A stretch of DNA of 56,982 bases from an uncultured bacterium (lineage in GTDB: Bacteria > CSSED10-310 > CAZUFC01). Below the pieces are notes generated by a model. The model saw nothing but the letters and a program-made list of their open reading frames with translations, ran no database searches and was not told the DNA's origin. The stretch lies in NCBI GenBank assembly GCA_964619725.1, contig CAZUFC010000047.1, positions 1 through 56,982 of the forward strand, given 5' to 3'. The position numbers and the translations under genes are program-made. Below, one piece after another: positions 1 to 56,982 of the stretch (position 1 is its first letter; every line of letters starts with the position of its first letter).

Positions 1-56
1 GTGGCTGTCCAGCATTAAATTTTGAATCGAGATTCGAGTTTGTGGACAGGCACTAA

Positions 57-2468
57 CTATTTCTTTAATTTTCCGAAAAACTTCTTAAAAACTCCGCTGT
101 TCTGCTTTTCTTTGATACCCTTTAATTTTTCATTGGCGAGATAATGAGAAGGGTCCCACGCCAGGGCCATTTTATAATATTTTTCTGCACGCTGTAAATT
201 GTTCTGTTTCTCGTATATCGATGCCAGCGTTAAATAATAATCGGGATTCTCCTTATCAAACGTTATAGCTTTCCGGGCGAAACGTTCCGCATCCTGGGCA
301 TTACGACCCCAGTCATTCAACACCATAGCCATGTAATGATAATAATCCCCGCATCGGGAGTCCCGTTTGATAGCCTTCTCCAACAGTTCTCTGGCTTCCT
401 TGAAACTTTGACTTTTATGTTTTTCTACGGCTTCCCTGAAGTACTTCTCGGCTTTGTTGTTCTTATTGTTTTTGTTGTTCGCTTTTCTGTTTTTAAGGTT
501 GTTTCTCACGACGCTGGTTTTCGGTCTGGCCGAAGACCTCTTCCCATTTGCGTCGGTTTTGAAGTCCACGGAAGTTTGAAAATTACTCTTGTGATAAGTA
601 GAAGTTCCTGCCTGCGGGCGTCTGACCGTATTCCGGGGTTTTTGATCAGCCGAAGTCAGCATCCTGTAAGCTGTGTCGATATTGTGAGAGACTATCCGTA
701 ATAATCCCCTCTCCGCATGACCCAACTCCTTATGAGATTTCGGATCAAATTTCTTTCGCAGTCTCTCATAGCTGGTTTTAATATCCAGAGGCGATGCGTT
801 TGAAGGGACGCCGAGAATTTCATGAAAACTCTGATTCGTCTGTTTCTTGTATATGCGACGAACCTTGTCCGAAAAGCTCTCCTCCCTGTATTCTATCCTG
901 TCTTTGTCTATTCCGTCCTTTTTTCTTACAGCAACTTTTCTGACAGCGGGTTTGAGATCGATCAATCCCTTGTAAACCAGTTTAAAGAGAATCCTGAGAA
1001 TCTCTTCCTGAGAACAGCATAGAAGGCTTTTCATATTTCTAACACTGGTCTTGCCGTCGATGCGCATCAATGTGACGCCTTCGTTGACTGAAAGTTCCAT
1101 GGCATCCATGTCCAGTTTCGATATATCCATTTTAACGACCGGAATAAGGTCTAAGGAAGATATCCGCTGATATGCCGAATCAGTCAATGATTTTTTAATC
1201 GTGGCGGAAAACTCTGCCGCTTTGGGATTGTTCGGGGATTTCGACAATACCTCCCGTACGATAGATTCCGCCTCAAATAATCTGTTTTCTCCCATGAAAG
1301 CTTCAGCGCGCAACAGTAATCCATCGATTTCCTCATCGTCGACCTCCAGCCCGGCAGCTTCCTTCATTTCCTCTGCTGCTTCTTCCGCGGTATCGTCCGC
1401 TTCCTCAACAGATTCCTGCCGAACCGTTTCGCGTTCAGCGCCTTCTTCTTCAACAGCTTCCTGCGTTGCAGCCTCCTCTTCAACTATTTCCTGATTCAAG
1501 ACCGCTTCATCAACCGGTTCTTCCCTTACCGCCTCTGTCTTCACGATATCATGCTCCACAGCGCTTTTTTCCTCAAAAGCAACAGACCCCGTTCTCTCAG
1601 CAGACGATTCGCTTTCATCTTCCATAGAATCCGTTTGAACTGCCATCTCAGAAGTTGACGTTTCTTCCGGAACTGAAGCCGATGACTCAACCGTCACATC
1701 TTCCTTCAGCTCGTCAGAGATTTCCATCTTTGTTATTACTGTCTCGTCCTCAGTATCGACAACATCTTCTTCCGGCGTTTCGACCTGTACTGCCGCCTCT
1801 TGCTTTGAGGGAGACTTCAGTTCGATCAGTTTATTCACTGCGCAGAACGTTATGGTTTTGAGAATGAGGAAATCGCCGGCAGGAAATTCCTCCATAATTT
1901 GAGCGATACTGCGTTCACCGTCGATCTGCTTCAGTATCTCTTTTTGTTTGTCAGACATTTTTTTCAGATATATATCTTTTTCTGTGGAATCGAGCCATAC
2001 GGGAATCATTTCATAATTAGCGACGTTATTTTTGATGAGTTCCCATACAGTTTTTCTTTTATTCAAAGCATTGACCAGCGCGGGAGCTTTTACGCCCATG
2101 CTCTTTACCGGCATAAACGGGGTTTCCGTCTGTTCCCGTTCAATCTTCAGCGGTTGCTGATGCAACAGGGAATCAGTAATTTCTCCAATACTGCGGCGGA
2201 TTGACTTGAGGACTTCATTCTTCTTCTGCTTTTCTTCCTCGCCTTTCTGTTCCTCGCGCGAAACCATTTCCCGCACCTGCTCCGGCGACATGGGTTCAGA
2301 CATGATGGGAAATTTTTCCGAAGTGACCCACGTAATGTAACCATTGAAAAAATGAAGTTGAACTGGTTTTTTAGGGGTTTTAACGCGCAGAACGCACGTT
2401 TCGCGATTATTGTACAATTCGATCAATTCATCTTTCAGCGGAGAACGAGGTTCTTCATTTTTTTTCAT
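57..2468 (-). CDS. Multidomain protein: DUF4388/PATAN-like N-terminus, acidic linker, TPR, J-like domain, C-terminal TPRs
   Basis: 803-aa ORF. Two winged-helix-like 'IDG.(R/T)S(I/V)' segments, E-rich linker, J-like segment 'FHEILGVPSNASPLDIKTSYERLRKKFDPK...IDTAYRMLT', C-terminal TPR helices 'YYLTLASIYEKQNNLQRAEKYYKMALAWDP'. Confidence 0.75.
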   Translation of the reverse strand: MKKNEEPRSPLKDELIELYNNRETCVLRVKTPKKPVQLHFFNGYITWVTSEKFPIMSEPMSPEQVREMVSREEQKGEEEKQKKNEVLKSIRRSIGEITDSLLHQQPLKIEREQTETPFMPVKSMGVKAPALVNALNKRKTVWELIKNNVANYEMIPVWLDSTEKDIYLKKMSDKQKEILKQIDGERSIAQIMEEFPAGDFLILKTITFCAVNKLIELKSPSKQEAAVQVETPEEDVVDTEDETVITKMEISDELKEDVTVESSASVPEETSTSEMAVQTDSMEDESESSAERTGSVAFEEKSAVEHDIVKTEAVREEPVDEAVLNQEIVEEEAATQEAVEEEGAERETVRQESVEEADDTAEEAAEEMKEAAGLEVDDEEIDGLLLRAEAFMGENRLFEAESIVREVLSKSPNNPKAAEFSATIKKSLTDSAYQRISSLDLIPVVKMDISKLDMDAMELSVNEGVTLMRIDGKTSVRNMKSLLCCSQEEILRILFKLVYKGLIDLKPAVRKVAVRKKDGIDKDRIEYREESFSDKVRRIYKKQTNQSFHEILGVPSNASPLDIKTSYERLRKKFDPKSHKELGHAERGLLRIVSHNIDTAYRMLTSADQKPRNTVRRPQAGTSTYHKSNFQTSVDFKTDANGKRSSARPKTSVVRNNLKNRKANNKNNKNNKAEKYFREAVEKHKSQSFKEARELLEKAIKRDSRCGDYYHYMAMVLNDWGRNAQDAERFARKAITFDKENPDYYLTLASIYEKQNNLQRAEKYYKMALAWDPSHYLANEKLKGIKEKQNSGVFKKFFGKLKK

Positions 2469-2651
2469 AGAAGCTATCCCTTGAAAAAAGCTTTATTATC
2501 GCTCCGGCCAATCGACGGCGCTGAAAGCGCAAAGGGAGGGCGACGATAACCATTGCGAAAAAAAAATAGTCTACAAGACAAAACAAAAAAAACATCCCAC
2601 TAAATAAATTACCGATTTTCACCAAAAAATCAAAACTTTTGCAGGTAAAAA

Positions 2652-3719
2652 TCATGAAAAATATCCCTGAGCCATTAAAATTTCCGCATTCAACAAAGCT
2701 GCTCCGGCAGCGCCCCTGATGGTATTATGCCCTAAAACAGTGAACCTGAGGGCGAACAGCGGACAACGTCTGATGCGACCTACGACGATAGACATACCGT
2801 CATCGGAGTTTCTATCTTTTCTGTGTTGAGGCCGGAACGGATCATCGGTTATATGAATGGGACGTTCAGGGGCAGATGGAAGCTTTGCGATATTTTCGGG
2901 CCCTCTGAATTCTCGAAGAACGGCCATTGCTTCTTCCGGCTCGACTCTTTTCTCCATGGATGCGGAAATTGAAATCATGTGTCCTTCAGAAACAGGGACC
3001 CGGTGACAATGTGCGCTTATCTGCAGGCAAGCCGGCAGCACGCCTTCGGTCCTGAATTGACCCAGTATTTTCACCGGTTCAATTTCAAGTTTGTGTTCCT
3101 CATTACGTATATAAGGAATGACATTATCGGCCAGATCATATGCGGATTCCCCCGGATAGCCCGCGCCTGATATCGCTTGCAAAGTGGCCATAAATACCTG
3201 CTGCAATTTGAAATTTCTATGCAGAGGAGCCAGGGCCAGAGCCGCAATGATTACGCAGCAATTCGGATTTGTTACTATGAATCCCTTCCCTAAATTACGG
3301 TTTTTCTTCTGTATTTCAATCAGCTTTAAATGTTCGGAATTTATTTCCGGTACTATCAGAGGGACATCAGGCTCATTACGATGAGCCCCCGAATTGCTCA
3401 CCACAGGATACCCGGCCTCAGCAAACTGATTTTCTATCGCATAGGCCGTATCCGAAGGAAGGGCAGAGAAAACAAAATCACAGTCCAACGGGGGCCGACA
3501 AGCTTTGACCTTTTTGTTCCGCAAACCGGAAGAAAGCGGAACGTCAAGCGCCCACCTGGCAGCATCAGCGTAACTCCTGCCTGCTGATTTCTCCGATGCC
3601 GCCAATTCCGTTACTTCAAACCACGGATGATTCTCCAGCATACAAATTAATCGCTGACCCACGATTCCCGTAGCTCCAAGCACACCGGTCTTCAGCTTCT
3701 TGGCGACCCCTTTTTTCAC
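2652..3719 (-). CDS. asd: Aspartate-semialdehyde dehydrogenase
   Basis: Rossmann motif GVLGATGIVGQ, catalytic NPNC, QAISGAG, C-terminal GHNTIRGAAGAA. Confidence 0.96.
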   Translation of the reverse strand: MKKGVAKKLKTGVLGATGIVGQRLICMLENHPWFEVTELAASEKSAGRSYADAARWALDVPLSSGLRNKKVKACRPPLDCDFVFSALPSDTAYAIENQFAEAGYPVVSNSGAHRNEPDVPLIVPEINSEHLKLIEIQKKNRNLGKGFIVTNPNCCVIIAALALAPLHRNFKLQQVFMATLQAISGAGYPGESAYDLADNVIPYIRNEEHKLEIEPVKILGQFRTEGVLPACLQISAHCHRVPVSEGHMISISASMEKRVEPEEAMAVLREFRGPENIAKLPSAPERPIHITDDPFRPQHRKDRNSDDGMSIVVGRIRRCPLFALRFTVLGHNTIRGAAGAALLNAEILMAQGYFS

Positions 3720-4062
3720 TGTCGTCGGTCCTCTCTATCCCCCTGACGAATTCTCCTCAACATCCCCGGAAGCATATTATCACCTTTATCAGCAGAAATC
3801 AAACATCGTCCGTTTGATTGTTTTTGCTTTTCTCCATCTTTAATAAAAATCGGCAACGCGCCCTGTTTGCCGCTTAATGTTTTCTTGCTGAATGACATTT
3901 TTTTCACTTCTGACCGCAATCGTGAAATTGTTTAATCAAGAGTAACGGCTTAAACAAGAACGGACTTCAGGTTACTTTTGTTCTGTGAAGAGCGTCAAAA
4001 AAAATCAAATGCATCCCTCAACAGATCGAATCAAGATAAATATTCCGATCAAGAGCTCATAA

Positions 4063-4275
4063 ATGAAAAACGAGAAAGACATAAAAGAGATTAATCCTGA
4101 TCCTCGCTGCAAGCTCAAAAAACTGATCGGTTCCGGATGAATGGGGAGCGTATGTAAAACCCGGGATATTCATAAAAATAAGTCGACGGCTCTGAACATA
4201 ATCAAAGAAGCGCTGACCGATCCTGAAGACATAGAATGTTTTAAGGCGGAATTCAAGTTTCTGACCGGAGTATGA
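4063..4275 (+). pseudogene. Truncated Ser/Thr protein kinase N-lobe relic
   Basis: Manual translation from ATG 4063: MKNEKDIKEINPDPRCKLKKLIGSG*MGSVCKTRDIHKNKSTALNIIKEALTDPEDIECFKAEFKFLTGV*. It matches kinase subdomains I-III. In-frame TGA at 4138 falls in the Gly-rich loop and the invariant Lys is Asn. Confidence 0.75.
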
Positions 4276-4286
4276 GACGACGCCAT

Positions 4287-5384
4287 CTAATGCAGGACAA
4301 TTTCTGTTTCGGGATCGAAAAAATGAAGCTTCTGATTGTCGAAAATTAGTTTTATATTTTGAAAAACTTTGGCCTGGGTCTTCGGCGCAACGCGCGCGAC
4401 AAAACGGGAATTACCCGCAATAAGATGAAGGTAAGTCTCGGCGCCCATCGGCTCGATTACCTCCACCTGCGCTTCTGCGGTTTTCCCTTCCGTTTTTTCA
4501 GTATAAAATTGCGCATCATAAATATCTTCCGGCCGTATTCCAAAAATTATTTTTTTCCCGTCATATTTTTCAAGCGTTGAAATGTACTTGCCCGGAACGG
4601 CAATCGATATTCCCTCTCCTGAAACAACAGCGTCTCCGTCAGTTTTCACGACGCCTTCAAAAAAATTCATGGCGGGACTGCCTATAAAGCCGGCTACGAA
4701 AACATTAGCGGGATGTTCGTAGATGTCCAGAGGCGAACCGATCTGTTGCAGAAGCCCGTCTTTCAGAATGACGATTCGATCCCCCATCGTCATCGCTTCA
4801 ACCTGATCGTGAGTCACATAAATAGTCGTAGTTTTAAGTTGTTCGTGAAGCCTTGAGATTTCTGCCCGCATCTGAACACGCAATTTCGCGTCCAAATTAC
4901 TGAGGGGTTCGTCGAAAAGGAAGACCTGGGGACGCCGCACAATGGCGCGTCCTACGGCGACTCTTTGTCTTTGGCCGCCTGAAAGAGCCTTCGGCTTTCT
5001 GTAAAGCAACTCGTGTATGCCGAGTATTTCTGCCGCCTCGTTTACTCGCGTTTCTATTTCCTTTTTCGGAAACTTACGCAGCTTCAATCCGAACGCCATA
5101 TTGTCGTACACGTTCATGTGGGGATAGAGCGCATAATTCTGAAAAACCATGGCTATATCCCTGTCTTTGGGGGCCACGTGATTGACGAGCTTATCGTTGA
5201 TGTATATTTCACCGGAGGTTACATCTTCCAAACCGGCCACCATACGAAGCGTCGTCGACTTACCGCACCCGGACGGCCCGACAATCACGGTAAATTGATG
5301 ATCTTCGATAAGCAGGTCCAAATCATTTACGGCCACGAAATCCCCAAACCTTTTTTCAACTTTGTTTAATCGAACTTCTCCCAT
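4287..5384 (-). CDS. malK: Sugar ABC transporter ATP-binding protein (MalK/MsmX/UgpC family)
   Basis: GPSGCGKS Walker A, VFQNYALYPHM, LSGGQRQR, LFDEPLSNLDAKLR, C-terminal TOBE region (GIRPE). Confidence 0.93.
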   Translation of the reverse strand: MGEVRLNKVEKRFGDFVAVNDLDLLIEDHQFTVIVGPSGCGKSTTLRMVAGLEDVTSGEIYINDKLVNHVAPKDRDIAMVFQNYALYPHMNVYDNMAFGLKLRKFPKKEIETRVNEAAEILGIHELLYRKPKALSGGQRQRVAVGRAIVRRPQVFLFDEPLSNLDAKLRVQMRAEISRLHEQLKTTTIYVTHDQVEAMTMGDRIVILKDGLLQQIGSPLDIYEHPANVFVAGFIGSPAMNFFEGVVKTDGDAVVSGEGISIAVPGKYISTLEKYDGKKIIFGIRPEDIYDAQFYTEKTEGKTAEAQVEVIEPMGAETYLHLIAGNSRFVARVAPKTQAKVFQNIKLIFDNQKLHFFDPETEIVLH

Positions 5385-5441
5385 TTACTTTACCCACCTC
5401 CGGGTTGATTTATGATGCCTGAATGGCCTTTTCTCACTGTA

Positions 5442-5470
5442 AACCTAGATTTTTAACATGCTTCTGTCAA
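5442..5470 (-). promoter_or_regulatory. Putative sigma70 promoter for malK
   Basis: Minus strand TTGACA-N17-TAGGTT, ~60 nt upstream of the malK start. Confidence 0.55.
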
Positions 5471-5617
5471 GTAAAATGCGAAAAACCGCCGGACACTCAT
5501 TCCACGCCTTTTGATGCCCGGTCAGTCCGAAGATGATTACGTTAAAAGCAGTAATGCCTGTCGGCAGTCCTGTTTTCAAGAGTGAAAATTCTCATTTTGT
5601 TTTCATGATCGAAAGAA

Positions 5618-7201
5618 TCAATTAAGCGACAGTATTCTGATGCCGCCGGCCGGCACCTTACCTATGTTTACCCCCTCTTCTTTACCCTCTATTTTAACAG
5701 TTATCGACCTGTTGCTGTAAAGGTCCTTAACTTTTTTCGTTTTCTTCAGCCAGTCAACGCCGTAAAGCCGAACTTTCCGTTTCCGGTCGTCGAAATTCAT
5801 GACCACTATCACGCCATTTTCTTCATCTCCCCTTCTGAAAGCGCAGACATAACCGGAAGGCTCCGCATTCAACCATTCAAGCCGTTTTGACGACAATGCG
5901 GGGACGGAACGGCGTATTCCGATCAACTTGCGGTAATGATGCCAGAGCGACTTTTTGCTCTTTTGCTGCTTCATCAGGGAACAGCCGTCACAATGCGGAC
6001 CCGACTGAGAGTCCCAGCAGAAAAATTTCCTTATGTTCGGGTCAGGTTTAACGCCGGTCATGCCGATCTCTTCTCCGTAGTAAAGAAAGGGGGTTCCCCT
6101 AAGAGTCAGAAGCATTGAAGCGGCCGTTTTTCTTTCATGAATTTGAGTCAAACGGGACCCCGTTCTATTCTGATCGTGATTGGTCAGAAATATGGAATCG
6201 ACGAAAGGAAACGCATATAAGCGATTCGTCCGCTTGTAAGACGATTTCAATATATGAGGATTCTCCGTTGCAGCGGCGCCTATCATGGCCGATGCCAGGT
6301 CAAAATTGAACGCGGTATCAGCCGCCTTGTATCCCTGAACGTATCGGGCTGTAATTTCCATATCAGCCCAGGCTTCAACAACTATCACAGCATTCGGGTT
6401 CCTGCTTTTGACGAAATCGTTGAATTCACGCAGCCATTCCAGAGTTTGCAAAGTATCCGCCTGATCGCCGGCCGGACCTGTCTCAATAAAATACCTGGCC
6501 GCATCGATGCGAAAACCGTCCACTCCTGAATCCAGCCAGTATGCGGCGATATCCTTGATCTCCTTTTTAACCTCCTGATTCGTAAAATTCAAATCCGGCA
6601 TGCCTCTCCAGAATAACCCGTAATAGTACCGGTCACCATGACGATGCCAGACGTCGCTGGAATTCCCCGACGCATCCCAGGGGCGTCTCCAGCTATCGGG
6701 CATTTCTTTTTTCCATACATACCAATCCCGGTAAGGGTTATCCGGCTCATCCCCGCAAGATTCGATAAACCAGGGATGCAGATCGGACGTATGATTGACG
6801 GGCAGATCGAGAATCACCCGGATGCCTCTTTTGCGGCATTCGTCAATCAGGTTCCTGAAATCGCTGAGGGAGCCCAACTCCTCGTCGATTTTTCGATAAT
6901 CCGTAACGTCATAGCCGTGGTAACTAGGTGAACTGAAAATGGGCGTTAACCATAGAGCATTTACCCCGAGACTCGATTCAGAATTTTTACTGCCGTCGTT
7001 CAAGTAATCCAGCCTCTCTGCAATGCCTTTCAGATCGCCCGTGCCGTCTCCGTCGCTATCAGCGAAGGAGCGCACGAATATTTCATAAAAAACCGCAGAA
7101 CTATACCATTCGGGAATTTCCGCCGTATCCGCGGGATATATGAAAAGAATTGAGGTAAAAAACGCTGCAACGGCTGCCGTGGCCTTTCCTGCTTTACTCA
7201 T
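5618..7201 (-). CDS. Secreted alpha-amylase family glycoside hydrolase (GH13)
   Basis: Signal-peptide-like N-terminus, FYEIFVRSFADSDGDGTGD, SYHGYDV, catalytic motifs GFRIDAA / VVEAW / FLTNHDQ. Confidence 0.92.
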   Translation of the reverse strand: MSKAGKATAAVAAFFTSILFIYPADTAEIPEWYSSAVFYEIFVRSFADSDGDGTGDLKGIAERLDYLNDGSKNSESSLGVNALWLTPIFSSPSYHGYDVTDYRKIDEELGSLSDFRNLIDECRKRGIRVILDLPVNHTSDLHPWFIESCGDEPDNPYRDWYVWKKEMPDSWRRPWDASGNSSDVWHRHGDRYYYGLFWRGMPDLNFTNQEVKKEIKDIAAYWLDSGVDGFRIDAARYFIETGPAGDQADTLQTLEWLREFNDFVKSRNPNAVIVVEAWADMEITARYVQGYKAADTAFNFDLASAMIGAAATENPHILKSSYKRTNRLYAFPFVDSIFLTNHDQNRTGSRLTQIHERKTAASMLLTLRGTPFLYYGEEIGMTGVKPDPNIRKFFCWDSQSGPHCDGCSLMKQQKSKKSLWHHYRKLIGIRRSVPALSSKRLEWLNAEPSGYVCAFRRGDEENGVIVVMNFDDRKRKVRLYGVDWLKKTKKVKDLYSNRSITVKIEGKEEGVNIGKVPAGGIRILSLN

Positions 7202-7340
7202 GTCAGTTCAATCCTTTCAGAAATTTATGTGCGCATTGAAACGGTTACCAGACCCTGCCGGTTTTCTGTTCAATGCTCTTCAAAAACCGGGACGCCTCCG
7301 TCATTGTCCCGTTCGCATGGACTTACCTTTTGTTACCGGA

Positions 7341-8177
7341 TTACCCTTTGGTGCTGCCTGCAAGCAAACCGGAAACCAGGTGCTTCTGGAAAGCGAAAAA
7401 TAATGCTATAACCGGTATGGAAACCAGAATGGCGCCTGCAGCGAAATATCCCCAGTCGGAGGCATACTGTCCGACGAAACTTTGGAGACCTACGGGAAGC
7501 GTATAGGCTTTTTCGCTGTTCATTACGGTCGCCGCAAGAATAAATTCATTCCAGGCCGTCATGAAGGAAAACAGGCCGGTAATGGCGATGACAGGCCTGG
7601 CTAAAGGCAGCATGATGCGCCAGAATATCGTAAAATTTGACGCTCCGTCGACACGGGCCGCTTCCTCCAGCTCGCGGGGTATGGTATCGAAATATCCTTT
7701 TAGCATCCAAACGCAGAAGGGTATGGAAGTTGTGGAATATACAAAAATCAGTCCGGCGTTCCGATCCAGCAGATGAAGCTTTTCCAGTATAAGGAATAAA
7801 GGTATCAGCATAAGGGTCCCCGGAAACATCTGGGTCACCAGGAAAGAATTCAGTCCGACGTCGCGACCCGGAAAACGAAATCGGGAAAAAGCATAAGCCG
7901 CTGTGCATGCCAGGATGACTCCCAAACCCATGGTCGTCAGAGAAATAACCGTGCTGTTGAAGAGCCAGGTAAAAAACGGCCGCTCGAACAAAATGAAATT
8001 GAAATTCTCCAGCGTCGGTTCCTTTGGTATAGGAATCAAACCTGTATTCAGTCCCATGTTTGGTCCCAGTGCGATCTTTATGACCCATAAAACGGGATAA
8101 AGAGTCAGAAAAGTGACTATTACAAGCGTCATATGACGCATGAATCCTTGCAGGTATTCTTTTCTTTTCTTCTTCAT
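7341..8177 (-). CDS. malG: Maltose/maltodextrin ABC permease (MalG-like)
   Basis: EAA loop 'IPRELEEAARVDGAS', six TM segments, AWNEF, position in sugar ABC operon. Confidence 0.9.
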   Translation of the reverse strand: MKKKRKEYLQGFMRHMTLVIVTFLTLYPVLWVIKIALGPNMGLNTGLIPIPKEPTLENFNFILFERPFFTWLFNSTVISLTTMGLGVILACTAAYAFSRFRFPGRDVGLNSFLVTQMFPGTLMLIPLFLILEKLHLLDRNAGLIFVYSTTSIPFCVWMLKGYFDTIPRELEEAARVDGASNFTIFWRIMLPLARPVIAITGLFSFMTAWNEFILAATVMNSEKAYTLPVGLQSFVGQYASDWGYFAAGAILVSIPVIALFFAFQKHLVSGLLAGSTKG

Positions 8178-9973
8178 CAGTCGAAAGCGCCCTCCGTTGC
8201 CTTGGTGATTCGATTGATCATCTTGCTGTAAGTGTATAAAACAATGAAAATAACGATGGAATAAGCAGCGGCATAACCGTAATTATATTTTTGAAAAGCC
8301 CAACGATAAGCGTCTACGATAAGAATATCGGTTGCCCCGGCCGGAGCCCCTCCCGAAACGAGGTAAATAATGTTGAACATATTGAACGTCCATATCGACC
8401 CTAGAATGATCGCAGGAAACAGCGCGCTTTTCAAAAAAGGAATCGTAATATGAAGAAACTGCTGCTTCTTTGTTGCGCCGTCAATGGACGCCGCTTCATA
8501 AAGTTCTTCCGGGATAGCCTGCAACGCGCCCAGCGAGGCCACCATCATGAACGGGAAACCCAACCATACGTTAGTCGTTAAATTAGCCAGAAATGCTGTT
8601 CCAAAAGAATTGAACCAACTGATGGACTCCATCCCGACAAATTCCAGAAACGCGTTGATGGCTCCGAACTGCTTATGAAACATGCCTTTCCATATTAAAG
8701 CGGTAATGTAGTTTGGAATGGCCCAGGGAAGAATCAAAAGCACGCGATAAACGCCCTTGAAATGCAGCCTGGGATGATTGAGTATAAGAGCCAGCGCCAG
8801 TCCGATTGATACATGCAAAATTACGTTGGCCGCAGTCCATAAGATGGTTACGCCCAGAGTAAAATAAAAATTATCGGGTTGAGTGACGTTTAAATTCGTC
8901 AATATGGCGATGAAGTTATCCACCCCGACGAATTCAACCGTATCTCTTTTCATTTTCAAGAAAGCCAGAACAACGCCATAAGAGAGAGGCAGGAACACCA
9001 GGACAAACATGCCGATCATGGCCGGAGAAATATATGTGTAAGCTAAGCGGTGCTTCCGCAGTGCAGCGAACGCGGCTCTCACTCTCCCCTGTCGAAAGGC
9101 GTAATAGACGGCTGCTCCCGATATTAAGCCGAAAAACCTGAACCAGTAGGGCAATTCAGGTAAGTCCGGCGAAACCGTTTTCTGGGCCGCAGTAAGCTTC
9201 GTGATAATTCCGGATGAACGGTAATGATCCGCCAGCTCTTCAGAATTCACGCTCAGGTCAATCAACTGCTCCATGTATTCAGCATTTTTTTTCTGATCCT
9301 GAATGTCGTATCCCGTGGATTCCCGTGGCGGCCATATCAAACAAAAAACCGAAAAAAGGAACAGCAGAACGATATTAACGGCATCCTGGCGACGTCCTTT
9401 CAACACAAAAAGCAGCGCCGCTCCCGCCAGGGCTAATCCCAAAGCCGTCAGCACGGGCGTCAGCCACTGTCTATGAGGCGGAATAAAAACCCGGCAAAAG
9501 ACCGCTCCTTTCAACGAACCATCCTGATGCAAAGGGAAAGTCGCATAAAGCATCCGCGGTTGCCGGAGAAAATTACGTTCGATTTCAATAACTTCCGCTG
9601 CCTCCCCCTCTTTTCCCCATTGATGCTTGATCTTCCGGAACCGGTCGTACATCGCCTTATCCGACAAATCCTTCGGATTCAGTCGCTCTCCTATCTTTTC
9701 AGGTTCGTCGTTGTAAAGATACTTCATGCCTGAAAGGGCGGCACAGGCTCTGAGCGAAGGAACAATATCATGCAATTTATCGAAAGCGACCTGGGAGTTG
9801 TCTCCCGCAATAGTCGGATTGATGAAATCAGCCGCCAGCCGGGCTTCAAATTGAGCCTGCAGAAAGGCCCTGTTGTTAAAGGAAGAAATAGTCGTCAGCC
9901 ATACGCCGATAGCCATTACAGCCAGAGCAACACATAACCCGATAAATTTGTGTTTCGTCATGACCCGCTGCAC
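8177..9973 (-). CDS. malF: Maltose/maltodextrin ABC permease (MalF-like) with long N-terminal extension
   Basis: C-terminal half has LILPWAIP, WLGFPFMM, 'LYEAASIDGA', FNMFNIIYL. About 300 extra N-terminal residues. True start may be ATG at 9961. Confidence 0.85.
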   Translation of the reverse strand: MQRVMTKHKFIGLCVALAVMAIGVWLTTISSFNNRAFLQAQFEARLAADFINPTIAGDNSQVAFDKLHDIVPSLRACAALSGMKYLYNDEPEKIGERLNPKDLSDKAMYDRFRKIKHQWGKEGEAAEVIEIERNFLRQPRMLYATFPLHQDGSLKGAVFCRVFIPPHRQWLTPVLTALGLALAGAALLFVLKGRRQDAVNIVLLFLFSVFCLIWPPRESTGYDIQDQKKNAEYMEQLIDLSVNSEELADHYRSSGIITKLTAAQKTVSPDLPELPYWFRFFGLISGAAVYYAFRQGRVRAAFAALRKHRLAYTYISPAMIGMFVLVFLPLSYGVVLAFLKMKRDTVEFVGVDNFIAILTNLNVTQPDNFYFTLGVTILWTAANVILHVSIGLALALILNHPRLHFKGVYRVLLILPWAIPNYITALIWKGMFHKQFGAINAFLEFVGMESISWFNSFGTAFLANLTTNVWLGFPFMMVASLGALQAIPEELYEAASIDGATKKQQFLHITIPFLKSALFPAIILGSIWTFNMFNIIYLVSGGAPAGATDILIVDAYRWAFQKYNYGYAAAYSIVIFIVLYTYSKMINRITKATEGAFD

Positions 9974-9974
9974 T

Positions 9975-11198
9975 TTATTTTCTGAAGATGTTGATATCCC
10001 TTTGAATTTTTTCTTGCGCTTCCTTCAGAGCCTCTTCAGGGTCTGCCCTTTTATTGAGAATTTTAGAAATGGCTATGTCCGACGGAGTCCAAACCATGCG
10101 CATCTCAGGAAAATTGGGCATCGGAACCGAATTTTGGGATTGTTCTTTGAATACCGCAATCCACGGGTCCTTTTTCACCTGCTCGTTATCGTAAGCCTTC
10201 TTTACGGCTACCGGCTGCTTTCCTTCCGTCGCCATTACCACGGACGATTCCAGATTCGTCAATGACTTCATGACTTCAAAAGCTTCTATCGGATGCTCCG
10301 TCTCTGCGCTCAACATAAAAGCTTCAACTCCTAAAAAGGGCGTTCCGGGCTTTCCGTTTTCCGTTATTACCGGATGCGTCGCCACTCCGTAATTAATATC
10401 CGGGGATATTTCCGCACGAAACCAGGGTCCCGAAATGACCATCGCCGCCTGGTTCCCGTTGAAAAGAGAAGTAACCAGCGTATTGGATATCTCCTCAGGC
10501 ATGACCTTATGCTTGCGCAATAAGTCTCGCGCAAATATCATGGCTTTTACGTTAGCCTCCTGACCGAAAACGCTGTTCCGTTCATCATCGAACAATCCTC
10601 CGCCGAATCCATATATCCATACCGCATTGTAATACAGTAAACCGTTCTCATAAACCAATCCGAACTTCTTGGCGTCATGATCGGTAAATTTCTTCGCCTC
10701 CTCTATCATCTCATCAGTATTCTTCGGCGGCTCCGCCAACAAATCACGGTTATAAAAAAGCGCCGTACACTTTATCGCGGTCGGCAAACCATACAACTCC
10801 TCATTATAATACAAAGACTTCAGCGTTAACGGCAGATACCTCTCTTTTATCTCATCCGTCACCCAAAAACCTATCGGTTGAATCACCTCGTTCATAGCCC
10901 AATCGCCGATCCTGTCATGCGCAAAAATGAATATGTCGGGACCCTTGCCTCGAGGAATCGCCGCCGTTATCTTATCCGCATAGGCATCATGCGGAACTTG
11001 AAGCGTCCTGATTTGTATATCATCATGAGACCCGTTGTAATTCTCCACGATCTGCATCAACGCCTTCTTTTCCGCTCCGCGATAACTGTGCCACAACGTT
11101 ATCTCTACTTCAGCCGTTCCTGATGACGGGAAGACCATTATTATGCCGGTGAAAAAAATCAAACTTATCGCAAAAGAAATCATGAAATTCGTCTTCAT
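9975..11198 (-). CDS. malE: Maltose/maltodextrin-binding protein
   Basis: Signal peptide, 'GPDIFIFAHDRIGDW', ALFYNRDL, ISGPW, 'PMPNFPEMRMVW'. Confidence 0.88.
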   Translation of the reverse strand: MKTNFMISFAISLIFFTGIIMVFPSSGTAEVEITLWHSYRGAEKKALMQIVENYNGSHDDIQIRTLQVPHDAYADKITAAIPRGKGPDIFIFAHDRIGDWAMNEVIQPIGFWVTDEIKERYLPLTLKSLYYNEELYGLPTAIKCTALFYNRDLLAEPPKNTDEMIEEAKKFTDHDAKKFGLVYENGLLYYNAVWIYGFGGGLFDDERNSVFGQEANVKAMIFARDLLRKHKVMPEEISNTLVTSLFNGNQAAMVISGPWFRAEISPDINYGVATHPVITENGKPGTPFLGVEAFMLSAETEHPIEAFEVMKSLTNLESSVVMATEGKQPVAVKKAYDNEQVKKDPWIAVFKEQSQNSVPMPNFPEMRMVWTPSDIAISKILNKRADPEEALKEAQEKIQRDINIFRK

Positions 11199-11257
11199 CC
11201 GATTTTCCCTCCTTTTCGGCTGTTCCTCGCCGATAAAGACTAATGAAAGTCCAAATA

Positions 11258-11286
11258 ATATTAGGTTTGACCACTCAAACTGTCAA
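11258..11286 (-). promoter_or_regulatory. Sigma70 promoter of the mal operon with palindromic operator in the spacer
   Basis: Minus strand TTGACA-N17-TAATAT. The spacer contains the inverted repeat GTTTGA-N4-TCAAAC (11265-11280). Confidence 0.7.
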
Positions 11287-11560
11287 CTCCTTTTCCCGTT
11301 ACCGAAACCCTGTCGAAAAATCTTTTCGTTATGGCGTATGACCTCCTTTGAACCTCTCCTTCCCTTACACCTCATTATGCAACTCATCCTGCTTCGACTC
11401 CTGAAAACGTCTCACGCGATGATCGGTTCGCGATCTACGCCTATCGCCGCCGCAGTGAGAGCGAAAGCTGAAAACGCGTTTACTGAGTTTCTTTCTATTG
11501 CAAGAGGCAATGGTGACAAAGCTGTAAACCGATTCATTATGCCTGGCGCGGGAAACAGGC

Positions 11561-11589
11561 TTGACAAAATCGTCCCCGTAATCTTTAAT
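11561..11589 (+). promoter_or_regulatory. Sigma70 promoter for the 11666 gene
   Basis: TTGACA-N17-TTTAAT; strong SD AAGGAGGT precedes ATG 11666. Confidence 0.65.
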
Positions 11590-11665
11590 GGCGGAAAAGG
11601 TCGCCAATTTCGACCTGTACGTTTCTGTTTTTTCCAATGTAAATTCTTAAAAGGAGGTTTTACCT

Positions 11666-13351
11666 ATGTTCAAATTGTCTACTTTTGCTGTTTTTTGTGC
11701 TCTGTCGGCAGTTCTTTTCTGCGGCGGTTCGACGGCTCAGGCTCAGTTTGACGATCCTGTCGAAAAAATGGAGCTGAGCTATGACATTAACGCAGCCAGA
11801 ATCGTTGATGATTTCGTGCCCGTTTTTCTAAAAATGGCGGAAGCCGAATCGCCTGAGAATAAGGAAATGATTTCAACGATAATCGATCTGACAGGCGTTC
11901 GCAGCCTGGATAACGTCAAAGCCAGGATGCTGGTTGATGATCGCGGCATAACCGGCGATTTTATAATGACTTTGGACCCTGAAAAACAACCGGGATTCCT
12001 GGGCCGGATAGCGCAAATCCCTCAAGTTTCCACAGAACTGGGCGACTATCTGAAAAAAGACGATATAATTATGTTCTGGACTATGGGTCATTTCGGTAAA
12101 TTTATTGAAACCCTGAACGATTTTGCCGGCGAACCCCAGCTTCGCCAAATAGCCCCGTTCATTCCCCCCGACCCACTGGCCATACTGAAAGGCTACCAAA
12201 TCGATGCGGAAAAGGATATTTTACCTTATTTCGCAGGTGAAATTTCCTACGCCCTTTTTCACTCGAAAAACCTGGACGACCAGGAAACCATGATAATGAA
12301 TTACTCTCCGCCGCAACTTCTTGCCGTAGCCGTCACGGATGGCGAGGCGGTCAAAGAAGTGATATTCAATCTTTTAAAGTCATTTTTGGGTCAGAAGGCT
12401 GATTCCATAGTAGGCGATCCTTATGAAACAGTGGGAGACTATGACTTTTACAGACTGGAAGGCCCCGCCCGACTGGTCGTCGGCGATAATTACATTTTCG
12501 TCACATCTGCAGGGGAGTATCTGAAAAGTATGCTGGAAAAAAAACAAGGCGACCTGAAAACGAAATCCGGCAACTATTTCGCCTATCTTAACGTCGATGC
12601 GTTGATCCTGGAAGTCCATAACGTGATGAAAAATTTGCCGATCAACTTTGACGGCAAAGCTGACATCGTCGATTTTCTGAAAACATTGACGGCCGAACGA
12701 CTGGGCTCCGCCGAATTCAATCTTTCATTAGAGGACGCTGCAGTTGAATACAGTTTCCAGGCTGAAAGGAAGTTACTGGAAGTCAAATACAGGGCCATCA
12801 AAGAACTGATGAACTTCGGGCTGAAACAGGTGAAAAAAACCGCATCCCTGGAAGATAATCAGGAGAACCTCACGCTGCTCGATAACGCATTGACGAAATA
12901 CGGCGAAGATTTCAACGGGGTATTTCCTGAAAATCTGGAAGGCCTGGTGCAGGAAGGTTATATCGATAAAATACCGGCCAATCCCTATACCCAGGAAAAA
13001 ATGAAAGAGGTTCCGCTGGGTGAATATTCCGAGGGAAACTACACCTACATGCCCTTGCAAGGAAATGATAAAATCGCCGGTTACTACCTTTTCATCTACG
13101 GCGGCGGAGAAGGAACAGGATATGACGTATTGACGCCGGAAAACGTCAAGGATGAGGAAAATTTCAAGCCTGCCAGGGATGGAATACCTGACGGACTCCC
13201 GAATTACGCTTTCGGCGGCATCGCCATCAAAATGCAGGAAAAATTCAACCAGTCCGAGAGCTCCTCCAGGGAAGCGGAAGAAGATTACGAAGCGGATGAG
13301 GATAATGAAGAGTCATCCGTTGAAAAGGAATCCGGAGCGAAAGGAATTTAG
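11666..13351 (+). CDS. Secreted hypothetical protein (DUF3352-like body plus C-terminal GspG/pilin-like segment)
   Basis: 561-aa ORF, strong SD, signal peptide ending AQA. C-terminal 'LDNALTKYGEDFNGVFPENLEGLVQEGYIDKIPANPYT' resembles the pseudopilin head; acidic tail. Confidence 0.6.
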   Translation: MFKLSTFAVFCALSAVLFCGGSTAQAQFDDPVEKMELSYDINAARIVDDFVPVFLKMAEAESPENKEMISTIIDLTGVRSLDNVKARMLVDDRGITGDFIMTLDPEKQPGFLGRIAQIPQVSTELGDYLKKDDIIMFWTMGHFGKFIETLNDFAGEPQLRQIAPFIPPDPLAILKGYQIDAEKDILPYFAGEISYALFHSKNLDDQETMIMNYSPPQLLAVAVTDGEAVKEVIFNLLKSFLGQKADSIVGDPYETVGDYDFYRLEGPARLVVGDNYIFVTSAGEYLKSMLEKKQGDLKTKSGNYFAYLNVDALILEVHNVMKNLPINFDGKADIVDFLKTLTAERLGSAEFNLSLEDAAVEYSFQAERKLLEVKYRAIKELMNFGLKQVKKTASLEDNQENLTLLDNALTKYGEDFNGVFPENLEGLVQEGYIDKIPANPYTQEKMKEVPLGEYSEGNYTYMPLQGNDKIAGYYLFIYGGGEGTGYDVLTPENVKDEENFKPARDGIPDGLPNYAFGGIAIKMQEKFNQSESSSREAEEDYEADEDNEESSVEKESGAKGI

Positions 13352-13464
13352 TCATTGCCAGTCCACAAAATCGAATGCCGATTAAAATTTTGCTGTTGGA
13401 CAAAAAAACAGTCAAATCGAGCCTGCACCTGAAACAGGGAACCTGTTATCTTCCATTAAGACGC

Positions 13465-13546
13465 AAAAAATGACGTGAACGGTCGCTGTACGAGGTCGGA
13501 AGTTTGAAACGTTTCCGCTCCCCGGACAGCGACCGTTACGTTTTTT
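13465..13546 (+). terminator. Long stem-loop followed by a T-run (probable terminator)
   Basis: AACGGTCGCTGT (13478-13489) pairs perfectly with ACAGCGACCGTT (13526-13537), with inner CGGAA/TTCCG pairing and flanking A6/T6 runs. Confidence 0.5.
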
Positions 13547-13798
13547 CAAACGAAAAAATAATAAAGGAATGCGATGCTTACCGAATTACTGTGAGGCATT
13601 GTTTTCAGAAGGTCGTTCCCGGCGGGCAGTATCCTTCGGTTCCTGTTTTTGGGGTTCTGCGAAGGGCTCTGACCCCTTCGCCGGCGCCCGGTTTTTAATA
13701 TTTCTTGCGACGGGGCCCGGTGTTTTATTAGAATGAAGTCAGGGTGTCGATGCTGCGTAATGGGAGGATTGATTGAAATGGGAGGGTTATTTGGAATT

Positions 13799-15124
13799 AT
13801 GCGCACTAAGATTTTGTTGATCAACATTATTTCAATTGTTTTTGGAGTCTTACTTTTATTGTCGTATCATCCTGCAGTAATAGCCGGTCATTTCATCACG
13901 GTTCAGGGGTCGGAGTTCAGTTTGTCAGGAGGTCCCTTTTATTTTGCCGGAACGAATGTCTATTACCTGATGGTGTTTGCTGCAGACCCTGGATTGCGGC
14001 CTTACGTCAATGAGATATTCAACGACGCCGCTGCGATGGGATTGAAGGTCATCAGGACATGGGCTTTCAACGACGGCGCAGACCAGTGGAACGCGCTGCA
14101 AACATCGCCTGGACTATATGATGAAAGTGTTTTTCAGGGGCTCGATTACGTCCTGACAAAGGCTGACGAGCACGATATAAGACTCATTCTGCCTTTCGTA
14201 AACAATTGGGATAATTATGGCGGGATGAATCAGTACGTGGAATGGGAAAATCAATTCGGAAGCGCTCCTTTCGCCCTCTGTCATGATGATTTTTATACTG
14301 ATGCGGATATACGCCAATGGTACAGAGATCATGTGCAGGCAGTTATGAATCGGGTTAACACATATAACGGAAGAATCTACAAAGAAGACCCGGTTATCCT
14401 CGCCTGGGAACTCGCCAATGAACCGAGAGCGCCGTCCGATCCTTCATGCGATACCCTGAATGACTGGATACTTGAAATGAGCGCTTACGTTAAAAGCATC
14501 GATTCAAATCACCTGCTGACGACAGGATCAGAAGGATTCTACGACGAAAATACCGGCCCCTGGTACAGAAACGGCTCCCAGGGCGTTGATTTTTTTCGCA
14601 ACCACCAGGTCCCTGATATCGATTTCTGTACGCTTCACATATATCCCGATCACTGGAATTTCGATTACGGCCAATCCGTCGATTGGATTACGGAACATCT
14701 CCTCCAGGCTCATATTATTTTAGGAAAACCCTTTATCCTGGAAGAATTCGGCATCTACAGGGATACCGACCCTCCGGTTCCAGACCCGCCCACTCCCACA
14801 GGCGGCACGGGATTCACGGCGACAAGAGATGATTTTTTCCAGGGCTTCTACGATACCGTATACGACTATAACGCCGCAGGCAGCCTTTTCTGGATATTAT
14901 ACCACGATGCCTATCCCGATTACGACGGATTCGGAGTCTATTATCCCGCAGACCTGAACACCGTCGGGATCATTGAAGCGGAAGCTGCCGAAATGAATAA
15001 TAAATCCGGAGCCGCCGTTCCCGTCCTTGACCGAAAAACCGGTATCCTCCTCCTGCTTGCCTTGTTTTCGGTTTTCCTTTACAAAAGTCGAAGTTTTCGA
15101 ACAAAAATACAGAAAATCCATTGA
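13799..15124 (+). CDS. GH5 endo-1,4-beta-mannanase-like hydrolase with C-terminal IPTL-CTERM-like anchor
   Basis: IRTWAFNDG, NNWDNYGGM, AWELANEP (acid/base), HIYP, ILEEFG (nucleophile). SD GGGAGG supports start 13799 (ORF track starts 13733). C-terminus VPVL + hydrophobic helix + basic tail. Confidence 0.88.
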   Translation: MRTKILLINIISIVFGVLLLLSYHPAVIAGHFITVQGSEFSLSGGPFYFAGTNVYYLMVFAADPGLRPYVNEIFNDAAAMGLKVIRTWAFNDGADQWNALQTSPGLYDESVFQGLDYVLTKADEHDIRLILPFVNNWDNYGGMNQYVEWENQFGSAPFALCHDDFYTDADIRQWYRDHVQAVMNRVNTYNGRIYKEDPVILAWELANEPRAPSDPSCDTLNDWILEMSAYVKSIDSNHLLTTGSEGFYDENTGPWYRNGSQGVDFFRNHQVPDIDFCTLHIYPDHWNFDYGQSVDWITEHLLQAHIILGKPFILEEFGIYRDTDPPVPDPPTPTGGTGFTATRDDFFQGFYDTVYDYNAAGSLFWILYHDAYPDYDGFGVYYPADLNTVGIIEAEAAEMNNKSGAAVPVLDRKTGILLLLALFSVFLYKSRSFRTKIQKIH

Positions 15125-15297
15125 AAAAACCCGGAATATCGTTGCATAGTCGCAAGCCGATATGTTATTTTTTTTTACAGTTCCCGGTCCTGCGGGTGGG
15201 ACGGGCTGGAGCATTTGACGGTTGATGATCACACCTCACGAGAATTTCAAAATTAAATACAACGTCATGTTGTTCAAAATGAGCGAGTTAAGAAAAT

Positions 15298-15921
15298 ATG
15301 AACGGCTTTCAACTTGAATTTCTGCGATCGGTTACATTATTATTCATGCTTCTTAATCCTTTTCTCGTCATATTATATCTGATCGATCTCGTTCAGAAGC
15401 TGACGGCCAGGCGATTCGCCATCGTCCTTTTCCATGGGGCCATGATAAGCAGCGCGGTTTTCATCGCTTTTTCAGTATTAGGCGACGTGATTTTTACTGA
15501 CATTATGCACGCTGAATTCGCTTCCTTTCAGATTTTCGGCGGCATAGTATTTCTTATCGTAGGCATACAATTCGTCCTCAGGGGTACGGCCGCGATGGAC
15601 ATGTTGCGAGGAGAATCACAGGAACTGGCGGGAGCGATCGCCATGCCCGTCATGATCGGACCGGGGACGGTCAGCGCCGTAGTCGTCATAGGCAAACATC
15701 TTGATACTTTACCCGCAATGGGGGCTATCATTTCGGCCGTTATGCTTTCGGTTGTGGTCATGATCGGCTTGAAAAAACTTCATGACCGCGTACTCCCCCG
15801 CAATGAAAAAATAGTCCGCCGGTACGTTCAGGTGGCCGGGCGAATAATGGCTATTTATGTGGGGACCATATCAGTTCAGATGATAATGCAGGGAATAAAA
15901 TCCTGGGCATGTAAATTTTAA
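15298..15921 (+). CDS. MarC family membrane protein
   Basis: LFMLLNP, 'FQIFGGIVF', 'AMPVMIGPGT', six TM segments. Confidence 0.88.
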   Translation: MNGFQLEFLRSVTLLFMLLNPFLVILYLIDLVQKLTARRFAIVLFHGAMISSAVFIAFSVLGDVIFTDIMHAEFASFQIFGGIVFLIVGIQFVLRGTAAMDMLRGESQELAGAIAMPVMIGPGTVSAVVVIGKHLDTLPAMGAIISAVMLSVVVMIGLKKLHDRVLPRNEKIVRRYVQVAGRIMAIYVGTISVQMIMQGIKSWACKF

Positions 15922-16249
15922 GCAAGCCGCCTGTCAGAAAACAGAATTTCTCTCAGCGCCCATTTACATCTGAAGGCTGCCATTCGACGATAGTAAAACC
16001 CTGTCTCCTTGTGCCTCCTGATTCACCTGAAAAAATCACACCGCTGAGACTTAGAGGGCGCTAACCGGTTGCGGTTCCCAAATGATTGAGCAGCGCATTT
16101 AAGGATACTCCTTCATAGTAATCAAATATTATGCTGGACCGGCACTGCGAGGCTTTGATCCATCTCGCGATACGGACGAATTTTTCGGCATTGATCAGAA
16201 ATACGTCTTTTGCGGTTACGATTCGACAGAATATCCCATCATTTTGTTT

Positions 16250-16285
16250 CGATTGCGATACCGATACAGATACCGACCCCGATTA
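16250..16285. repeat. Imperfect hexamer tandem repeat (CGATAC-like x6)
   Basis: CGATTG CGATAC CGATAC AGATAC CGACCC CGATTA; related tract at 26590-26613. Confidence 0.6.
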
Positions 16286-16319
16286 ATGAAACAAATCGTC
16301 AAAAGTTTTGAAAGAACCG

Positions 16320-16463
16320 TAATCTCTGTTTGATCAGTCCCAATTTCTCTTAAGGCAAGCAAGGCATGGATTTACGCAGACAGCGTATTGGTTGTACATT
16401 GACTGATCAAATCCGCAACCTTTCGAGGCGCTGAGAAAAATCGGGCGTTGCCGACAGAAACTA
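16320..16463. repeat. Degenerate palindromic MITE/REP-like element; partial related copy near 15930-15960
   Basis: Left arm TCTGTTTGATCAGTCCCAATTTCTCTTAAGGC resembles the reverse complement of the right arm (TCTGTCGGCAACGCCCGATTTTTCTCAGCGCC). CTGTCAGAAAACAGAATTTCTCTCAGCGCC at ~15931 is similar. Confidence 0.4.
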
Positions 16464-16537
16464 AACAGCATGAGGGATAGCAATATCCCGTTTTTTGTGC
16501 TAAATAAAACAGGACCTTTTCGGGTTCACGGAACTTG

Positions 16538-17593
16538 ATGATGAACCTTTATATGCGCAAAAAAATAATATTTATCGTCTCAATCCTTATCCTTGTCGCA
16601 GGCATTCACCAATATGCAGCGCTCTCTGAAATTCCGGTTATCGGCCTTCAATGGCGTTTTGTCGGAAACAAATGCGTCGTCAGGAGCGTCCAATCCAAGT
16701 CCGCCGCCTCATCACTGGGCATTGTACCAGGCGATATTATCCTCTCTATCAACGATCAGCCTGTTCATTCCGTCGACTCCCTGGAAAAAATCTATATGAA
16801 TCTCAACCTGAACGAAAAAATTGAAATCGAATGGAAAAGAAATCGGACAAATTATGAACGCCAAACCATTCTTCGTCTATACTCGCACGGCACAAAACAG
16901 AAAATTTTCCTTTTCCTCGGCATTTTCTTCGTACTGGCAGGAATTGCAATCCGCCTTGTAAACCCGCATAAATATGTTCTCCTGCTAGCATATTTCGTCA
17001 TGCTGCTGGGCGCCGGCATCCTTTTGCAGGATTTTCAAAAAGCTCGTTCCTTGTCCATATTGAGCAGCCAATGCATCCTGATCTGCGGATTGCTGTTTTT
17101 CCCGGTCTTCTATCTGCTTTTCCTGCTTTCCGCCTTCATGAACGAATCACACAAAATACGCTTCGATTACCTTAAACCTCTCATCTTTGTCCTTCCCCTC
17201 CTCTTCGCCGTCTTCCTGGCCCTGCTTCTGATGCTTCAATTCCTGGGTTACGAAAAACCTCCGGGTTTCAATATTTCAATTAATCTGCTCATCGGCGCCG
17301 TTTTTCAAACCATTGTCCTGTATGTGACGTTATACCTTTTCGGCGGCATAATTTTCATCGTCGTATACGCCAACCATATTAACGATAGATTGCGCCTGAA
17401 CCTCCTGCGCCGCTTCTCTCTCCTCCTGACCTTAACGCTCATTCCCCAAAGCCTCTCCCTTTTTATGGCCAATGTCGTGCTTTCACCCGGCCCCTGGCAA
17501 AATTACTTCATCCCCTTCTTCGCCCTTTTTCCCCTCGGACTGCTCTGGTTTGCCTGGAAATTCCCGAAAAAAAAGGGTTCAAAGGATGCCTGA
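16538..17593 (+). CDS. PDZ-domain multi-pass membrane protein
   Basis: PDZ signature 'SAASSLGIVPGDIILSINDQPV' after an N-terminal TM, then about seven hydrophobic helices and no output domain. Confidence 0.75.
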   Translation: MMNLYMRKKIIFIVSILILVAGIHQYAALSEIPVIGLQWRFVGNKCVVRSVQSKSAASSLGIVPGDIILSINDQPVHSVDSLEKIYMNLNLNEKIEIEWKRNRTNYERQTILRLYSHGTKQKIFLFLGIFFVLAGIAIRLVNPHKYVLLLAYFVMLLGAGILLQDFQKARSLSILSSQCILICGLLFFPVFYLLFLLSAFMNESHKIRFDYLKPLIFVLPLLFAVFLALLLMLQFLGYEKPPGFNISINLLIGAVFQTIVLYVTLYLFGGIIFIVVYANHINDRLRLNLLRRFSLLLTLTLIPQSLSLFMANVVLSPGPWQNYFIPFFALFPLGLLWFAWKFPKKKGSKDA

Positions 17594-17801
17594 TACGACG
17601 ATCCCCGCTTTCCATTGAACCCCCAGACGCCCTTCCTCCCCTGACGCACGCTCTTTGAACTTCAGCTTCCCGGAAGCGCCTCTGAAAATTATTCGCCTGT
17701 TCAATCCAATCGCTGTTTCAAATAGCGAAACAGCCGGTCAGCTTGTCTTGCGATGAATGTAAGGCAAGGAAAGAAGCCTCTCTGATCATGAGATTCGGCG
17801 C

Positions 17802-18446
17802 TTAAGCGCTTTGAAATAACAAATTACTGATGTTGTTTTCCAAATTCTTCTTGTTCTCGTTAGTTTCTTTCTCAATACGTTTAAGCTGCGACAGCGGTAT
17901 ATCTAAAAACGCGTCAGCCACCTCGGAAAAAAACTGTGTTCCTCTTTTCCGCCTGATCTCTTGCCGGGCCTCTTCATAAGACATAGGTTGCCGGTAAGGC
18001 CGGGCGTGTACCATCGCATCAAATGCATCGACTACGCAAAATACGGCTGAACCCAACGGTATCTCCGGTCCTTTCAATCCCCGGGGATATCCTGATCCGT
18101 CAACATGCTCATGATGAGTCAATACTATCTCTCGTACTGATTCTAAAAAAGGTATATCCTTCAATATGTTATAACCGATCCGGGGATGCTGGCGCATCTC
18201 ATCCCACTCCTCATCCGTCAAAGGACCCGGCTTCAATAATATACGGTCCGATATCCCTATTTTGCCGATGTCATGCAACAGCGCCCCCTTTTCCATAACC
18301 AGCTTGTCGTAGTTAGAGACTTTCAGCTTCTCCGCCAATAACCTCGTATAACTGGATACGCGCTGCGAATGCTCCCGCGTCTCGTGCTCCCTCGCCTCCA
18401 ACGCAGCTATCAAAGCATCTAATAATTTCATGTAATTCCTGTCCAT
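17802..18446 (-). CDS. Stand-alone HD-GYP phosphodiesterase
   Basis: HSQRV, LLHDIGKIG, HHEHVDGSGYPRGLKG, DAFDAM...RPYR. Confidence 0.92.
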   Translation of the reverse strand: MDRNYMKLLDALIAALEAREHETREHSQRVSSYTRLLAEKLKVSNYDKLVMEKGALLHDIGKIGISDRILLKPGPLTDEEWDEMRQHPRIGYNILKDIPFLESVREIVLTHHEHVDGSGYPRGLKGPEIPLGSAVFCVVDAFDAMVHARPYRQPMSYEEARQEIRRKRGTQFFSEVADAFLDIPLSQLKRIEKETNENKKNLENNISNLLFQSA

Positions 18447-18641
18447 TGATCCCTCTTGCTTTATTCCTACGCGCGAAAATGCTCGTTCCTCAAACCGGCA
18501 TTATCCGCCGGCGCTTTTAGTCAAAATATTACCCTTTACCGCAGTCAAATTATTCGATCAGCAAAACGGTCCCCTTATCGACGCGCCTTTCTTTTTATCG
18601 CAGTCGATCCCGTTTGTGCCGTCAACCCTGCAGCCTTCTCC

Positions 18642-18932
18642 CTACAAACTCGGCCGATGCCCCTCCACTACACTGTCCATCCTGGCTGCCAATTCCTCTA
18701 TTGCCGTCAGCTTCTCACGCCAAACAGCAGGATAATTCCTCTCATAAAACAATAAATACTGAGCTGAGCCTTTGACGGCAGTGATCGGTGACTTTAAATC
18801 GTGGATATAACTGGCCTCACGGTTGCTTTCAATCTGACGCTCAAGAAGACATTTCTTCTTTTTCAACTCATGCAGCTGTTCGCTTAAAACGCTATCGTCG
18901 TTCCTGTCCCGGATCATATTGCTGTCACTCAT
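18642..18932 (-). CDS. Small HisKA/DHp-only protein
   Basis: Coiled coil then H-box 'YIHDLKSPITAVKGSAQYL'; ends with no HATPase domain; SD AGAGGG. Confidence 0.72.
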   Translation of the reverse strand: MSDSNMIRDRNDDSVLSEQLHELKKKKCLLERQIESNREASYIHDLKSPITAVKGSAQYLLFYERNYPAVWREKLTAIEELAARMDSVVEGHRPSL

Positions 18933-18997
18933 CGGACTTCCCTCTTTAAGTTCTCACAACTCTGTTCATTTCGCCTGCGCGATAACCTGAAAATCAC

Positions 18998-19267
18998 CTA
19001 CATTTTGTAACTTTCAGCAATCAGATGAATCTGCTTCAACAAAAAATCCACCACTTCCAGCTTTTCGCGATAATTTTCCGGACAGTTAGTCGGATAATCT
19101 AACATCATTTGGGTCGATCCGTATAAACTCGCCAATATGTTGTTTATGTCGTGCACGTACAAGTTCTTGCCTTCTTCCGCCAGGTAACCCTCTATCCTCT
19201 TTTTTTCGTTCTCCAGTATTCTTATCTGCCTCTCGATATTCATCTCTCCGCTGGTTTCCCCCTTCAT
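18998..19267 (-). CDS. Small HisKA/DHp-only protein
   Basis: H-box 'YVHDINNILASLYGSTQMML'; aligns with 18642..18932 (N.P...REKL). Start uncertain (19243, 19267, 19294 or 19345). Confidence 0.7.
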   Translation of the reverse strand: MKGETSGEMNIERQIRILENEKKRIEGYLAEEGKNLYVHDINNILASLYGSTQMMLDYPTNCPENYREKLEVVDFLLKQIHLIAESYKM

Positions 19268-19325
19268 CCCTTTACTTTTGAATCCATACGGCATCTCTTG
19301 TTTTCGCCCCTCAATAACAACTAAC

Positions 19326-19619
19326 CTAAGCAGCCGTCTCGTCATTCCTGTTGGCTTCCTCAGCCAATGACATCAGCTCCATGAATTCTTCTATCTGTCC
19401 ATATATCCTGTCGACCCACTTCTTCGATCCTTCCGGAAATTCCTGCCGCTCCTCATGTATCTCTGTCGCTAACTCCTTCAATTTTTCAATTAATGGCTGC
19501 AATTCCCGGTTCAGCTCTACATTATGACTCCCCTTGTAAGCCGTCAGAGCCAATTGCCTGGTCTCTTCCTTCAATTGCCTTATTTTCGCAGCCTTTTCGC
19601 TTTCAGATTCATGAATCAT
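19326..19619 (-). CDS. Small degenerate DHp-like protein (His replaced by Arg)
   Basis: 97 aa, SD GGAGGGG. Same helical pattern as the two neighbours: 'NRELQPLI' at the H-box, with Pro 24 residues later as in both paralogs. Confidence 0.6.
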   Translation of the reverse strand: MIHESESEKAAKIRQLKEETRQLALTAYKGSHNVELNRELQPLIEKLKELATEIHEERQEFPEGSKKWVDRIYGQIEEFMELMSLAEEANRNDETAA

Positions 19620-19674
19620 TTATCTTCGCTTTCCCCTCCCACAGTAATGCGTTCTTATACTGAAATAAAAGCTT

Positions 19675-20268
19675 TTAACTCGCTTCGACCATCTCCTCTA
19701 CTATGTCCAATAATCGAAAAATCTTCTTACGCATATCCGCCAAATCCATCGGCTTCTTCAAAAATGCATCAGCCCCATAAGACAATATCCGCTCTTTGAC
19801 GTCCGTCTCTACCGCACCCGAAATCGCCAGTATCTTCATGTCCTTCTTATCAGGCATCGACTTTATTCGACGACATACCTCGAATCCATCAAAATTGGGC
19901 ATGTAAATGTCCAATATCAATAAATCATGGTCTCGCTTGCCGATCTCTACCAGCGCCTCATATCCGTCTCTCGCCAGATACACCTCAAAAAACTTCGGAT
20001 AATGGTCCAAAAGCTCCTTTATCGTCAACGCCTCCGGTTCATTGTCCTCCGCTATCAAAACCTTGTAACGAGCCGATTCCAGTCCCGGAGGCACCGGCAT
20101 ATTGTGGCGCTCTATGAATTCAAGAAGATCCTTCCTCTGTATTCTTCTGTGATTTCCAGGAGTCTTGAATGCTTCTAAACTCCCCTGCTCAATCCAGTTG
20201 TAAACCGTTTTTATGTGCACGCCCAGCATCCTGCTGACGTCCTGCGTTGTAAATATCGTTTTTTTCAT
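19675..20268 (-). CDS. Response regulator: excisionase-like HTH (HTH_17) plus receiver domain
   Basis: 'FTTQDVSRMLGVHIKTVYNWIEQGSLEAFKTPGNHRRI' then REC motifs IAEDN, LILDIYMP (phospho-Asp), ISG, FLKKP. Confidence 0.92.
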   Translation of the reverse strand: MKKTIFTTQDVSRMLGVHIKTVYNWIEQGSLEAFKTPGNHRRIQRKDLLEFIERHNMPVPPGLESARYKVLIAEDNEPEALTIKELLDHYPKFFEVYLARDGYEALVEIGKRDHDLLILDIYMPNFDGFEVCRRIKSMPDKKDMKILAISGAVETDVKERILSYGADAFLKKPMDLADMRKKIFRLLDIVEEMVEAS

Positions 20269-20343
20269 TACCGATCCATCCTTCGTTTGATTTACCGATA
20301 ATCAAACTATTACTATATTTACCAATTTTTTTCTTTTTGTCAA
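20268..20343 (-). promoter_or_regulatory. Regulator promoter region with triple direct repeat and inverted repeat
   Basis: Plus-strand TTACCGAT (20268), TTACCGAT (20292), TTACCAAT (20319). Inverted repeat GTTTGATT-N7-AATCAAAC (20285-20307). Minus-strand TTGACA at 20338-20343. Confidence 0.55.
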
Positions 20344-20462
20344 CCAAAATAAAAATTAATCTGAATTTTATGTTTGAACCGGCGCTCTCATTTATCGCTT
20401 TATTATAAGCGGGAGAGAGGATTGCAAGAATCCTTGACGGCATGAAGGGGGGATAAAATTTT

Positions 20463-21008
20463 TTACATTTTTTTTCCGAACTGAAAGAGATTTCCAGCCA
20501 GAAAAATATCTTTCTGTACTTTGGCGAGCGGCTCTGTAATACCGAGAGATTTATTTTTGGATTGATTAAAGACAGCGCCGTTTTCAAGGTTGACGGAGAT
20601 TTCATCGAGATGTTCGAGCGAATTATTACGAATGAGCTTGTCGATTTGTGGATATTGGAGAATGGGGAATCCCGAATTAATGGCGTTTCTTTTGTAGATG
20701 GCGCCGAAGGATTGAGCGATAATGAGCGAGACATTGAGTGCGGCGAAGCAATCGACGGCTTGTTGTCTTGAGGAGCCGGCGCCGAAATTATGTCCTGCGA
20801 CGATGATATCGTGAGGTTTGCAGAGTTCCGGGAAACGAACCCATCCGTTGAGATTTCCGAAAGCATATTGAGCCATTTCCCTGATATCGACGACGGCGAG
20901 ATGCGCGTTGTGGTAAATCATATCAGTATCGATATCAGAGATGAGTTCCCAATTCTGATCAGTGATAAGCCATGCGCGTCCTTCAACGATCATTTTTTTA
21001 TATTCCAT
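20463..21008 (-). CDS. leuD: Aconitase-family small subunit (LeuD/HacB/DmdB-like)
   Basis: DIDTD, AGHNFGAGSSRQQA, AQSFGAIYKRNAINSG; SD AAGGAG supports start 21008. Confidence 0.82.
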   Translation of the reverse strand: MEYKKMIVEGRAWLITDQNWELISDIDTDMIYHNAHLAVVDIREMAQYAFGNLNGWVRFPELCKPHDIIVAGHNFGAGSSRQQAVDCFAALNVSLIIAQSFGAIYKRNAINSGFPILQYPQIDKLIRNNSLEHLDEISVNLENGAVFNQSKNKSLGITEPLAKVQKDIFLAGNLFQFGKKM

Positions 21009-21033
21009 GATATACTCCTTCATGAAGGAAAGG

Positions 21034-22284
21034 TCACAATTGTTCTGGTGAGATCAGGAATCCGGCGAGAGCCGAGGCAGCAGCGACGGCGGGACCAGCC
21101 AGATAAGTTTCGCCGTCACCTTGTTTTCCGGCGAAATTACGATTAGAGGTACTGATTTGGACTTCGTTTTTACCGGTCATTCCGATTTGTCCTGAGGCGC
21201 ATCCTCCGCATCCCGGATTACTGATGACGGCGCCGGCGTCGAAGAAGATATTAATTAAGCCTTTTTCAAGCATTTTCCCATAGATTTCTCTAGTAGCGGG
21301 AACGATTCTGAGCATGACGTTTGTAGCGACCGTTTTACCATTCAGGATTTGTGCGGCTGTTTCGAGGTCTTCCAGGCGGCCGTTGGTGCATGATCCGATG
21401 AAGACGGAATCGACATTGACGTTTTCATATTCGTGAACAGGTCTGCCGTTAACGGGTTTAAATGGCGCTGCAGCCATAGGAGGAAGAGCTTCTATATCGA
21501 TTTCAATTATTTCAGAATAGTCGGCATCGGCGTCTGCAGTGATTTTCGGTACATTCATTTTTGGGGTTCTGGAGGAGCAATATTCCAGAACATCATCATT
21601 GATCAGGGGGAAACCGACAATTCCGCTTAATTCGGTCACCATACTGGACAGCGTGATCCTCGCATCAAGCGAAAGTTTTTCAATATATTCGCCTTCAAAT
21701 TCGACGGCTTTGCCCAAAACTCTGCCCGTACCCAGAGAGCTCAGCGTAAAAAGTATGACGTCTTTGGCTCCAGCCCAGGCCGAAGGCATTCCCTTATAAA
21801 TAATTTTCGTCGTCTCAGGGACCTCAAACCAGGTTTTTCCCGTCTTGAAAGCGAACGTTATGTCCTGGTCGCCCATACCCAGGCCCAGCACGCCGATCCC
21901 TCCTAATATATTCAGATGACTGTCCGTTCCGACAACAGTATCCCCGGGAACGCATAATCCCTGGTCTATCATAACATGAGACCCTATCCCCTCATTTACG
22001 TCGAACACTCGTATTCCGTGTTCGCGAGCGAACAGGCGGCAGATGTGTTGATTGTTGGCGTATGGAATCGTATTCGCCGGAACATTGCAATCAAAAGTGA
22101 AAAAAGTTTTTTCCGGATTCTCAACCGGCGACGAGCCGTATTCGCGCCGGTAATTCTGAACCACATTAGCGCCGGCAAAATCACGGGCGCTCCTCACATC
22201 CAGATTCATCCATACGATATCTCCAGGCTCAGGAACCCGGTCTGAATGAGCCTCAATTATTTTCTGTATTATTGTTTTTCCCAT
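21034..22284 (-). CDS. leuC: Aconitase-family large subunit (LeuC/HacA/DmdA-like)
   Basis: MGKTIIQKI start with SD GAGG, GTDSH, FIGSCTNGR, CGGC, STSNRNFAG; three 4Fe-4S Cys ligands. Confidence 0.85.
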   Translation of the reverse strand: MGKTIIQKIIEAHSDRVPEPGDIVWMNLDVRSARDFAGANVVQNYRREYGSSPVENPEKTFFTFDCNVPANTIPYANNQHICRLFAREHGIRVFDVNEGIGSHVMIDQGLCVPGDTVVGTDSHLNILGGIGVLGLGMGDQDITFAFKTGKTWFEVPETTKIIYKGMPSAWAGAKDVILFTLSSLGTGRVLGKAVEFEGEYIEKLSLDARITLSSMVTELSGIVGFPLINDDVLEYCSSRTPKMNVPKITADADADYSEIIEIDIEALPPMAAAPFKPVNGRPVHEYENVNVDSVFIGSCTNGRLEDLETAAQILNGKTVATNVMLRIVPATREIYGKMLEKGLINIFFDAGAVISNPGCGGCASGQIGMTGKNEVQISTSNRNFAGKQGDGETYLAGPAVAAASALAGFLISPEQL

Positions 22285-22546
22285 TTCATTTCCTCTTTCG
22301 TCGACGTTGTTTATAACCCATTTCAGACGACAGGGAAAAAGTATATCCAATAAAATCGCAGCGTCAACCCATCATGAGTGTTTCGAATTGAATACAACCT
22401 GACCATCGTTATGTTTCCTTTATACACACATCTTTTTGAAAAAAGCGCAGAGAGCGGCCCGGCGCCGGAGCGAAAATGACTGTCGGTTTCCTTTACGTGC
22501 AAAGCGACTGAAGTTTTATCTCTTGCCGCAAATCTTCAGAAATATT

Positions 22547-22563
22547 TTGGCATCAAAATTGCT
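22547..22563 (+). promoter_or_regulatory. Sigma54 (-24/-12) promoter
   Basis: TTGGCATCAAAATTGCT: GG-N10-GC with consensus flanks, ~35 nt before ATG 22599. Confidence 0.75.
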
Positions 22564-22598
22564 CTGTTTTAGATCGGTTTTCAAACGGGAGGTAAACG

Positions 22599-23138
22599 AT
22601 GAGAAAAACGATAGCTGTTTTATTAACGCTTTTGATTATTTATGGAATCGGGATAGCGGGCATCGGCGCCGTAAAGGCAGATGAATTTTCGGAAGATATC
22701 ACTGTTATCGGCAACGAAGAGGGACCCGGTTTTTTCGGACCGCCCTATAAATTCGTCATCCGTTTAGAGCGAGAAAACGGACAGTTCACAGTTCATCCAG
22801 GCGATAAAGTACGGATTAAAGCGATAGTCATAGGCAAGTATGAAGGAAATTCCGATATGTCCGAGCCGATTGAGGAAGCAGTCGGCGTTATAGATTTATC
22901 TCTGGTAGACCCAGGCGGGATAATCTGGACTGAAGGCGACGGCGAAACGCCGCCGGGATGGCCGCCGAATATACCGTGGGTTCGCATATTTGAATTAAGG
23001 ATACCCGACGATGCGCGTTTCGGCAGGCATATGGCTGCAGCCAATGCTTTGACTTTGATTGATGAAACCGGCGAATTCATCACGCTGACGAAATCATTCC
23101 TGCCGTATATGGTGGTACCCCGCGAAGGCGTCCGTTAA
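22599..23138 (+). CDS. Secreted hypothetical protein
   Basis: SD GGAGGT, signal peptide ending VKA, beta-rich 179-aa ORF with no recognised family. Confidence 0.7.
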   Translation: MRKTIAVLLTLLIIYGIGIAGIGAVKADEFSEDITVIGNEEGPGFFGPPYKFVIRLERENGQFTVHPGDKVRIKAIVIGKYEGNSDMSEPIEEAVGVIDLSLVDPGGIIWTEGDGETPPGWPPNIPWVRIFELRIPDDARFGRHMAAANALTLIDETGEFITLTKSFLPYMVVPREGVR

Positions 23139-23298
23139 CACATCCGTTAAAGGATAAATGCGGGCTTGCGATGTAAAACCGTTGTTTAGGCTGCCCGTGA
23201 CCTGAATTTTCGTAAGGGTCAGTAATCCGAATCAGGCGAATAACATTATCGGAGGCTGATCAATCAGACTTACGACTTTTGCGAAACGCTTCTTTTCT

Positions 23299-23472
23299 TA
23301 TCCCTGATGATCCGTTTTATAAGTGTCCATATCCCTGCACCTTCAAGCGCTGCACCCTACTGACTCGCGCAACATAGCGCCGCTATGCTTTCGCAGTCCC
23401 CTGGTCCGCCACGCTTGAATCTGCAGGAATCTGTAAACTCTCACCACGACTTTTTATGAAAAATCGGGGTTA
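23299..23472. repeat. Palindromic MITE/REP-like element, copy 1
   Basis: Arms CCTGCACCTTCAAGCG (23334-23349) and CGCTTGAATCTGCAGG (23412-23427), central CATAGCG-C-CGCTATG. Right end matches 56934-56982 in reverse complement. Confidence 0.7.
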
Positions 23473-23579
23473 AGACTTTTCCCGGCGAAATGGGGTTGAT
23501 AAGGGAAAAAGAAACCGCTAGTATTACCGGTTAAGTTTGGGGAATCGCCCCTTCAATTTCAGCTGATAGGAGAGCAGAA

Positions 23580-24959
23580 ATGAAAGAACGAATTCAGGAT
23601 GTAATCAACAAATTGAAGTCTCGTTGTGATTACCTGGAGATACGCATTGAGGAATTTTCATTAACTCAGATAACTTTACGAGGACAAAAACTGGAAGCTT
23701 TACGGGAGTCCATTGAATTGGGCGGATGTGCACGCGCTTATCACAAAGGCGGCATGGGATTCGTCTCATTCAACAGGCTTGAGGATATGGAAAGTTGTGC
23801 GGCGGAAGCGGTAGAACACGCTCGCCTGGTTGGGCGAGGTAAAACGGAATTGGCTCCCGCTCCGGTAATTGAGGATGACGTTAAAGCGGATATTATTAAA
23901 GACCCTCGTGATTTCAGCCTTTCGGACAAGCTGGATATTCTGAAAAAGTATAATGATCAGATATTGAGTTTTCATGAGAACATCATCACTTCGGGAGTCA
24001 GGTACAGGGACGGTTTCAAGATAGTGTGGTTCGGCAATTCTGAAGGAACGATGATTCGTCAGGAAAAGATGGATGTGGGCTGCAATCTGTCGGCTCGTTC
24101 GGCCAAAAACAACGTGACTCAGATGGCCTACACCAGCGTGGGAAGTTCGAGCGACTTCAATGTGGCGCTGGGCCTGGCAGACAAGCTCAACGACACATGC
24201 GATATTGCAGTGAAATTACTGGATGCGCCGACGATCAAGGCCGGCAAGTATACGACCATATGCGATCCTCATCTGGCCGGAACCTTCGTGCATGAAGCCT
24301 TCGGACACAGCAGCGAAGCCGAGAAGGTATATGAAAATAAAAGGTTGTACGATTTAATGAAATTCGGGACTCAATTCGGATCACCGGTATTGAACATTTA
24401 TGATTCAGGCAAGACCAGGGGCAGTCGCGGCTATTTGAAGTATGACGCAGAGGGCGTAGAGACGGAGAAAACATATCTGATTCGTGAAGGAATTCTTGTG
24501 GGAAGATTGCACACTCGAGAAACTGCAGGCAAATTGAAGGAAAAGCCTACGGGTAATGCCCGTGCCGTCGATTATCGCTTTCCGCCTATTCCCCGGATGC
24601 GGAACACCTGCATCGAGCAGGGTGAGTCGAGTTTTGAAGAGATGCTGGAGGGCATAAAACTGGGAGTTTATGCTGTAGATGCATTCGGCGGACAGTCGGA
24701 GGAGATGTTTACCTTTACTGCCGGGCGGGGATACATGATTCGTGACGGCAAGTTATGTGAAATGGTCAAGAATGTGACATTATCCGGCAATTTGTTTAAA
24801 ACGCTGAAGAATATCGATATGGTCGGCAATGATTTCAGTCAGATAGAAAGCGGAGGCGGCTGCGGCAAAGGCGACGGCAGAACCTTCCAGTTTCCCTTGC
24901 CGGTCGGCGAAGGAGCGCCCCATATTCGAATTCGCGACGTCGTGATCGGAGGTCAGTAA
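23580..24959 (+). CDS. tldD: TldD family metalloprotease
   Basis: HEAFGH metal motif, PTGNAR, PIPRMRNT, C-terminal GCGK...P. Confidence 0.92.
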   Translation: MKERIQDVINKLKSRCDYLEIRIEEFSLTQITLRGQKLEALRESIELGGCARAYHKGGMGFVSFNRLEDMESCAAEAVEHARLVGRGKTELAPAPVIEDDVKADIIKDPRDFSLSDKLDILKKYNDQILSFHENIITSGVRYRDGFKIVWFGNSEGTMIRQEKMDVGCNLSARSAKNNVTQMAYTSVGSSSDFNVALGLADKLNDTCDIAVKLLDAPTIKAGKYTTICDPHLAGTFVHEAFGHSSEAEKVYENKRLYDLMKFGTQFGSPVLNIYDSGKTRGSRGYLKYDAEGVETEKTYLIREGILVGRLHTRETAGKLKEKPTGNARAVDYRFPPIPRMRNTCIEQGESSFEEMLEGIKLGVYAVDAFGGQSEEMFTFTAGRGYMIRDGKLCEMVKNVTLSGNLFKTLKNIDMVGNDFSQIESGGGCGKGDGRTFQFPLPVGEGAPHIRIRDVVIGGQ

Positions 24960-24960
24960 A

Positions 24961-26307
24961 ATGGAAGAATTATTGGAAAGAACAGCACAGCAAACGGATG
25001 CGACAGAAGTATTCCATCTGGATACCACCGTTAATCTTGTTATTTTCGAAAACAACAAGCTGAAGGTATTAAATACGTTGAACAATCAGGGAGCAGCGGT
25101 CAGAGCCCTGGTGAAAGACAAGCTCGGCCAGGCCATTATTTCTGATTTTCGCGATCCTTTGAATCTGGCTCTGCGAATCCGACGTTTAGCGGAGAACGGC
25201 GATCAGGTTGAATATGATTTTGCCGGAAAAGCCGAATATCCCGAACTGAACCTGATCGATGATCAGGTTCGAAAAATGGAAGCAAGCGAGATAGTCAAGC
25301 AGGGGCAGGAGGCCGTGAATATCATTAATGATTACGATCCTGATATTCTGGTTTCCTTCATCGGAGAACGTTCCCTGGATAAGGTTAAAGTAATGACGTC
25401 CAAAGGAGCTGATGCATCTTATGAAAGGATGTTTTATTCTTACGGAATTTTAACCGAATTGGTCGACACCGGGAACATACTCCGCATAGCCAAATACGCC
25501 AAGGGAATATCCATGCCTCGAACATCTGCAGACCTGGCCCGAAATATCATCGAACTCATAAAACTGGGGCGCAACAATGTTTCTTTTAAATCCGGCAAAT
25601 TAAGGGTCATATTTGCTCCGTCGGCTCTGGCCGACGTTCTCATGGCTTTTACAGGCGCGGTCGACGGTGCGCTGGTCGCCCAGAAAGTCAGCCCTCTGAC
25701 AGATCGCATCGGCGAACAAATTCTCGATACCAAAGTCAGCATCCTGGACGATCCTCATCATCCAGACGGCATAATGTCCGCCCCATGTGATGATGAAGGC
25801 ACGCCCACCCGTAAAAAAGCCGTCGTCGACAAAGGTATGCTTAAATCATTCATTACCGACAGAAAATCAGCGGCTCAACTGAACGGCGAACCTACGGGAA
25901 ACGGTTTTCGCGCCATACCCTTCGAACGCTACAAAAGCTTCGCTGTCGGCGTTTCCACTGATTTCTCGAATCTGGTTATGCAGGGCGGATCAACGCATCT
26001 GGAAACTCTCCGAAAAGAAACCGATGTCGGTATAGAGATTCATCAGATCAACGGCATACTCCTCGGCGACCTTATCGGAGGAGATTTTTCCGGCAGCCTG
26101 GAAACCGCGTTTCTTATTAAAAACGGCGAACGCGTCGGACGCGTTAAAGACGCCATGATCGGCGGCAATTTCTATAAAATATTTAAAGATAAACTGGTGG
26201 ACCTGAGCGTCGAACAGGAATGGAGCGGCACTTTCGGCGGATGCTCCGGCGCTTTCCTTTTACCCTGGGCTTGCGCTGAGGATGTCGATATTTCCGGAAG
26301 CGACTAA
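24961..26307 (+). CDS. tldE: TldE/PmbA family protein
   Basis: DDEGTPT, PTGNG, GDFSG; no HExxH; directly follows tldD. Confidence 0.88.
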   Translation: MEELLERTAQQTDATEVFHLDTTVNLVIFENNKLKVLNTLNNQGAAVRALVKDKLGQAIISDFRDPLNLALRIRRLAENGDQVEYDFAGKAEYPELNLIDDQVRKMEASEIVKQGQEAVNIINDYDPDILVSFIGERSLDKVKVMTSKGADASYERMFYSYGILTELVDTGNILRIAKYAKGISMPRTSADLARNIIELIKLGRNNVSFKSGKLRVIFAPSALADVLMAFTGAVDGALVAQKVSPLTDRIGEQILDTKVSILDDPHHPDGIMSAPCDDEGTPTRKKAVVDKGMLKSFITDRKSAAQLNGEPTGNGFRAIPFERYKSFAVGVSTDFSNLVMQGGSTHLETLRKETDVGIEIHQINGILLGDLIGGDFSGSLETAFLIKNGERVGRVKDAMIGGNFYKIFKDKLVDLSVEQEWSGTFGGCSGAFLLPWACAEDVDISGSD

Positions 26308-26426
26308 GAAACACGAAAAACCTCTCATTCGCGTGTTCATTTGCACCCGTCAATCCGTTGCAGTGCGGATAGCCCGCATCTCTCATAAACCAAGACGGTA
26401 CGGATGGCCATATCCCCGCGGATTAA

Positions 26427-26613
26427 GTCCCGCACCGCAGGATGACCACGGACTTTTTATATCCCGCATTGCGGGACCGGAATGTCTTCAAAATCATCCA
26501 GGCCTGCAGCTTCGAGGGGACAGAATCTGAAAGAATCTGAAAGGACTTCTGACGGTTTTTGCTGAGAACTGTACGGAAATAGTACATTTCGATTGCGCTT
26601 GCGATACCGAAAC
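26427..26613. repeat. Cluster of short repeats: REP-like inverted pair, 10-bp tandem repeat, hexamer tract
   Basis: GTCCCGCACCGCAGGAT (26427-26443) and ATCCCGCATTGCGGGAC (26461-26477) are inverted; AGAATCTGAA x2 (26522-26541); CGATTG CGCTTG CGATAC CGAAAC (26590-26613). Confidence 0.55.
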
Positions 26614-26736
26614 AAACGGTCCGCTATCAAAATACGGCGCTGATTCACTCTTTAAGTATCTAAAACGTAAGGACTTATCAGCTTTTTTCGATATCGGGTT
26701 TGACATTCCAGGAGGGAAAATGTTATCTATCGTCAT

Positions 26737-28776
26737 ATGAAAAAATTCACCCGCATATTATTGATTTTCAGCGCTGCATATATCCTGCCTGCAATATTTG
26801 TTTTCCTGCTCGGAATGTCAATGTTCGCCCAGGATCGCGCCGGTAAAATTGCGGCTCAATACTGGGGTGTCATCATCCAACCTGCCGCTGCTGTCGGAAA
26901 TCTGCTTCATGGAATACTCGACGGCTTTTGGGGAGTTTTTCTCGTTTTCTTATCCGGAATGGGAGCAGCAGTTTTTATGCTCCTTAAGTTTCGCGGAAAA
27001 GCTGTTATCCCAGCGTCGCTGACTGCAGCTTTTACCTTTTCAATTGTCGGCGTCCTTAAAGCCTCCTCCAGATTATTGACTTCCGCTTATGTTTTTTTTG
27101 CCGCCGCTCTTGTGTGCTTCTTTTTCATGGGTTTTGTGGAATTAAAGAAAAAACAAGTTCCTGCGGAAAAAAAGGACAGGACTCAGATAAGCGCAAGAAC
27201 CGGGCTTGTATTTCTGATTATTCTGATAGTGTTGGGCGCGGGTTTCCGTTTATACAGGCTGAACGTACACCCCTACGGCTATGCAGGACATGCCGCATAC
27301 CATGCACTGGAATCCCACCGGTTGATGCAGCAAATTGAAGCAGGGACGTATCTGAGCCCCAAAGCGCAGCCCTGGATGGTGTCCCTGCTGAAATTCATTT
27401 ACCATTTCGGTCAAAGCATACAACGCGTTCTCGATATGGCCGCTTTTAAAATGTGGGGCTTCGGGTTCCTCTCTCAACGATTAGTCGCTGTAATGATCGG
27501 CATAATTTCCATTACTATGACCATGCTTTTCACACGACGCCTGTTCGGATTGCCCACTGCGCTCCTGACGACTCTCTTCTTCACCTTATCTCCCATTCAC
27601 ATCACCTGGAGTCGCTATTCGGGATGCATGCAAATTCAATCCATTCCGTACCTGATCGGCGTATATCATCTGCTCTTTCTCGCCGTAAAAAGGAAAAGTT
27701 ACATTTTGGCTATCCTTTCCGGAGCGCTCGCAGGCACGGCCGTTTTTCTCTATTCCCCTAATTTCCTGACGCCGTTCGTCGGCAGCGCCTTTCTCCTTTA
27801 TCATCTCCTGCTCGCCGAAAAAAAACAGAATGTCCTTATATTGTTATGTCTTTTCCTTCTGTTTACCGGCATAGTCGCTGCCCCGCGCGTGGTCATCACC
27901 GGCGGTGATATGGAATTACTGCTTGATACGCCTTTTTATCATAAACCGGAATGGACGCAACCCGCCAAATTATGGGAAAATATCAGATTCCTCGGTCGGC
28001 AGCTCTTTATTCATCCCAGAGGAATGCATTATTTTCTTAAAGGTTCCGCTTTCAACGGTCTCGCAACCGCCGCGGCCTTGATGGGCATATTGTATTCCTT
28101 CTTCAGAATAAAAGACGGCAGGTTCGTTCTTTTGCTGCTGATGACGGGCGCGGGTCTGGCGCCGGCTGTTTTTTCAGACGGACCTTTCCCCCGACGATAT
28201 TTCAATGTTATACCCCCGTTATTCATTCTGGCAGGTTACATGATCGCAAGATGGACTTATATCGCCGGAAGCTTAATTTCTTCTGAAAATATTCAGAAAA
28301 AAATATATTCGATTTGTATCTTTGTCCTGCTGCCTTTGATCATGTCTCTGAGTGCGGATACCTATTTCAACCGGATTTCCGCGCATGAAACAGACAGAGG
28401 TTATGAACACCGGCTGGCCGGCGAATTTATTCGGGATCAACTCAAGGATTACCGTGTATACGTTTCCGATGCGGCCGTCAATTATCCCCACATTCAAGTC
28501 TTTAATTCGGATGAGTATATTGAAGGCGAACTGAAACAACGAGTAAAGCTTATTCCCGATGCGGAATTTCTGGATTTTATCCTCAAATGGCAACCTGCGG
28601 GTGAAAAAGCAGCGTTTGTTCTAAATACAGGCGATAATTTCAACGAGGTGCGCACGGCATTGAGAAGGCGTTTTCCTGATGCCCGGCTGGTCCAGTTGCC
28701 GGATAAAGATACGATTTCAATCGGCAAACCGAAGCTCAGGTTCAATCAAGATATACAGTTTTACTTGATAGAATGA
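26737..28776 (+). CDS. GT-C fold membrane glycosyltransferase (ArnT/PMT-like, family 39/83)
   Basis: 'GFRLYRL...P.G', 'RLVAVMIG', 'LSPIHITWSR', 'RRYFNVIPP'; many TMs and a C-terminal extracytoplasmic domain. Confidence 0.75.
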   Translation: MKKFTRILLIFSAAYILPAIFVFLLGMSMFAQDRAGKIAAQYWGVIIQPAAAVGNLLHGILDGFWGVFLVFLSGMGAAVFMLLKFRGKAVIPASLTAAFTFSIVGVLKASSRLLTSAYVFFAAALVCFFFMGFVELKKKQVPAEKKDRTQISARTGLVFLIILIVLGAGFRLYRLNVHPYGYAGHAAYHALESHRLMQQIEAGTYLSPKAQPWMVSLLKFIYHFGQSIQRVLDMAAFKMWGFGFLSQRLVAVMIGIISITMTMLFTRRLFGLPTALLTTLFFTLSPIHITWSRYSGCMQIQSIPYLIGVYHLLFLAVKRKSYILAILSGALAGTAVFLYSPNFLTPFVGSAFLLYHLLLAEKKQNVLILLCLFLLFTGIVAAPRVVITGGDMELLLDTPFYHKPEWTQPAKLWENIRFLGRQLFIHPRGMHYFLKGSAFNGLATAAALMGILYSFFRIKDGRFVLLLLMTGAGLAPAVFSDGPFPRRYFNVIPPLFILAGYMIARWTYIAGSLISSENIQKKIYSICIFVLLPLIMSLSADTYFNRISAHETDRGYEHRLAGEFIRDQLKDYRVYVSDAAVNYPHIQVFNSDEYIEGELKQRVKLIPDAEFLDFILKWQPAGEKAAFVLNTGDNFNEVRTALRRRFPDARLVQLPDKDTISIGKPKLRFNQDIQFYLIE

Positions 28777-30938
28777 AAAGCGATAAAGCATTTTTAATCG
28801 TTCTGCTGCTCTTTTTCGTCATATTGTGTCTGTTTTTCTCTCCAAGGCTGCGCTACGACGGTCTTCATTACCTTGAAACGGCCCGTTCCCTGGTCATTGA
28901 TAAAGACATCAATACATTCAAGGAAAGGGTTTACAGGACAGAACCGGCCTGGCACGGGTTCTATCGTCGTCCTCTGTTCCAAACCTCCAAACTGCCCATC
29001 GGTTTCGTCGGTTTCATGAGAGGACAGGAAATAACGGAAAACGGATATGCTTTTACCGTATTTCCGACCGGTAACACCATCATGTGGTTGCCCTTCGCAG
29101 CCGCAGCCCATGCGACGGTGCGTCTTTTGAACGGCTGGGGGATGAATATTCCGGAAACAGGTTGGTCAAAACCCTATGTAATCATTTCGGCCATGGGAAG
29201 CGTCTTCTATGCCGTTTTCGGCTTGTTTTTCTGCTATCGTATTCTCAGGCGATGGTTCGACGCTTTTCCCGCTGCTTTCGCCGTCGCTTCCGTTTTCGCC
29301 TGCTTTAATCTGATACCCTTTATCTTTATAGACCCCTTTTATTCGCATATCCTCAGTTTCTTCATAATCGGCGCTTTCATCATGATGCGCTTTCAATCCC
29401 TGGATCATAGACGCTTTTCAGACTTCTTTCTGTGGGGATTGCTCGGCGGATTAAGCATTACCGTCCGATACCAGGACGTTACCCTTTTTCTGATCCCCTT
29501 CGTGGATTTTGCGATTGACTTCTCGAACCTTGACAAACTCTCACCGGAAACACGAAAAATAAGAAAAAAACGATTCTATTTCTCCTCGCTCGTTTTCATC
29601 ATCGGTTCCCTAACGGCAGTGATTCCTCAGTTGGTTTACTGGAAAATTCAGCACGGCGCTTTCATTATTCCCCCTGAAACAATGGGCACGGGACATATCC
29701 CAACCTTTAACCTTTTCAAACCCCAAATCATTGCCATGCTTTTTTCCTCCCACCACGGACTCCTCTCCTGGATGCCCCTGACCGCTCCCGCAATTCTAGC
29801 CTTTTTCGCCTTTCCTTTTAAAAAAGATAAAAGACTGGGAACCTTACTGATAGTTATTTTTCTCCTGCAGACATACTACAACAGTTGTCGAAGCGAATGG
29901 TGGAACCTGGGTTTTTCCGTCCGGCGATATTCGAGTTACGCCCTATTTTTTATGATCGGCATGGCCATTATTGCAGAATTCTTTCGAAAAAAGACCTCAA
30001 GAATCCTGTTGACTCTCATCGTCGCATTTTTTGCATATTGGAATATTCTGTTTATGATTCAATTTTACGACGCCCCCACCATTCAATGTGCGGGACCTTA
30101 TTACCGTAAAATAGTAGGGGAGGCCGATGCGTACAAACCTCCCTCATATCACTGGATCGGCCCCCAACCCCAAATGATGCCGGAATTGACTTCTGCCGCC
30201 CTTATGTGGTTCGTCAAAGCATCTGTTCCGGCTGCATCCTTCGCGGGCATTGTTTCGCCTGAATCCAGCCAGTTTTATTATTCGCTGGCAGCGGGAGCCG
30301 GGTTTTTCATTATAGCCGTTCTCCTGTTTCTGTTTTCCAAACTTCAGCTCTTCAACGCCGGACTGATACGAGGCAAAATAAGCACGGCATTCATTGGCCT
30401 CTACTTTCTCCTTTTCACAGCCGCCATTCTTCTTATGCACTACCGGACGGAACCGGTTCGAGTACTTGAAATCAAAAACGGACAATTCAGCGGAGCGACC
30501 CGAACATTGAGACTAAAAAAAGGAGATGTTTATCTGGGAGAAAACGAAGTCGCGGAACTTGATACGGGCGAATTGATTAAAATTGAAATGAAGGAACGGA
30601 TTTCGACTGATCGCATCGAAGTGACGCTGCTTTTTCCCGTCATCATTCCAGGCGATACTGATTTTGAAGATACTTTCAGGATTCTGTTGACATCGGGGAA
30701 ATTGGTCGTCAGACGATACGTCTCAGTGAATGATCTCTCCGCATACCGATGGACGCCTCCGATATTTGGCGGATTGCAGTTTAATTACAGTTTCAAAGTG
30801 ATCACCATGAACCTCAAGCAACGGATTAAACTGGAAAAAATAGTGTTATCGATGGACGGACACGGCATACCGATAAAGCTGATTGGCGTGGCTTTATACA
30901 AAAATGAACTCACCGGGAACAGGGATTATTCATTTTAG
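28773..30938 (+). CDS. Putative GT-C membrane glycosyltransferase
   Basis: 'DG..Y....RSLVIDKD', 'GL...VRYQD', 'LFSSHHGLLSWMP', 'WW..GFS.RRY'; ATGA overlap with upstream gene. Confidence 0.7.
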   Translation: MKSDKAFLIVLLLFFVILCLFFSPRLRYDGLHYLETARSLVIDKDINTFKERVYRTEPAWHGFYRRPLFQTSKLPIGFVGFMRGQEITENGYAFTVFPTGNTIMWLPFAAAAHATVRLLNGWGMNIPETGWSKPYVIISAMGSVFYAVFGLFFCYRILRRWFDAFPAAFAVASVFACFNLIPFIFIDPFYSHILSFFIIGAFIMMRFQSLDHRRFSDFFLWGLLGGLSITVRYQDVTLFLIPFVDFAIDFSNLDKLSPETRKIRKKRFYFSSLVFIIGSLTAVIPQLVYWKIQHGAFIIPPETMGTGHIPTFNLFKPQIIAMLFSSHHGLLSWMPLTAPAILAFFAFPFKKDKRLGTLLIVIFLLQTYYNSCRSEWWNLGFSVRRYSSYALFFMIGMAIIAEFFRKKTSRILLTLIVAFFAYWNILFMIQFYDAPTIQCAGPYYRKIVGEADAYKPPSYHWIGPQPQMMPELTSAALMWFVKASVPAASFAGIVSPESSQFYYSLAAGAGFFIIAVLLFLFSKLQLFNAGLIRGKISTAFIGLYFLLFTAAILLMHYRTEPVRVLEIKNGQFSGATRTLRLKKGDVYLGENEVAELDTGELIKIEMKERISTDRIEVTLLFPVIIPGDTDFEDTFRILLTSGKLVVRRYVSVNDLSAYRWTPPIFGGLQFNYSFKVITMNLKQRIKLEKIVLSMDGHGIPIKLIGVALYKNELTGNRDYSF

Positions 30939-31061
30939 AGATTGAACCATAAAACCCGTTGCTTTTTTATGGCGGGAAATGATTGAATTTGATCATCTTT
31001 ATATGTTAGAATCCATTGAATGGAGGAATGGAGACAGGGAGTCACAGAAAGGAGCTAAGGC

Positions 31062-33350
31062 ATGGGTAGTGTCGGAAAAAGAATACTAAGGACGGACGGC
31101 GAAGAAAAGACGCTGGGAAAAACGCAGTTTATAGCGGATTATCAACCTCGCGGATGCTTATGGGCGAAGGTATTATTAAGTGAGGAGCCGCATGCGGAAA
31201 TCCTGAATATAGATACGTCTGCAGCAAAAAAGGTTGAAGGCGTTCACGCTGTATTAACTTCGAAAGATATACCGGGGACCAACATCAATCCGTTGATCAA
31301 GCAGGATCAGCCTTTTTTAGCGGAGGGTAAAATCATGCATCCGGGACAAGCGCTGGCCGTCGTGGCTGCTGAAACGCGGGAAGCCGCAATAGAAGCGGTT
31401 CGTCTGATTAAAGTAGATACGAAACCGTTAAAGGCTTCTTTAACGATAGAGGAATCCCTGTCTTCGGACGCTCCCCGCCTGCATGAAGACGACAACAAGC
31501 CGGCATCGTATAGAATCCGTAAGGGCGACGTTTCAGCAGGATTTAAAAAAGCGGAAGTGATAGTCGAAGGGGAATACAGCACGGGTTACCAGGAGCATGC
31601 TTACCTGGAAACGCAGGGTATGGTTGCGGAACCTGAAGAAGGCGGTCGAATGCTGGTAAGGGGTTCCATGCAATGTCCTTTTTATGTTTTGCCGGCGGTC
31701 TCCCAAATCCTGGGCTTACCCCTAAGCAGGGTCCGCGTCGTTCAAGCCGTCACCGGAGGCGCTTTCGGCGGAAAAGAAGACGTCCCGTCGCTGGTCGCCG
31801 GCTGGACGGCTCTGGCTGCTTATAAAACAGGGCGTCCGGTGAAGTTGATTTTAAATCGGGAAGAGGATTTTAAAAGCATGAGCAAACGCCATCCGTCAAA
31901 GGTGAAGTTGAAATTGGGAGCCGGAAAGGACGGCGTACTTACTTCATGCAAAGCGGAGATATACCTCGATGCCGGCGGATACGCGACGTTAAGTCCCGTC
32001 GTATTGTGGAGGTCCACTGTTCATGCTCTGGGTCCATATAAATGTCCCAATGTTCATGTTGACTCATGCGCAGTCGCCACCAACAAGTCGCCGGCGGGAG
32101 CGTTCAGAGGTTTCGGTTCTCCGCAGGTTATTTTTGCGACTGAATCCCTTCTGGACGAACTGGCGGAAAAATTGAACATGGACCCGGCTGAATTGCGTAT
32201 GAAAAATGCGCTCGAACCCGGCAGCGAAACGTCAACGGGTCACATCCTGGACTCAGCCGTCCATTTGAAAGAAACGCTTCAGACCGCCATGAACAACTCT
32301 GACTGGGAAGCCAAAAGGAAAAAATATCCGGAAAAGGTCGGGACCAGTAAAAGAGGCATAGGCATATCTTCGATCATGTACGGAGTCGGACTTGGCGCCG
32401 GGGGAAAACATCTGGATCGATCAGGGGCTTTTGTTCAAATACTGCAGGACGGATCAGCTCAGGTAGCCGTCGGTACCACTGAAATGGGGCAGGGCATGAA
32501 GACTGTTCTCATACAGATAGCTGCTGATGCCCTCGGATTGCCCCCCGAAAAAGTGTCTCTATTGCCGATTGACACTTCCAGGGTTCCGGACAGCGGCCCG
32601 ACAGTCGCATCCAGGGCTACCGTCATGTCCGGGAACGCCATCATAGATGCCGCTTCAAAAATCAGAAAAAACCTCCTGAATTCCGCAGCCGGCATGCTGA
32701 ATTGCACCCCGGAAGACCTGGACGTTCAGGATGGTTGGATACTTATGGATAACGAAAAAAAGTATTCTGTGGTTGATGCCCTCAAGCAGTTGTTCCTCGA
32801 AAGAAGACATCCGGCCGCTCAAGGGTGGTTCAAAGCCCCGGAAACTTCCTTCAACGAATCAGGTATCGGAGACGCTTATTTTACTTACAGTTTCATGACT
32901 GATATTGCTGAAGTGGAAGTCGACTTGCTGACCGGACAGGTCGATCCGGTCAGGATTACATGTGCAGTCGATATCGGCAAAGCCGTCAATCCGATGGGCG
33001 TTGAAGGACAAATTGAAGGCGGTCTCCTCCAGGGAGTCGGATACGCTCTCACTGAAGAAATACTCACAGGACCCACAGCCTGTATCAACAATCCCGACTT
33101 CACCACTTATATTATACCAACGGCCATGGACCATCCTGAAGTTCACTCCACTGTCGTCGAATCATACTGGGATGCCGGACCCTACGGCGCTAAAGGCCTG
33201 GGAGAACTTCCGCTTATGGGTATCGCTCCCGCCCTTACAAACGCCATCTATAACGCCGTCGGCGTCAGAATACGTGAACTGCCCGCTAAACCCGAACGCA
33301 TATTTGCAGAGCTTAAAAAGAAAACTCCTTCACCCGGCAATTCGGAATAA
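31062..33350 (+). CDS. Xanthine dehydrogenase family molybdopterin-binding subunit
   Basis: QEHAYLE, GGAFGGK, AFRGFG, EMGQG, GQIEGG, GAKGLGE. Confidence 0.93.
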   Translation: MGSVGKRILRTDGEEKTLGKTQFIADYQPRGCLWAKVLLSEEPHAEILNIDTSAAKKVEGVHAVLTSKDIPGTNINPLIKQDQPFLAEGKIMHPGQALAVVAAETREAAIEAVRLIKVDTKPLKASLTIEESLSSDAPRLHEDDNKPASYRIRKGDVSAGFKKAEVIVEGEYSTGYQEHAYLETQGMVAEPEEGGRMLVRGSMQCPFYVLPAVSQILGLPLSRVRVVQAVTGGAFGGKEDVPSLVAGWTALAAYKTGRPVKLILNREEDFKSMSKRHPSKVKLKLGAGKDGVLTSCKAEIYLDAGGYATLSPVVLWRSTVHALGPYKCPNVHVDSCAVATNKSPAGAFRGFGSPQVIFATESLLDELAEKLNMDPAELRMKNALEPGSETSTGHILDSAVHLKETLQTAMNNSDWEAKRKKYPEKVGTSKRGIGISSIMYGVGLGAGGKHLDRSGAFVQILQDGSAQVAVGTTEMGQGMKTVLIQIAADALGLPPEKVSLLPIDTSRVPDSGPTVASRATVMSGNAIIDAASKIRKNLLNSAAGMLNCTPEDLDVQDGWILMDNEKKYSVVDALKQLFLERRHPAAQGWFKAPETSFNESGIGDAYFTYSFMTDIAEVEVDLLTGQVDPVRITCAVDIGKAVNPMGVEGQIEGGLLQGVGYALTEEILTGPTACINNPDFTTYIIPTAMDHPEVHSTVVESYWDAGPYGAKGLGELPLMGIAPALTNAIYNAVGVRIRELPAKPERIFAELKKKTPSPGNSE

Positions 33351-33421
33351 TGTGATCGACAGAAATAAAATGTTGAAAAACGAATGGTTCTTCCAGTTCA
33401 TTCACTCTTTCGATCATCACC

Positions 33422-34570
33422 ATGAATTACAGTGAAATTCTGAGTCTGGATGCCGGAGAACATTTCGCTGTATCCGCTCACGGCAATTACATCATCTTTG
33501 ACCTGGGACGCCCCACGCTCTGGTTTATTATCTGTGCTGCTTTATTTCTTTTATGGACCCTCTCTTTGAAAATTCCCGCAACGCGAAAATTCCGCTTCAT
33601 CTTTGCCGTTCCGCCTGCCGCTGCTTTTTCTTTAATGCTACCCTGGGCATTTCATTTCTTCCTGCTGACAGGTCTTCTAGTCTTCGCCCAGAAAAAAACG
33701 GAAAATTTCTTCAATCTCCTCATAAAAGCTTGCTTTTTCATACTTTGTCTTTTCTTTTTCTTCCATTTCCCGCCGCATACAACTCTTGGTCTGGTTGACG
33801 TCGATCACGGAGAAACGTCTTATTTTTCCGTCCCGTCACCCTTTGTCGTCGATCGCTTGAGCGTATCGCCGGACGGAAAAACTGCCGTTATCGTATCCAG
33901 TCTGCCGTTCTCCATCGGCGTGGCCGACGTCGTTTCCATTGTAAATAGCGTCAGAAGCAGAAGACATATTTTCCTCAGTTCCCGTGAGTCGCCCTCTGTT
34001 CTGCAACCGCTCGATCAGTCCATCCTCATGCTCAAAAATGGAAAAATAAAAGAATGGCTGGGTACAGGAGAATGGCTCGATACAGGGCTCACTGACATGA
34101 AATTAATCGACTGCTGGAACGAAGAGGCATTCCAACCTCATGAGGAGGGACTCTACGGATATGATCTTATCGCTCACAGGAAATTCTTCATCGATTATGC
34201 CTGGAACGCCGGTTCCTTTTTCCGGATGCAATACCAGTTCCTGTGCTCGCCCGATCATTCCACCTGTATCATATTGATTCGACAGGGCCGTACCGGCATG
34301 CTCGTTTTCAGAGGTTCCAATCCGCATTTTCTCGGATTCCAGAGAATCGGCCGTTTCGAAGGTTACGCTGCGCCCCGGGAAACCTGGTTCACGGGCCGGC
34401 AGCTTGTCCTGGGAAACCGTGTCATTGACGTCCTGTCAGCCTCCGTCATTCCTCACAGAGCAATAAATTTCTCAAAATACCTCCAATATCCGGGCAATAA
34501 ACCCTACATGGCCGTACCGGACGAAGGAGGCGCTGAATCCGCCCTGAAGGTTTTCCGGGTAAGCGATTGA
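33422..34570 (+). CDS. Hypothetical membrane protein with possible beta-propeller-like segment
   Basis: 382-aa ORF; three TM segments, then 'SVSPDGK' and 'CSPDHS' repeats. Confidence 0.55.
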   Translation: MNYSEILSLDAGEHFAVSAHGNYIIFDLGRPTLWFIICAALFLLWTLSLKIPATRKFRFIFAVPPAAAFSLMLPWAFHFFLLTGLLVFAQKKTENFFNLLIKACFFILCLFFFFHFPPHTTLGLVDVDHGETSYFSVPSPFVVDRLSVSPDGKTAVIVSSLPFSIGVADVVSIVNSVRSRRHIFLSSRESPSVLQPLDQSILMLKNGKIKEWLGTGEWLDTGLTDMKLIDCWNEEAFQPHEEGLYGYDLIAHRKFFIDYAWNAGSFFRMQYQFLCSPDHSTCIILIRQGRTGMLVFRGSNPHFLGFQRIGRFEGYAAPRETWFTGRQLVLGNRVIDVLSASVIPHRAINFSKYLQYPGNKPYMAVPDEGGAESALKVFRVSD

Positions 34571-34692
34571 AAAACTCTGCTTCCCTATTCCCATTATCCC
34601 TGGTTGCCGTCGAAGCTCAACGTTTTTCAGAAACCCGGCTATCCCTCGCTTCGCCGGTAAATTGAATTTCCGCCTGCAGGCCGTTCCAGGAA

Positions 34693-35292
34693 TCAGAATA
34701 TCATCCTTTCCAGATGCTTAACGCTTTGATACAACTCTTCCGCAAGCTGACTGTTCGTCATTCTGCTTTTTACAATCTCGGCGCAGGTCCGGTAATACCA
34801 GAGAGTCCCCTCTTTTTTGCCTGAAAACCGCCCCCACAACTCATCGCCCATGGCCCGAAAATCCATTATGATTGAGCGGACATTGTGAAGCTTGTCAGCA
34901 GCGACGATCCTCAGCACATCTTGAGGAGCTTCCTTTAATTTTTCTAAAAATCTTTCTTTTCTTTCTCTCCAAGGCGGCTTGGGAAATACTTTAGTGTCGC
35001 TGCAGGCCTCAACCATACGAGCCGCATTGTTTCCGAACTTCTCTTTTATCTGTTCCAGAATCTTTTCTCCGCCCCTGTCCTCAACGGCATCATGCAACAG
35101 AGCCGATATCGCCTCGTCTTCCGTGCCGCCGTCCTCAATGACCAGAGCGGCCGCGCTTAAAAGATGCGCGGCGTAAGGAATGTCCGTTCCTTTTCTTGTC
35201 TGACCGGAGTGGAGGCTAAGAGCGAAGATCAGGGCTTCTTCGAACCTGCCTGTTAATTTTTTCTTCTTTTTTTTCTGCATGGAATCTTTCAT
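34693..35292 (-). CDS. HD-domain hydrolase, Mesh1 / small alarmone hydrolase-like
   Basis: 'HSGQTRKG..PY..H', LLHDAVED, ADKLHN; no synthetase domain. Start uncertain (35280, 35292 or 35334). Confidence 0.85.
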   Translation of the reverse strand: MKDSMQKKKKKKLTGRFEEALIFALSLHSGQTRKGTDIPYAAHLLSAAALVIEDGGTEDEAISALLHDAVEDRGGEKILEQIKEKFGNNAARMVEACSDTKVFPKPPWRERKERFLEKLKEAPQDVLRIVAADKLHNVRSIIMDFRAMGDELWGRFSGKKEGTLWYYRTCAEIVKSRMTNSQLAEELYQSVKHLERMIF

Positions 35293-35509
35293 CACTGAAT
35301 CTCCCTCTGCACGTTTTATCAGAATTTTTAACATTAAAGAGGGCTTTTGTAAAAACTTATTTCAAGATTCATCGGTTCCCGCTCAGCGAAATAATATTTT
35401 GAATTTTTCTTTATTCCTGTAATTTTATATAATTGGGTCGGTTGTTCTGATCCTGTCAGAACAGCCGCCTGTATAATATTTTCCCCTCCTGAGGGATTAA
35501 GGAGACGCT

Positions 35510-35953
35510 ATGGAATGCCCGGCTTGCGGAGAAATGATGATCGGACTGGAATTAAAAAAAATCGAGATCGATTATTGCTTGAATTGCAGGGGCATATGGC
35601 TGGATGAAGGCGAACTGGAGCTTCTCACGGGAAACGCATCGTTTGCGCAGGATATGCTTGATTCGTCCGGCCCTGCGGGAAAGACGAAGGAGAAAAAGAG
35701 AAGATGCCCGATATGCCGCAAAAAGATGAAGAAAATGATGTTAAAGGGTGAGAATCCGACGACGTATGACGTTTGTCCCATAGGCGACGGACTGTGGTTC
35801 GACGGTAACGAGTTGGAAGAAGTTTTAAAATCGGGTATGCCTGGAGAAGGGGGTAAAGTGACGGAGTTTTTACGGGACGTTTTCGGCGCTGCTGAAGGCG
35901 ATTCGGTCGCTGCCGGCGAGGAGTCGGAAAGCGGCGAAAAGGAGAGGGGATGA
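35510..35953 (+). CDS. Double zinc-ribbon (zf-TFIIB-like) protein
   Basis: CPAC...CLNCRGIWLDEGEL and CPIC...CPIGDGLWFDGNEL; SD AAGGAG. Confidence 0.85.
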   Translation: MECPACGEMMIGLELKKIEIDYCLNCRGIWLDEGELELLTGNASFAQDMLDSSGPAGKTKEKKRRCPICRKKMKKMMLKGENPTTYDVCPIGDGLWFDGNELEEVLKSGMPGEGGKVTEFLRDVFGAAEGDSVAAGEESESGEKERG

Positions 35954-35969
35954 GAGGAGCACATTCAGC

Positions 35970-37505
35970 ATGTGGGAATTAATACGAACCAACAAGATAA
36001 AATCCTATTTGCTCGTTATATTAATGGCGCTTTTCCTTGCAGCGCTGGGATTCGGCATAGGGTATTCCATTGATCCGTCGTTATGGGTTTATGGAGTAGC
36101 GGGAGCCGGGGCATTATGGTTTGGGATGACTCTAACCGCCATATTTGCGGGAGACCGTCTTGTTATGAAGTTCAGCGGGGCGCGGAAAGTAACGCATGAT
36201 GAATTTCCCCGGCTTTATAACGTGGTTGAAGAGATGAAAATCGCAGGAGGATTGCCGAAGGTCCCCGACATTTACATAATAGACAACAGCGCTCCCAATG
36301 CGTTCGCAACGGGAAGGAAGCCGGAGAATGCCTCGATCGCGGTAACGACGGGACTGCTGTATCGATTGAATCGTTATGAGCTTCAAGGGGTAATAGCGCA
36401 CGAGATGTCGCACATAAAACATCGCGATATCCTTTTCATGACTTTGGCGGGCGTAATACTGGGAGCCGTGGTTCTTCTTTCAGACGTTTTCATACGCGGC
36501 GCTGTTTTCGGTTCCAGGCGCGGGCGCAGAGGTTTCCGGTCACGGAAATCGGGCGGCGGAGGCGGCGGCGGAGGCGGACAGGCTCAGGCGATCATATTCG
36601 CGGCGACCCTGGTTCTGGCGATCGCCAGTCCTTTCATAGTAAGGCTTCTTTATCTCTCCGTATCCCGCAGACGCGAGTATCTGGCTGATGCCGGGGCCGT
36701 TGTTCTGACCCGTTATCCTGACGGACTGGCGGGAGCGCTTGAGAAGATAGGCGTAGGCGCCCGGCAGATGAAGAAGGTTAACCGGGCAGTGGCTCCGATG
36801 TATATCGTTAATCCGGTCAGATCGATGAAAGCATCAGGCCTGACCAGCTCACATCCGCCCATTCAAAGACGCATCGCCATTCTTCGCGCTATGTCTTCCG
36901 GGGCATCCTTGAGAGATTATCAGAAGGCGTTTCGAAGAACCGGAACGGAAAAGAGAGCGCCGATTCCGGTATCGGGATTGAAAGAATCGAAACCCCTTAC
37001 AATAAGAAAACCCGACAGCTCCCCCGATCAGGAGGATACGGCCCGGGCCAGAGCGCGCCAGGTCGGCGATTACGTCCGCTACATCAGCGGCTATGCATTT
37101 ATTGACTGCAGGTGCGGATTAAGGATCAAGGTCCCCCAGTTTTATAACCTGGACCTCATTTATTGTCCCCGTTGCGGGTTGCCCAACAGCGTTCCAGTTG
37201 CAGGCCGGAAACCGGATCATTCTGAAAAGAATTCCGGCATGCCGGGAGGACTGGATAAAACCTTTCCCTTTTCCGGCATGGCAGCAGCCGCAGCATTAGG
37301 CGGCCTGCAAATGCAAAAACAAGACGCTCAAACGGAAAAATCCTCGCCGGCTCCGCCTGGAGAACCCCTGGAAGTGACGGTTAAAAGCAGCCGCTGGGAA
37401 ACGGTGCGGTGTCCCTGCTCAAAAAGTCATCAGATTTCACCGGGATTCCAGGGCGATCACATCAAGTGTTCCTGCGGCCGCATCATCAATATCACTCGTA
37501 ACTGA
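35970..37505 (+). CDS. htpX: HtpX-like M48 zinc metalloprotease with C-terminal zinc ribbons
   Basis: PNAFATG, AHEMSH, SRRREYLAD, SHPP. C-terminal CRC...CPRC and CPC...CSC. Confidence 0.88.
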   Translation: MWELIRTNKIKSYLLVILMALFLAALGFGIGYSIDPSLWVYGVAGAGALWFGMTLTAIFAGDRLVMKFSGARKVTHDEFPRLYNVVEEMKIAGGLPKVPDIYIIDNSAPNAFATGRKPENASIAVTTGLLYRLNRYELQGVIAHEMSHIKHRDILFMTLAGVILGAVVLLSDVFIRGAVFGSRRGRRGFRSRKSGGGGGGGGGQAQAIIFAATLVLAIASPFIVRLLYLSVSRRREYLADAGAVVLTRYPDGLAGALEKIGVGARQMKKVNRAVAPMYIVNPVRSMKASGLTSSHPPIQRRIAILRAMSSGASLRDYQKAFRRTGTEKRAPIPVSGLKESKPLTIRKPDSSPDQEDTARARARQVGDYVRYISGYAFIDCRCGLRIKVPQFYNLDLIYCPRCGLPNSVPVAGRKPDHSEKNSGMPGGLDKTFPFSGMAAAAALGGLQMQKQDAQTEKSSPAPPGEPLEVTVKSSRWETVRCPCSKSHQISPGFQGDHIKCSCGRIINITRN

Positions 37506-39912
37506 ATTCCACGATATCGATATTCCCCAGAACGCTTCCGATTCTCTTATCCGTAACAGCGCTCAAAAAACGCACATTCGATCCCGACCCCGTATTCGCC
37601 GGCCAGATGAAATCAAGAATTTCCATGAACAGATAATCATACGCATGAATGTTGATCGTATAGAAATCATAAGGATATGAAGGATCGAAACGAGGCGCGA
37701 AAAACAGCTCTCCCTGAAAGTCTAAAATTACGAACAGAGGATACCCGATCAGCTCCTGGGGTTCATGATTGCATACGTTGACGGTCAACAGAAACCTGTC
37801 GCCTGCCGTAAAATGAGTTCCGGACAGATGCAAATGAGGTCCGAAAGGACAATAGGTGGGAGACACTGTGGGAGTGGGAGGAATGGGCGTCTTAGTCGGC
37901 GGCTCCGTAGGTCCTTGCGTCGGCGTCGCCGTGGGAAAAGCCGGTTCGCCCGGCGAAGGATTCGACTGGTCCCTGAAATCAACGGAACAATCGTCCGTAT
38001 CGACGTCAGAAGGATACCGTTCGAGCGAATGACCCTCATCAACCGCCGGATGCGGCGTCACATCCGGATACACGCCGGAACCGTACACCAGTACGTCAAA
38101 AGGCGTCATCTCAGGATTCATTATCGCCACTTCATCGCCGCTGTTGCTTAAACTTATGCTGCCGTCAATGTTTACCATGTCAGGAACTTCATCGAGAGAA
38201 TCACGCAACTCAAAATCTGGAGTGACTTCATAAGTAATCATGAATGTTTCAGCCTGATTCGCTATCACCACTACATCCCTGTGAGACACAAGAGAAGCCG
38301 CATCATCAGGAAAGGAATAAAAACCTTCCAGATCAGTCACTATATAACCGAACAAATCAACATCCATGCCTGATATGTTGATGATTTCCATCCATTCTCC
38401 CCCGGGTTCGGCCTCTTCAGAATCGCTTACCGCCTCTGAAACTAAAAAGTTCACAGGTCCCGGCGACCCGGTGGACGTCGGCGTGGCCGTCGGTCCCTCC
38501 GTTATGGAACCCGTCGGCGGCGGCGTGGGCGTATTCGTCGGCGGACCTGTAGGCGTAGGCGTTACGAAAACTCCTTCCCCCGGCGATGGATTGCATTGCT
38601 CGCGAAAATCAACGGAACAATCGTCCGTATCAAAGTCAGAAGGGAATCGCTCCATACTGCAACCTTCGCTTACTCCCGGATGCGGCGTAACTCCCGGATA
38701 AGAACCGCCATCGTATGCAACGACGTCGAAAGGTACGGAATCCGGGTCCATTATTAATACCTCGTCGCCGCTGTTGGCCAGCGAAAACGATGGGTCTAAT
38801 TCTATCATGTCGGGCACGTCAGGATGCGTTGAATCGATTTCAAATTCCGGCAGGAAACCATAAGTCGACTCGAATAATGTGCCGTCCTTCGCTATTACGA
38901 TCAATCCCATCGACTCAACCGTCGAATTCGCATGCTCAGGGAACGCATAAACGCCGTCCGTCTCTCCCGTACCCTCCTCATCGCTGAGCAAACATCCCGT
39001 TATATCGACGGTCTCGCCTGTCACGTTGATTATCTCAACCCATTCTCCCGCAGGCTCCGATTCCGCAGGATCATACATTACTTCGGACACCAGCAGATGT
39101 ATCTCCGGCGTCGGCGTCTCTGAACCTTGCGTTCCGGTTGGAGTCGGAGTCGCGGTCAAGACTGTTCCTGTCGGCGTTATTGTCGGCGTGGGCGTCGCTG
39201 GAGGAGGCGTCGGCGAAAAAGTCGCAGGAGTCGGTGAAAAACATTCATAACGACCATTGCCGACCGTCGTCCACGGCGCGGCCTGGTCTATGAAATCATC
39301 CTCCGGTGTAAATGTCTGCTGATCTACCGGGCATCGCTCCATTGAATGCCCTTCGGGAACTCCGGGATGACCGCCGCTTCCTTCCCAATTAACCAGATCA
39401 ACCTGCACAAATCCTTCTCCCATCAGAAGTATCTCATCGCCGCTGTTGCCAAGCTGTATATTCGTGCCGCCCCATTCCGGCGCCGGCTCCATGTCAGTCA
39501 CCTCGGTCGATGAAGACGTAAATTCAAAATCAGGATAAAATCCATAAACCCCGTTGAAATACTCCCCGTCTCGAGCTATCACTATCGCTTCATCTATACC
39601 TATCACGCTGCCGGCAGGAAAAGTAAACATCCCCTCTCCGCCGCCCTGCGTCTCTTCATCGCCGATAAAATACTCATCCAGATTCTTCTCTGCTCCCGTC
39701 GCATTGAATATCTCCACCCATTCCCCCTCAGGTTCGTCCCCGTCCACATCATATAGTATCTCGGAAACCACCAGATCATCCGTCGGCCTGCCGGCGCCCG
39801 ACGCTTCAACGATGCCGATCATGAAAAATGACGGAATCAACAGCAAAAGCAAAAATAATCTGCTGCATCTTCCATGCTTTCCATTATTTCCCTGAATCTC
39901 TTTCTTATGCAT
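37492..39912 (-). CDS. Secreted protein with three lamin-tail domains, Pro/Thr linkers and a C-terminal beta domain
   Basis: Three repeats of 'VSE..YD...EP.GEW.EI.N ... L.NSGDE ... G.S.ER.P' separated by TPTP linkers; 26-bp exact nucleotide repeat at 37976 and 38606. Confidence 0.85.
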   Translation of the reverse strand: MHKKEIQGNNGKHGRCSRLFLLLLLIPSFFMIGIVEASGAGRPTDDLVVSEILYDVDGDEPEGEWVEIFNATGAEKNLDEYFIGDEETQGGGEGMFTFPAGSVIGIDEAIVIARDGEYFNGVYGFYPDFEFTSSSTEVTDMEPAPEWGGTNIQLGNSGDEILLMGEGFVQVDLVNWEGSGGHPGVPEGHSMERCPVDQQTFTPEDDFIDQAAPWTTVGNGRYECFSPTPATFSPTPPPATPTPTITPTGTVLTATPTPTGTQGSETPTPEIHLLVSEVMYDPAESEPAGEWVEIINVTGETVDITGCLLSDEEGTGETDGVYAFPEHANSTVESMGLIVIAKDGTLFESTYGFLPEFEIDSTHPDVPDMIELDPSFSLANSGDEVLIMDPDSVPFDVVAYDGGSYPGVTPHPGVSEGCSMERFPSDFDTDDCSVDFREQCNPSPGEGVFVTPTPTGPPTNTPTPPPTGSITEGPTATPTSTGSPGPVNFLVSEAVSDSEEAEPGGEWMEIINISGMDVDLFGYIVTDLEGFYSFPDDAASLVSHRDVVVIANQAETFMITYEVTPDFELRDSLDEVPDMVNIDGSISLSNSGDEVAIMNPEMTPFDVLVYGSGVYPDVTPHPAVDEGHSLERYPSDVDTDDCSVDFRDQSNPSPGEPAFPTATPTQGPTEPPTKTPIPPTPTVSPTYCPFGPHLHLSGTHFTAGDRFLLTVNVCNHEPQELIGYPLFVILDFQGELFFAPRFDPSYPYDFYTINIHAYDYLFMEILDFIWPANTGSGSNVRFLSAVTDKRIGSVLGNIDIVEFSYE

Positions 39913-40205
39913 GATCCAACCTGCCTTCCCGTATATTTTTCTTTATCCTTATATTTGAATTCCCTGCTTTCCGTTTTAGCGCGATTCACTCATTTCATTA
40001 TTTTACTCTCAGTGCTTCCGCTTTTCAAGAGCGACTTTGCATTCGCTTAAAAGCTGATCCTGCATTGAAAATATTTATTTCATCATCCCGGACTTGCAAT
40101 TCCGCACAAGTTCTGGTTTTATACCTGAACCAAAGGAGGAAATACCTCGCTCTCCTCCTTTGCCTCCTTATTTTACTTAATCTTTAATGATTCAGGAAAA
40201 CTCAA

Positions 40206-42014
40206 ATGAACGGCTTTTTTGAAGAGGAAGAGGAACTGAAGTCGGGCGGTTTCGACAGAGAAATAGCCGGAAACCTCGTCATCCTTCTGAAACCTCACAT
40301 AAAAGAATTAATCTATTGCGGGACATTGCTGGCTGTATTTTCGATATTATCACTTGTCGGACCGCTCCTCATCAGACATGCCATAGACGTGAATTTCGTC
40401 AACAAAGACTTCAACGGCTTGCTGCTTACGGTCGGTTTATACGCCGCTACTCTTTTTCTCACCTTCCTGTTCAATTATCTTCAAACCGTTCGCCTGGAAA
40501 TCCTCGGACAAAAAATTATCCTCGGCCTCAGGGACCATCTCTTCGATCATCTTATCACCTTGTCCCTGAAGTTCTTCGACCGGAATCCCGTCGGCAAGCT
40601 GATATCGCGCGTCGAAAGCGATACGGAAGCCCTGCGGGAACTCTTTACATTCACCGTCGTTACTATTCTGAGCGATCTGCTGATGCTTCTGGGCATGTTC
40701 GTCGTCATGTTCGTCATAAACTGGAAACTGGCGCTTATCCTCGCTTCGACATTTCCTTTCGTTATCTTTAATGTGCTTGTCTTCAATAAAAAAGGCGGGC
40801 CTCTTTTCCTGAAGGTCCGAAAAAAAACGGCATCGGTATACGGCTTCCTGGAGGAATATTTGAACGGCATGCAGGTCGTTCAAGTATTTCGCAGGGAAAA
40901 CGCGGTTTCTGATAAATTAAATGAAGTCAACAAGGATAAGGCCGAAACCGAAAAAAAAGCTGAAAAAGTCGTGATTCTTTTCATCAATTTCATTTTTCTC
41001 CTGAACACGTTAGGCGTCGTTCTCGTACTGGGTTTCGGCAGCATGTGGGCCCTGGCGGGTTCCATAACCATCGGCACTCTCGTTATGTTCCTGAATTATA
41101 TTCAACGCTTTTTCGGTCCCATTTTTCATCTGAGCGAACAACTCAATATCATCCAGCGCGCTTTTGCGGGAGCCCGTCGGGTTTTCGGATTATTGGCAAA
41201 AGAACCCGAAGTGCAAGAGACCGACGCTCCGGCGGAATGGAACGGACTTGCGAATGAAATACGTTTTGAAGATGTTTGGTTTGCTTATATCGATGATGAC
41301 TGGGTTTTGCAAGAGATTAATTTTACGGTGAAGAAAGGCGAACGCTGGGCGCTCGTGGGGGCTACCGGCGGCGGAAAATCTTCGATAATAAATTTACTTC
41401 TGCGTTTTTACGATCCGCAGCGAGGCCGCATCCTCGTAGACGGCATCGACATAAGAAATATATCCTTGAAAACGCTGAGGGTAAAAATGGGTCTGGTTTT
41501 ACAGGATATTTTTCTTTTTCCTATGAATGTGAGGGATAATTTACGGATGGAGGAGCCGGGGATAAAGGACGAACAAATTTGGGAAGCCCTGCGTAATGTG
41601 AGAGCCGAAAACACGATAAAGCGCATGCATGACGGATTGGATGCTGAACTGGCGGAAAAGGGGGGCAATCTTTCTCAGGGAGAGAGGCAATTGTTGAGTT
41701 TTGCGCGAGCGCTGGTGTTCGATCCGGAGATATTGATTCTTGATGAGGCGACGTCGGCGGTTGATCCATTGACGGAAAAACGGATACAGCGGGCGCTGGG
41801 AGTGTTGATGGAAGGGCGGACTTCCCTGGTCATAGCCCACAGACTCAGGACCATTCTGGACTCGGACGTCATAATGGTCATTAAAAACGGACGTATTATT
41901 GAAAAGGGATCGCATGAGGAGCTTCTCCGGATGGAGGGGGAATACCGGCAACTTTACAATCTTCAGGCAGGCTTAATGGGGAAAGATCATGAACTGGAAG
42001 AATCACAATCTTAG
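40206..42014 (+). CDS. Heterodimeric ABC exporter subunit (MdlB/YheH-like)
   Basis: TMD plus NBD: GATGGGKS, degenerate signature LSQGERQ, LDEATS, IAHR. Confidence 0.92.
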   Translation: MNGFFEEEEELKSGGFDREIAGNLVILLKPHIKELIYCGTLLAVFSILSLVGPLLIRHAIDVNFVNKDFNGLLLTVGLYAATLFLTFLFNYLQTVRLEILGQKIILGLRDHLFDHLITLSLKFFDRNPVGKLISRVESDTEALRELFTFTVVTILSDLLMLLGMFVVMFVINWKLALILASTFPFVIFNVLVFNKKGGPLFLKVRKKTASVYGFLEEYLNGMQVVQVFRRENAVSDKLNEVNKDKAETEKKAEKVVILFINFIFLLNTLGVVLVLGFGSMWALAGSITIGTLVMFLNYIQRFFGPIFHLSEQLNIIQRAFAGARRVFGLLAKEPEVQETDAPAEWNGLANEIRFEDVWFAYIDDDWVLQEINFTVKKGERWALVGATGGGKSSIINLLLRFYDPQRGRILVDGIDIRNISLKTLRVKMGLVLQDIFLFPMNVRDNLRMEEPGIKDEQIWEALRNVRAENTIKRMHDGLDAELAEKGGNLSQGERQLLSFARALVFDPEILILDEATSAVDPLTEKRIQRALGVLMEGRTSLVIAHRLRTILDSDVIMVIKNGRIIEKGSHEELLRMEGEYRQLYNLQAGLMGKDHELEESQS

Positions 42015-43773
42015 ATGGTTGCTCAAACATTACCGTCCCTATAAAAAATTCGTGGTCAAGCTGGTAGTTTTTACTGTTCTTCATGCCGGCGTTGCTGCGG
42101 CCATGCCCTATTTTTTCATCTTCATCATCGACGGCATCAAAGGCGAAATCGATCCTTCCTTTATCCGTCTCAGCGTTCTGGGGTACCTAGGCCTGGGCCT
42201 GCTGACTTTTCTTTTATCCGTATATACAGCCTGGTTAAGAGTTTCCATGAATTTGAGGCTCGAGTGGGATTTTCGTCAGCAAACCTTCAACCATATCCTC
42301 AATTTAAGCCGGGATTTTTTTCATCGCTTCAAGACCGGCGACGTGGTTACCCGCCTGACGGACGACGTAGGCCGCAAATTAAGCTGGTTCTCCTGTTCCG
42401 CGCTTTTCAGAAGCCTGGACTCTCTTCTCCGCATAATCTTCTGCCTGGTCATCATGTTTTCGATCAATCCGGTCTTGACCCTGGTGGTCCTGATTCCGCT
42501 GCCCGTCCAATTCATCATATTCGTCAAGTCGACCGGCATCCTTCATCGCAGATTCCGCGCGCTTCAGGATATTATATCAAAAGTGACCGATGCCATGGCC
42601 ACCTGCTTCTCCGGGATCAGAGTCGTCCAGGCCTATACCATGGAAAAACGTCAGGCCCGCAAATTCCGAGAAATAGCGGAAGAGCGGGCTGATGCTGAAA
42701 TCAGGGCCGCTAAAGTGCATGCCCTGGTTCATTCCTTCTACGGATATTTCTGGCAAACCGCCATAATAATGGTACTGCTTGTTGGAGGATGGTTCATCAT
42801 CAACGATCGCCTGACCATCGGCGAATTCGTAGCCTTTGATTATTACGTGGTTATGCTGGTCTTCCCGATGATGGACATCGGCCACGTTCTCGTCAACTAC
42901 AGAAGAGCCTCCGTTTCCATTAAAAGGATCAGGGAAATTGAAGACCACGTTCCGCAGGTCGCCGAATCTGAAAAAGCCGCAGACGTCCCGATTGAAAAAG
43001 GATCAGTGGAATTTATTAACGTAGGATTGGAAGTAAACGATCAGAGAATCCTTCATGATGTCTCTTTTAAAGCCGAACCCGGTAAAATGACAGCCCTCGT
43101 CGGAACTGTCGGAAGCGGAAAAAGCACTTTGCTCAGCCTCATAGTACGACTCCTGGACCCCACCCAGGGTGAAATCAAAATCGACGGTCGGCCCATTAAG
43201 GAATTGTCCCTGAGAGCCCTCAGGGCTGCCGTAGGATTCGTCCCCCAGGAAGCCCTGCTTTTTACGGATACGATCAAAAATAATATCCTGTTCGGCCGCA
43301 AAAACCTGACGGAAGAACAGATGCTGTGGGCAGCCGATATCGCACAGTTGACGGGCGAAATCAATAAATTCCCGCATCAATATGAAACGAAAATAGGCCT
43401 GAGAGGCATGACCGTATCGGGAGGTCAAAAACAAAGAATAGCCCTGGCGCGCGCCATTGTCGCCAAACCGAAAATACTTATCCTCGACGACGTCACCGCT
43501 GCACTGGATGCCGATACTGAAACAAAATTATGGGAAAAATTGTACGATGTCCTGCCGGGTATCACCACTTTCGTTGTTTCGCACCGCACTGCCACCCTGG
43601 AAAGAGCCGACGAAATACTGGTCTTCTACAGAGGCCACATAGTAGAACGGGGCCTTCATCACGAACTGATGGACGCCAGAGGTCTCTACTACAAAATATA
43701 CTCCAAAAGAAAACTGGAAGACTCAGGCGTCACACCGCTCCTCACCGCCCTCTCCGACATGATCGATTACTGA
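41989..43773 (+). CDS. Heterodimeric ABC exporter subunit (MdlA/YheI-like)
   Basis: TMD plus NBD: GTVGSGKS, VSGGQKQR, degenerate Walker B LDD, VSHR. Confidence 0.92.
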   Translation: MNWKNHNLRWLLKHYRPYKKFVVKLVVFTVLHAGVAAAMPYFFIFIIDGIKGEIDPSFIRLSVLGYLGLGLLTFLLSVYTAWLRVSMNLRLEWDFRQQTFNHILNLSRDFFHRFKTGDVVTRLTDDVGRKLSWFSCSALFRSLDSLLRIIFCLVIMFSINPVLTLVVLIPLPVQFIIFVKSTGILHRRFRALQDIISKVTDAMATCFSGIRVVQAYTMEKRQARKFREIAEERADAEIRAAKVHALVHSFYGYFWQTAIIMVLLVGGWFIINDRLTIGEFVAFDYYVVMLVFPMMDIGHVLVNYRRASVSIKRIREIEDHVPQVAESEKAADVPIEKGSVEFINVGLEVNDQRILHDVSFKAEPGKMTALVGTVGSGKSTLLSLIVRLLDPTQGEIKIDGRPIKELSLRALRAAVGFVPQEALLFTDTIKNNILFGRKNLTEEQMLWAADIAQLTGEINKFPHQYETKIGLRGMTVSGGQKQRIALARAIVAKPKILILDDVTAALDADTETKLWEKLYDVLPGITTFVVSHRTATLERADEILVFYRGHIVERGLHHELMDARGLYYKIYSKRKLEDSGVTPLLTALSDMIDY

Positions 43774-45407
43774 ATGTCGTATTCCTTTAACTTGCGGTAC
43801 AGAGTCACTTTGGATATGCCCAGAATCTTCGCGCTTTTTTCCTTGTTCTTGTTGTTGGATTCGTAGACTCTTTTTATGTGGAAGGATTCCACTTCTCTCA
43901 GGGACATATTTTCCGGTAGCGCTGCATCGGTTTCTGCAGCGGGTGCGGATTGTTTTTTTTCTGGAATAAGCAGTTCAGGAGTAATCCACTGGTCTTTTTC
44001 AGCGAAGATAACGGCTCTTTCCACAGTATTTCTTAATTGCCTGACGTTTCCTTCCTTCCAGTCCTGATTGTTCAGCCAGGTGAAAGCTGCGGGAGCGAAG
44101 CCGGCAATTTTTTTATCGAATTCCCTGGTTATTATTTTCAGAAAATGTTGAGCCAGAGCAGGTATATCATCAGTTCGCTCTCTTAAGGGCGGCAGATAAA
44201 TGGTGACGACGGCGAGCCTGTTGAGCAGATCGGCGCGAAAAGACCGTTCTTTCACCATTTGATCTATATTTTCATTTGTTGCTGCGATGATTCTGACGTC
44301 GACGTTTTTCTCCTGAATGCTGCCGACCGGCCTGATTTTTCTTTCGGCCAGGACTCTCAGGGTTTTAACCTGTAAGGACAAAGGCATGGAACCGATTTCA
44401 TCCAGCAGTATCGACCCTCCGTCTGCAGCCTGAAAAAGACCCTTCTTATCAAAAGCAGCGCCCGTGAAAGCTCCTCTAACATGACCGAACAACTCCGACT
44501 CCAGCAGATTCTCCGGCAGCGCGCCGCAGTTTATGGTGACATAAGGACCGTTGCGCCGTGCGCTCAGATTATGAATCGTACGGGCCGCAACTTCTTTCCC
44601 CGTACCTGTTTCACCCAATATCAGCACATTGGACTTGACCTCCGAAATCTTGTCGATGATTCTGAATACCTTCTGCATAGCCTCGCTTCCGCCCACCAAT
44701 TCCCCCAACCTGTCCAATCGCTTGACCCTGTGACGCAGGTCCCTGTTTTCCATGTTGAGCTGATGGACGTGGAAAGAATTATCCAGCGCGATGGCCAGCA
44801 TGTTGGCGAATGTCTCAGCGAAAAAGAGGTCCTGTTCTGAGAATCCTGTTGAGGAAGTTCTCGTATCGATATAAAGCGTGCCGATCGTTGCATCACCTTG
44901 ATACTTTTTCAAAGGTATGCATATTACCGATAAAATTTGTAAATTCCGGATCGATTCAGCCTGGCTGAATTTCTGATCGCTGCAGACGTCGCGGCTGAAA
45001 TATGGACGGTCCGTCTTCAATACTTCCCTCACAATAGTTCTGGAAAACTCCAGGTCCTCTCCTTCCAGGTTCCATTTCGCTATCGTTTTCAATTCCACCG
45101 TGCGACCTGAACCCCCCTCTTTTGATTTGAGGATAATCAGTCCTTTTTCTGCGGGAATAAATAAACGCAATTCTTCCATAACCGTTTTAAGCAAATAATC
45201 AAGATCATGAGTCGACAGTATTTTTCTGCTGACTTCGTTCAATGCAGCCAATCTCTTCTGATCCACGTTCAACGAAGTTTCAGCAAGCTGTTCGCTCATG
45301 AAGTCGCCGTCCATTTCTCCTTCCAGTTCTTCCATCATGGAAAAGTAGTCCTCATCCTGATCGCTGCTTCGTTCATTTTTTATTTCATCATCATTATAAC
45401 TAGTCAT
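43767..45407 (-). CDS. Sigma54-dependent enhancer-binding protein (GAF-AAA+-Fis HTH)
   Basis: GAF (SVICIPL...GTLYID), GETGTGKE, ESELFGH.RGAFTGA, LLDEIG, HTH 'SAKILGISKVTLYRKL'. Confidence 0.95.
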   Translation of the reverse strand: MTSYNDDEIKNERSSDQDEDYFSMMEELEGEMDGDFMSEQLAETSLNVDQKRLAALNEVSRKILSTHDLDYLLKTVMEELRLFIPAEKGLIILKSKEGGSGRTVELKTIAKWNLEGEDLEFSRTIVREVLKTDRPYFSRDVCSDQKFSQAESIRNLQILSVICIPLKKYQGDATIGTLYIDTRTSSTGFSEQDLFFAETFANMLAIALDNSFHVHQLNMENRDLRHRVKRLDRLGELVGGSEAMQKVFRIIDKISEVKSNVLILGETGTGKEVAARTIHNLSARRNGPYVTINCGALPENLLESELFGHVRGAFTGAAFDKKGLFQAADGGSILLDEIGSMPLSLQVKTLRVLAERKIRPVGSIQEKNVDVRIIAATNENIDQMVKERSFRADLLNRLAVVTIYLPPLRERTDDIPALAQHFLKIITREFDKKIAGFAPAAFTWLNNQDWKEGNVRQLRNTVERAVIFAEKDQWITPELLIPEKKQSAPAAETDAALPENMSLREVESFHIKRVYESNNKNKEKSAKILGISKVTLYRKLKEYDIQ

Positions 45408-45424
45408 GCCGGCGCTCCCCTCTG

Positions 45425-48400
45425 CTATTGACTCAGTTTCTTCAGTTCAACGTATGCTTTAAAAAGCATCGGTCGGTAGTCCATATTTTTAAATATCTCC
45501 TTTGCGTCAGTCAAATGCTTCAACGCTTCCGAACTCCTTCCTGCAGAAGCACAGAAACGCCCATATTCCAGCAGAGTAACTCCCAACTCACGCTTCCGGT
45601 TTTCTTTTTTAAAAATCTCAAGACTCTTTTTGAAGCGCTCCTCCGCCTCTATCGCATTACCCCGCATGCTCTGCACCATCGCCTCAATTCGCAGCCTTTT
45701 CCCGATGGTCGTCCTTTGCGTCTCCTCCTTTTCAGCGATACTGCGGCATAAAATCATAGCTTTTTCTGCATTTCCCCTTCCTATCATCGCCTCGCATAAT
45801 CCTAACTCGCCGTTTATCATTAAATTCGTCAACCCATTCCGCTTCGCAGACTGAACAGCCTTCTGGAACAATTTCCCGGAAACATCGTATCTTTTCCTCA
45901 GTATCTCCAAATACCCCAAATTAACGATAGCCTGTATCTTCCACGAATTAGTCTCCGGTAGCTCCGCCATATCAATCACCCGGGTAAAGCATTTTTCCGC
46001 AGAATTCAGCGCACCTTTCGTTACATTCAAATTGCCCAGATTTATCAACGATAAAGGCATACTATTAGTCTTGCCGAAATGCTCCGCAGCCGACAAACTT
46101 CGCCTGTAATACTGCTCGGCTTCCCGCCATCGCCATTGGGCCGAATAGGTTAATCCCAGGTTATTATTAATGATGATCCAACTGTTATGATCGCCTATAA
46201 CCCCGCATATCTTCAATGCTTCCGTAAAATATTCCCTGGCTTTTTCGTAATCGCCTTCACTGTAACTGATCGTTCCTAAATTATGAAAACATGACATCTG
46301 TCCCGATTGATCCTCTGTCTGACGGAAATGCCCTAAAGCCATGCGGAACCGTTCGCCTGCCTCCCCAAATTTTCCCTGACGATACAGCAGCGAAGCCAGG
46401 TTATTTTCCAGCCTGGCCTTTTCTGATGTCTCAAGCAAATCATCTCTTCGGTTTTGCTCAATGATTTCCCTGTAAAGTTCGCCGGCCTTCTCGAAGAATC
46501 CCGATTGGGTATTCCATTCACCATAAGAAAATTTAATCCGCAATTTCTGAGCCGCTGTTTCATCATTCTGAACCGCAGCATCAAGAGCATTTGAAGCTTG
46601 ATCGAGTAAGCTTTTCGCTTCATCCATTCCGCCGATCCGCTGCAAACAATTGGCTTTCATCTGCAAACCGATGGATGCCTCCAACGGCAGTCCTCTTTCT
46701 GTAAAATACTCAGCCAAAAAACGATAATAATCAAGCGCTGTCCGCCATTTTCCCATTTCATACAATGAACGGGCAGCGCTTCGTATAACACGGATTTCCA
46801 GCTCCTTCAATTCCCTTTTTCTATTTGAATGAAAAACCAGCCTTCCGCTTTCATTTTCAAGAGGAATAAATTTCATGATACTGGAAAATACGCCGTAGGC
46901 ATCCTCCAGGTTGTAACGTTTCCGGTTCTCATATCCCAGCTCGAATCCGAACCTCAGTCCCCGTTCGGCATCGCCTGCTTCAATGAAATGATAGGCCTTC
47001 ATTCGCTTTATGGTCATATCTTCGTCACTTTCAGAAAACCTGTGAATCAGATAATCTCCTATTTTTCGATGCATCCGGACGTATTCCCCGGAAGATACTC
47101 TTTCCCGCAAGCAATCCCGCAGCATGGCGTGTGAAAAGGAGTACCAGGGTTCTCCGGGAGCAGTTTTTCTGACAAGCATACCCTGTTCGACCAGGGAATC
47201 GATCATAGAAGACGCTGTTGCGTCTGTCGTTTCCAGCAAGGCTGAAACCATCTTTTGCGTAAATCCTGTTTCAAAAAGAGCGAGCATCTTTATTTTTTCA
47301 ATTGAATTATGAGTGAATTTTTTCAGATTATAAACGCAGTAACTTTTTGCATCATCAATGGGTATCTGTTCAATATATTCCGGGGAAATGTTTTTGAATA
47401 GGCGGCGTCCCTTTGAAAAATCCAATTGCTTTTCGGAAATCATAGTCTGCAACAGTATTTTCAAATAGAGGAGATTGCCGCGCGTGCGACGGTAAAGCGC
47501 GTTAACCGCATCCGGGGGTATTTCTGACTCCAGGACGTAAAGAAAATCCAAGCAATACCTTGTTATTTCATCCTTGCTGAAAAATTGAAGTTTTGTCCAT
47601 TTTTTGGGATCAACGAAGGGAAACTTCTCCAGAGAATTTTCAGACGCGCTCATTACCGCGAAAAGCGGCTTATCATTGACGCAGGTCATAACGCGATGAA
47701 GGTAGTAATTCATGGCCTGGCGATCCAGCCCCTTCAGCAGATGGGCATCATCAAAAATCACGGCTGCTGGTTTGCGTTTCGATGTAATTTCCAATCGCGT
47801 GAGGGCACGGCGAAATTCTTCCGGCAGGCGTCCCCTTATTTGCCTTTCCGTTGAATTTGAATAATCCGCTTCATTTTCGAGATGCTCCTCCTCAGAGGCG
47901 CCGGCAATATTCTCCGCAAAACTGATCATATCCGCAGTCACGTCAGTTCTATCTTTCGCTCCAACCATCAATGCAGGAATATTCATTACCTCAAAACGAT
48001 TCCTCAGTTCATCCAGCATTCTCGTTTTGCCGCAGGAAGGTCCGCCCGTGATGAAAAAGGCTCTATCCCCCTTCCGTTCGTTTATCCGGCTTATCATTCC
48101 TTCAAGCAATTGTTGACGGCATGAAAAAAACTGTATCGCCGGTTCCGGGATAAAATCATCAACGTTATGCCCGTCTTCTTCAGCCAACGCTCGGATGACC
48201 TCAGCGCATTGCCCCGGCGACGGCCGATAAGCAGGTCGCCTGGCCAGCATGGAATAAACCAGTCGTGAAAGCTTCTCGGGAAAATCAACTCTCAAGCTGC
48301 TTTCAATTCGTGGAACGGGTTTCTTCAGATGAGCTTCCAGCAATTCTGCTCGCGTATCGCCCGAATAGGGCGGAGAACCTGTAAAAATCTCATGCCAGAT

Positions 48401-49000
48401 CACTCCTAAAGCATATATGTCAGCCGCAGCTCCCGTTTTATGCCCCCTGATGACCTCCGGCGCCATATAACCCACGGTTCCTGATACCTTCCCTTCACTT
48501 TCGGCCGCCTCAAGCGGTTCAGCCAATCCGAAATCCAGAAGCTTAATCCGGCCTGTTCCGCTTAACCGTATGTTGGACGGCTTAATGTCCCCGTGCCTGT
48601 AACCGTTCCGGTGTATAAATCGGAGCCCCTGAAGCAAATGGAAACTCTGAAACAGAAATTCGCGGTCCGGATGTCCCGGTTCAACGCCTGAACCGTATTC
48701 TGCACCGTCTACCAATTCCATAGTAAAAAATGGCTTACCGTCATATTGCCCGAAATTCATTATCTCCACTACATTGGGATGTCGAAGAGCCGATAATTTG
48801 CGGAATTCGGCGGAAAGACTCTCGCCGTCTGAGTCGGACCTGCGGAAAAACTTCAGCGCCAACTTACGGCCATACCGCACGTCCGTTACCCGATAAACGA
48901 CAGAATCCAATCCCTCGCCAAGCTTTTCTTCAACATGATAACGATTTTGTATGATTTTACATGTTAAATCCATCTGAACGGTAAGCTGCGCCCCTTTCAC
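45425..49000 (-). CDS. Ser/Thr kinase - P-loop NTPase - TPR protein (STAND-like)
   Basis: ALK, HGDIKPSN, DFG, YMAPE; GGPSCGKT Walker A, IFDDAH Walker B, GNLLYL; MalT-like TPR array. Start may be ATG 48973. Confidence 0.9.
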   Translation of the reverse strand: MKGAQLTVQMDLTCKIIQNRYHVEEKLGEGLDSVVYRVTDVRYGRKLALKFFRRSDSDGESLSAEFRKLSALRHPNVVEIMNFGQYDGKPFFTMELVDGAEYGSGVEPGHPDREFLFQSFHLLQGLRFIHRNGYRHGDIKPSNIRLSGTGRIKLLDFGLAEPLEAAESEGKVSGTVGYMAPEVIRGHKTGAAADIYALGVIWHEIFTGSPPYSGDTRAELLEAHLKKPVPRIESSLRVDFPEKLSRLVYSMLARRPAYRPSPGQCAEVIRALAEEDGHNVDDFIPEPAIQFFSCRQQLLEGMISRINERKGDRAFFITGGPSCGKTRMLDELRNRFEVMNIPALMVGAKDRTDVTADMISFAENIAGASEEEHLENEADYSNSTERQIRGRLPEEFRRALTRLEITSKRKPAAVIFDDAHLLKGLDRQAMNYYLHRVMTCVNDKPLFAVMSASENSLEKFPFVDPKKWTKLQFFSKDEITRYCLDFLYVLESEIPPDAVNALYRRTRGNLLYLKILLQTMISEKQLDFSKGRRLFKNISPEYIEQIPIDDAKSYCVYNLKKFTHNSIEKIKMLALFETGFTQKMVSALLETTDATASSMIDSLVEQGMLVRKTAPGEPWYSFSHAMLRDCLRERVSSGEYVRMHRKIGDYLIHRFSESDEDMTIKRMKAYHFIEAGDAERGLRFGFELGYENRKRYNLEDAYGVFSSIMKFIPLENESGRLVFHSNRKRELKELEIRVIRSAARSLYEMGKWRTALDYYRFLAEYFTERGLPLEASIGLQMKANCLQRIGGMDEAKSLLDQASNALDAAVQNDETAAQKLRIKFSYGEWNTQSGFFEKAGELYREIIEQNRRDDLLETSEKARLENNLASLLYRQGKFGEAGERFRMALGHFRQTEDQSGQMSCFHNLGTISYSEGDYEKAREYFTEALKICGVIGDHNSWIIINNNLGLTYSAQWRWREAEQYYRRSLSAAEHFGKTNSMPLSLINLGNLNVTKGALNSAEKCFTRVIDMAELPETNSWKIQAIVNLGYLEILRKRYDVSGKLFQKAVQSAKRNGLTNLMINGELGLCEAMIGRGNAEKAMILCRSIAEKEETQRTTIGKRLRIEAMVQSMRGNAIEAEERFKKSLEIFKKENRKRELGVTLLEYGRFCASAGRSSEALKHLTDAKEIFKNMDYRPMLFKAYVELKKLSQ

Positions 49001-49160
49001 CGATTCTTCAATATGTTAACTCGATCATCATCTAAAAGCAACAGTCCGGCAGCAGGACTGCGTTCGATTGAATCCCCTTTGACGTAATTTTTCAACACCA
49101 CATAATCTTACGGAAAAAAAAGATACTTTTCCGGCGCTTATGAGCTTCGGCAGCTCATGC

Positions 49161-49201
49161 ATAAAAAAAGCCCGAACGAGCCTCGTTCGGGCTTTTTTTA
49201 T
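49161..49201. terminator. Intrinsic (bidirectional) terminator
   Basis: Perfect 20-bp inverted repeat ATAAAAAAAGCCCGAACGAG-C-CTCGTTCGGGCTTTTTTTAT just downstream of the Spy-like gene. Confidence 0.9.
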
Positions 49202-49234
49202 AATAATCAGCGTCTTATACGGACACTGCGGATA

Positions 49235-49744
49235 CTACCATTCCGGATCATTCATCATGCGCCCCTGGCCTCCGCCGTGCCTCCGGCCCCGGCGTCGTTC
49301 TCTCCTTTCAGCTCTGCGTTCTTTCCTGTCTTCCCATCGCATTGATTTAAACTCATCCACTTGCTCTTCCGTCAACACCTTGCGAATCGCCAGCATATTG
49401 TCGATCCTTAATTTCTTTCCCGCTTTTTCCAAATCAGCAATTTTATCAATCAAACTGTAAAGATTCTCTTTGCTCGGCTCATCCTTCTGAAGCTCCAACC
49501 GCATCTCTTCCCTTAATCCTCTCATCTCAGAGCGGTTTTTCTGCATAGCATCTCTCGCATCAGCTTTAATCTCAATAATCTGATCGATCTGCTCATCGGT
49601 TAAATCCAATTCTTCCACGAATTCTTCTATCCGGGCCATTCCGTCTCCGCCGAATCCGGAGTTTCCTTTGCCCCGGAATCCCTGGGCCTGCACTGAAAAT
49701 GTTGCGGCCAGCAACAGCATCAACGTGATTGTGATTGTTTTCAT
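49235..49744 (-). CDS. Spy/CpxP-family periplasmic protein
   Basis: Signal peptide (VQA), two LTxEQ motifs (LDLTDEQ, VLTEEQ), SD GAGGAGG. Confidence 0.88.
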   Translation of the reverse strand: MKTITITLMLLLAATFSVQAQGFRGKGNSGFGGDGMARIEEFVEELDLTDEQIDQIIEIKADARDAMQKNRSEMRGLREEMRLELQKDEPSKENLYSLIDKIADLEKAGKKLRIDNMLAIRKVLTEEQVDEFKSMRWEDRKERRAERRERRRGRRHGGGQGRMMNDPEW

Positions 49745-49860
49745 GTTAACCTCCTCGTAAAAAACTAAAAAATCTGAATTAATCGAATCATCGGTTCAAG
49801 GCGCCCTGATTGCCTTCCTCGGAATCGATCCTTCATCCGTTACGAATCAAATTCCATACA

Positions 49861-49888
49861 TGTAGATTCATGAGCGGCTAAAAAGTTT
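49861..49888 (-). promoter_or_regulatory. Putative ECF (sigmaE-like) promoter for the Spy/CpxP gene
   Basis: Minus strand AAACTT-N16-TCTACA, resembling the RpoE-type GAACTT-N16-TCNAA consensus. Confidence 0.45.
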
Positions 49889-49906
49889 AATGAGCATCTG
49901 AAAAAT

Positions 49907-52072
49907 TTAAAATGGAATCCATAATTCCTTTAAATTCAATTCGTAACGAACAGACGCCTTCAGTTCCGTATCCCCGTCGAACACCTTGAAATAATAAATC
50001 AACTTGTCGCCGTCAATGTCTTTGCCCGGCACTACCGCACTGAATTCCGGCCATTTTCCCCGTCTTTTCATTCCCAACTTTTTAAAATTTCTGCCTTCCG
50101 AAGTTCCGTAAAACATCAAACACCGCCCATCGCCGCCGATGCCTTCCACACGGACCTCAACATCGTAATCCTGATGCTTCTTGTGCCCTTCCGCCGCACT
50201 ATGAAAAAACGCAACAGGCCTTAGAATCTTTTCACACTCCTTTTCCATCTCCCTCAATGATTCCCGGATTTCAGTCGGGTATAACGCTTTGAACTTTTCA
50301 ATTTCCCTTATGCAATCCCGGCAATTTTCTTCGGCAAAAAGACCGGATATTTTGTCGAGCAGCGCTTTTCTTGCATTTATTTCATCTGTTTCGGCTGTTT
50401 CAGTTTCATGTGTTTCATCATCACGTCCCTCAGCAAGAGTCGAATCATCCACCCGATCTTTAACGCCTTCTTCCGCTGCAGGAACACCGTTCTGATGCTC
50501 CGCACGCTTTTCCGATCCCTCGCTTTCCTGATATGAACCGATCAGTCCGGACGGTTCATGCGCTTCTCCAGGCCTTCTCTTCACGGACCGACCGGCCACT
50601 CCTGCCTTCTCTGCCTCAGTCGAACGCTTTTCCAAACGGTTGTTCCGATCAGAGACAAAATTCTTTCTTTGAGGCGATGTATGACCGGATTTTGAGCCGT
50701 CTTCTTTTCGCGGGGCGACGCTGCTTCCGCTTTCCGGCACGTCCGGCAGCGCAAAAACAGGCGCTTCCATGAACACGGCAGCGATATTTGGACTGCGAAT
50801 CACATCAATTTCAGAAGCATCGAAGGGTTCCGCCTCCAGCGGCAATTCGTCTCCCTCTTCTTCGTCATCAACGACCTCTTCGCTTTCATGGTTAACATAT
50901 GCTGTTTGCCGGCCGGCCTCGGAAAACGACTCGAATATGAAGTCACGATGATTCCACCCTAACAGTAATATGATTATGGGAAACGCCGCTAACGCAACAA
51001 TTGCCGCAATGCGTCGCTTTCGGCCGCGCTTTTGAGAAACTTCAACGCCGTGAATCTTCGTGCTTAACGACGGAGTGGAACGGTCGCATCCTTCCTCATT
51101 CCCGGAATATCCTTCCTTATGACTCAACAACTCTGTGTCGGACGTCCCGTATTCCTGTTCCGCAGGAAGAATCCTCCGCGTCTCCGCCTTACCCGGAATC
51201 GATTTTACCGCACCCTTCACCCCTTCAAAAAAATCCGTCACCCTTGCATAACGATCTTCGGGTGACTTAGCCACCGCTCTCAAACTCACTTCGTCCAGCT
51301 CCGGCGGAACCGATCCGTTCAGCATACTCGGCTTCACAGGCTTCTCATTCATGATCTTCCACCAAACCTGCGGCGGTCCCTCACCCTTAAACATCATCCT
51401 CCCCGTCAGCATCTCATAAAATACGCAACCCAATGAAAAAATATCCGTGCGAATATTCGATATCCCGTCTTTCAGATATTCCGGCGCCGAGTAATTGTAC
51501 GTGCACGCTATGTTGCCCGTGCTCATTATCGTCGACGTTTCCGGCGATAAAATCTTCGCTATCCCGAAATCCGTCAGCTTCACCAGCCCCTCTTCCGTTA
51601 TCATTATATTCTCTGGCTTTATGTCACGGTGCAGTATCTCCTTCTTGTGCGCATAATCAAGACCCTTACATATCTGCTCGAATGACGATATGACTTCACC
51701 TAAATTCAATCCGCTCCCGCCGTGTATCAAACTCTTGAAATTACGTCCCTCTATCAACTCCATGCAAATATAAGGATATCCCTCATATCGTCCTATATCG
51801 TAAATCACTACTATATTGGGATGACTTAACTTCGCCGATGCACGCGCTTCTCTTAACAACATTCGCGCCGTCAGCTCGCTCGAATTCTCAGCTTCCAGCC
51901 TGTCCAATCTTATCGTCTTTAACGCTACCCTGCGATTCAGCAGCATATCTTCTGCCCGATACAACACCCCCATCCCGCCATATCCTATTATCCCCTCTAC
52001 CCGATAGCGCTCCGCTATGGTCTCGCCGGACCTGAATCCACGAAATCCCTTGTTGCTTGAATTCGACTTCAT
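49907..52072 (-). CDS. Membrane Ser/Thr protein kinase (Hanks type) with extracytoplasmic Ig-like domain
   Basis: IGYGGMG, VALK, HRDIKPEN, DFG, YSAPE; one TM (IAAIVALAAFPIIILLLGW); C-terminal beta domain. Confidence 0.92.
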   Translation of the reverse strand: MKSNSSNKGFRGFRSGETIAERYRVEGIIGYGGMGVLYRAEDMLLNRRVALKTIRLDRLEAENSSELTARMLLREARASAKLSHPNIVVIYDIGRYEGYPYICMELIEGRNFKSLIHGGSGLNLGEVISSFEQICKGLDYAHKKEILHRDIKPENIMITEEGLVKLTDFGIAKILSPETSTIMSTGNIACTYNYSAPEYLKDGISNIRTDIFSLGCVFYEMLTGRMMFKGEGPPQVWWKIMNEKPVKPSMLNGSVPPELDEVSLRAVAKSPEDRYARVTDFFEGVKGAVKSIPGKAETRRILPAEQEYGTSDTELLSHKEGYSGNEEGCDRSTPSLSTKIHGVEVSQKRGRKRRIAAIVALAAFPIIILLLGWNHRDFIFESFSEAGRQTAYVNHESEEVVDDEEEGDELPLEAEPFDASEIDVIRSPNIAAVFMEAPVFALPDVPESGSSVAPRKEDGSKSGHTSPQRKNFVSDRNNRLEKRSTEAEKAGVAGRSVKRRPGEAHEPSGLIGSYQESEGSEKRAEHQNGVPAAEEGVKDRVDDSTLAEGRDDETHETETAETDEINARKALLDKISGLFAEENCRDCIREIEKFKALYPTEIRESLREMEKECEKILRPVAFFHSAAEGHKKHQDYDVEVRVEGIGGDGRCLMFYGTSEGRNFKKLGMKRRGKWPEFSAVVPGKDIDGDKLIYYFKVFDGDTELKASVRYELNLKELWIPF

Positions 52073-52313
52073 TTCAATATCCGATGAATTATTACCTTCC
52101 GCTCAGTCTGCCTTCCGTTTGTTCTCACTTACCATTTATACAAATATTATTCAAAAAGTAAAGGGTAGTTACAATAAAAACCGTTTTTCATCAAATTTCA
52201 TCACAGAAGCAGACAAAACTTCAGGCAAGGAATTCTGGAAAACAGGCGTTATACTGCCTGTGTTCCTATGCCGTCCGTTAATGCAACTCTTTCAACCCCG
52301 GCGCCGTTCCTGA

Positions 52314-53684
52314 TCATTCGAAAAATACTTTGAGTATTATATCCTCCATTTTCATTCCTCTCGACCCTTTAAACAGGATCAGATCGCCTTTGCCTGCGTT
52401 CAGTCTGATTTTGTCGGCGATCTCTTGTTTCGACATGGAATGAAAGGTCCGGGAAGGCGGCATCCCATCAGCGACAGCGCCTTTAACGATATTGTCGCTG
52501 AGTTCACCGAAGCAGCAGAGATAATCGAATTGTAATTGACTCACCAGTTTTCCGGTTTGGTAGTGGAGTCTTTGAGCTGAGGGGCCCAATTCGAGCATAT
52601 CGCCGAGGACGGCAATCCTTTTAGCTTGAACGGGAATTTCAGCGACGGTCGTGAGCGCTTCCCTAACGGAGCGTGGTGCGGCGTTGTAGCAATCATTAAC
52701 GATCAGTATTCCATTTTTGGTATAAGCTTGCATTCTCATGGAGGGGGCTTTGAACTGGTGCAGGACGAGTTTTATTTTTTCAGTGTTGACGCCGAGTTCG
52801 GAGGCAGCGGCAATGGCGGCCAGGGCATTGGAGACGTTGTGTTTTCCGAGAAGCGGAATTTCATATGATCCGGCCGGAGCTCCCTTTTTTATCTTGAAAC
52901 GATAGCGCCCCTGGGAGGAAGCTTTGAGATCGTAAGCGACATAATGTGCATCGCTGTGCAGGGCGAACGTTTTTGATTCAGCGCTGGAAGCCCCGATCAG
53001 TCTGCTGACGAATGGGTCGTCTGCGTTCAGGAAAGCTTTTCCGTTTTGCGGCAGGGAATTTATGAGGATGCTTTTTTCCCGGAAGACGGCATCTCTGGTT
53101 TCAAAGAATTCGGTATGAGAATATTCGACGTTAAGAAACAGACCGTGGCGGGGTTGCGTCATATCTACCAGACATTTCATTTCTCCGGGTTTGCTGACGC
53201 CCAGTTCAGCGACCATGAACTCATATTCGTCCGTCAAATTGAACAGGGCCAGCGGGATACCGATCTGACCGTTGAGGTTTCTGGGGGTTTTGAATGTGGG
53301 CTTATAAGAATCCAGAAGGGCCGCAAGCATGTCTTTAGTGGTTGTTTTTCCATGACTGCCGGTTATGGCTATGACGTCGAGCCTGAATTTATTTCTGTAG
53401 TGTGCCGCCAGCCGCTGCAGGGCCTGCAGCGTATCCCTGACTTGAACGACGGGAACGGATAACTCAGCAACGGATTCAGATGAAAAAACGGCAGCCGCTC
53501 CCTTGTCTACGCTTTCGCGGATAAAAGCATGCCCGTTGAATTTATCACCGATCAGCGGAACGAAAAGCTCACCCCGTTCAACAGTCCGTGAATCCGTATT
53601 AACGCCTCTGATTATTCGTTCTTTATCTCCGTTGATACGACCGCCAACCGCGGCATTGATTTCTGAAAGACTCATCGGCAGCAT
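52314..53684 (-). CDS. murF: UDP-N-acetylmuramoyl-tripeptide--D-Ala-D-Ala ligase
   Basis: DSR, AITGSHGKTTTKD, NDCYNAAP, LGDMLELG, KGSRGMKME. Confidence 0.95.
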   Translation of the reverse strand: MLPMSLSEINAAVGGRINGDKERIIRGVNTDSRTVERGELFVPLIGDKFNGHAFIRESVDKGAAAVFSSESVAELSVPVVQVRDTLQALQRLAAHYRNKFRLDVIAITGSHGKTTTKDMLAALLDSYKPTFKTPRNLNGQIGIPLALFNLTDEYEFMVAELGVSKPGEMKCLVDMTQPRHGLFLNVEYSHTEFFETRDAVFREKSILINSLPQNGKAFLNADDPFVSRLIGASSAESKTFALHSDAHYVAYDLKASSQGRYRFKIKKGAPAGSYEIPLLGKHNVSNALAAIAAASELGVNTEKIKLVLHQFKAPSMRMQAYTKNGILIVNDCYNAAPRSVREALTTVAEIPVQAKRIAVLGDMLELGPSAQRLHYQTGKLVSQLQFDYLCCFGELSDNIVKGAVADGMPPSRTFHSMSKQEIADKIRLNAGKGDLILFKGSRGMKMEDIILKVFFE

Positions 53685-54009
53685 TAGAATGCTCCTTGAT
53701 AAAAATCAGCATTTTCTGCTGACGGGACGATATTGTTTCGTGAGAATTTTTTGCTCTATTCCGGGTTTTCATAACTCATTTCACAATTTCTTATCAAAGC
53801 AAGGTCAGGAGTTCAGAAATTCCGCAAAGCGGAATAATCAATAATCGTGTCGCGAGTATTGATACATACAGTAAATTCGGAGGACGATCAAGAATATTCG
53901 CGCATTCGTCCCATAACAATGTTGAATGAAATTCATGTTTGAATTATAATGGTATTCCATCTGACGGGAGTCAGATTCATCGTTTCAAGGAGAAAGAGAG
54001 GTTTTAAAC

Positions 54010-55227
54010 ATGACTTTGGGACTCATCAAAAGAAAAGGATTAAAGACCCTATCGAATGTTTTCACAATCATCGCGGCTGTTCTTCTGGCGCTTTCGATGC
54101 TCCTCGGCTGCGGCAAGACGGACGAAAAAAACGCTGACAAGCCTCCTAAAATGGAAGCCAAAAAAGAACAACCCGACAAACCGGAGAAACCGAAGGGTCA
54201 GATGCGAGCGGAAAAGAAACAGCAGGTAGACGAAAACGCTCCCCAAATAGTATTCGATAAAACAGAACATGATTTTGGGGAAGTCGAACAAAATACCGAA
54301 CTGACTCACGTATTCAAATTCAAAAACCAGGGAAAATCAGACCTGGAAATACAGGACCTGACCACCGGCCCCGGAGCCCAGGCGGAACTTGAAGGCGAAA
54401 GCGTCATACCGCCGGGCGGAGAAGGCGGCGTGAAAGTGACATTTGATACGGAAACCTTGCGAGGAAGGCGTTCCAAATCCGTCAGGATAGTCACGAATGA
54501 TCCCCGGGAAAATCGTATGAGGCTCCGAGTCACGGCATCCATCATGAGCGATCTGGAAATCAGGCCCAGAAGGATATATTTCGGCCGCGTCGATGTGGAC
54601 TCAAAAATAGAAAAAGACCTTAAACTCATCGCCAGAGAGCCGGAAAAAGTCAAAATTGAGTCCCTGGAAACCTCATCCGAATATATTACAGCCGAGTTGG
54701 TGGAGGAAGAAGTTGACGGTGAAAAAAGACGATCGATCAGGATAACGCTTCTTGAGGAAGCGCCCATCGGCCGCATAAATGAAAAACTGACGGTCAAAAC
54801 AAACATTGAAAATATGGAAGAAATTATCATTCCTTTGCAGGGGCGCAAACTGGGAGATATTCAGGCCGACCCGGAAAGAATCAGGTTCGGGGACTTTACT
54901 CCGGATGCCGGATACGAAAAAACCATTAACATAATCAGCAAATCCGGAAAAGACTTCGAAATAACATCAGCAGAATCTTCGGACCCCAATGTAACCGTGG
55001 ACTATTCCAAGTCGCCCGAAGGCGGATATGATTTGACCGCTAAACTTAAAGAAGACTTTGCGGAAAGATTCCTGAGAGGTTTCATCACGATTGAAACGAA
55101 CCGCGATAATCAAAGCAAATTCAAAGTTCACTTTCAGGGTTATTTCCGTAAAAACGCCAATAAAAACAGACCTCAGCGGTCCGGTCGAGGAGCAAATCCT
55201 CAAATGGATACCGCCGGAGGAGAATAA
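54010..55227 (+). CDS. DUF1573-like Ig-fold lipoprotein
   Basis: Lipobox LLGC; 'HDFGEV...HVFKFKNQGKSDLEI...IPPGG.G...VTFDT', followed by two more Ig-like repeats. Confidence 0.8.
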   Translation: MTLGLIKRKGLKTLSNVFTIIAAVLLALSMLLGCGKTDEKNADKPPKMEAKKEQPDKPEKPKGQMRAEKKQQVDENAPQIVFDKTEHDFGEVEQNTELTHVFKFKNQGKSDLEIQDLTTGPGAQAELEGESVIPPGGEGGVKVTFDTETLRGRRSKSVRIVTNDPRENRMRLRVTASIMSDLEIRPRRIYFGRVDVDSKIEKDLKLIAREPEKVKIESLETSSEYITAELVEEEVDGEKRRSIRITLLEEAPIGRINEKLTVKTNIENMEEIIIPLQGRKLGDIQADPERIRFGDFTPDAGYEKTINIISKSGKDFEITSAESSDPNVTVDYSKSPEGGYDLTAKLKEDFAERFLRGFITIETNRDNQSKFKVHFQGYFRKNANKNRPQRSGRGANPQMDTAGGE

Positions 55228-55260
55228 TAAACGGCCAGGAGCCCTCTGAACGCTCAATCA

Positions 55261-55350
55261 TAACAGCAGAATACGGCGTTGTGAAACGGCGTCTGCCCGG
55301 AGCCATTATCATTAAGCGAAAAATATACGGACAGACGCCGTTTGCTGTTA
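55261..55350. terminator. Stem-loop between convergent genes
   Basis: AAACGGCGTCTGCCCG (55284-55299) and CGGACAGACGCCGTTT (55328-55343) inverted pair; outer TAACAGCA/TGCTGTTA. Confidence 0.5.
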
Positions 55351-55372
55351 CGGATTCATTTTCATCAGGAAT

Positions 55373-56221
55373 TCATATATCGATATAATTCCGTTTGGTT
55401 TTGCCCGCAGGAACGGTTATTTTTTTATAGCCCGCGTTTCTTAATGCCTGAATCGCTTCGCTGAAACCACTCGTCAAATGAAGCGGACTGTGTGCGTCGG
55501 AACTGACTAAGACGGGAATTTCCAATTTTTTGCATTCATGAATGATCCATTCGCTCGGGAAAAGAGAATCTACCGTCCCTCTGGCCAGTCCGCCCGTATT
55601 TACCTCTACAATTTTTTTACTTGTCGCAATTTTTTTCAAAGCGCCGTAAAGGGCATCCTTATACCAACCGGCTTGTTCGGAAAAATATCGTTCATTCCTG
55701 TTGTTATATTTAACGTAATCCAAATGACCGATGATGTCATAGGGTTCTTCCGCCGTCATCCTTCCAATTAACTCATAATACCTCTCAACGACCCTCTGAA
55801 AGTCGCCGTTATATATCTCTTCCAGCCCCCTTTTAAATTTCTCCTCATGAAAATCCACTCCCCAGGCTTCACCTCCGGCGTATCGTCCTGCAAAATGAAC
55901 CGAGCCGATCGTATAATCGAGATTCAAATCATGATAACGAGAAACCGCCGTAAAAGGGCTCCCGGGAATATAATCGATCTCCAAACCCAGCAGAATGGAA
56001 ATTTTATCGGAGTATCTTTTCCGGAGTCTTTGTATTTCATTCCTGTACGCCGGCAGATCAGATGCCTCCATGCTCCATTCCGCCCGGAACGGAAGAGGTG
56101 CATGACTCGAAAAACCCAATAAGGACATATTCTCTTCAATCGCTGATATCACATACTCCTCTGGTTCGCCTGATCCATCACAATACCGGCTGTGAGTATG
56201 AAGATTAAAAAATCTCATCAT
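55373..56221 (-). CDS. Histidinol-phosphatase, PHP family (HisJ/HisK)
   Basis: NLHTHSRYCDG, GFSSHAP, GLEIDY, IGSVH, IIGHLD, SSDAH; SD GAGGGG supports start 56221. Confidence 0.9.
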   Translation of the reverse strand: MMRFFNLHTHSRYCDGSGEPEEYVISAIEENMSLLGFSSHAPLPFRAEWSMEASDLPAYRNEIQRLRKRYSDKISILLGLEIDYIPGSPFTAVSRYHDLNLDYTIGSVHFAGRYAGGEAWGVDFHEEKFKRGLEEIYNGDFQRVVERYYELIGRMTAEEPYDIIGHLDYVKYNNRNERYFSEQAGWYKDALYGALKKIATSKKIVEVNTGGLARGTVDSLFPSEWIIHECKKLEIPVLVSSDAHSPLHLTSGFSEAIQALRNAGYKKITVPAGKTKRNYIDI

Positions 56222-56933
56222 TCTGTTCCCCTCAAAACTTTTTAATAATGATCCCGTGCTGAACTTGAACGCATGATTCACTCATATAAAATTTCCTAAA
56301 GTACAGAACTCTTGCAGTTTGATCGGTCACATTTTCCGCAACATCGCCTGCCTTATATTCCATCTCAAAAAAAAAGTCAGTTTTGCCGACCTCCGAAAAG
56401 CGGAGACTTTTCAAAAAATCTCCACAGCACCGTTATGTTCTCTTGATTGAATTTCACTCCTCCATTCCCGTCCGGCGAGAATCTTTTAAAAAATATCCTC
56501 TTTCAATCTTCATTTCAAATCGCCTGAAATGCTTAAATATTCGAACCGTTCAGATAAGCCCGAAAAAAATAATATTAATCCCCCTATCACGCATTTCTTA
56601 CAGGGATTTACGAAAGCAGAACCCATTGATTTTAAATACTTTTTAGGCGACCCCAAATGGCTTTTACCTAATTCTTGTTAACCCATTGAAATAATTAAAC
56701 TTTTCATGTCGTCTGGTCGGATTTTTCCCACATTCTCGATAGATTTCAAGCCTCCAAAATGGGGAGTTAGGAAGGTTCGGCTGTTTGAGATATGGACGCT
56801 GTTATCACAAATGCTCTTACTCGATTTTCGATATAGTTGCAATACGCCGGCGCTCTTCAACTTGAGGGATATGAATAATAAGACAGTACAGTTCTAAACC
56901 GATCCGGCGATCAAAAGTTATGCGTGCCCCCCC

Positions 56934-56982
56934 TAACCCGGATTTCTCATACAAAATCGTAGTGAGAGCGTTCAGATTCCCG
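56934..56982. repeat. Palindromic MITE/REP-like element, copy 2 (cut by window end)
   Basis: TAACCCGGATTTCTCATACAAAATCGTAGTGAGAGCGTTCAGATTCCCG matches the reverse complement of 23424-23472 at 40/49 positions, ungapped, by manual count. Confidence 0.7.

Follow-up and report, generated by a model that had tools for sequence, protein, structure and literature searches.

Can a DHp domain without an ATP-binding domain persist as a gene of its own, and what could such a gene do beside a response regulator? The question is raised by five ORFs at positions 17802-20268 of the window, by which we mean the entire 56,982-nucleotide stretch that was analyzed. The window corresponds to contig C47 in full, part of a draft genome of 9.2 Mb that is the sole member of its family among 14 genomes of the phylum. 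The original prediction described a cassette of five co-oriented genes, and the ORF listing and Pfam searches agree with this description: an HTH_17-REC regulator, three small ORFs and an HD-GYP gene are all encoded on the minus strand within this span (Table 1).

Table 1. Coordinates and predicted products of the five ORFs of the cassette.
ORF	Position in window	Strand	Description
P0001	19675..20268	-	HTH_17 (excisionase-type)-REC response regulator, 197 aa
P0002	19326..19619	-	Three-helix protein, 97 aa, no known family; DHp not supported
P0003	18998..19345	-	Coiled coil + DHp-only mini-protein, 115 aa as listed
P0004	18642..18932	-	Coiled coil + DHp-only mini-protein, 96 aa; paralogue of P0003
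P0005	17802..18446	-	Stand-alone HD-GYP phosphodiesterase (predicted), 214 aa

The successive intergenic gaps from P0001 to P0005 measure 55, 31, 65 and 195 nt. These lengths suggest that the five genes form one transcript, and the 195-nt gap before P0005 could uncouple the HD-GYP gene from the rest. Promoter and terminator scans at the locus yielded chance-level signals only. The cassette is flanked upstream by a pair of aconitase-family large and small subunit genes and downstream by a gene convergent on the HD-GYP gene (16535-17593, plus strand). This neighbor encodes a PDZ domain and, behind it, a multi-pass stretch of hydrophobic sequence, with no cytoplasmic output domain, and looks like a sensor module without a transmitter; no paralogue of its membrane part was found in the genome. 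Elsewhere in the window, we observed a cluster in which a GAF-sigma54 activator lies with two Ser/Thr kinase genes, one of them also encoding AAA and TPR domains (43770-52072, minus strand), as well as four long ORFs of 382-721 aa without any Pfam match at E<=1e-5 (11666-13351, 26737-28776, 28773-30938 and 33422-34570, plus strand).

Two DHp-only proteins and a third helical protein

P0003 and P0004 matched the Pfam HisKA family with E-values of 0.0037 and 0.00015, respectively, both under the curated cut-off. We also built a DHp profile solely from CA-containing kinase ORFs (122 sequences), on which P0004 scored 24.9 bits and P0003 16.3 bits. The maximum obtained with shuffled sequences was 7.5 bits for P0004 and 10.0 bits for P0003, and none of the 2000 shuffles of each protein reached the real score. 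Among 566 charged 97-residue windows taken from long genes of this genome, five scored as high as or higher than P0003 and P0004, and all five contain kinase H-boxes. The HisKA/DHp match of both proteins is above background. Of the 59 HisKA matches in the genome, only these two lie in frames shorter than 130 codons.

The H-box of P0003 reads Y-V-H65-D-I-N-N (His codon at 19151-19153), with Asn at H+4 and no Pro at H+5, and that of P0004 reads Y-I-H44-D-L-K-S-P (His codon at 18801-18803), with Ser at H+4. The histidine and the acidic H+1 residue are kept in both (H65-D66 and H44-D45). The two H-boxes and the common N.P...REKL motif that had been pointed out in the original prediction are all present in P0003 and P0004. 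A Tyr at H-2 is common to the two proteins, compared to none of 107 training kinases (the members of the 122-sequence set that fit the H-box pattern); two kinases of this genome outside the training set carry Phe at this position. Ser at H+4, as in P0004, was found in five of the 107. The chains of P0003 and P0004 stop where helix 2 ends, 50 and 52 aa beyond the His, respectively.

The monomer model of P0004 (pLDDT 81) presents a hairpin of two helices (H40-63 and H69-91) and a long N-terminal helix before the H-box. Fold searches returned generic helical bundles, the best Z-scores (10.7 and 11.6) being to unrelated ones; Foldseek gave no match at E<=0.001, and a PDB sequence search with the P0003/P0004 pair profile gave nothing under E 0.5. 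In the ESM Atlas, P0004 was found at 0.97 with clusters of 82-100 aa, including one 95-aa cluster that is 100% HisKA. These neighbor clusters share 158-169 features with P0004 and are probably not of the same family.

No HATPase/CA signal was detected in any of the six frames (stops read as X), either across 17700-20400 or across the whole window. The claim that P0003 and P0004 stop before any ATP-binding domain and that the window holds no histidine kinase is therefore upheld. The two proteins are not sensor histidine kinases, since the CA domain is absent from the gene. With HisKA present and both HATPase and REC absent, they belong to the "HisKA, no HATPase" class, which P2CS defines as "phosphotransfer protein (HisKA)" (PMC2716373). 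Such nonenzymatic kinase-like proteins are discussed as possible phosphatases in archaea by Galperin et al. 2018 (PMC5847659). As described in these sources, members of the class resemble P0003 and P0004 in their HisKA-like sequence, conserved His and lack of HATPase, and a phosphoacceptor, phosphotransfer or phosphatase role is proposed for them. The archaeal proteins described by Galperin et al. carry PAS/GAF sensors, whereas P0003 and P0004 have a coiled coil only and lie in tandem in a putative operon with HTH_17-REC and HD-GYP genes.

The original prediction counted three DHp mini-proteins. This holds for P0003 and P0004, which score above their nulls, but not for P0002, which scores like generic helical sequence. 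P0002 had no HisKA match in Pfam and reached 9.3 bits on the DHp profile relative to a shuffle maximum of 9.2; eight of the 566 background windows scored as high or higher, two of them without kinase sequence. Comparison with DHp by hhalign gave a probability of about 2%, the N.P...REKL motif is absent, and the best ESM Atlas match was at 0.76 only. An in-register alignment of P0002 as a pseudo-DHp with His replaced by Arg was also rejected, as 1107 of 5000 shuffles and 105 of the 566 windows did as well, which is the level of chance. The profile, window, hhalign and Atlas results indicate two DHp proteins and one unrelated three-helix protein. P0002 is coding-like with a purine-rich ribosome-binding site and is likely a small helical accessory protein.

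Intact genes or remains of kinases

HisKA-only genes are usually dismissed as broken kinases, and P0003 and P0004 might likewise be non-functional remains of decayed kinase genes. We consider this very improbable, even if the locus is a singleton with weak HisKA scores and the databases offer many precedents: in a profile search for short HisKA proteins, nearly all of the 120 matches listed (out of 908) resemble cut or frameshifted kinases, and most short HisKA-only entries that we inspected look like broken or contig-cut kinases. Pseudogenes had been expected to leave frameshifted HATPase remnants downstream. None was found in any frame, and the sequence is coding-like with a signature of selection. 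Only 65 and 195 nt follow the stops of P0003 and P0004, respectively. A kinase gene of the same genome that is interrupted by a TAG stop ten codons past the His of its H-box (contig C40, 50502-51158, minus strand) has its CA domain still in frame behind the stop, whereas no CA remnant follows the mini-proteins, which are moreover truncated at the same point. Contigs from another sample of the study run through both stops without differences; as they come from the same strain, the agreement guards only against assembly error. We also rejected a split kinase with a CA-only partner. Six of the 61 CA-bearing ORFs of the genome have no DHp match, none of them near the locus; they are divergent full-length kinases, a CheA-like protein and the stop-broken C40 gene.

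Coding statistics likewise argue against decay. Hexamer coding scores as high as those observed occur in 0.5% (P0002), 0.3% (P0003) and 1.7% (P0004) of 10,723 shadow ORFs, and all three small ORFs have a purine-rich site before a start. Each mini-protein gene combines coding bias with a ribosome-binding-like site of its own. In P0003, codons 1-17 score as non-coding; the protein is therefore probably 81-98 aa long, its true start probably being Met18 (19294), Met27 (19267) or Met35 (19243).

An ungapped alignment of P0003 with P0004 spans 78 residues at 26% identity. Their nucleotide identity is 0.38, 0.62 and 0.23 at codon positions 1, 2 and 3, which is random at third positions and conserved at second positions, a pattern that speaks against relics, and different codons encode 12 of the 20 identical residues. 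With any of 41 alignable kinases of the genome, position-2 identity is at most 0.46 and 0.49 for the two mini-proteins. However, 75 of 820 kinase pairs of this genome reach 0.62, and the position-2 signature alone gives no date for the loss of the CA domain. From H-28 to H+20, amino-acid identity to the best kinase is 0.27 and 0.24, and 0.24 within the pair, and the local alignment score of the pair is 102 relative to 73 and 95 for the best of the 122 kinases. These sequence comparisons suggest that P0003 and P0004 are intact genes that arose by an old tandem duplication and have been under selection at the protein level. The simplest history would be one truncation followed by duplication and long selection on the protein. 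The pair would thus represent a bare DHp that was kept by selection and duplicated.

We then searched for relatives of the cassette. P0002, P0003, P0004 and P0005 each form a single-member protein cluster. Searched against 1.84 billion representatives, the P0003/P0004 pair profile retrieved both mini-proteins, two longer HisKA-bearing proteins and one repeat protein, and direct homologue searches with the mini-proteins returned only themselves or full-length kinases. No short ORF matched them in the 13 remaining genomes of the phylum, of which four fall below 80% completeness or nearly so. P0001 has 118 relatives at 34-48% identity, its own entry excluded, and a single-sequence scan of genomes with P0001 found nothing. 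With an HTH-REC profile we fetched 160 loci (the best 80 of more than 570 per scan), of which 113 contain true HTH-REC genes and 89 have at least 1.5 kb of downstream sequence. Within this set of best matches, none of the 113 loci has a complete short DHp-only ORF, two have an HD-GYP gene and 33 have a full kinase. These relatives are less than 50% identical, which indicates that the cassette is not a family trait and says nothing of close kin. The search for conserved synteny that the original prediction had suggested recovered none; the layout is absent from every relative searched and the cassette is a singleton. The author of the original prediction knew of no described system with such a layout; HisKA without HATPase is already a named class. 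Our search of the main texts of the largely open-access literature retrieved no experimental work on naturally occurring DHp-only mini-proteins and no study describing this layout. Known from one genome, the association of tandem DHp-only genes with HTH_17-REC and HD-GYP genes is a new arrangement within an already named class.

Possible roles beside the regulator

P0001 matches HTH_17 (E = 9e-16) and Response_reg (E = 4e-22) in Pfam, as well as TIGR01764. Its receiver site is canonical, with E74/D75, the phosphoacceptor D120 (19909-19911), S150 and K172. The acidic pocket, Asp acceptor, Ser/Thr and Lys are all in place, and P0001 is predicted to be a phosphorylatable response regulator. Adjacency makes it the candidate partner of the mini-proteins among the 86 receiver-bearing ORFs of the genome.

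Autophosphorylation depends on the CA domain, and P0003 and P0004 are therefore unable to autophosphorylate. They have G+11, S+12 and Q+14 in common (S+12 occurs in eight of the 107 kinases), positions that in HK853 lie on the helix face contacting receivers. That both keep them suggests that they share a receiver. In HisKA domains, the residue responsible for phosphatase activity is described as a Thr or Asn at H+4, in the motif E/DxxT/N (PMC3510030); the Asn of P0003 fits this description and the Ser of P0004 does not. The excised DHp of HK853 (residues 250-315) is reported to dimerize, to bind RR468 and to remove its phosphate through His260 and Thr264 (PMC5727384). This isolated, receiver-binding dimer is a laboratory construct, whereas P0003 and P0004 are natural genes.

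The reading that we tentatively prefer is that P0003 and P0004 dock on the P0001 receiver and dephosphorylate it or absorb its phosphate without ATP; we favor it over forward relay, kinase antagonism and decay. The original idea of kinase-less DHp proteins tuning the receiver remains the best one for P0003 and P0004, although it applies to a pair with an unrelated helical protein and not to an array of three. Under such an ATP-independent phosphatase or sink, the two proteins would dimerize into DHp four-helix bundles, and P0001, as their partner, would be phosphorylated by a kinase elsewhere in the genome or by acetyl phosphate. Of the two, P0003 (H-D-x-x-N) would more probably be the phosphatase, and P0004 (H-D-x-x-S) a sink or decoy. 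If the five genes share one transcript, the mini-proteins may provide negative feedback.

P0005 matches HD_5 (E = 3e-37). HD-GYP motifs have been defined as HD, HHExh(D/N)GxGYP, KPG and RxY[K/R], with RxYR described as largely responsible for c-di-GMP specificity (bioRxiv 10.1101/2021.11.05.467447). H58-D59, KPG, HHExxDGxGYP and RxYR are all present in P0005, as expected of a predicted HD-GYP phosphodiesterase, and the genome has five GGDEF matches. P0005 has no REC or sensor domain. For the proposed link to cyclic-dinucleotide turnover, a direct form is not supported: any such link is most simply co-transcription, and P0005 more likely serves as the transcript's output than as a target of phosphorylation. 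It could be a co-induced, c-di-GMP-lowering output that itself stays outside phospho-control.

Alternatively, the mini-proteins might be forward phosphotransferases that are phosphorylated by a hybrid-kinase receiver encoded elsewhere in the genome and hand the phosphate on to P0001, in the manner of Spo0B, ChpT or PhyT but without a pseudo-CA domain; the two paralogues could then integrate two inputs. We regard this as possible but doubtful. Spo0B and ChpT keep a pseudo-CA domain. The combination of DHp and degenerate CA that marks this type is not found in P0003 and P0004, given where they end after the His. Retention of the His and the H+1 Asp in both proteins and the absence of a kinase for P0001 within the window are consistent with a relay, and P2CS files HisKA-only proteins under phosphotransfer (PMC2716373). 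PhyT, Spo0B and ChpT are described as kinase-derived DHp-type His proteins that move or remove phosphate without autophosphorylation (PMC5898713), similar to the role considered here, but the degenerate ATPase domain kept in PhyT has no counterpart in P0003 and P0004. The RedE protein of Myxococcus xanthus (PMC2755868) is likewise described as a non-autophosphorylating kinase-like protein with a poorly conserved HisKA, which accepts phosphate from one receiver and dephosphorylates another. Unlike the mini-proteins, it has 242 aa, keeps a HATPase_c domain and works in the same system as a kinase, RedC. Since RedE does both, the forward relay and phosphatase/sink readings are not exclusive. The characterized DHp-type examples PhyT and RedE nevertheless both keep an ATPase-like domain, no donor was identified, and the complete kinases near 33 of the 113 HTH-REC loci (from the best 80 of more than 570 per scan) suggest that this regulator family is often served directly.

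It is less likely still that the mini-proteins act as kinase antagonists or adaptors, in which the coiled coil and DHp would heterodimerize with a full-length kinase (or bind HD-GYP or P0002) and block or redirect it with no need for His chemistry. The long N-terminal helix and the atypical residues flanking the His (Tyr at H-2 in both, 0/107) would suit such a role, and the RetS-GacS DHp co-complex was among the weak fold matches (7n0e, E 1.1), as a precedent only. However, the His, the Asp at H+1 and the receiver-facing residues belong to the 20 that have stayed identical since an old duplication, and none of the 41 genome kinases compared is close to the mini-proteins, although a heterodimer partner is expected to be similar.

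Returning to the preferred reading, an ATP-independent phosphatase or sink, P0003 and P0004 are encoded together with a plausible partner and a plausible output, all in a small set of soluble proteins. The proposal by Galperin et al. (2018) that proteins of this class act in nature as phosphatases or phosphotransferases can thus be put to a direct test in vitro, with a value limited by the locus being a singleton in an uncultured lineage.

DHp-only genes in other genomes

An ESM Atlas lead pointed to genome G041, in which a 63-aa DHp-only gene ends a kinase/receiver operon. Across the phylum of G041 (Solibacteraceae, i.e., Acidobacteriota), we found stand-alone mini-DHp genes in at least 17 of 251 sampled genomes (loci L173 and L184-L199). 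This count combines seven seeds and ten new profile matches and is a lower bound, with 20 candidates scored per genome. None of the 17 ORFs has a CA match and all end 52-63 residues after the His. None is in tandem, and no HD-GYP match was detected in their flanks of roughly 1.5 kb. These genes are single-copy with other H-box types, whereas P0003 and P0004 form a tandem pair beside an HD-GYP gene. On the profile of the G041-phylum proteins, P0003/P0004 scored 13.6 bits, below the median kinase DHp (18.5 bits), which suggests a probably independent origin.

Two families stand out among these genes. Seven of the 17 (L189 and L194-L199, in seven genomes) lie directly behind a stand-alone HTH_17 gene that is divergent from a REC-sigma54 activator, and their H-box reads H-[RQ]-L-N-N-Q-L-G. 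Without the acidic H+1 residue but with Asn kept at H+4, they carry what would be a phosphatase-only signature. Six others (L187, L188 and L190-L193) are coiled-coil and DHp-only proteins of about 95 aa, like P0004, with the motif H-E-[IV]-N-N-P-L, and no two-component gene was detected in the flanks examined. These conserved families are better test cases than the P0003/P0004 locus.

A broader scenario, which we consider rather unlikely as a whole, is that free-standing DHp-only proteins evolved repeatedly as a third, ATP-free tier of two-component systems, often right behind an excisionase-type HTH gene. At the present locus, duplication would have given rise to one copy of phosphatase type and another of relay or sink type. 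The two, possibly joined in a heterodimer, would control how far an orphan HTH-REC regulator is phosphorylated and, through it, the breakdown of c-di-GMP.

Finally, we observed in the genome of the cassette REC- or sensor-HisKA proteins that have no HATPase and end in a short conserved tail (contig C10, 58619-59455, minus strand, together with L009 and P0126). The C10 type constitutes a second CA-less architecture in the same genome.
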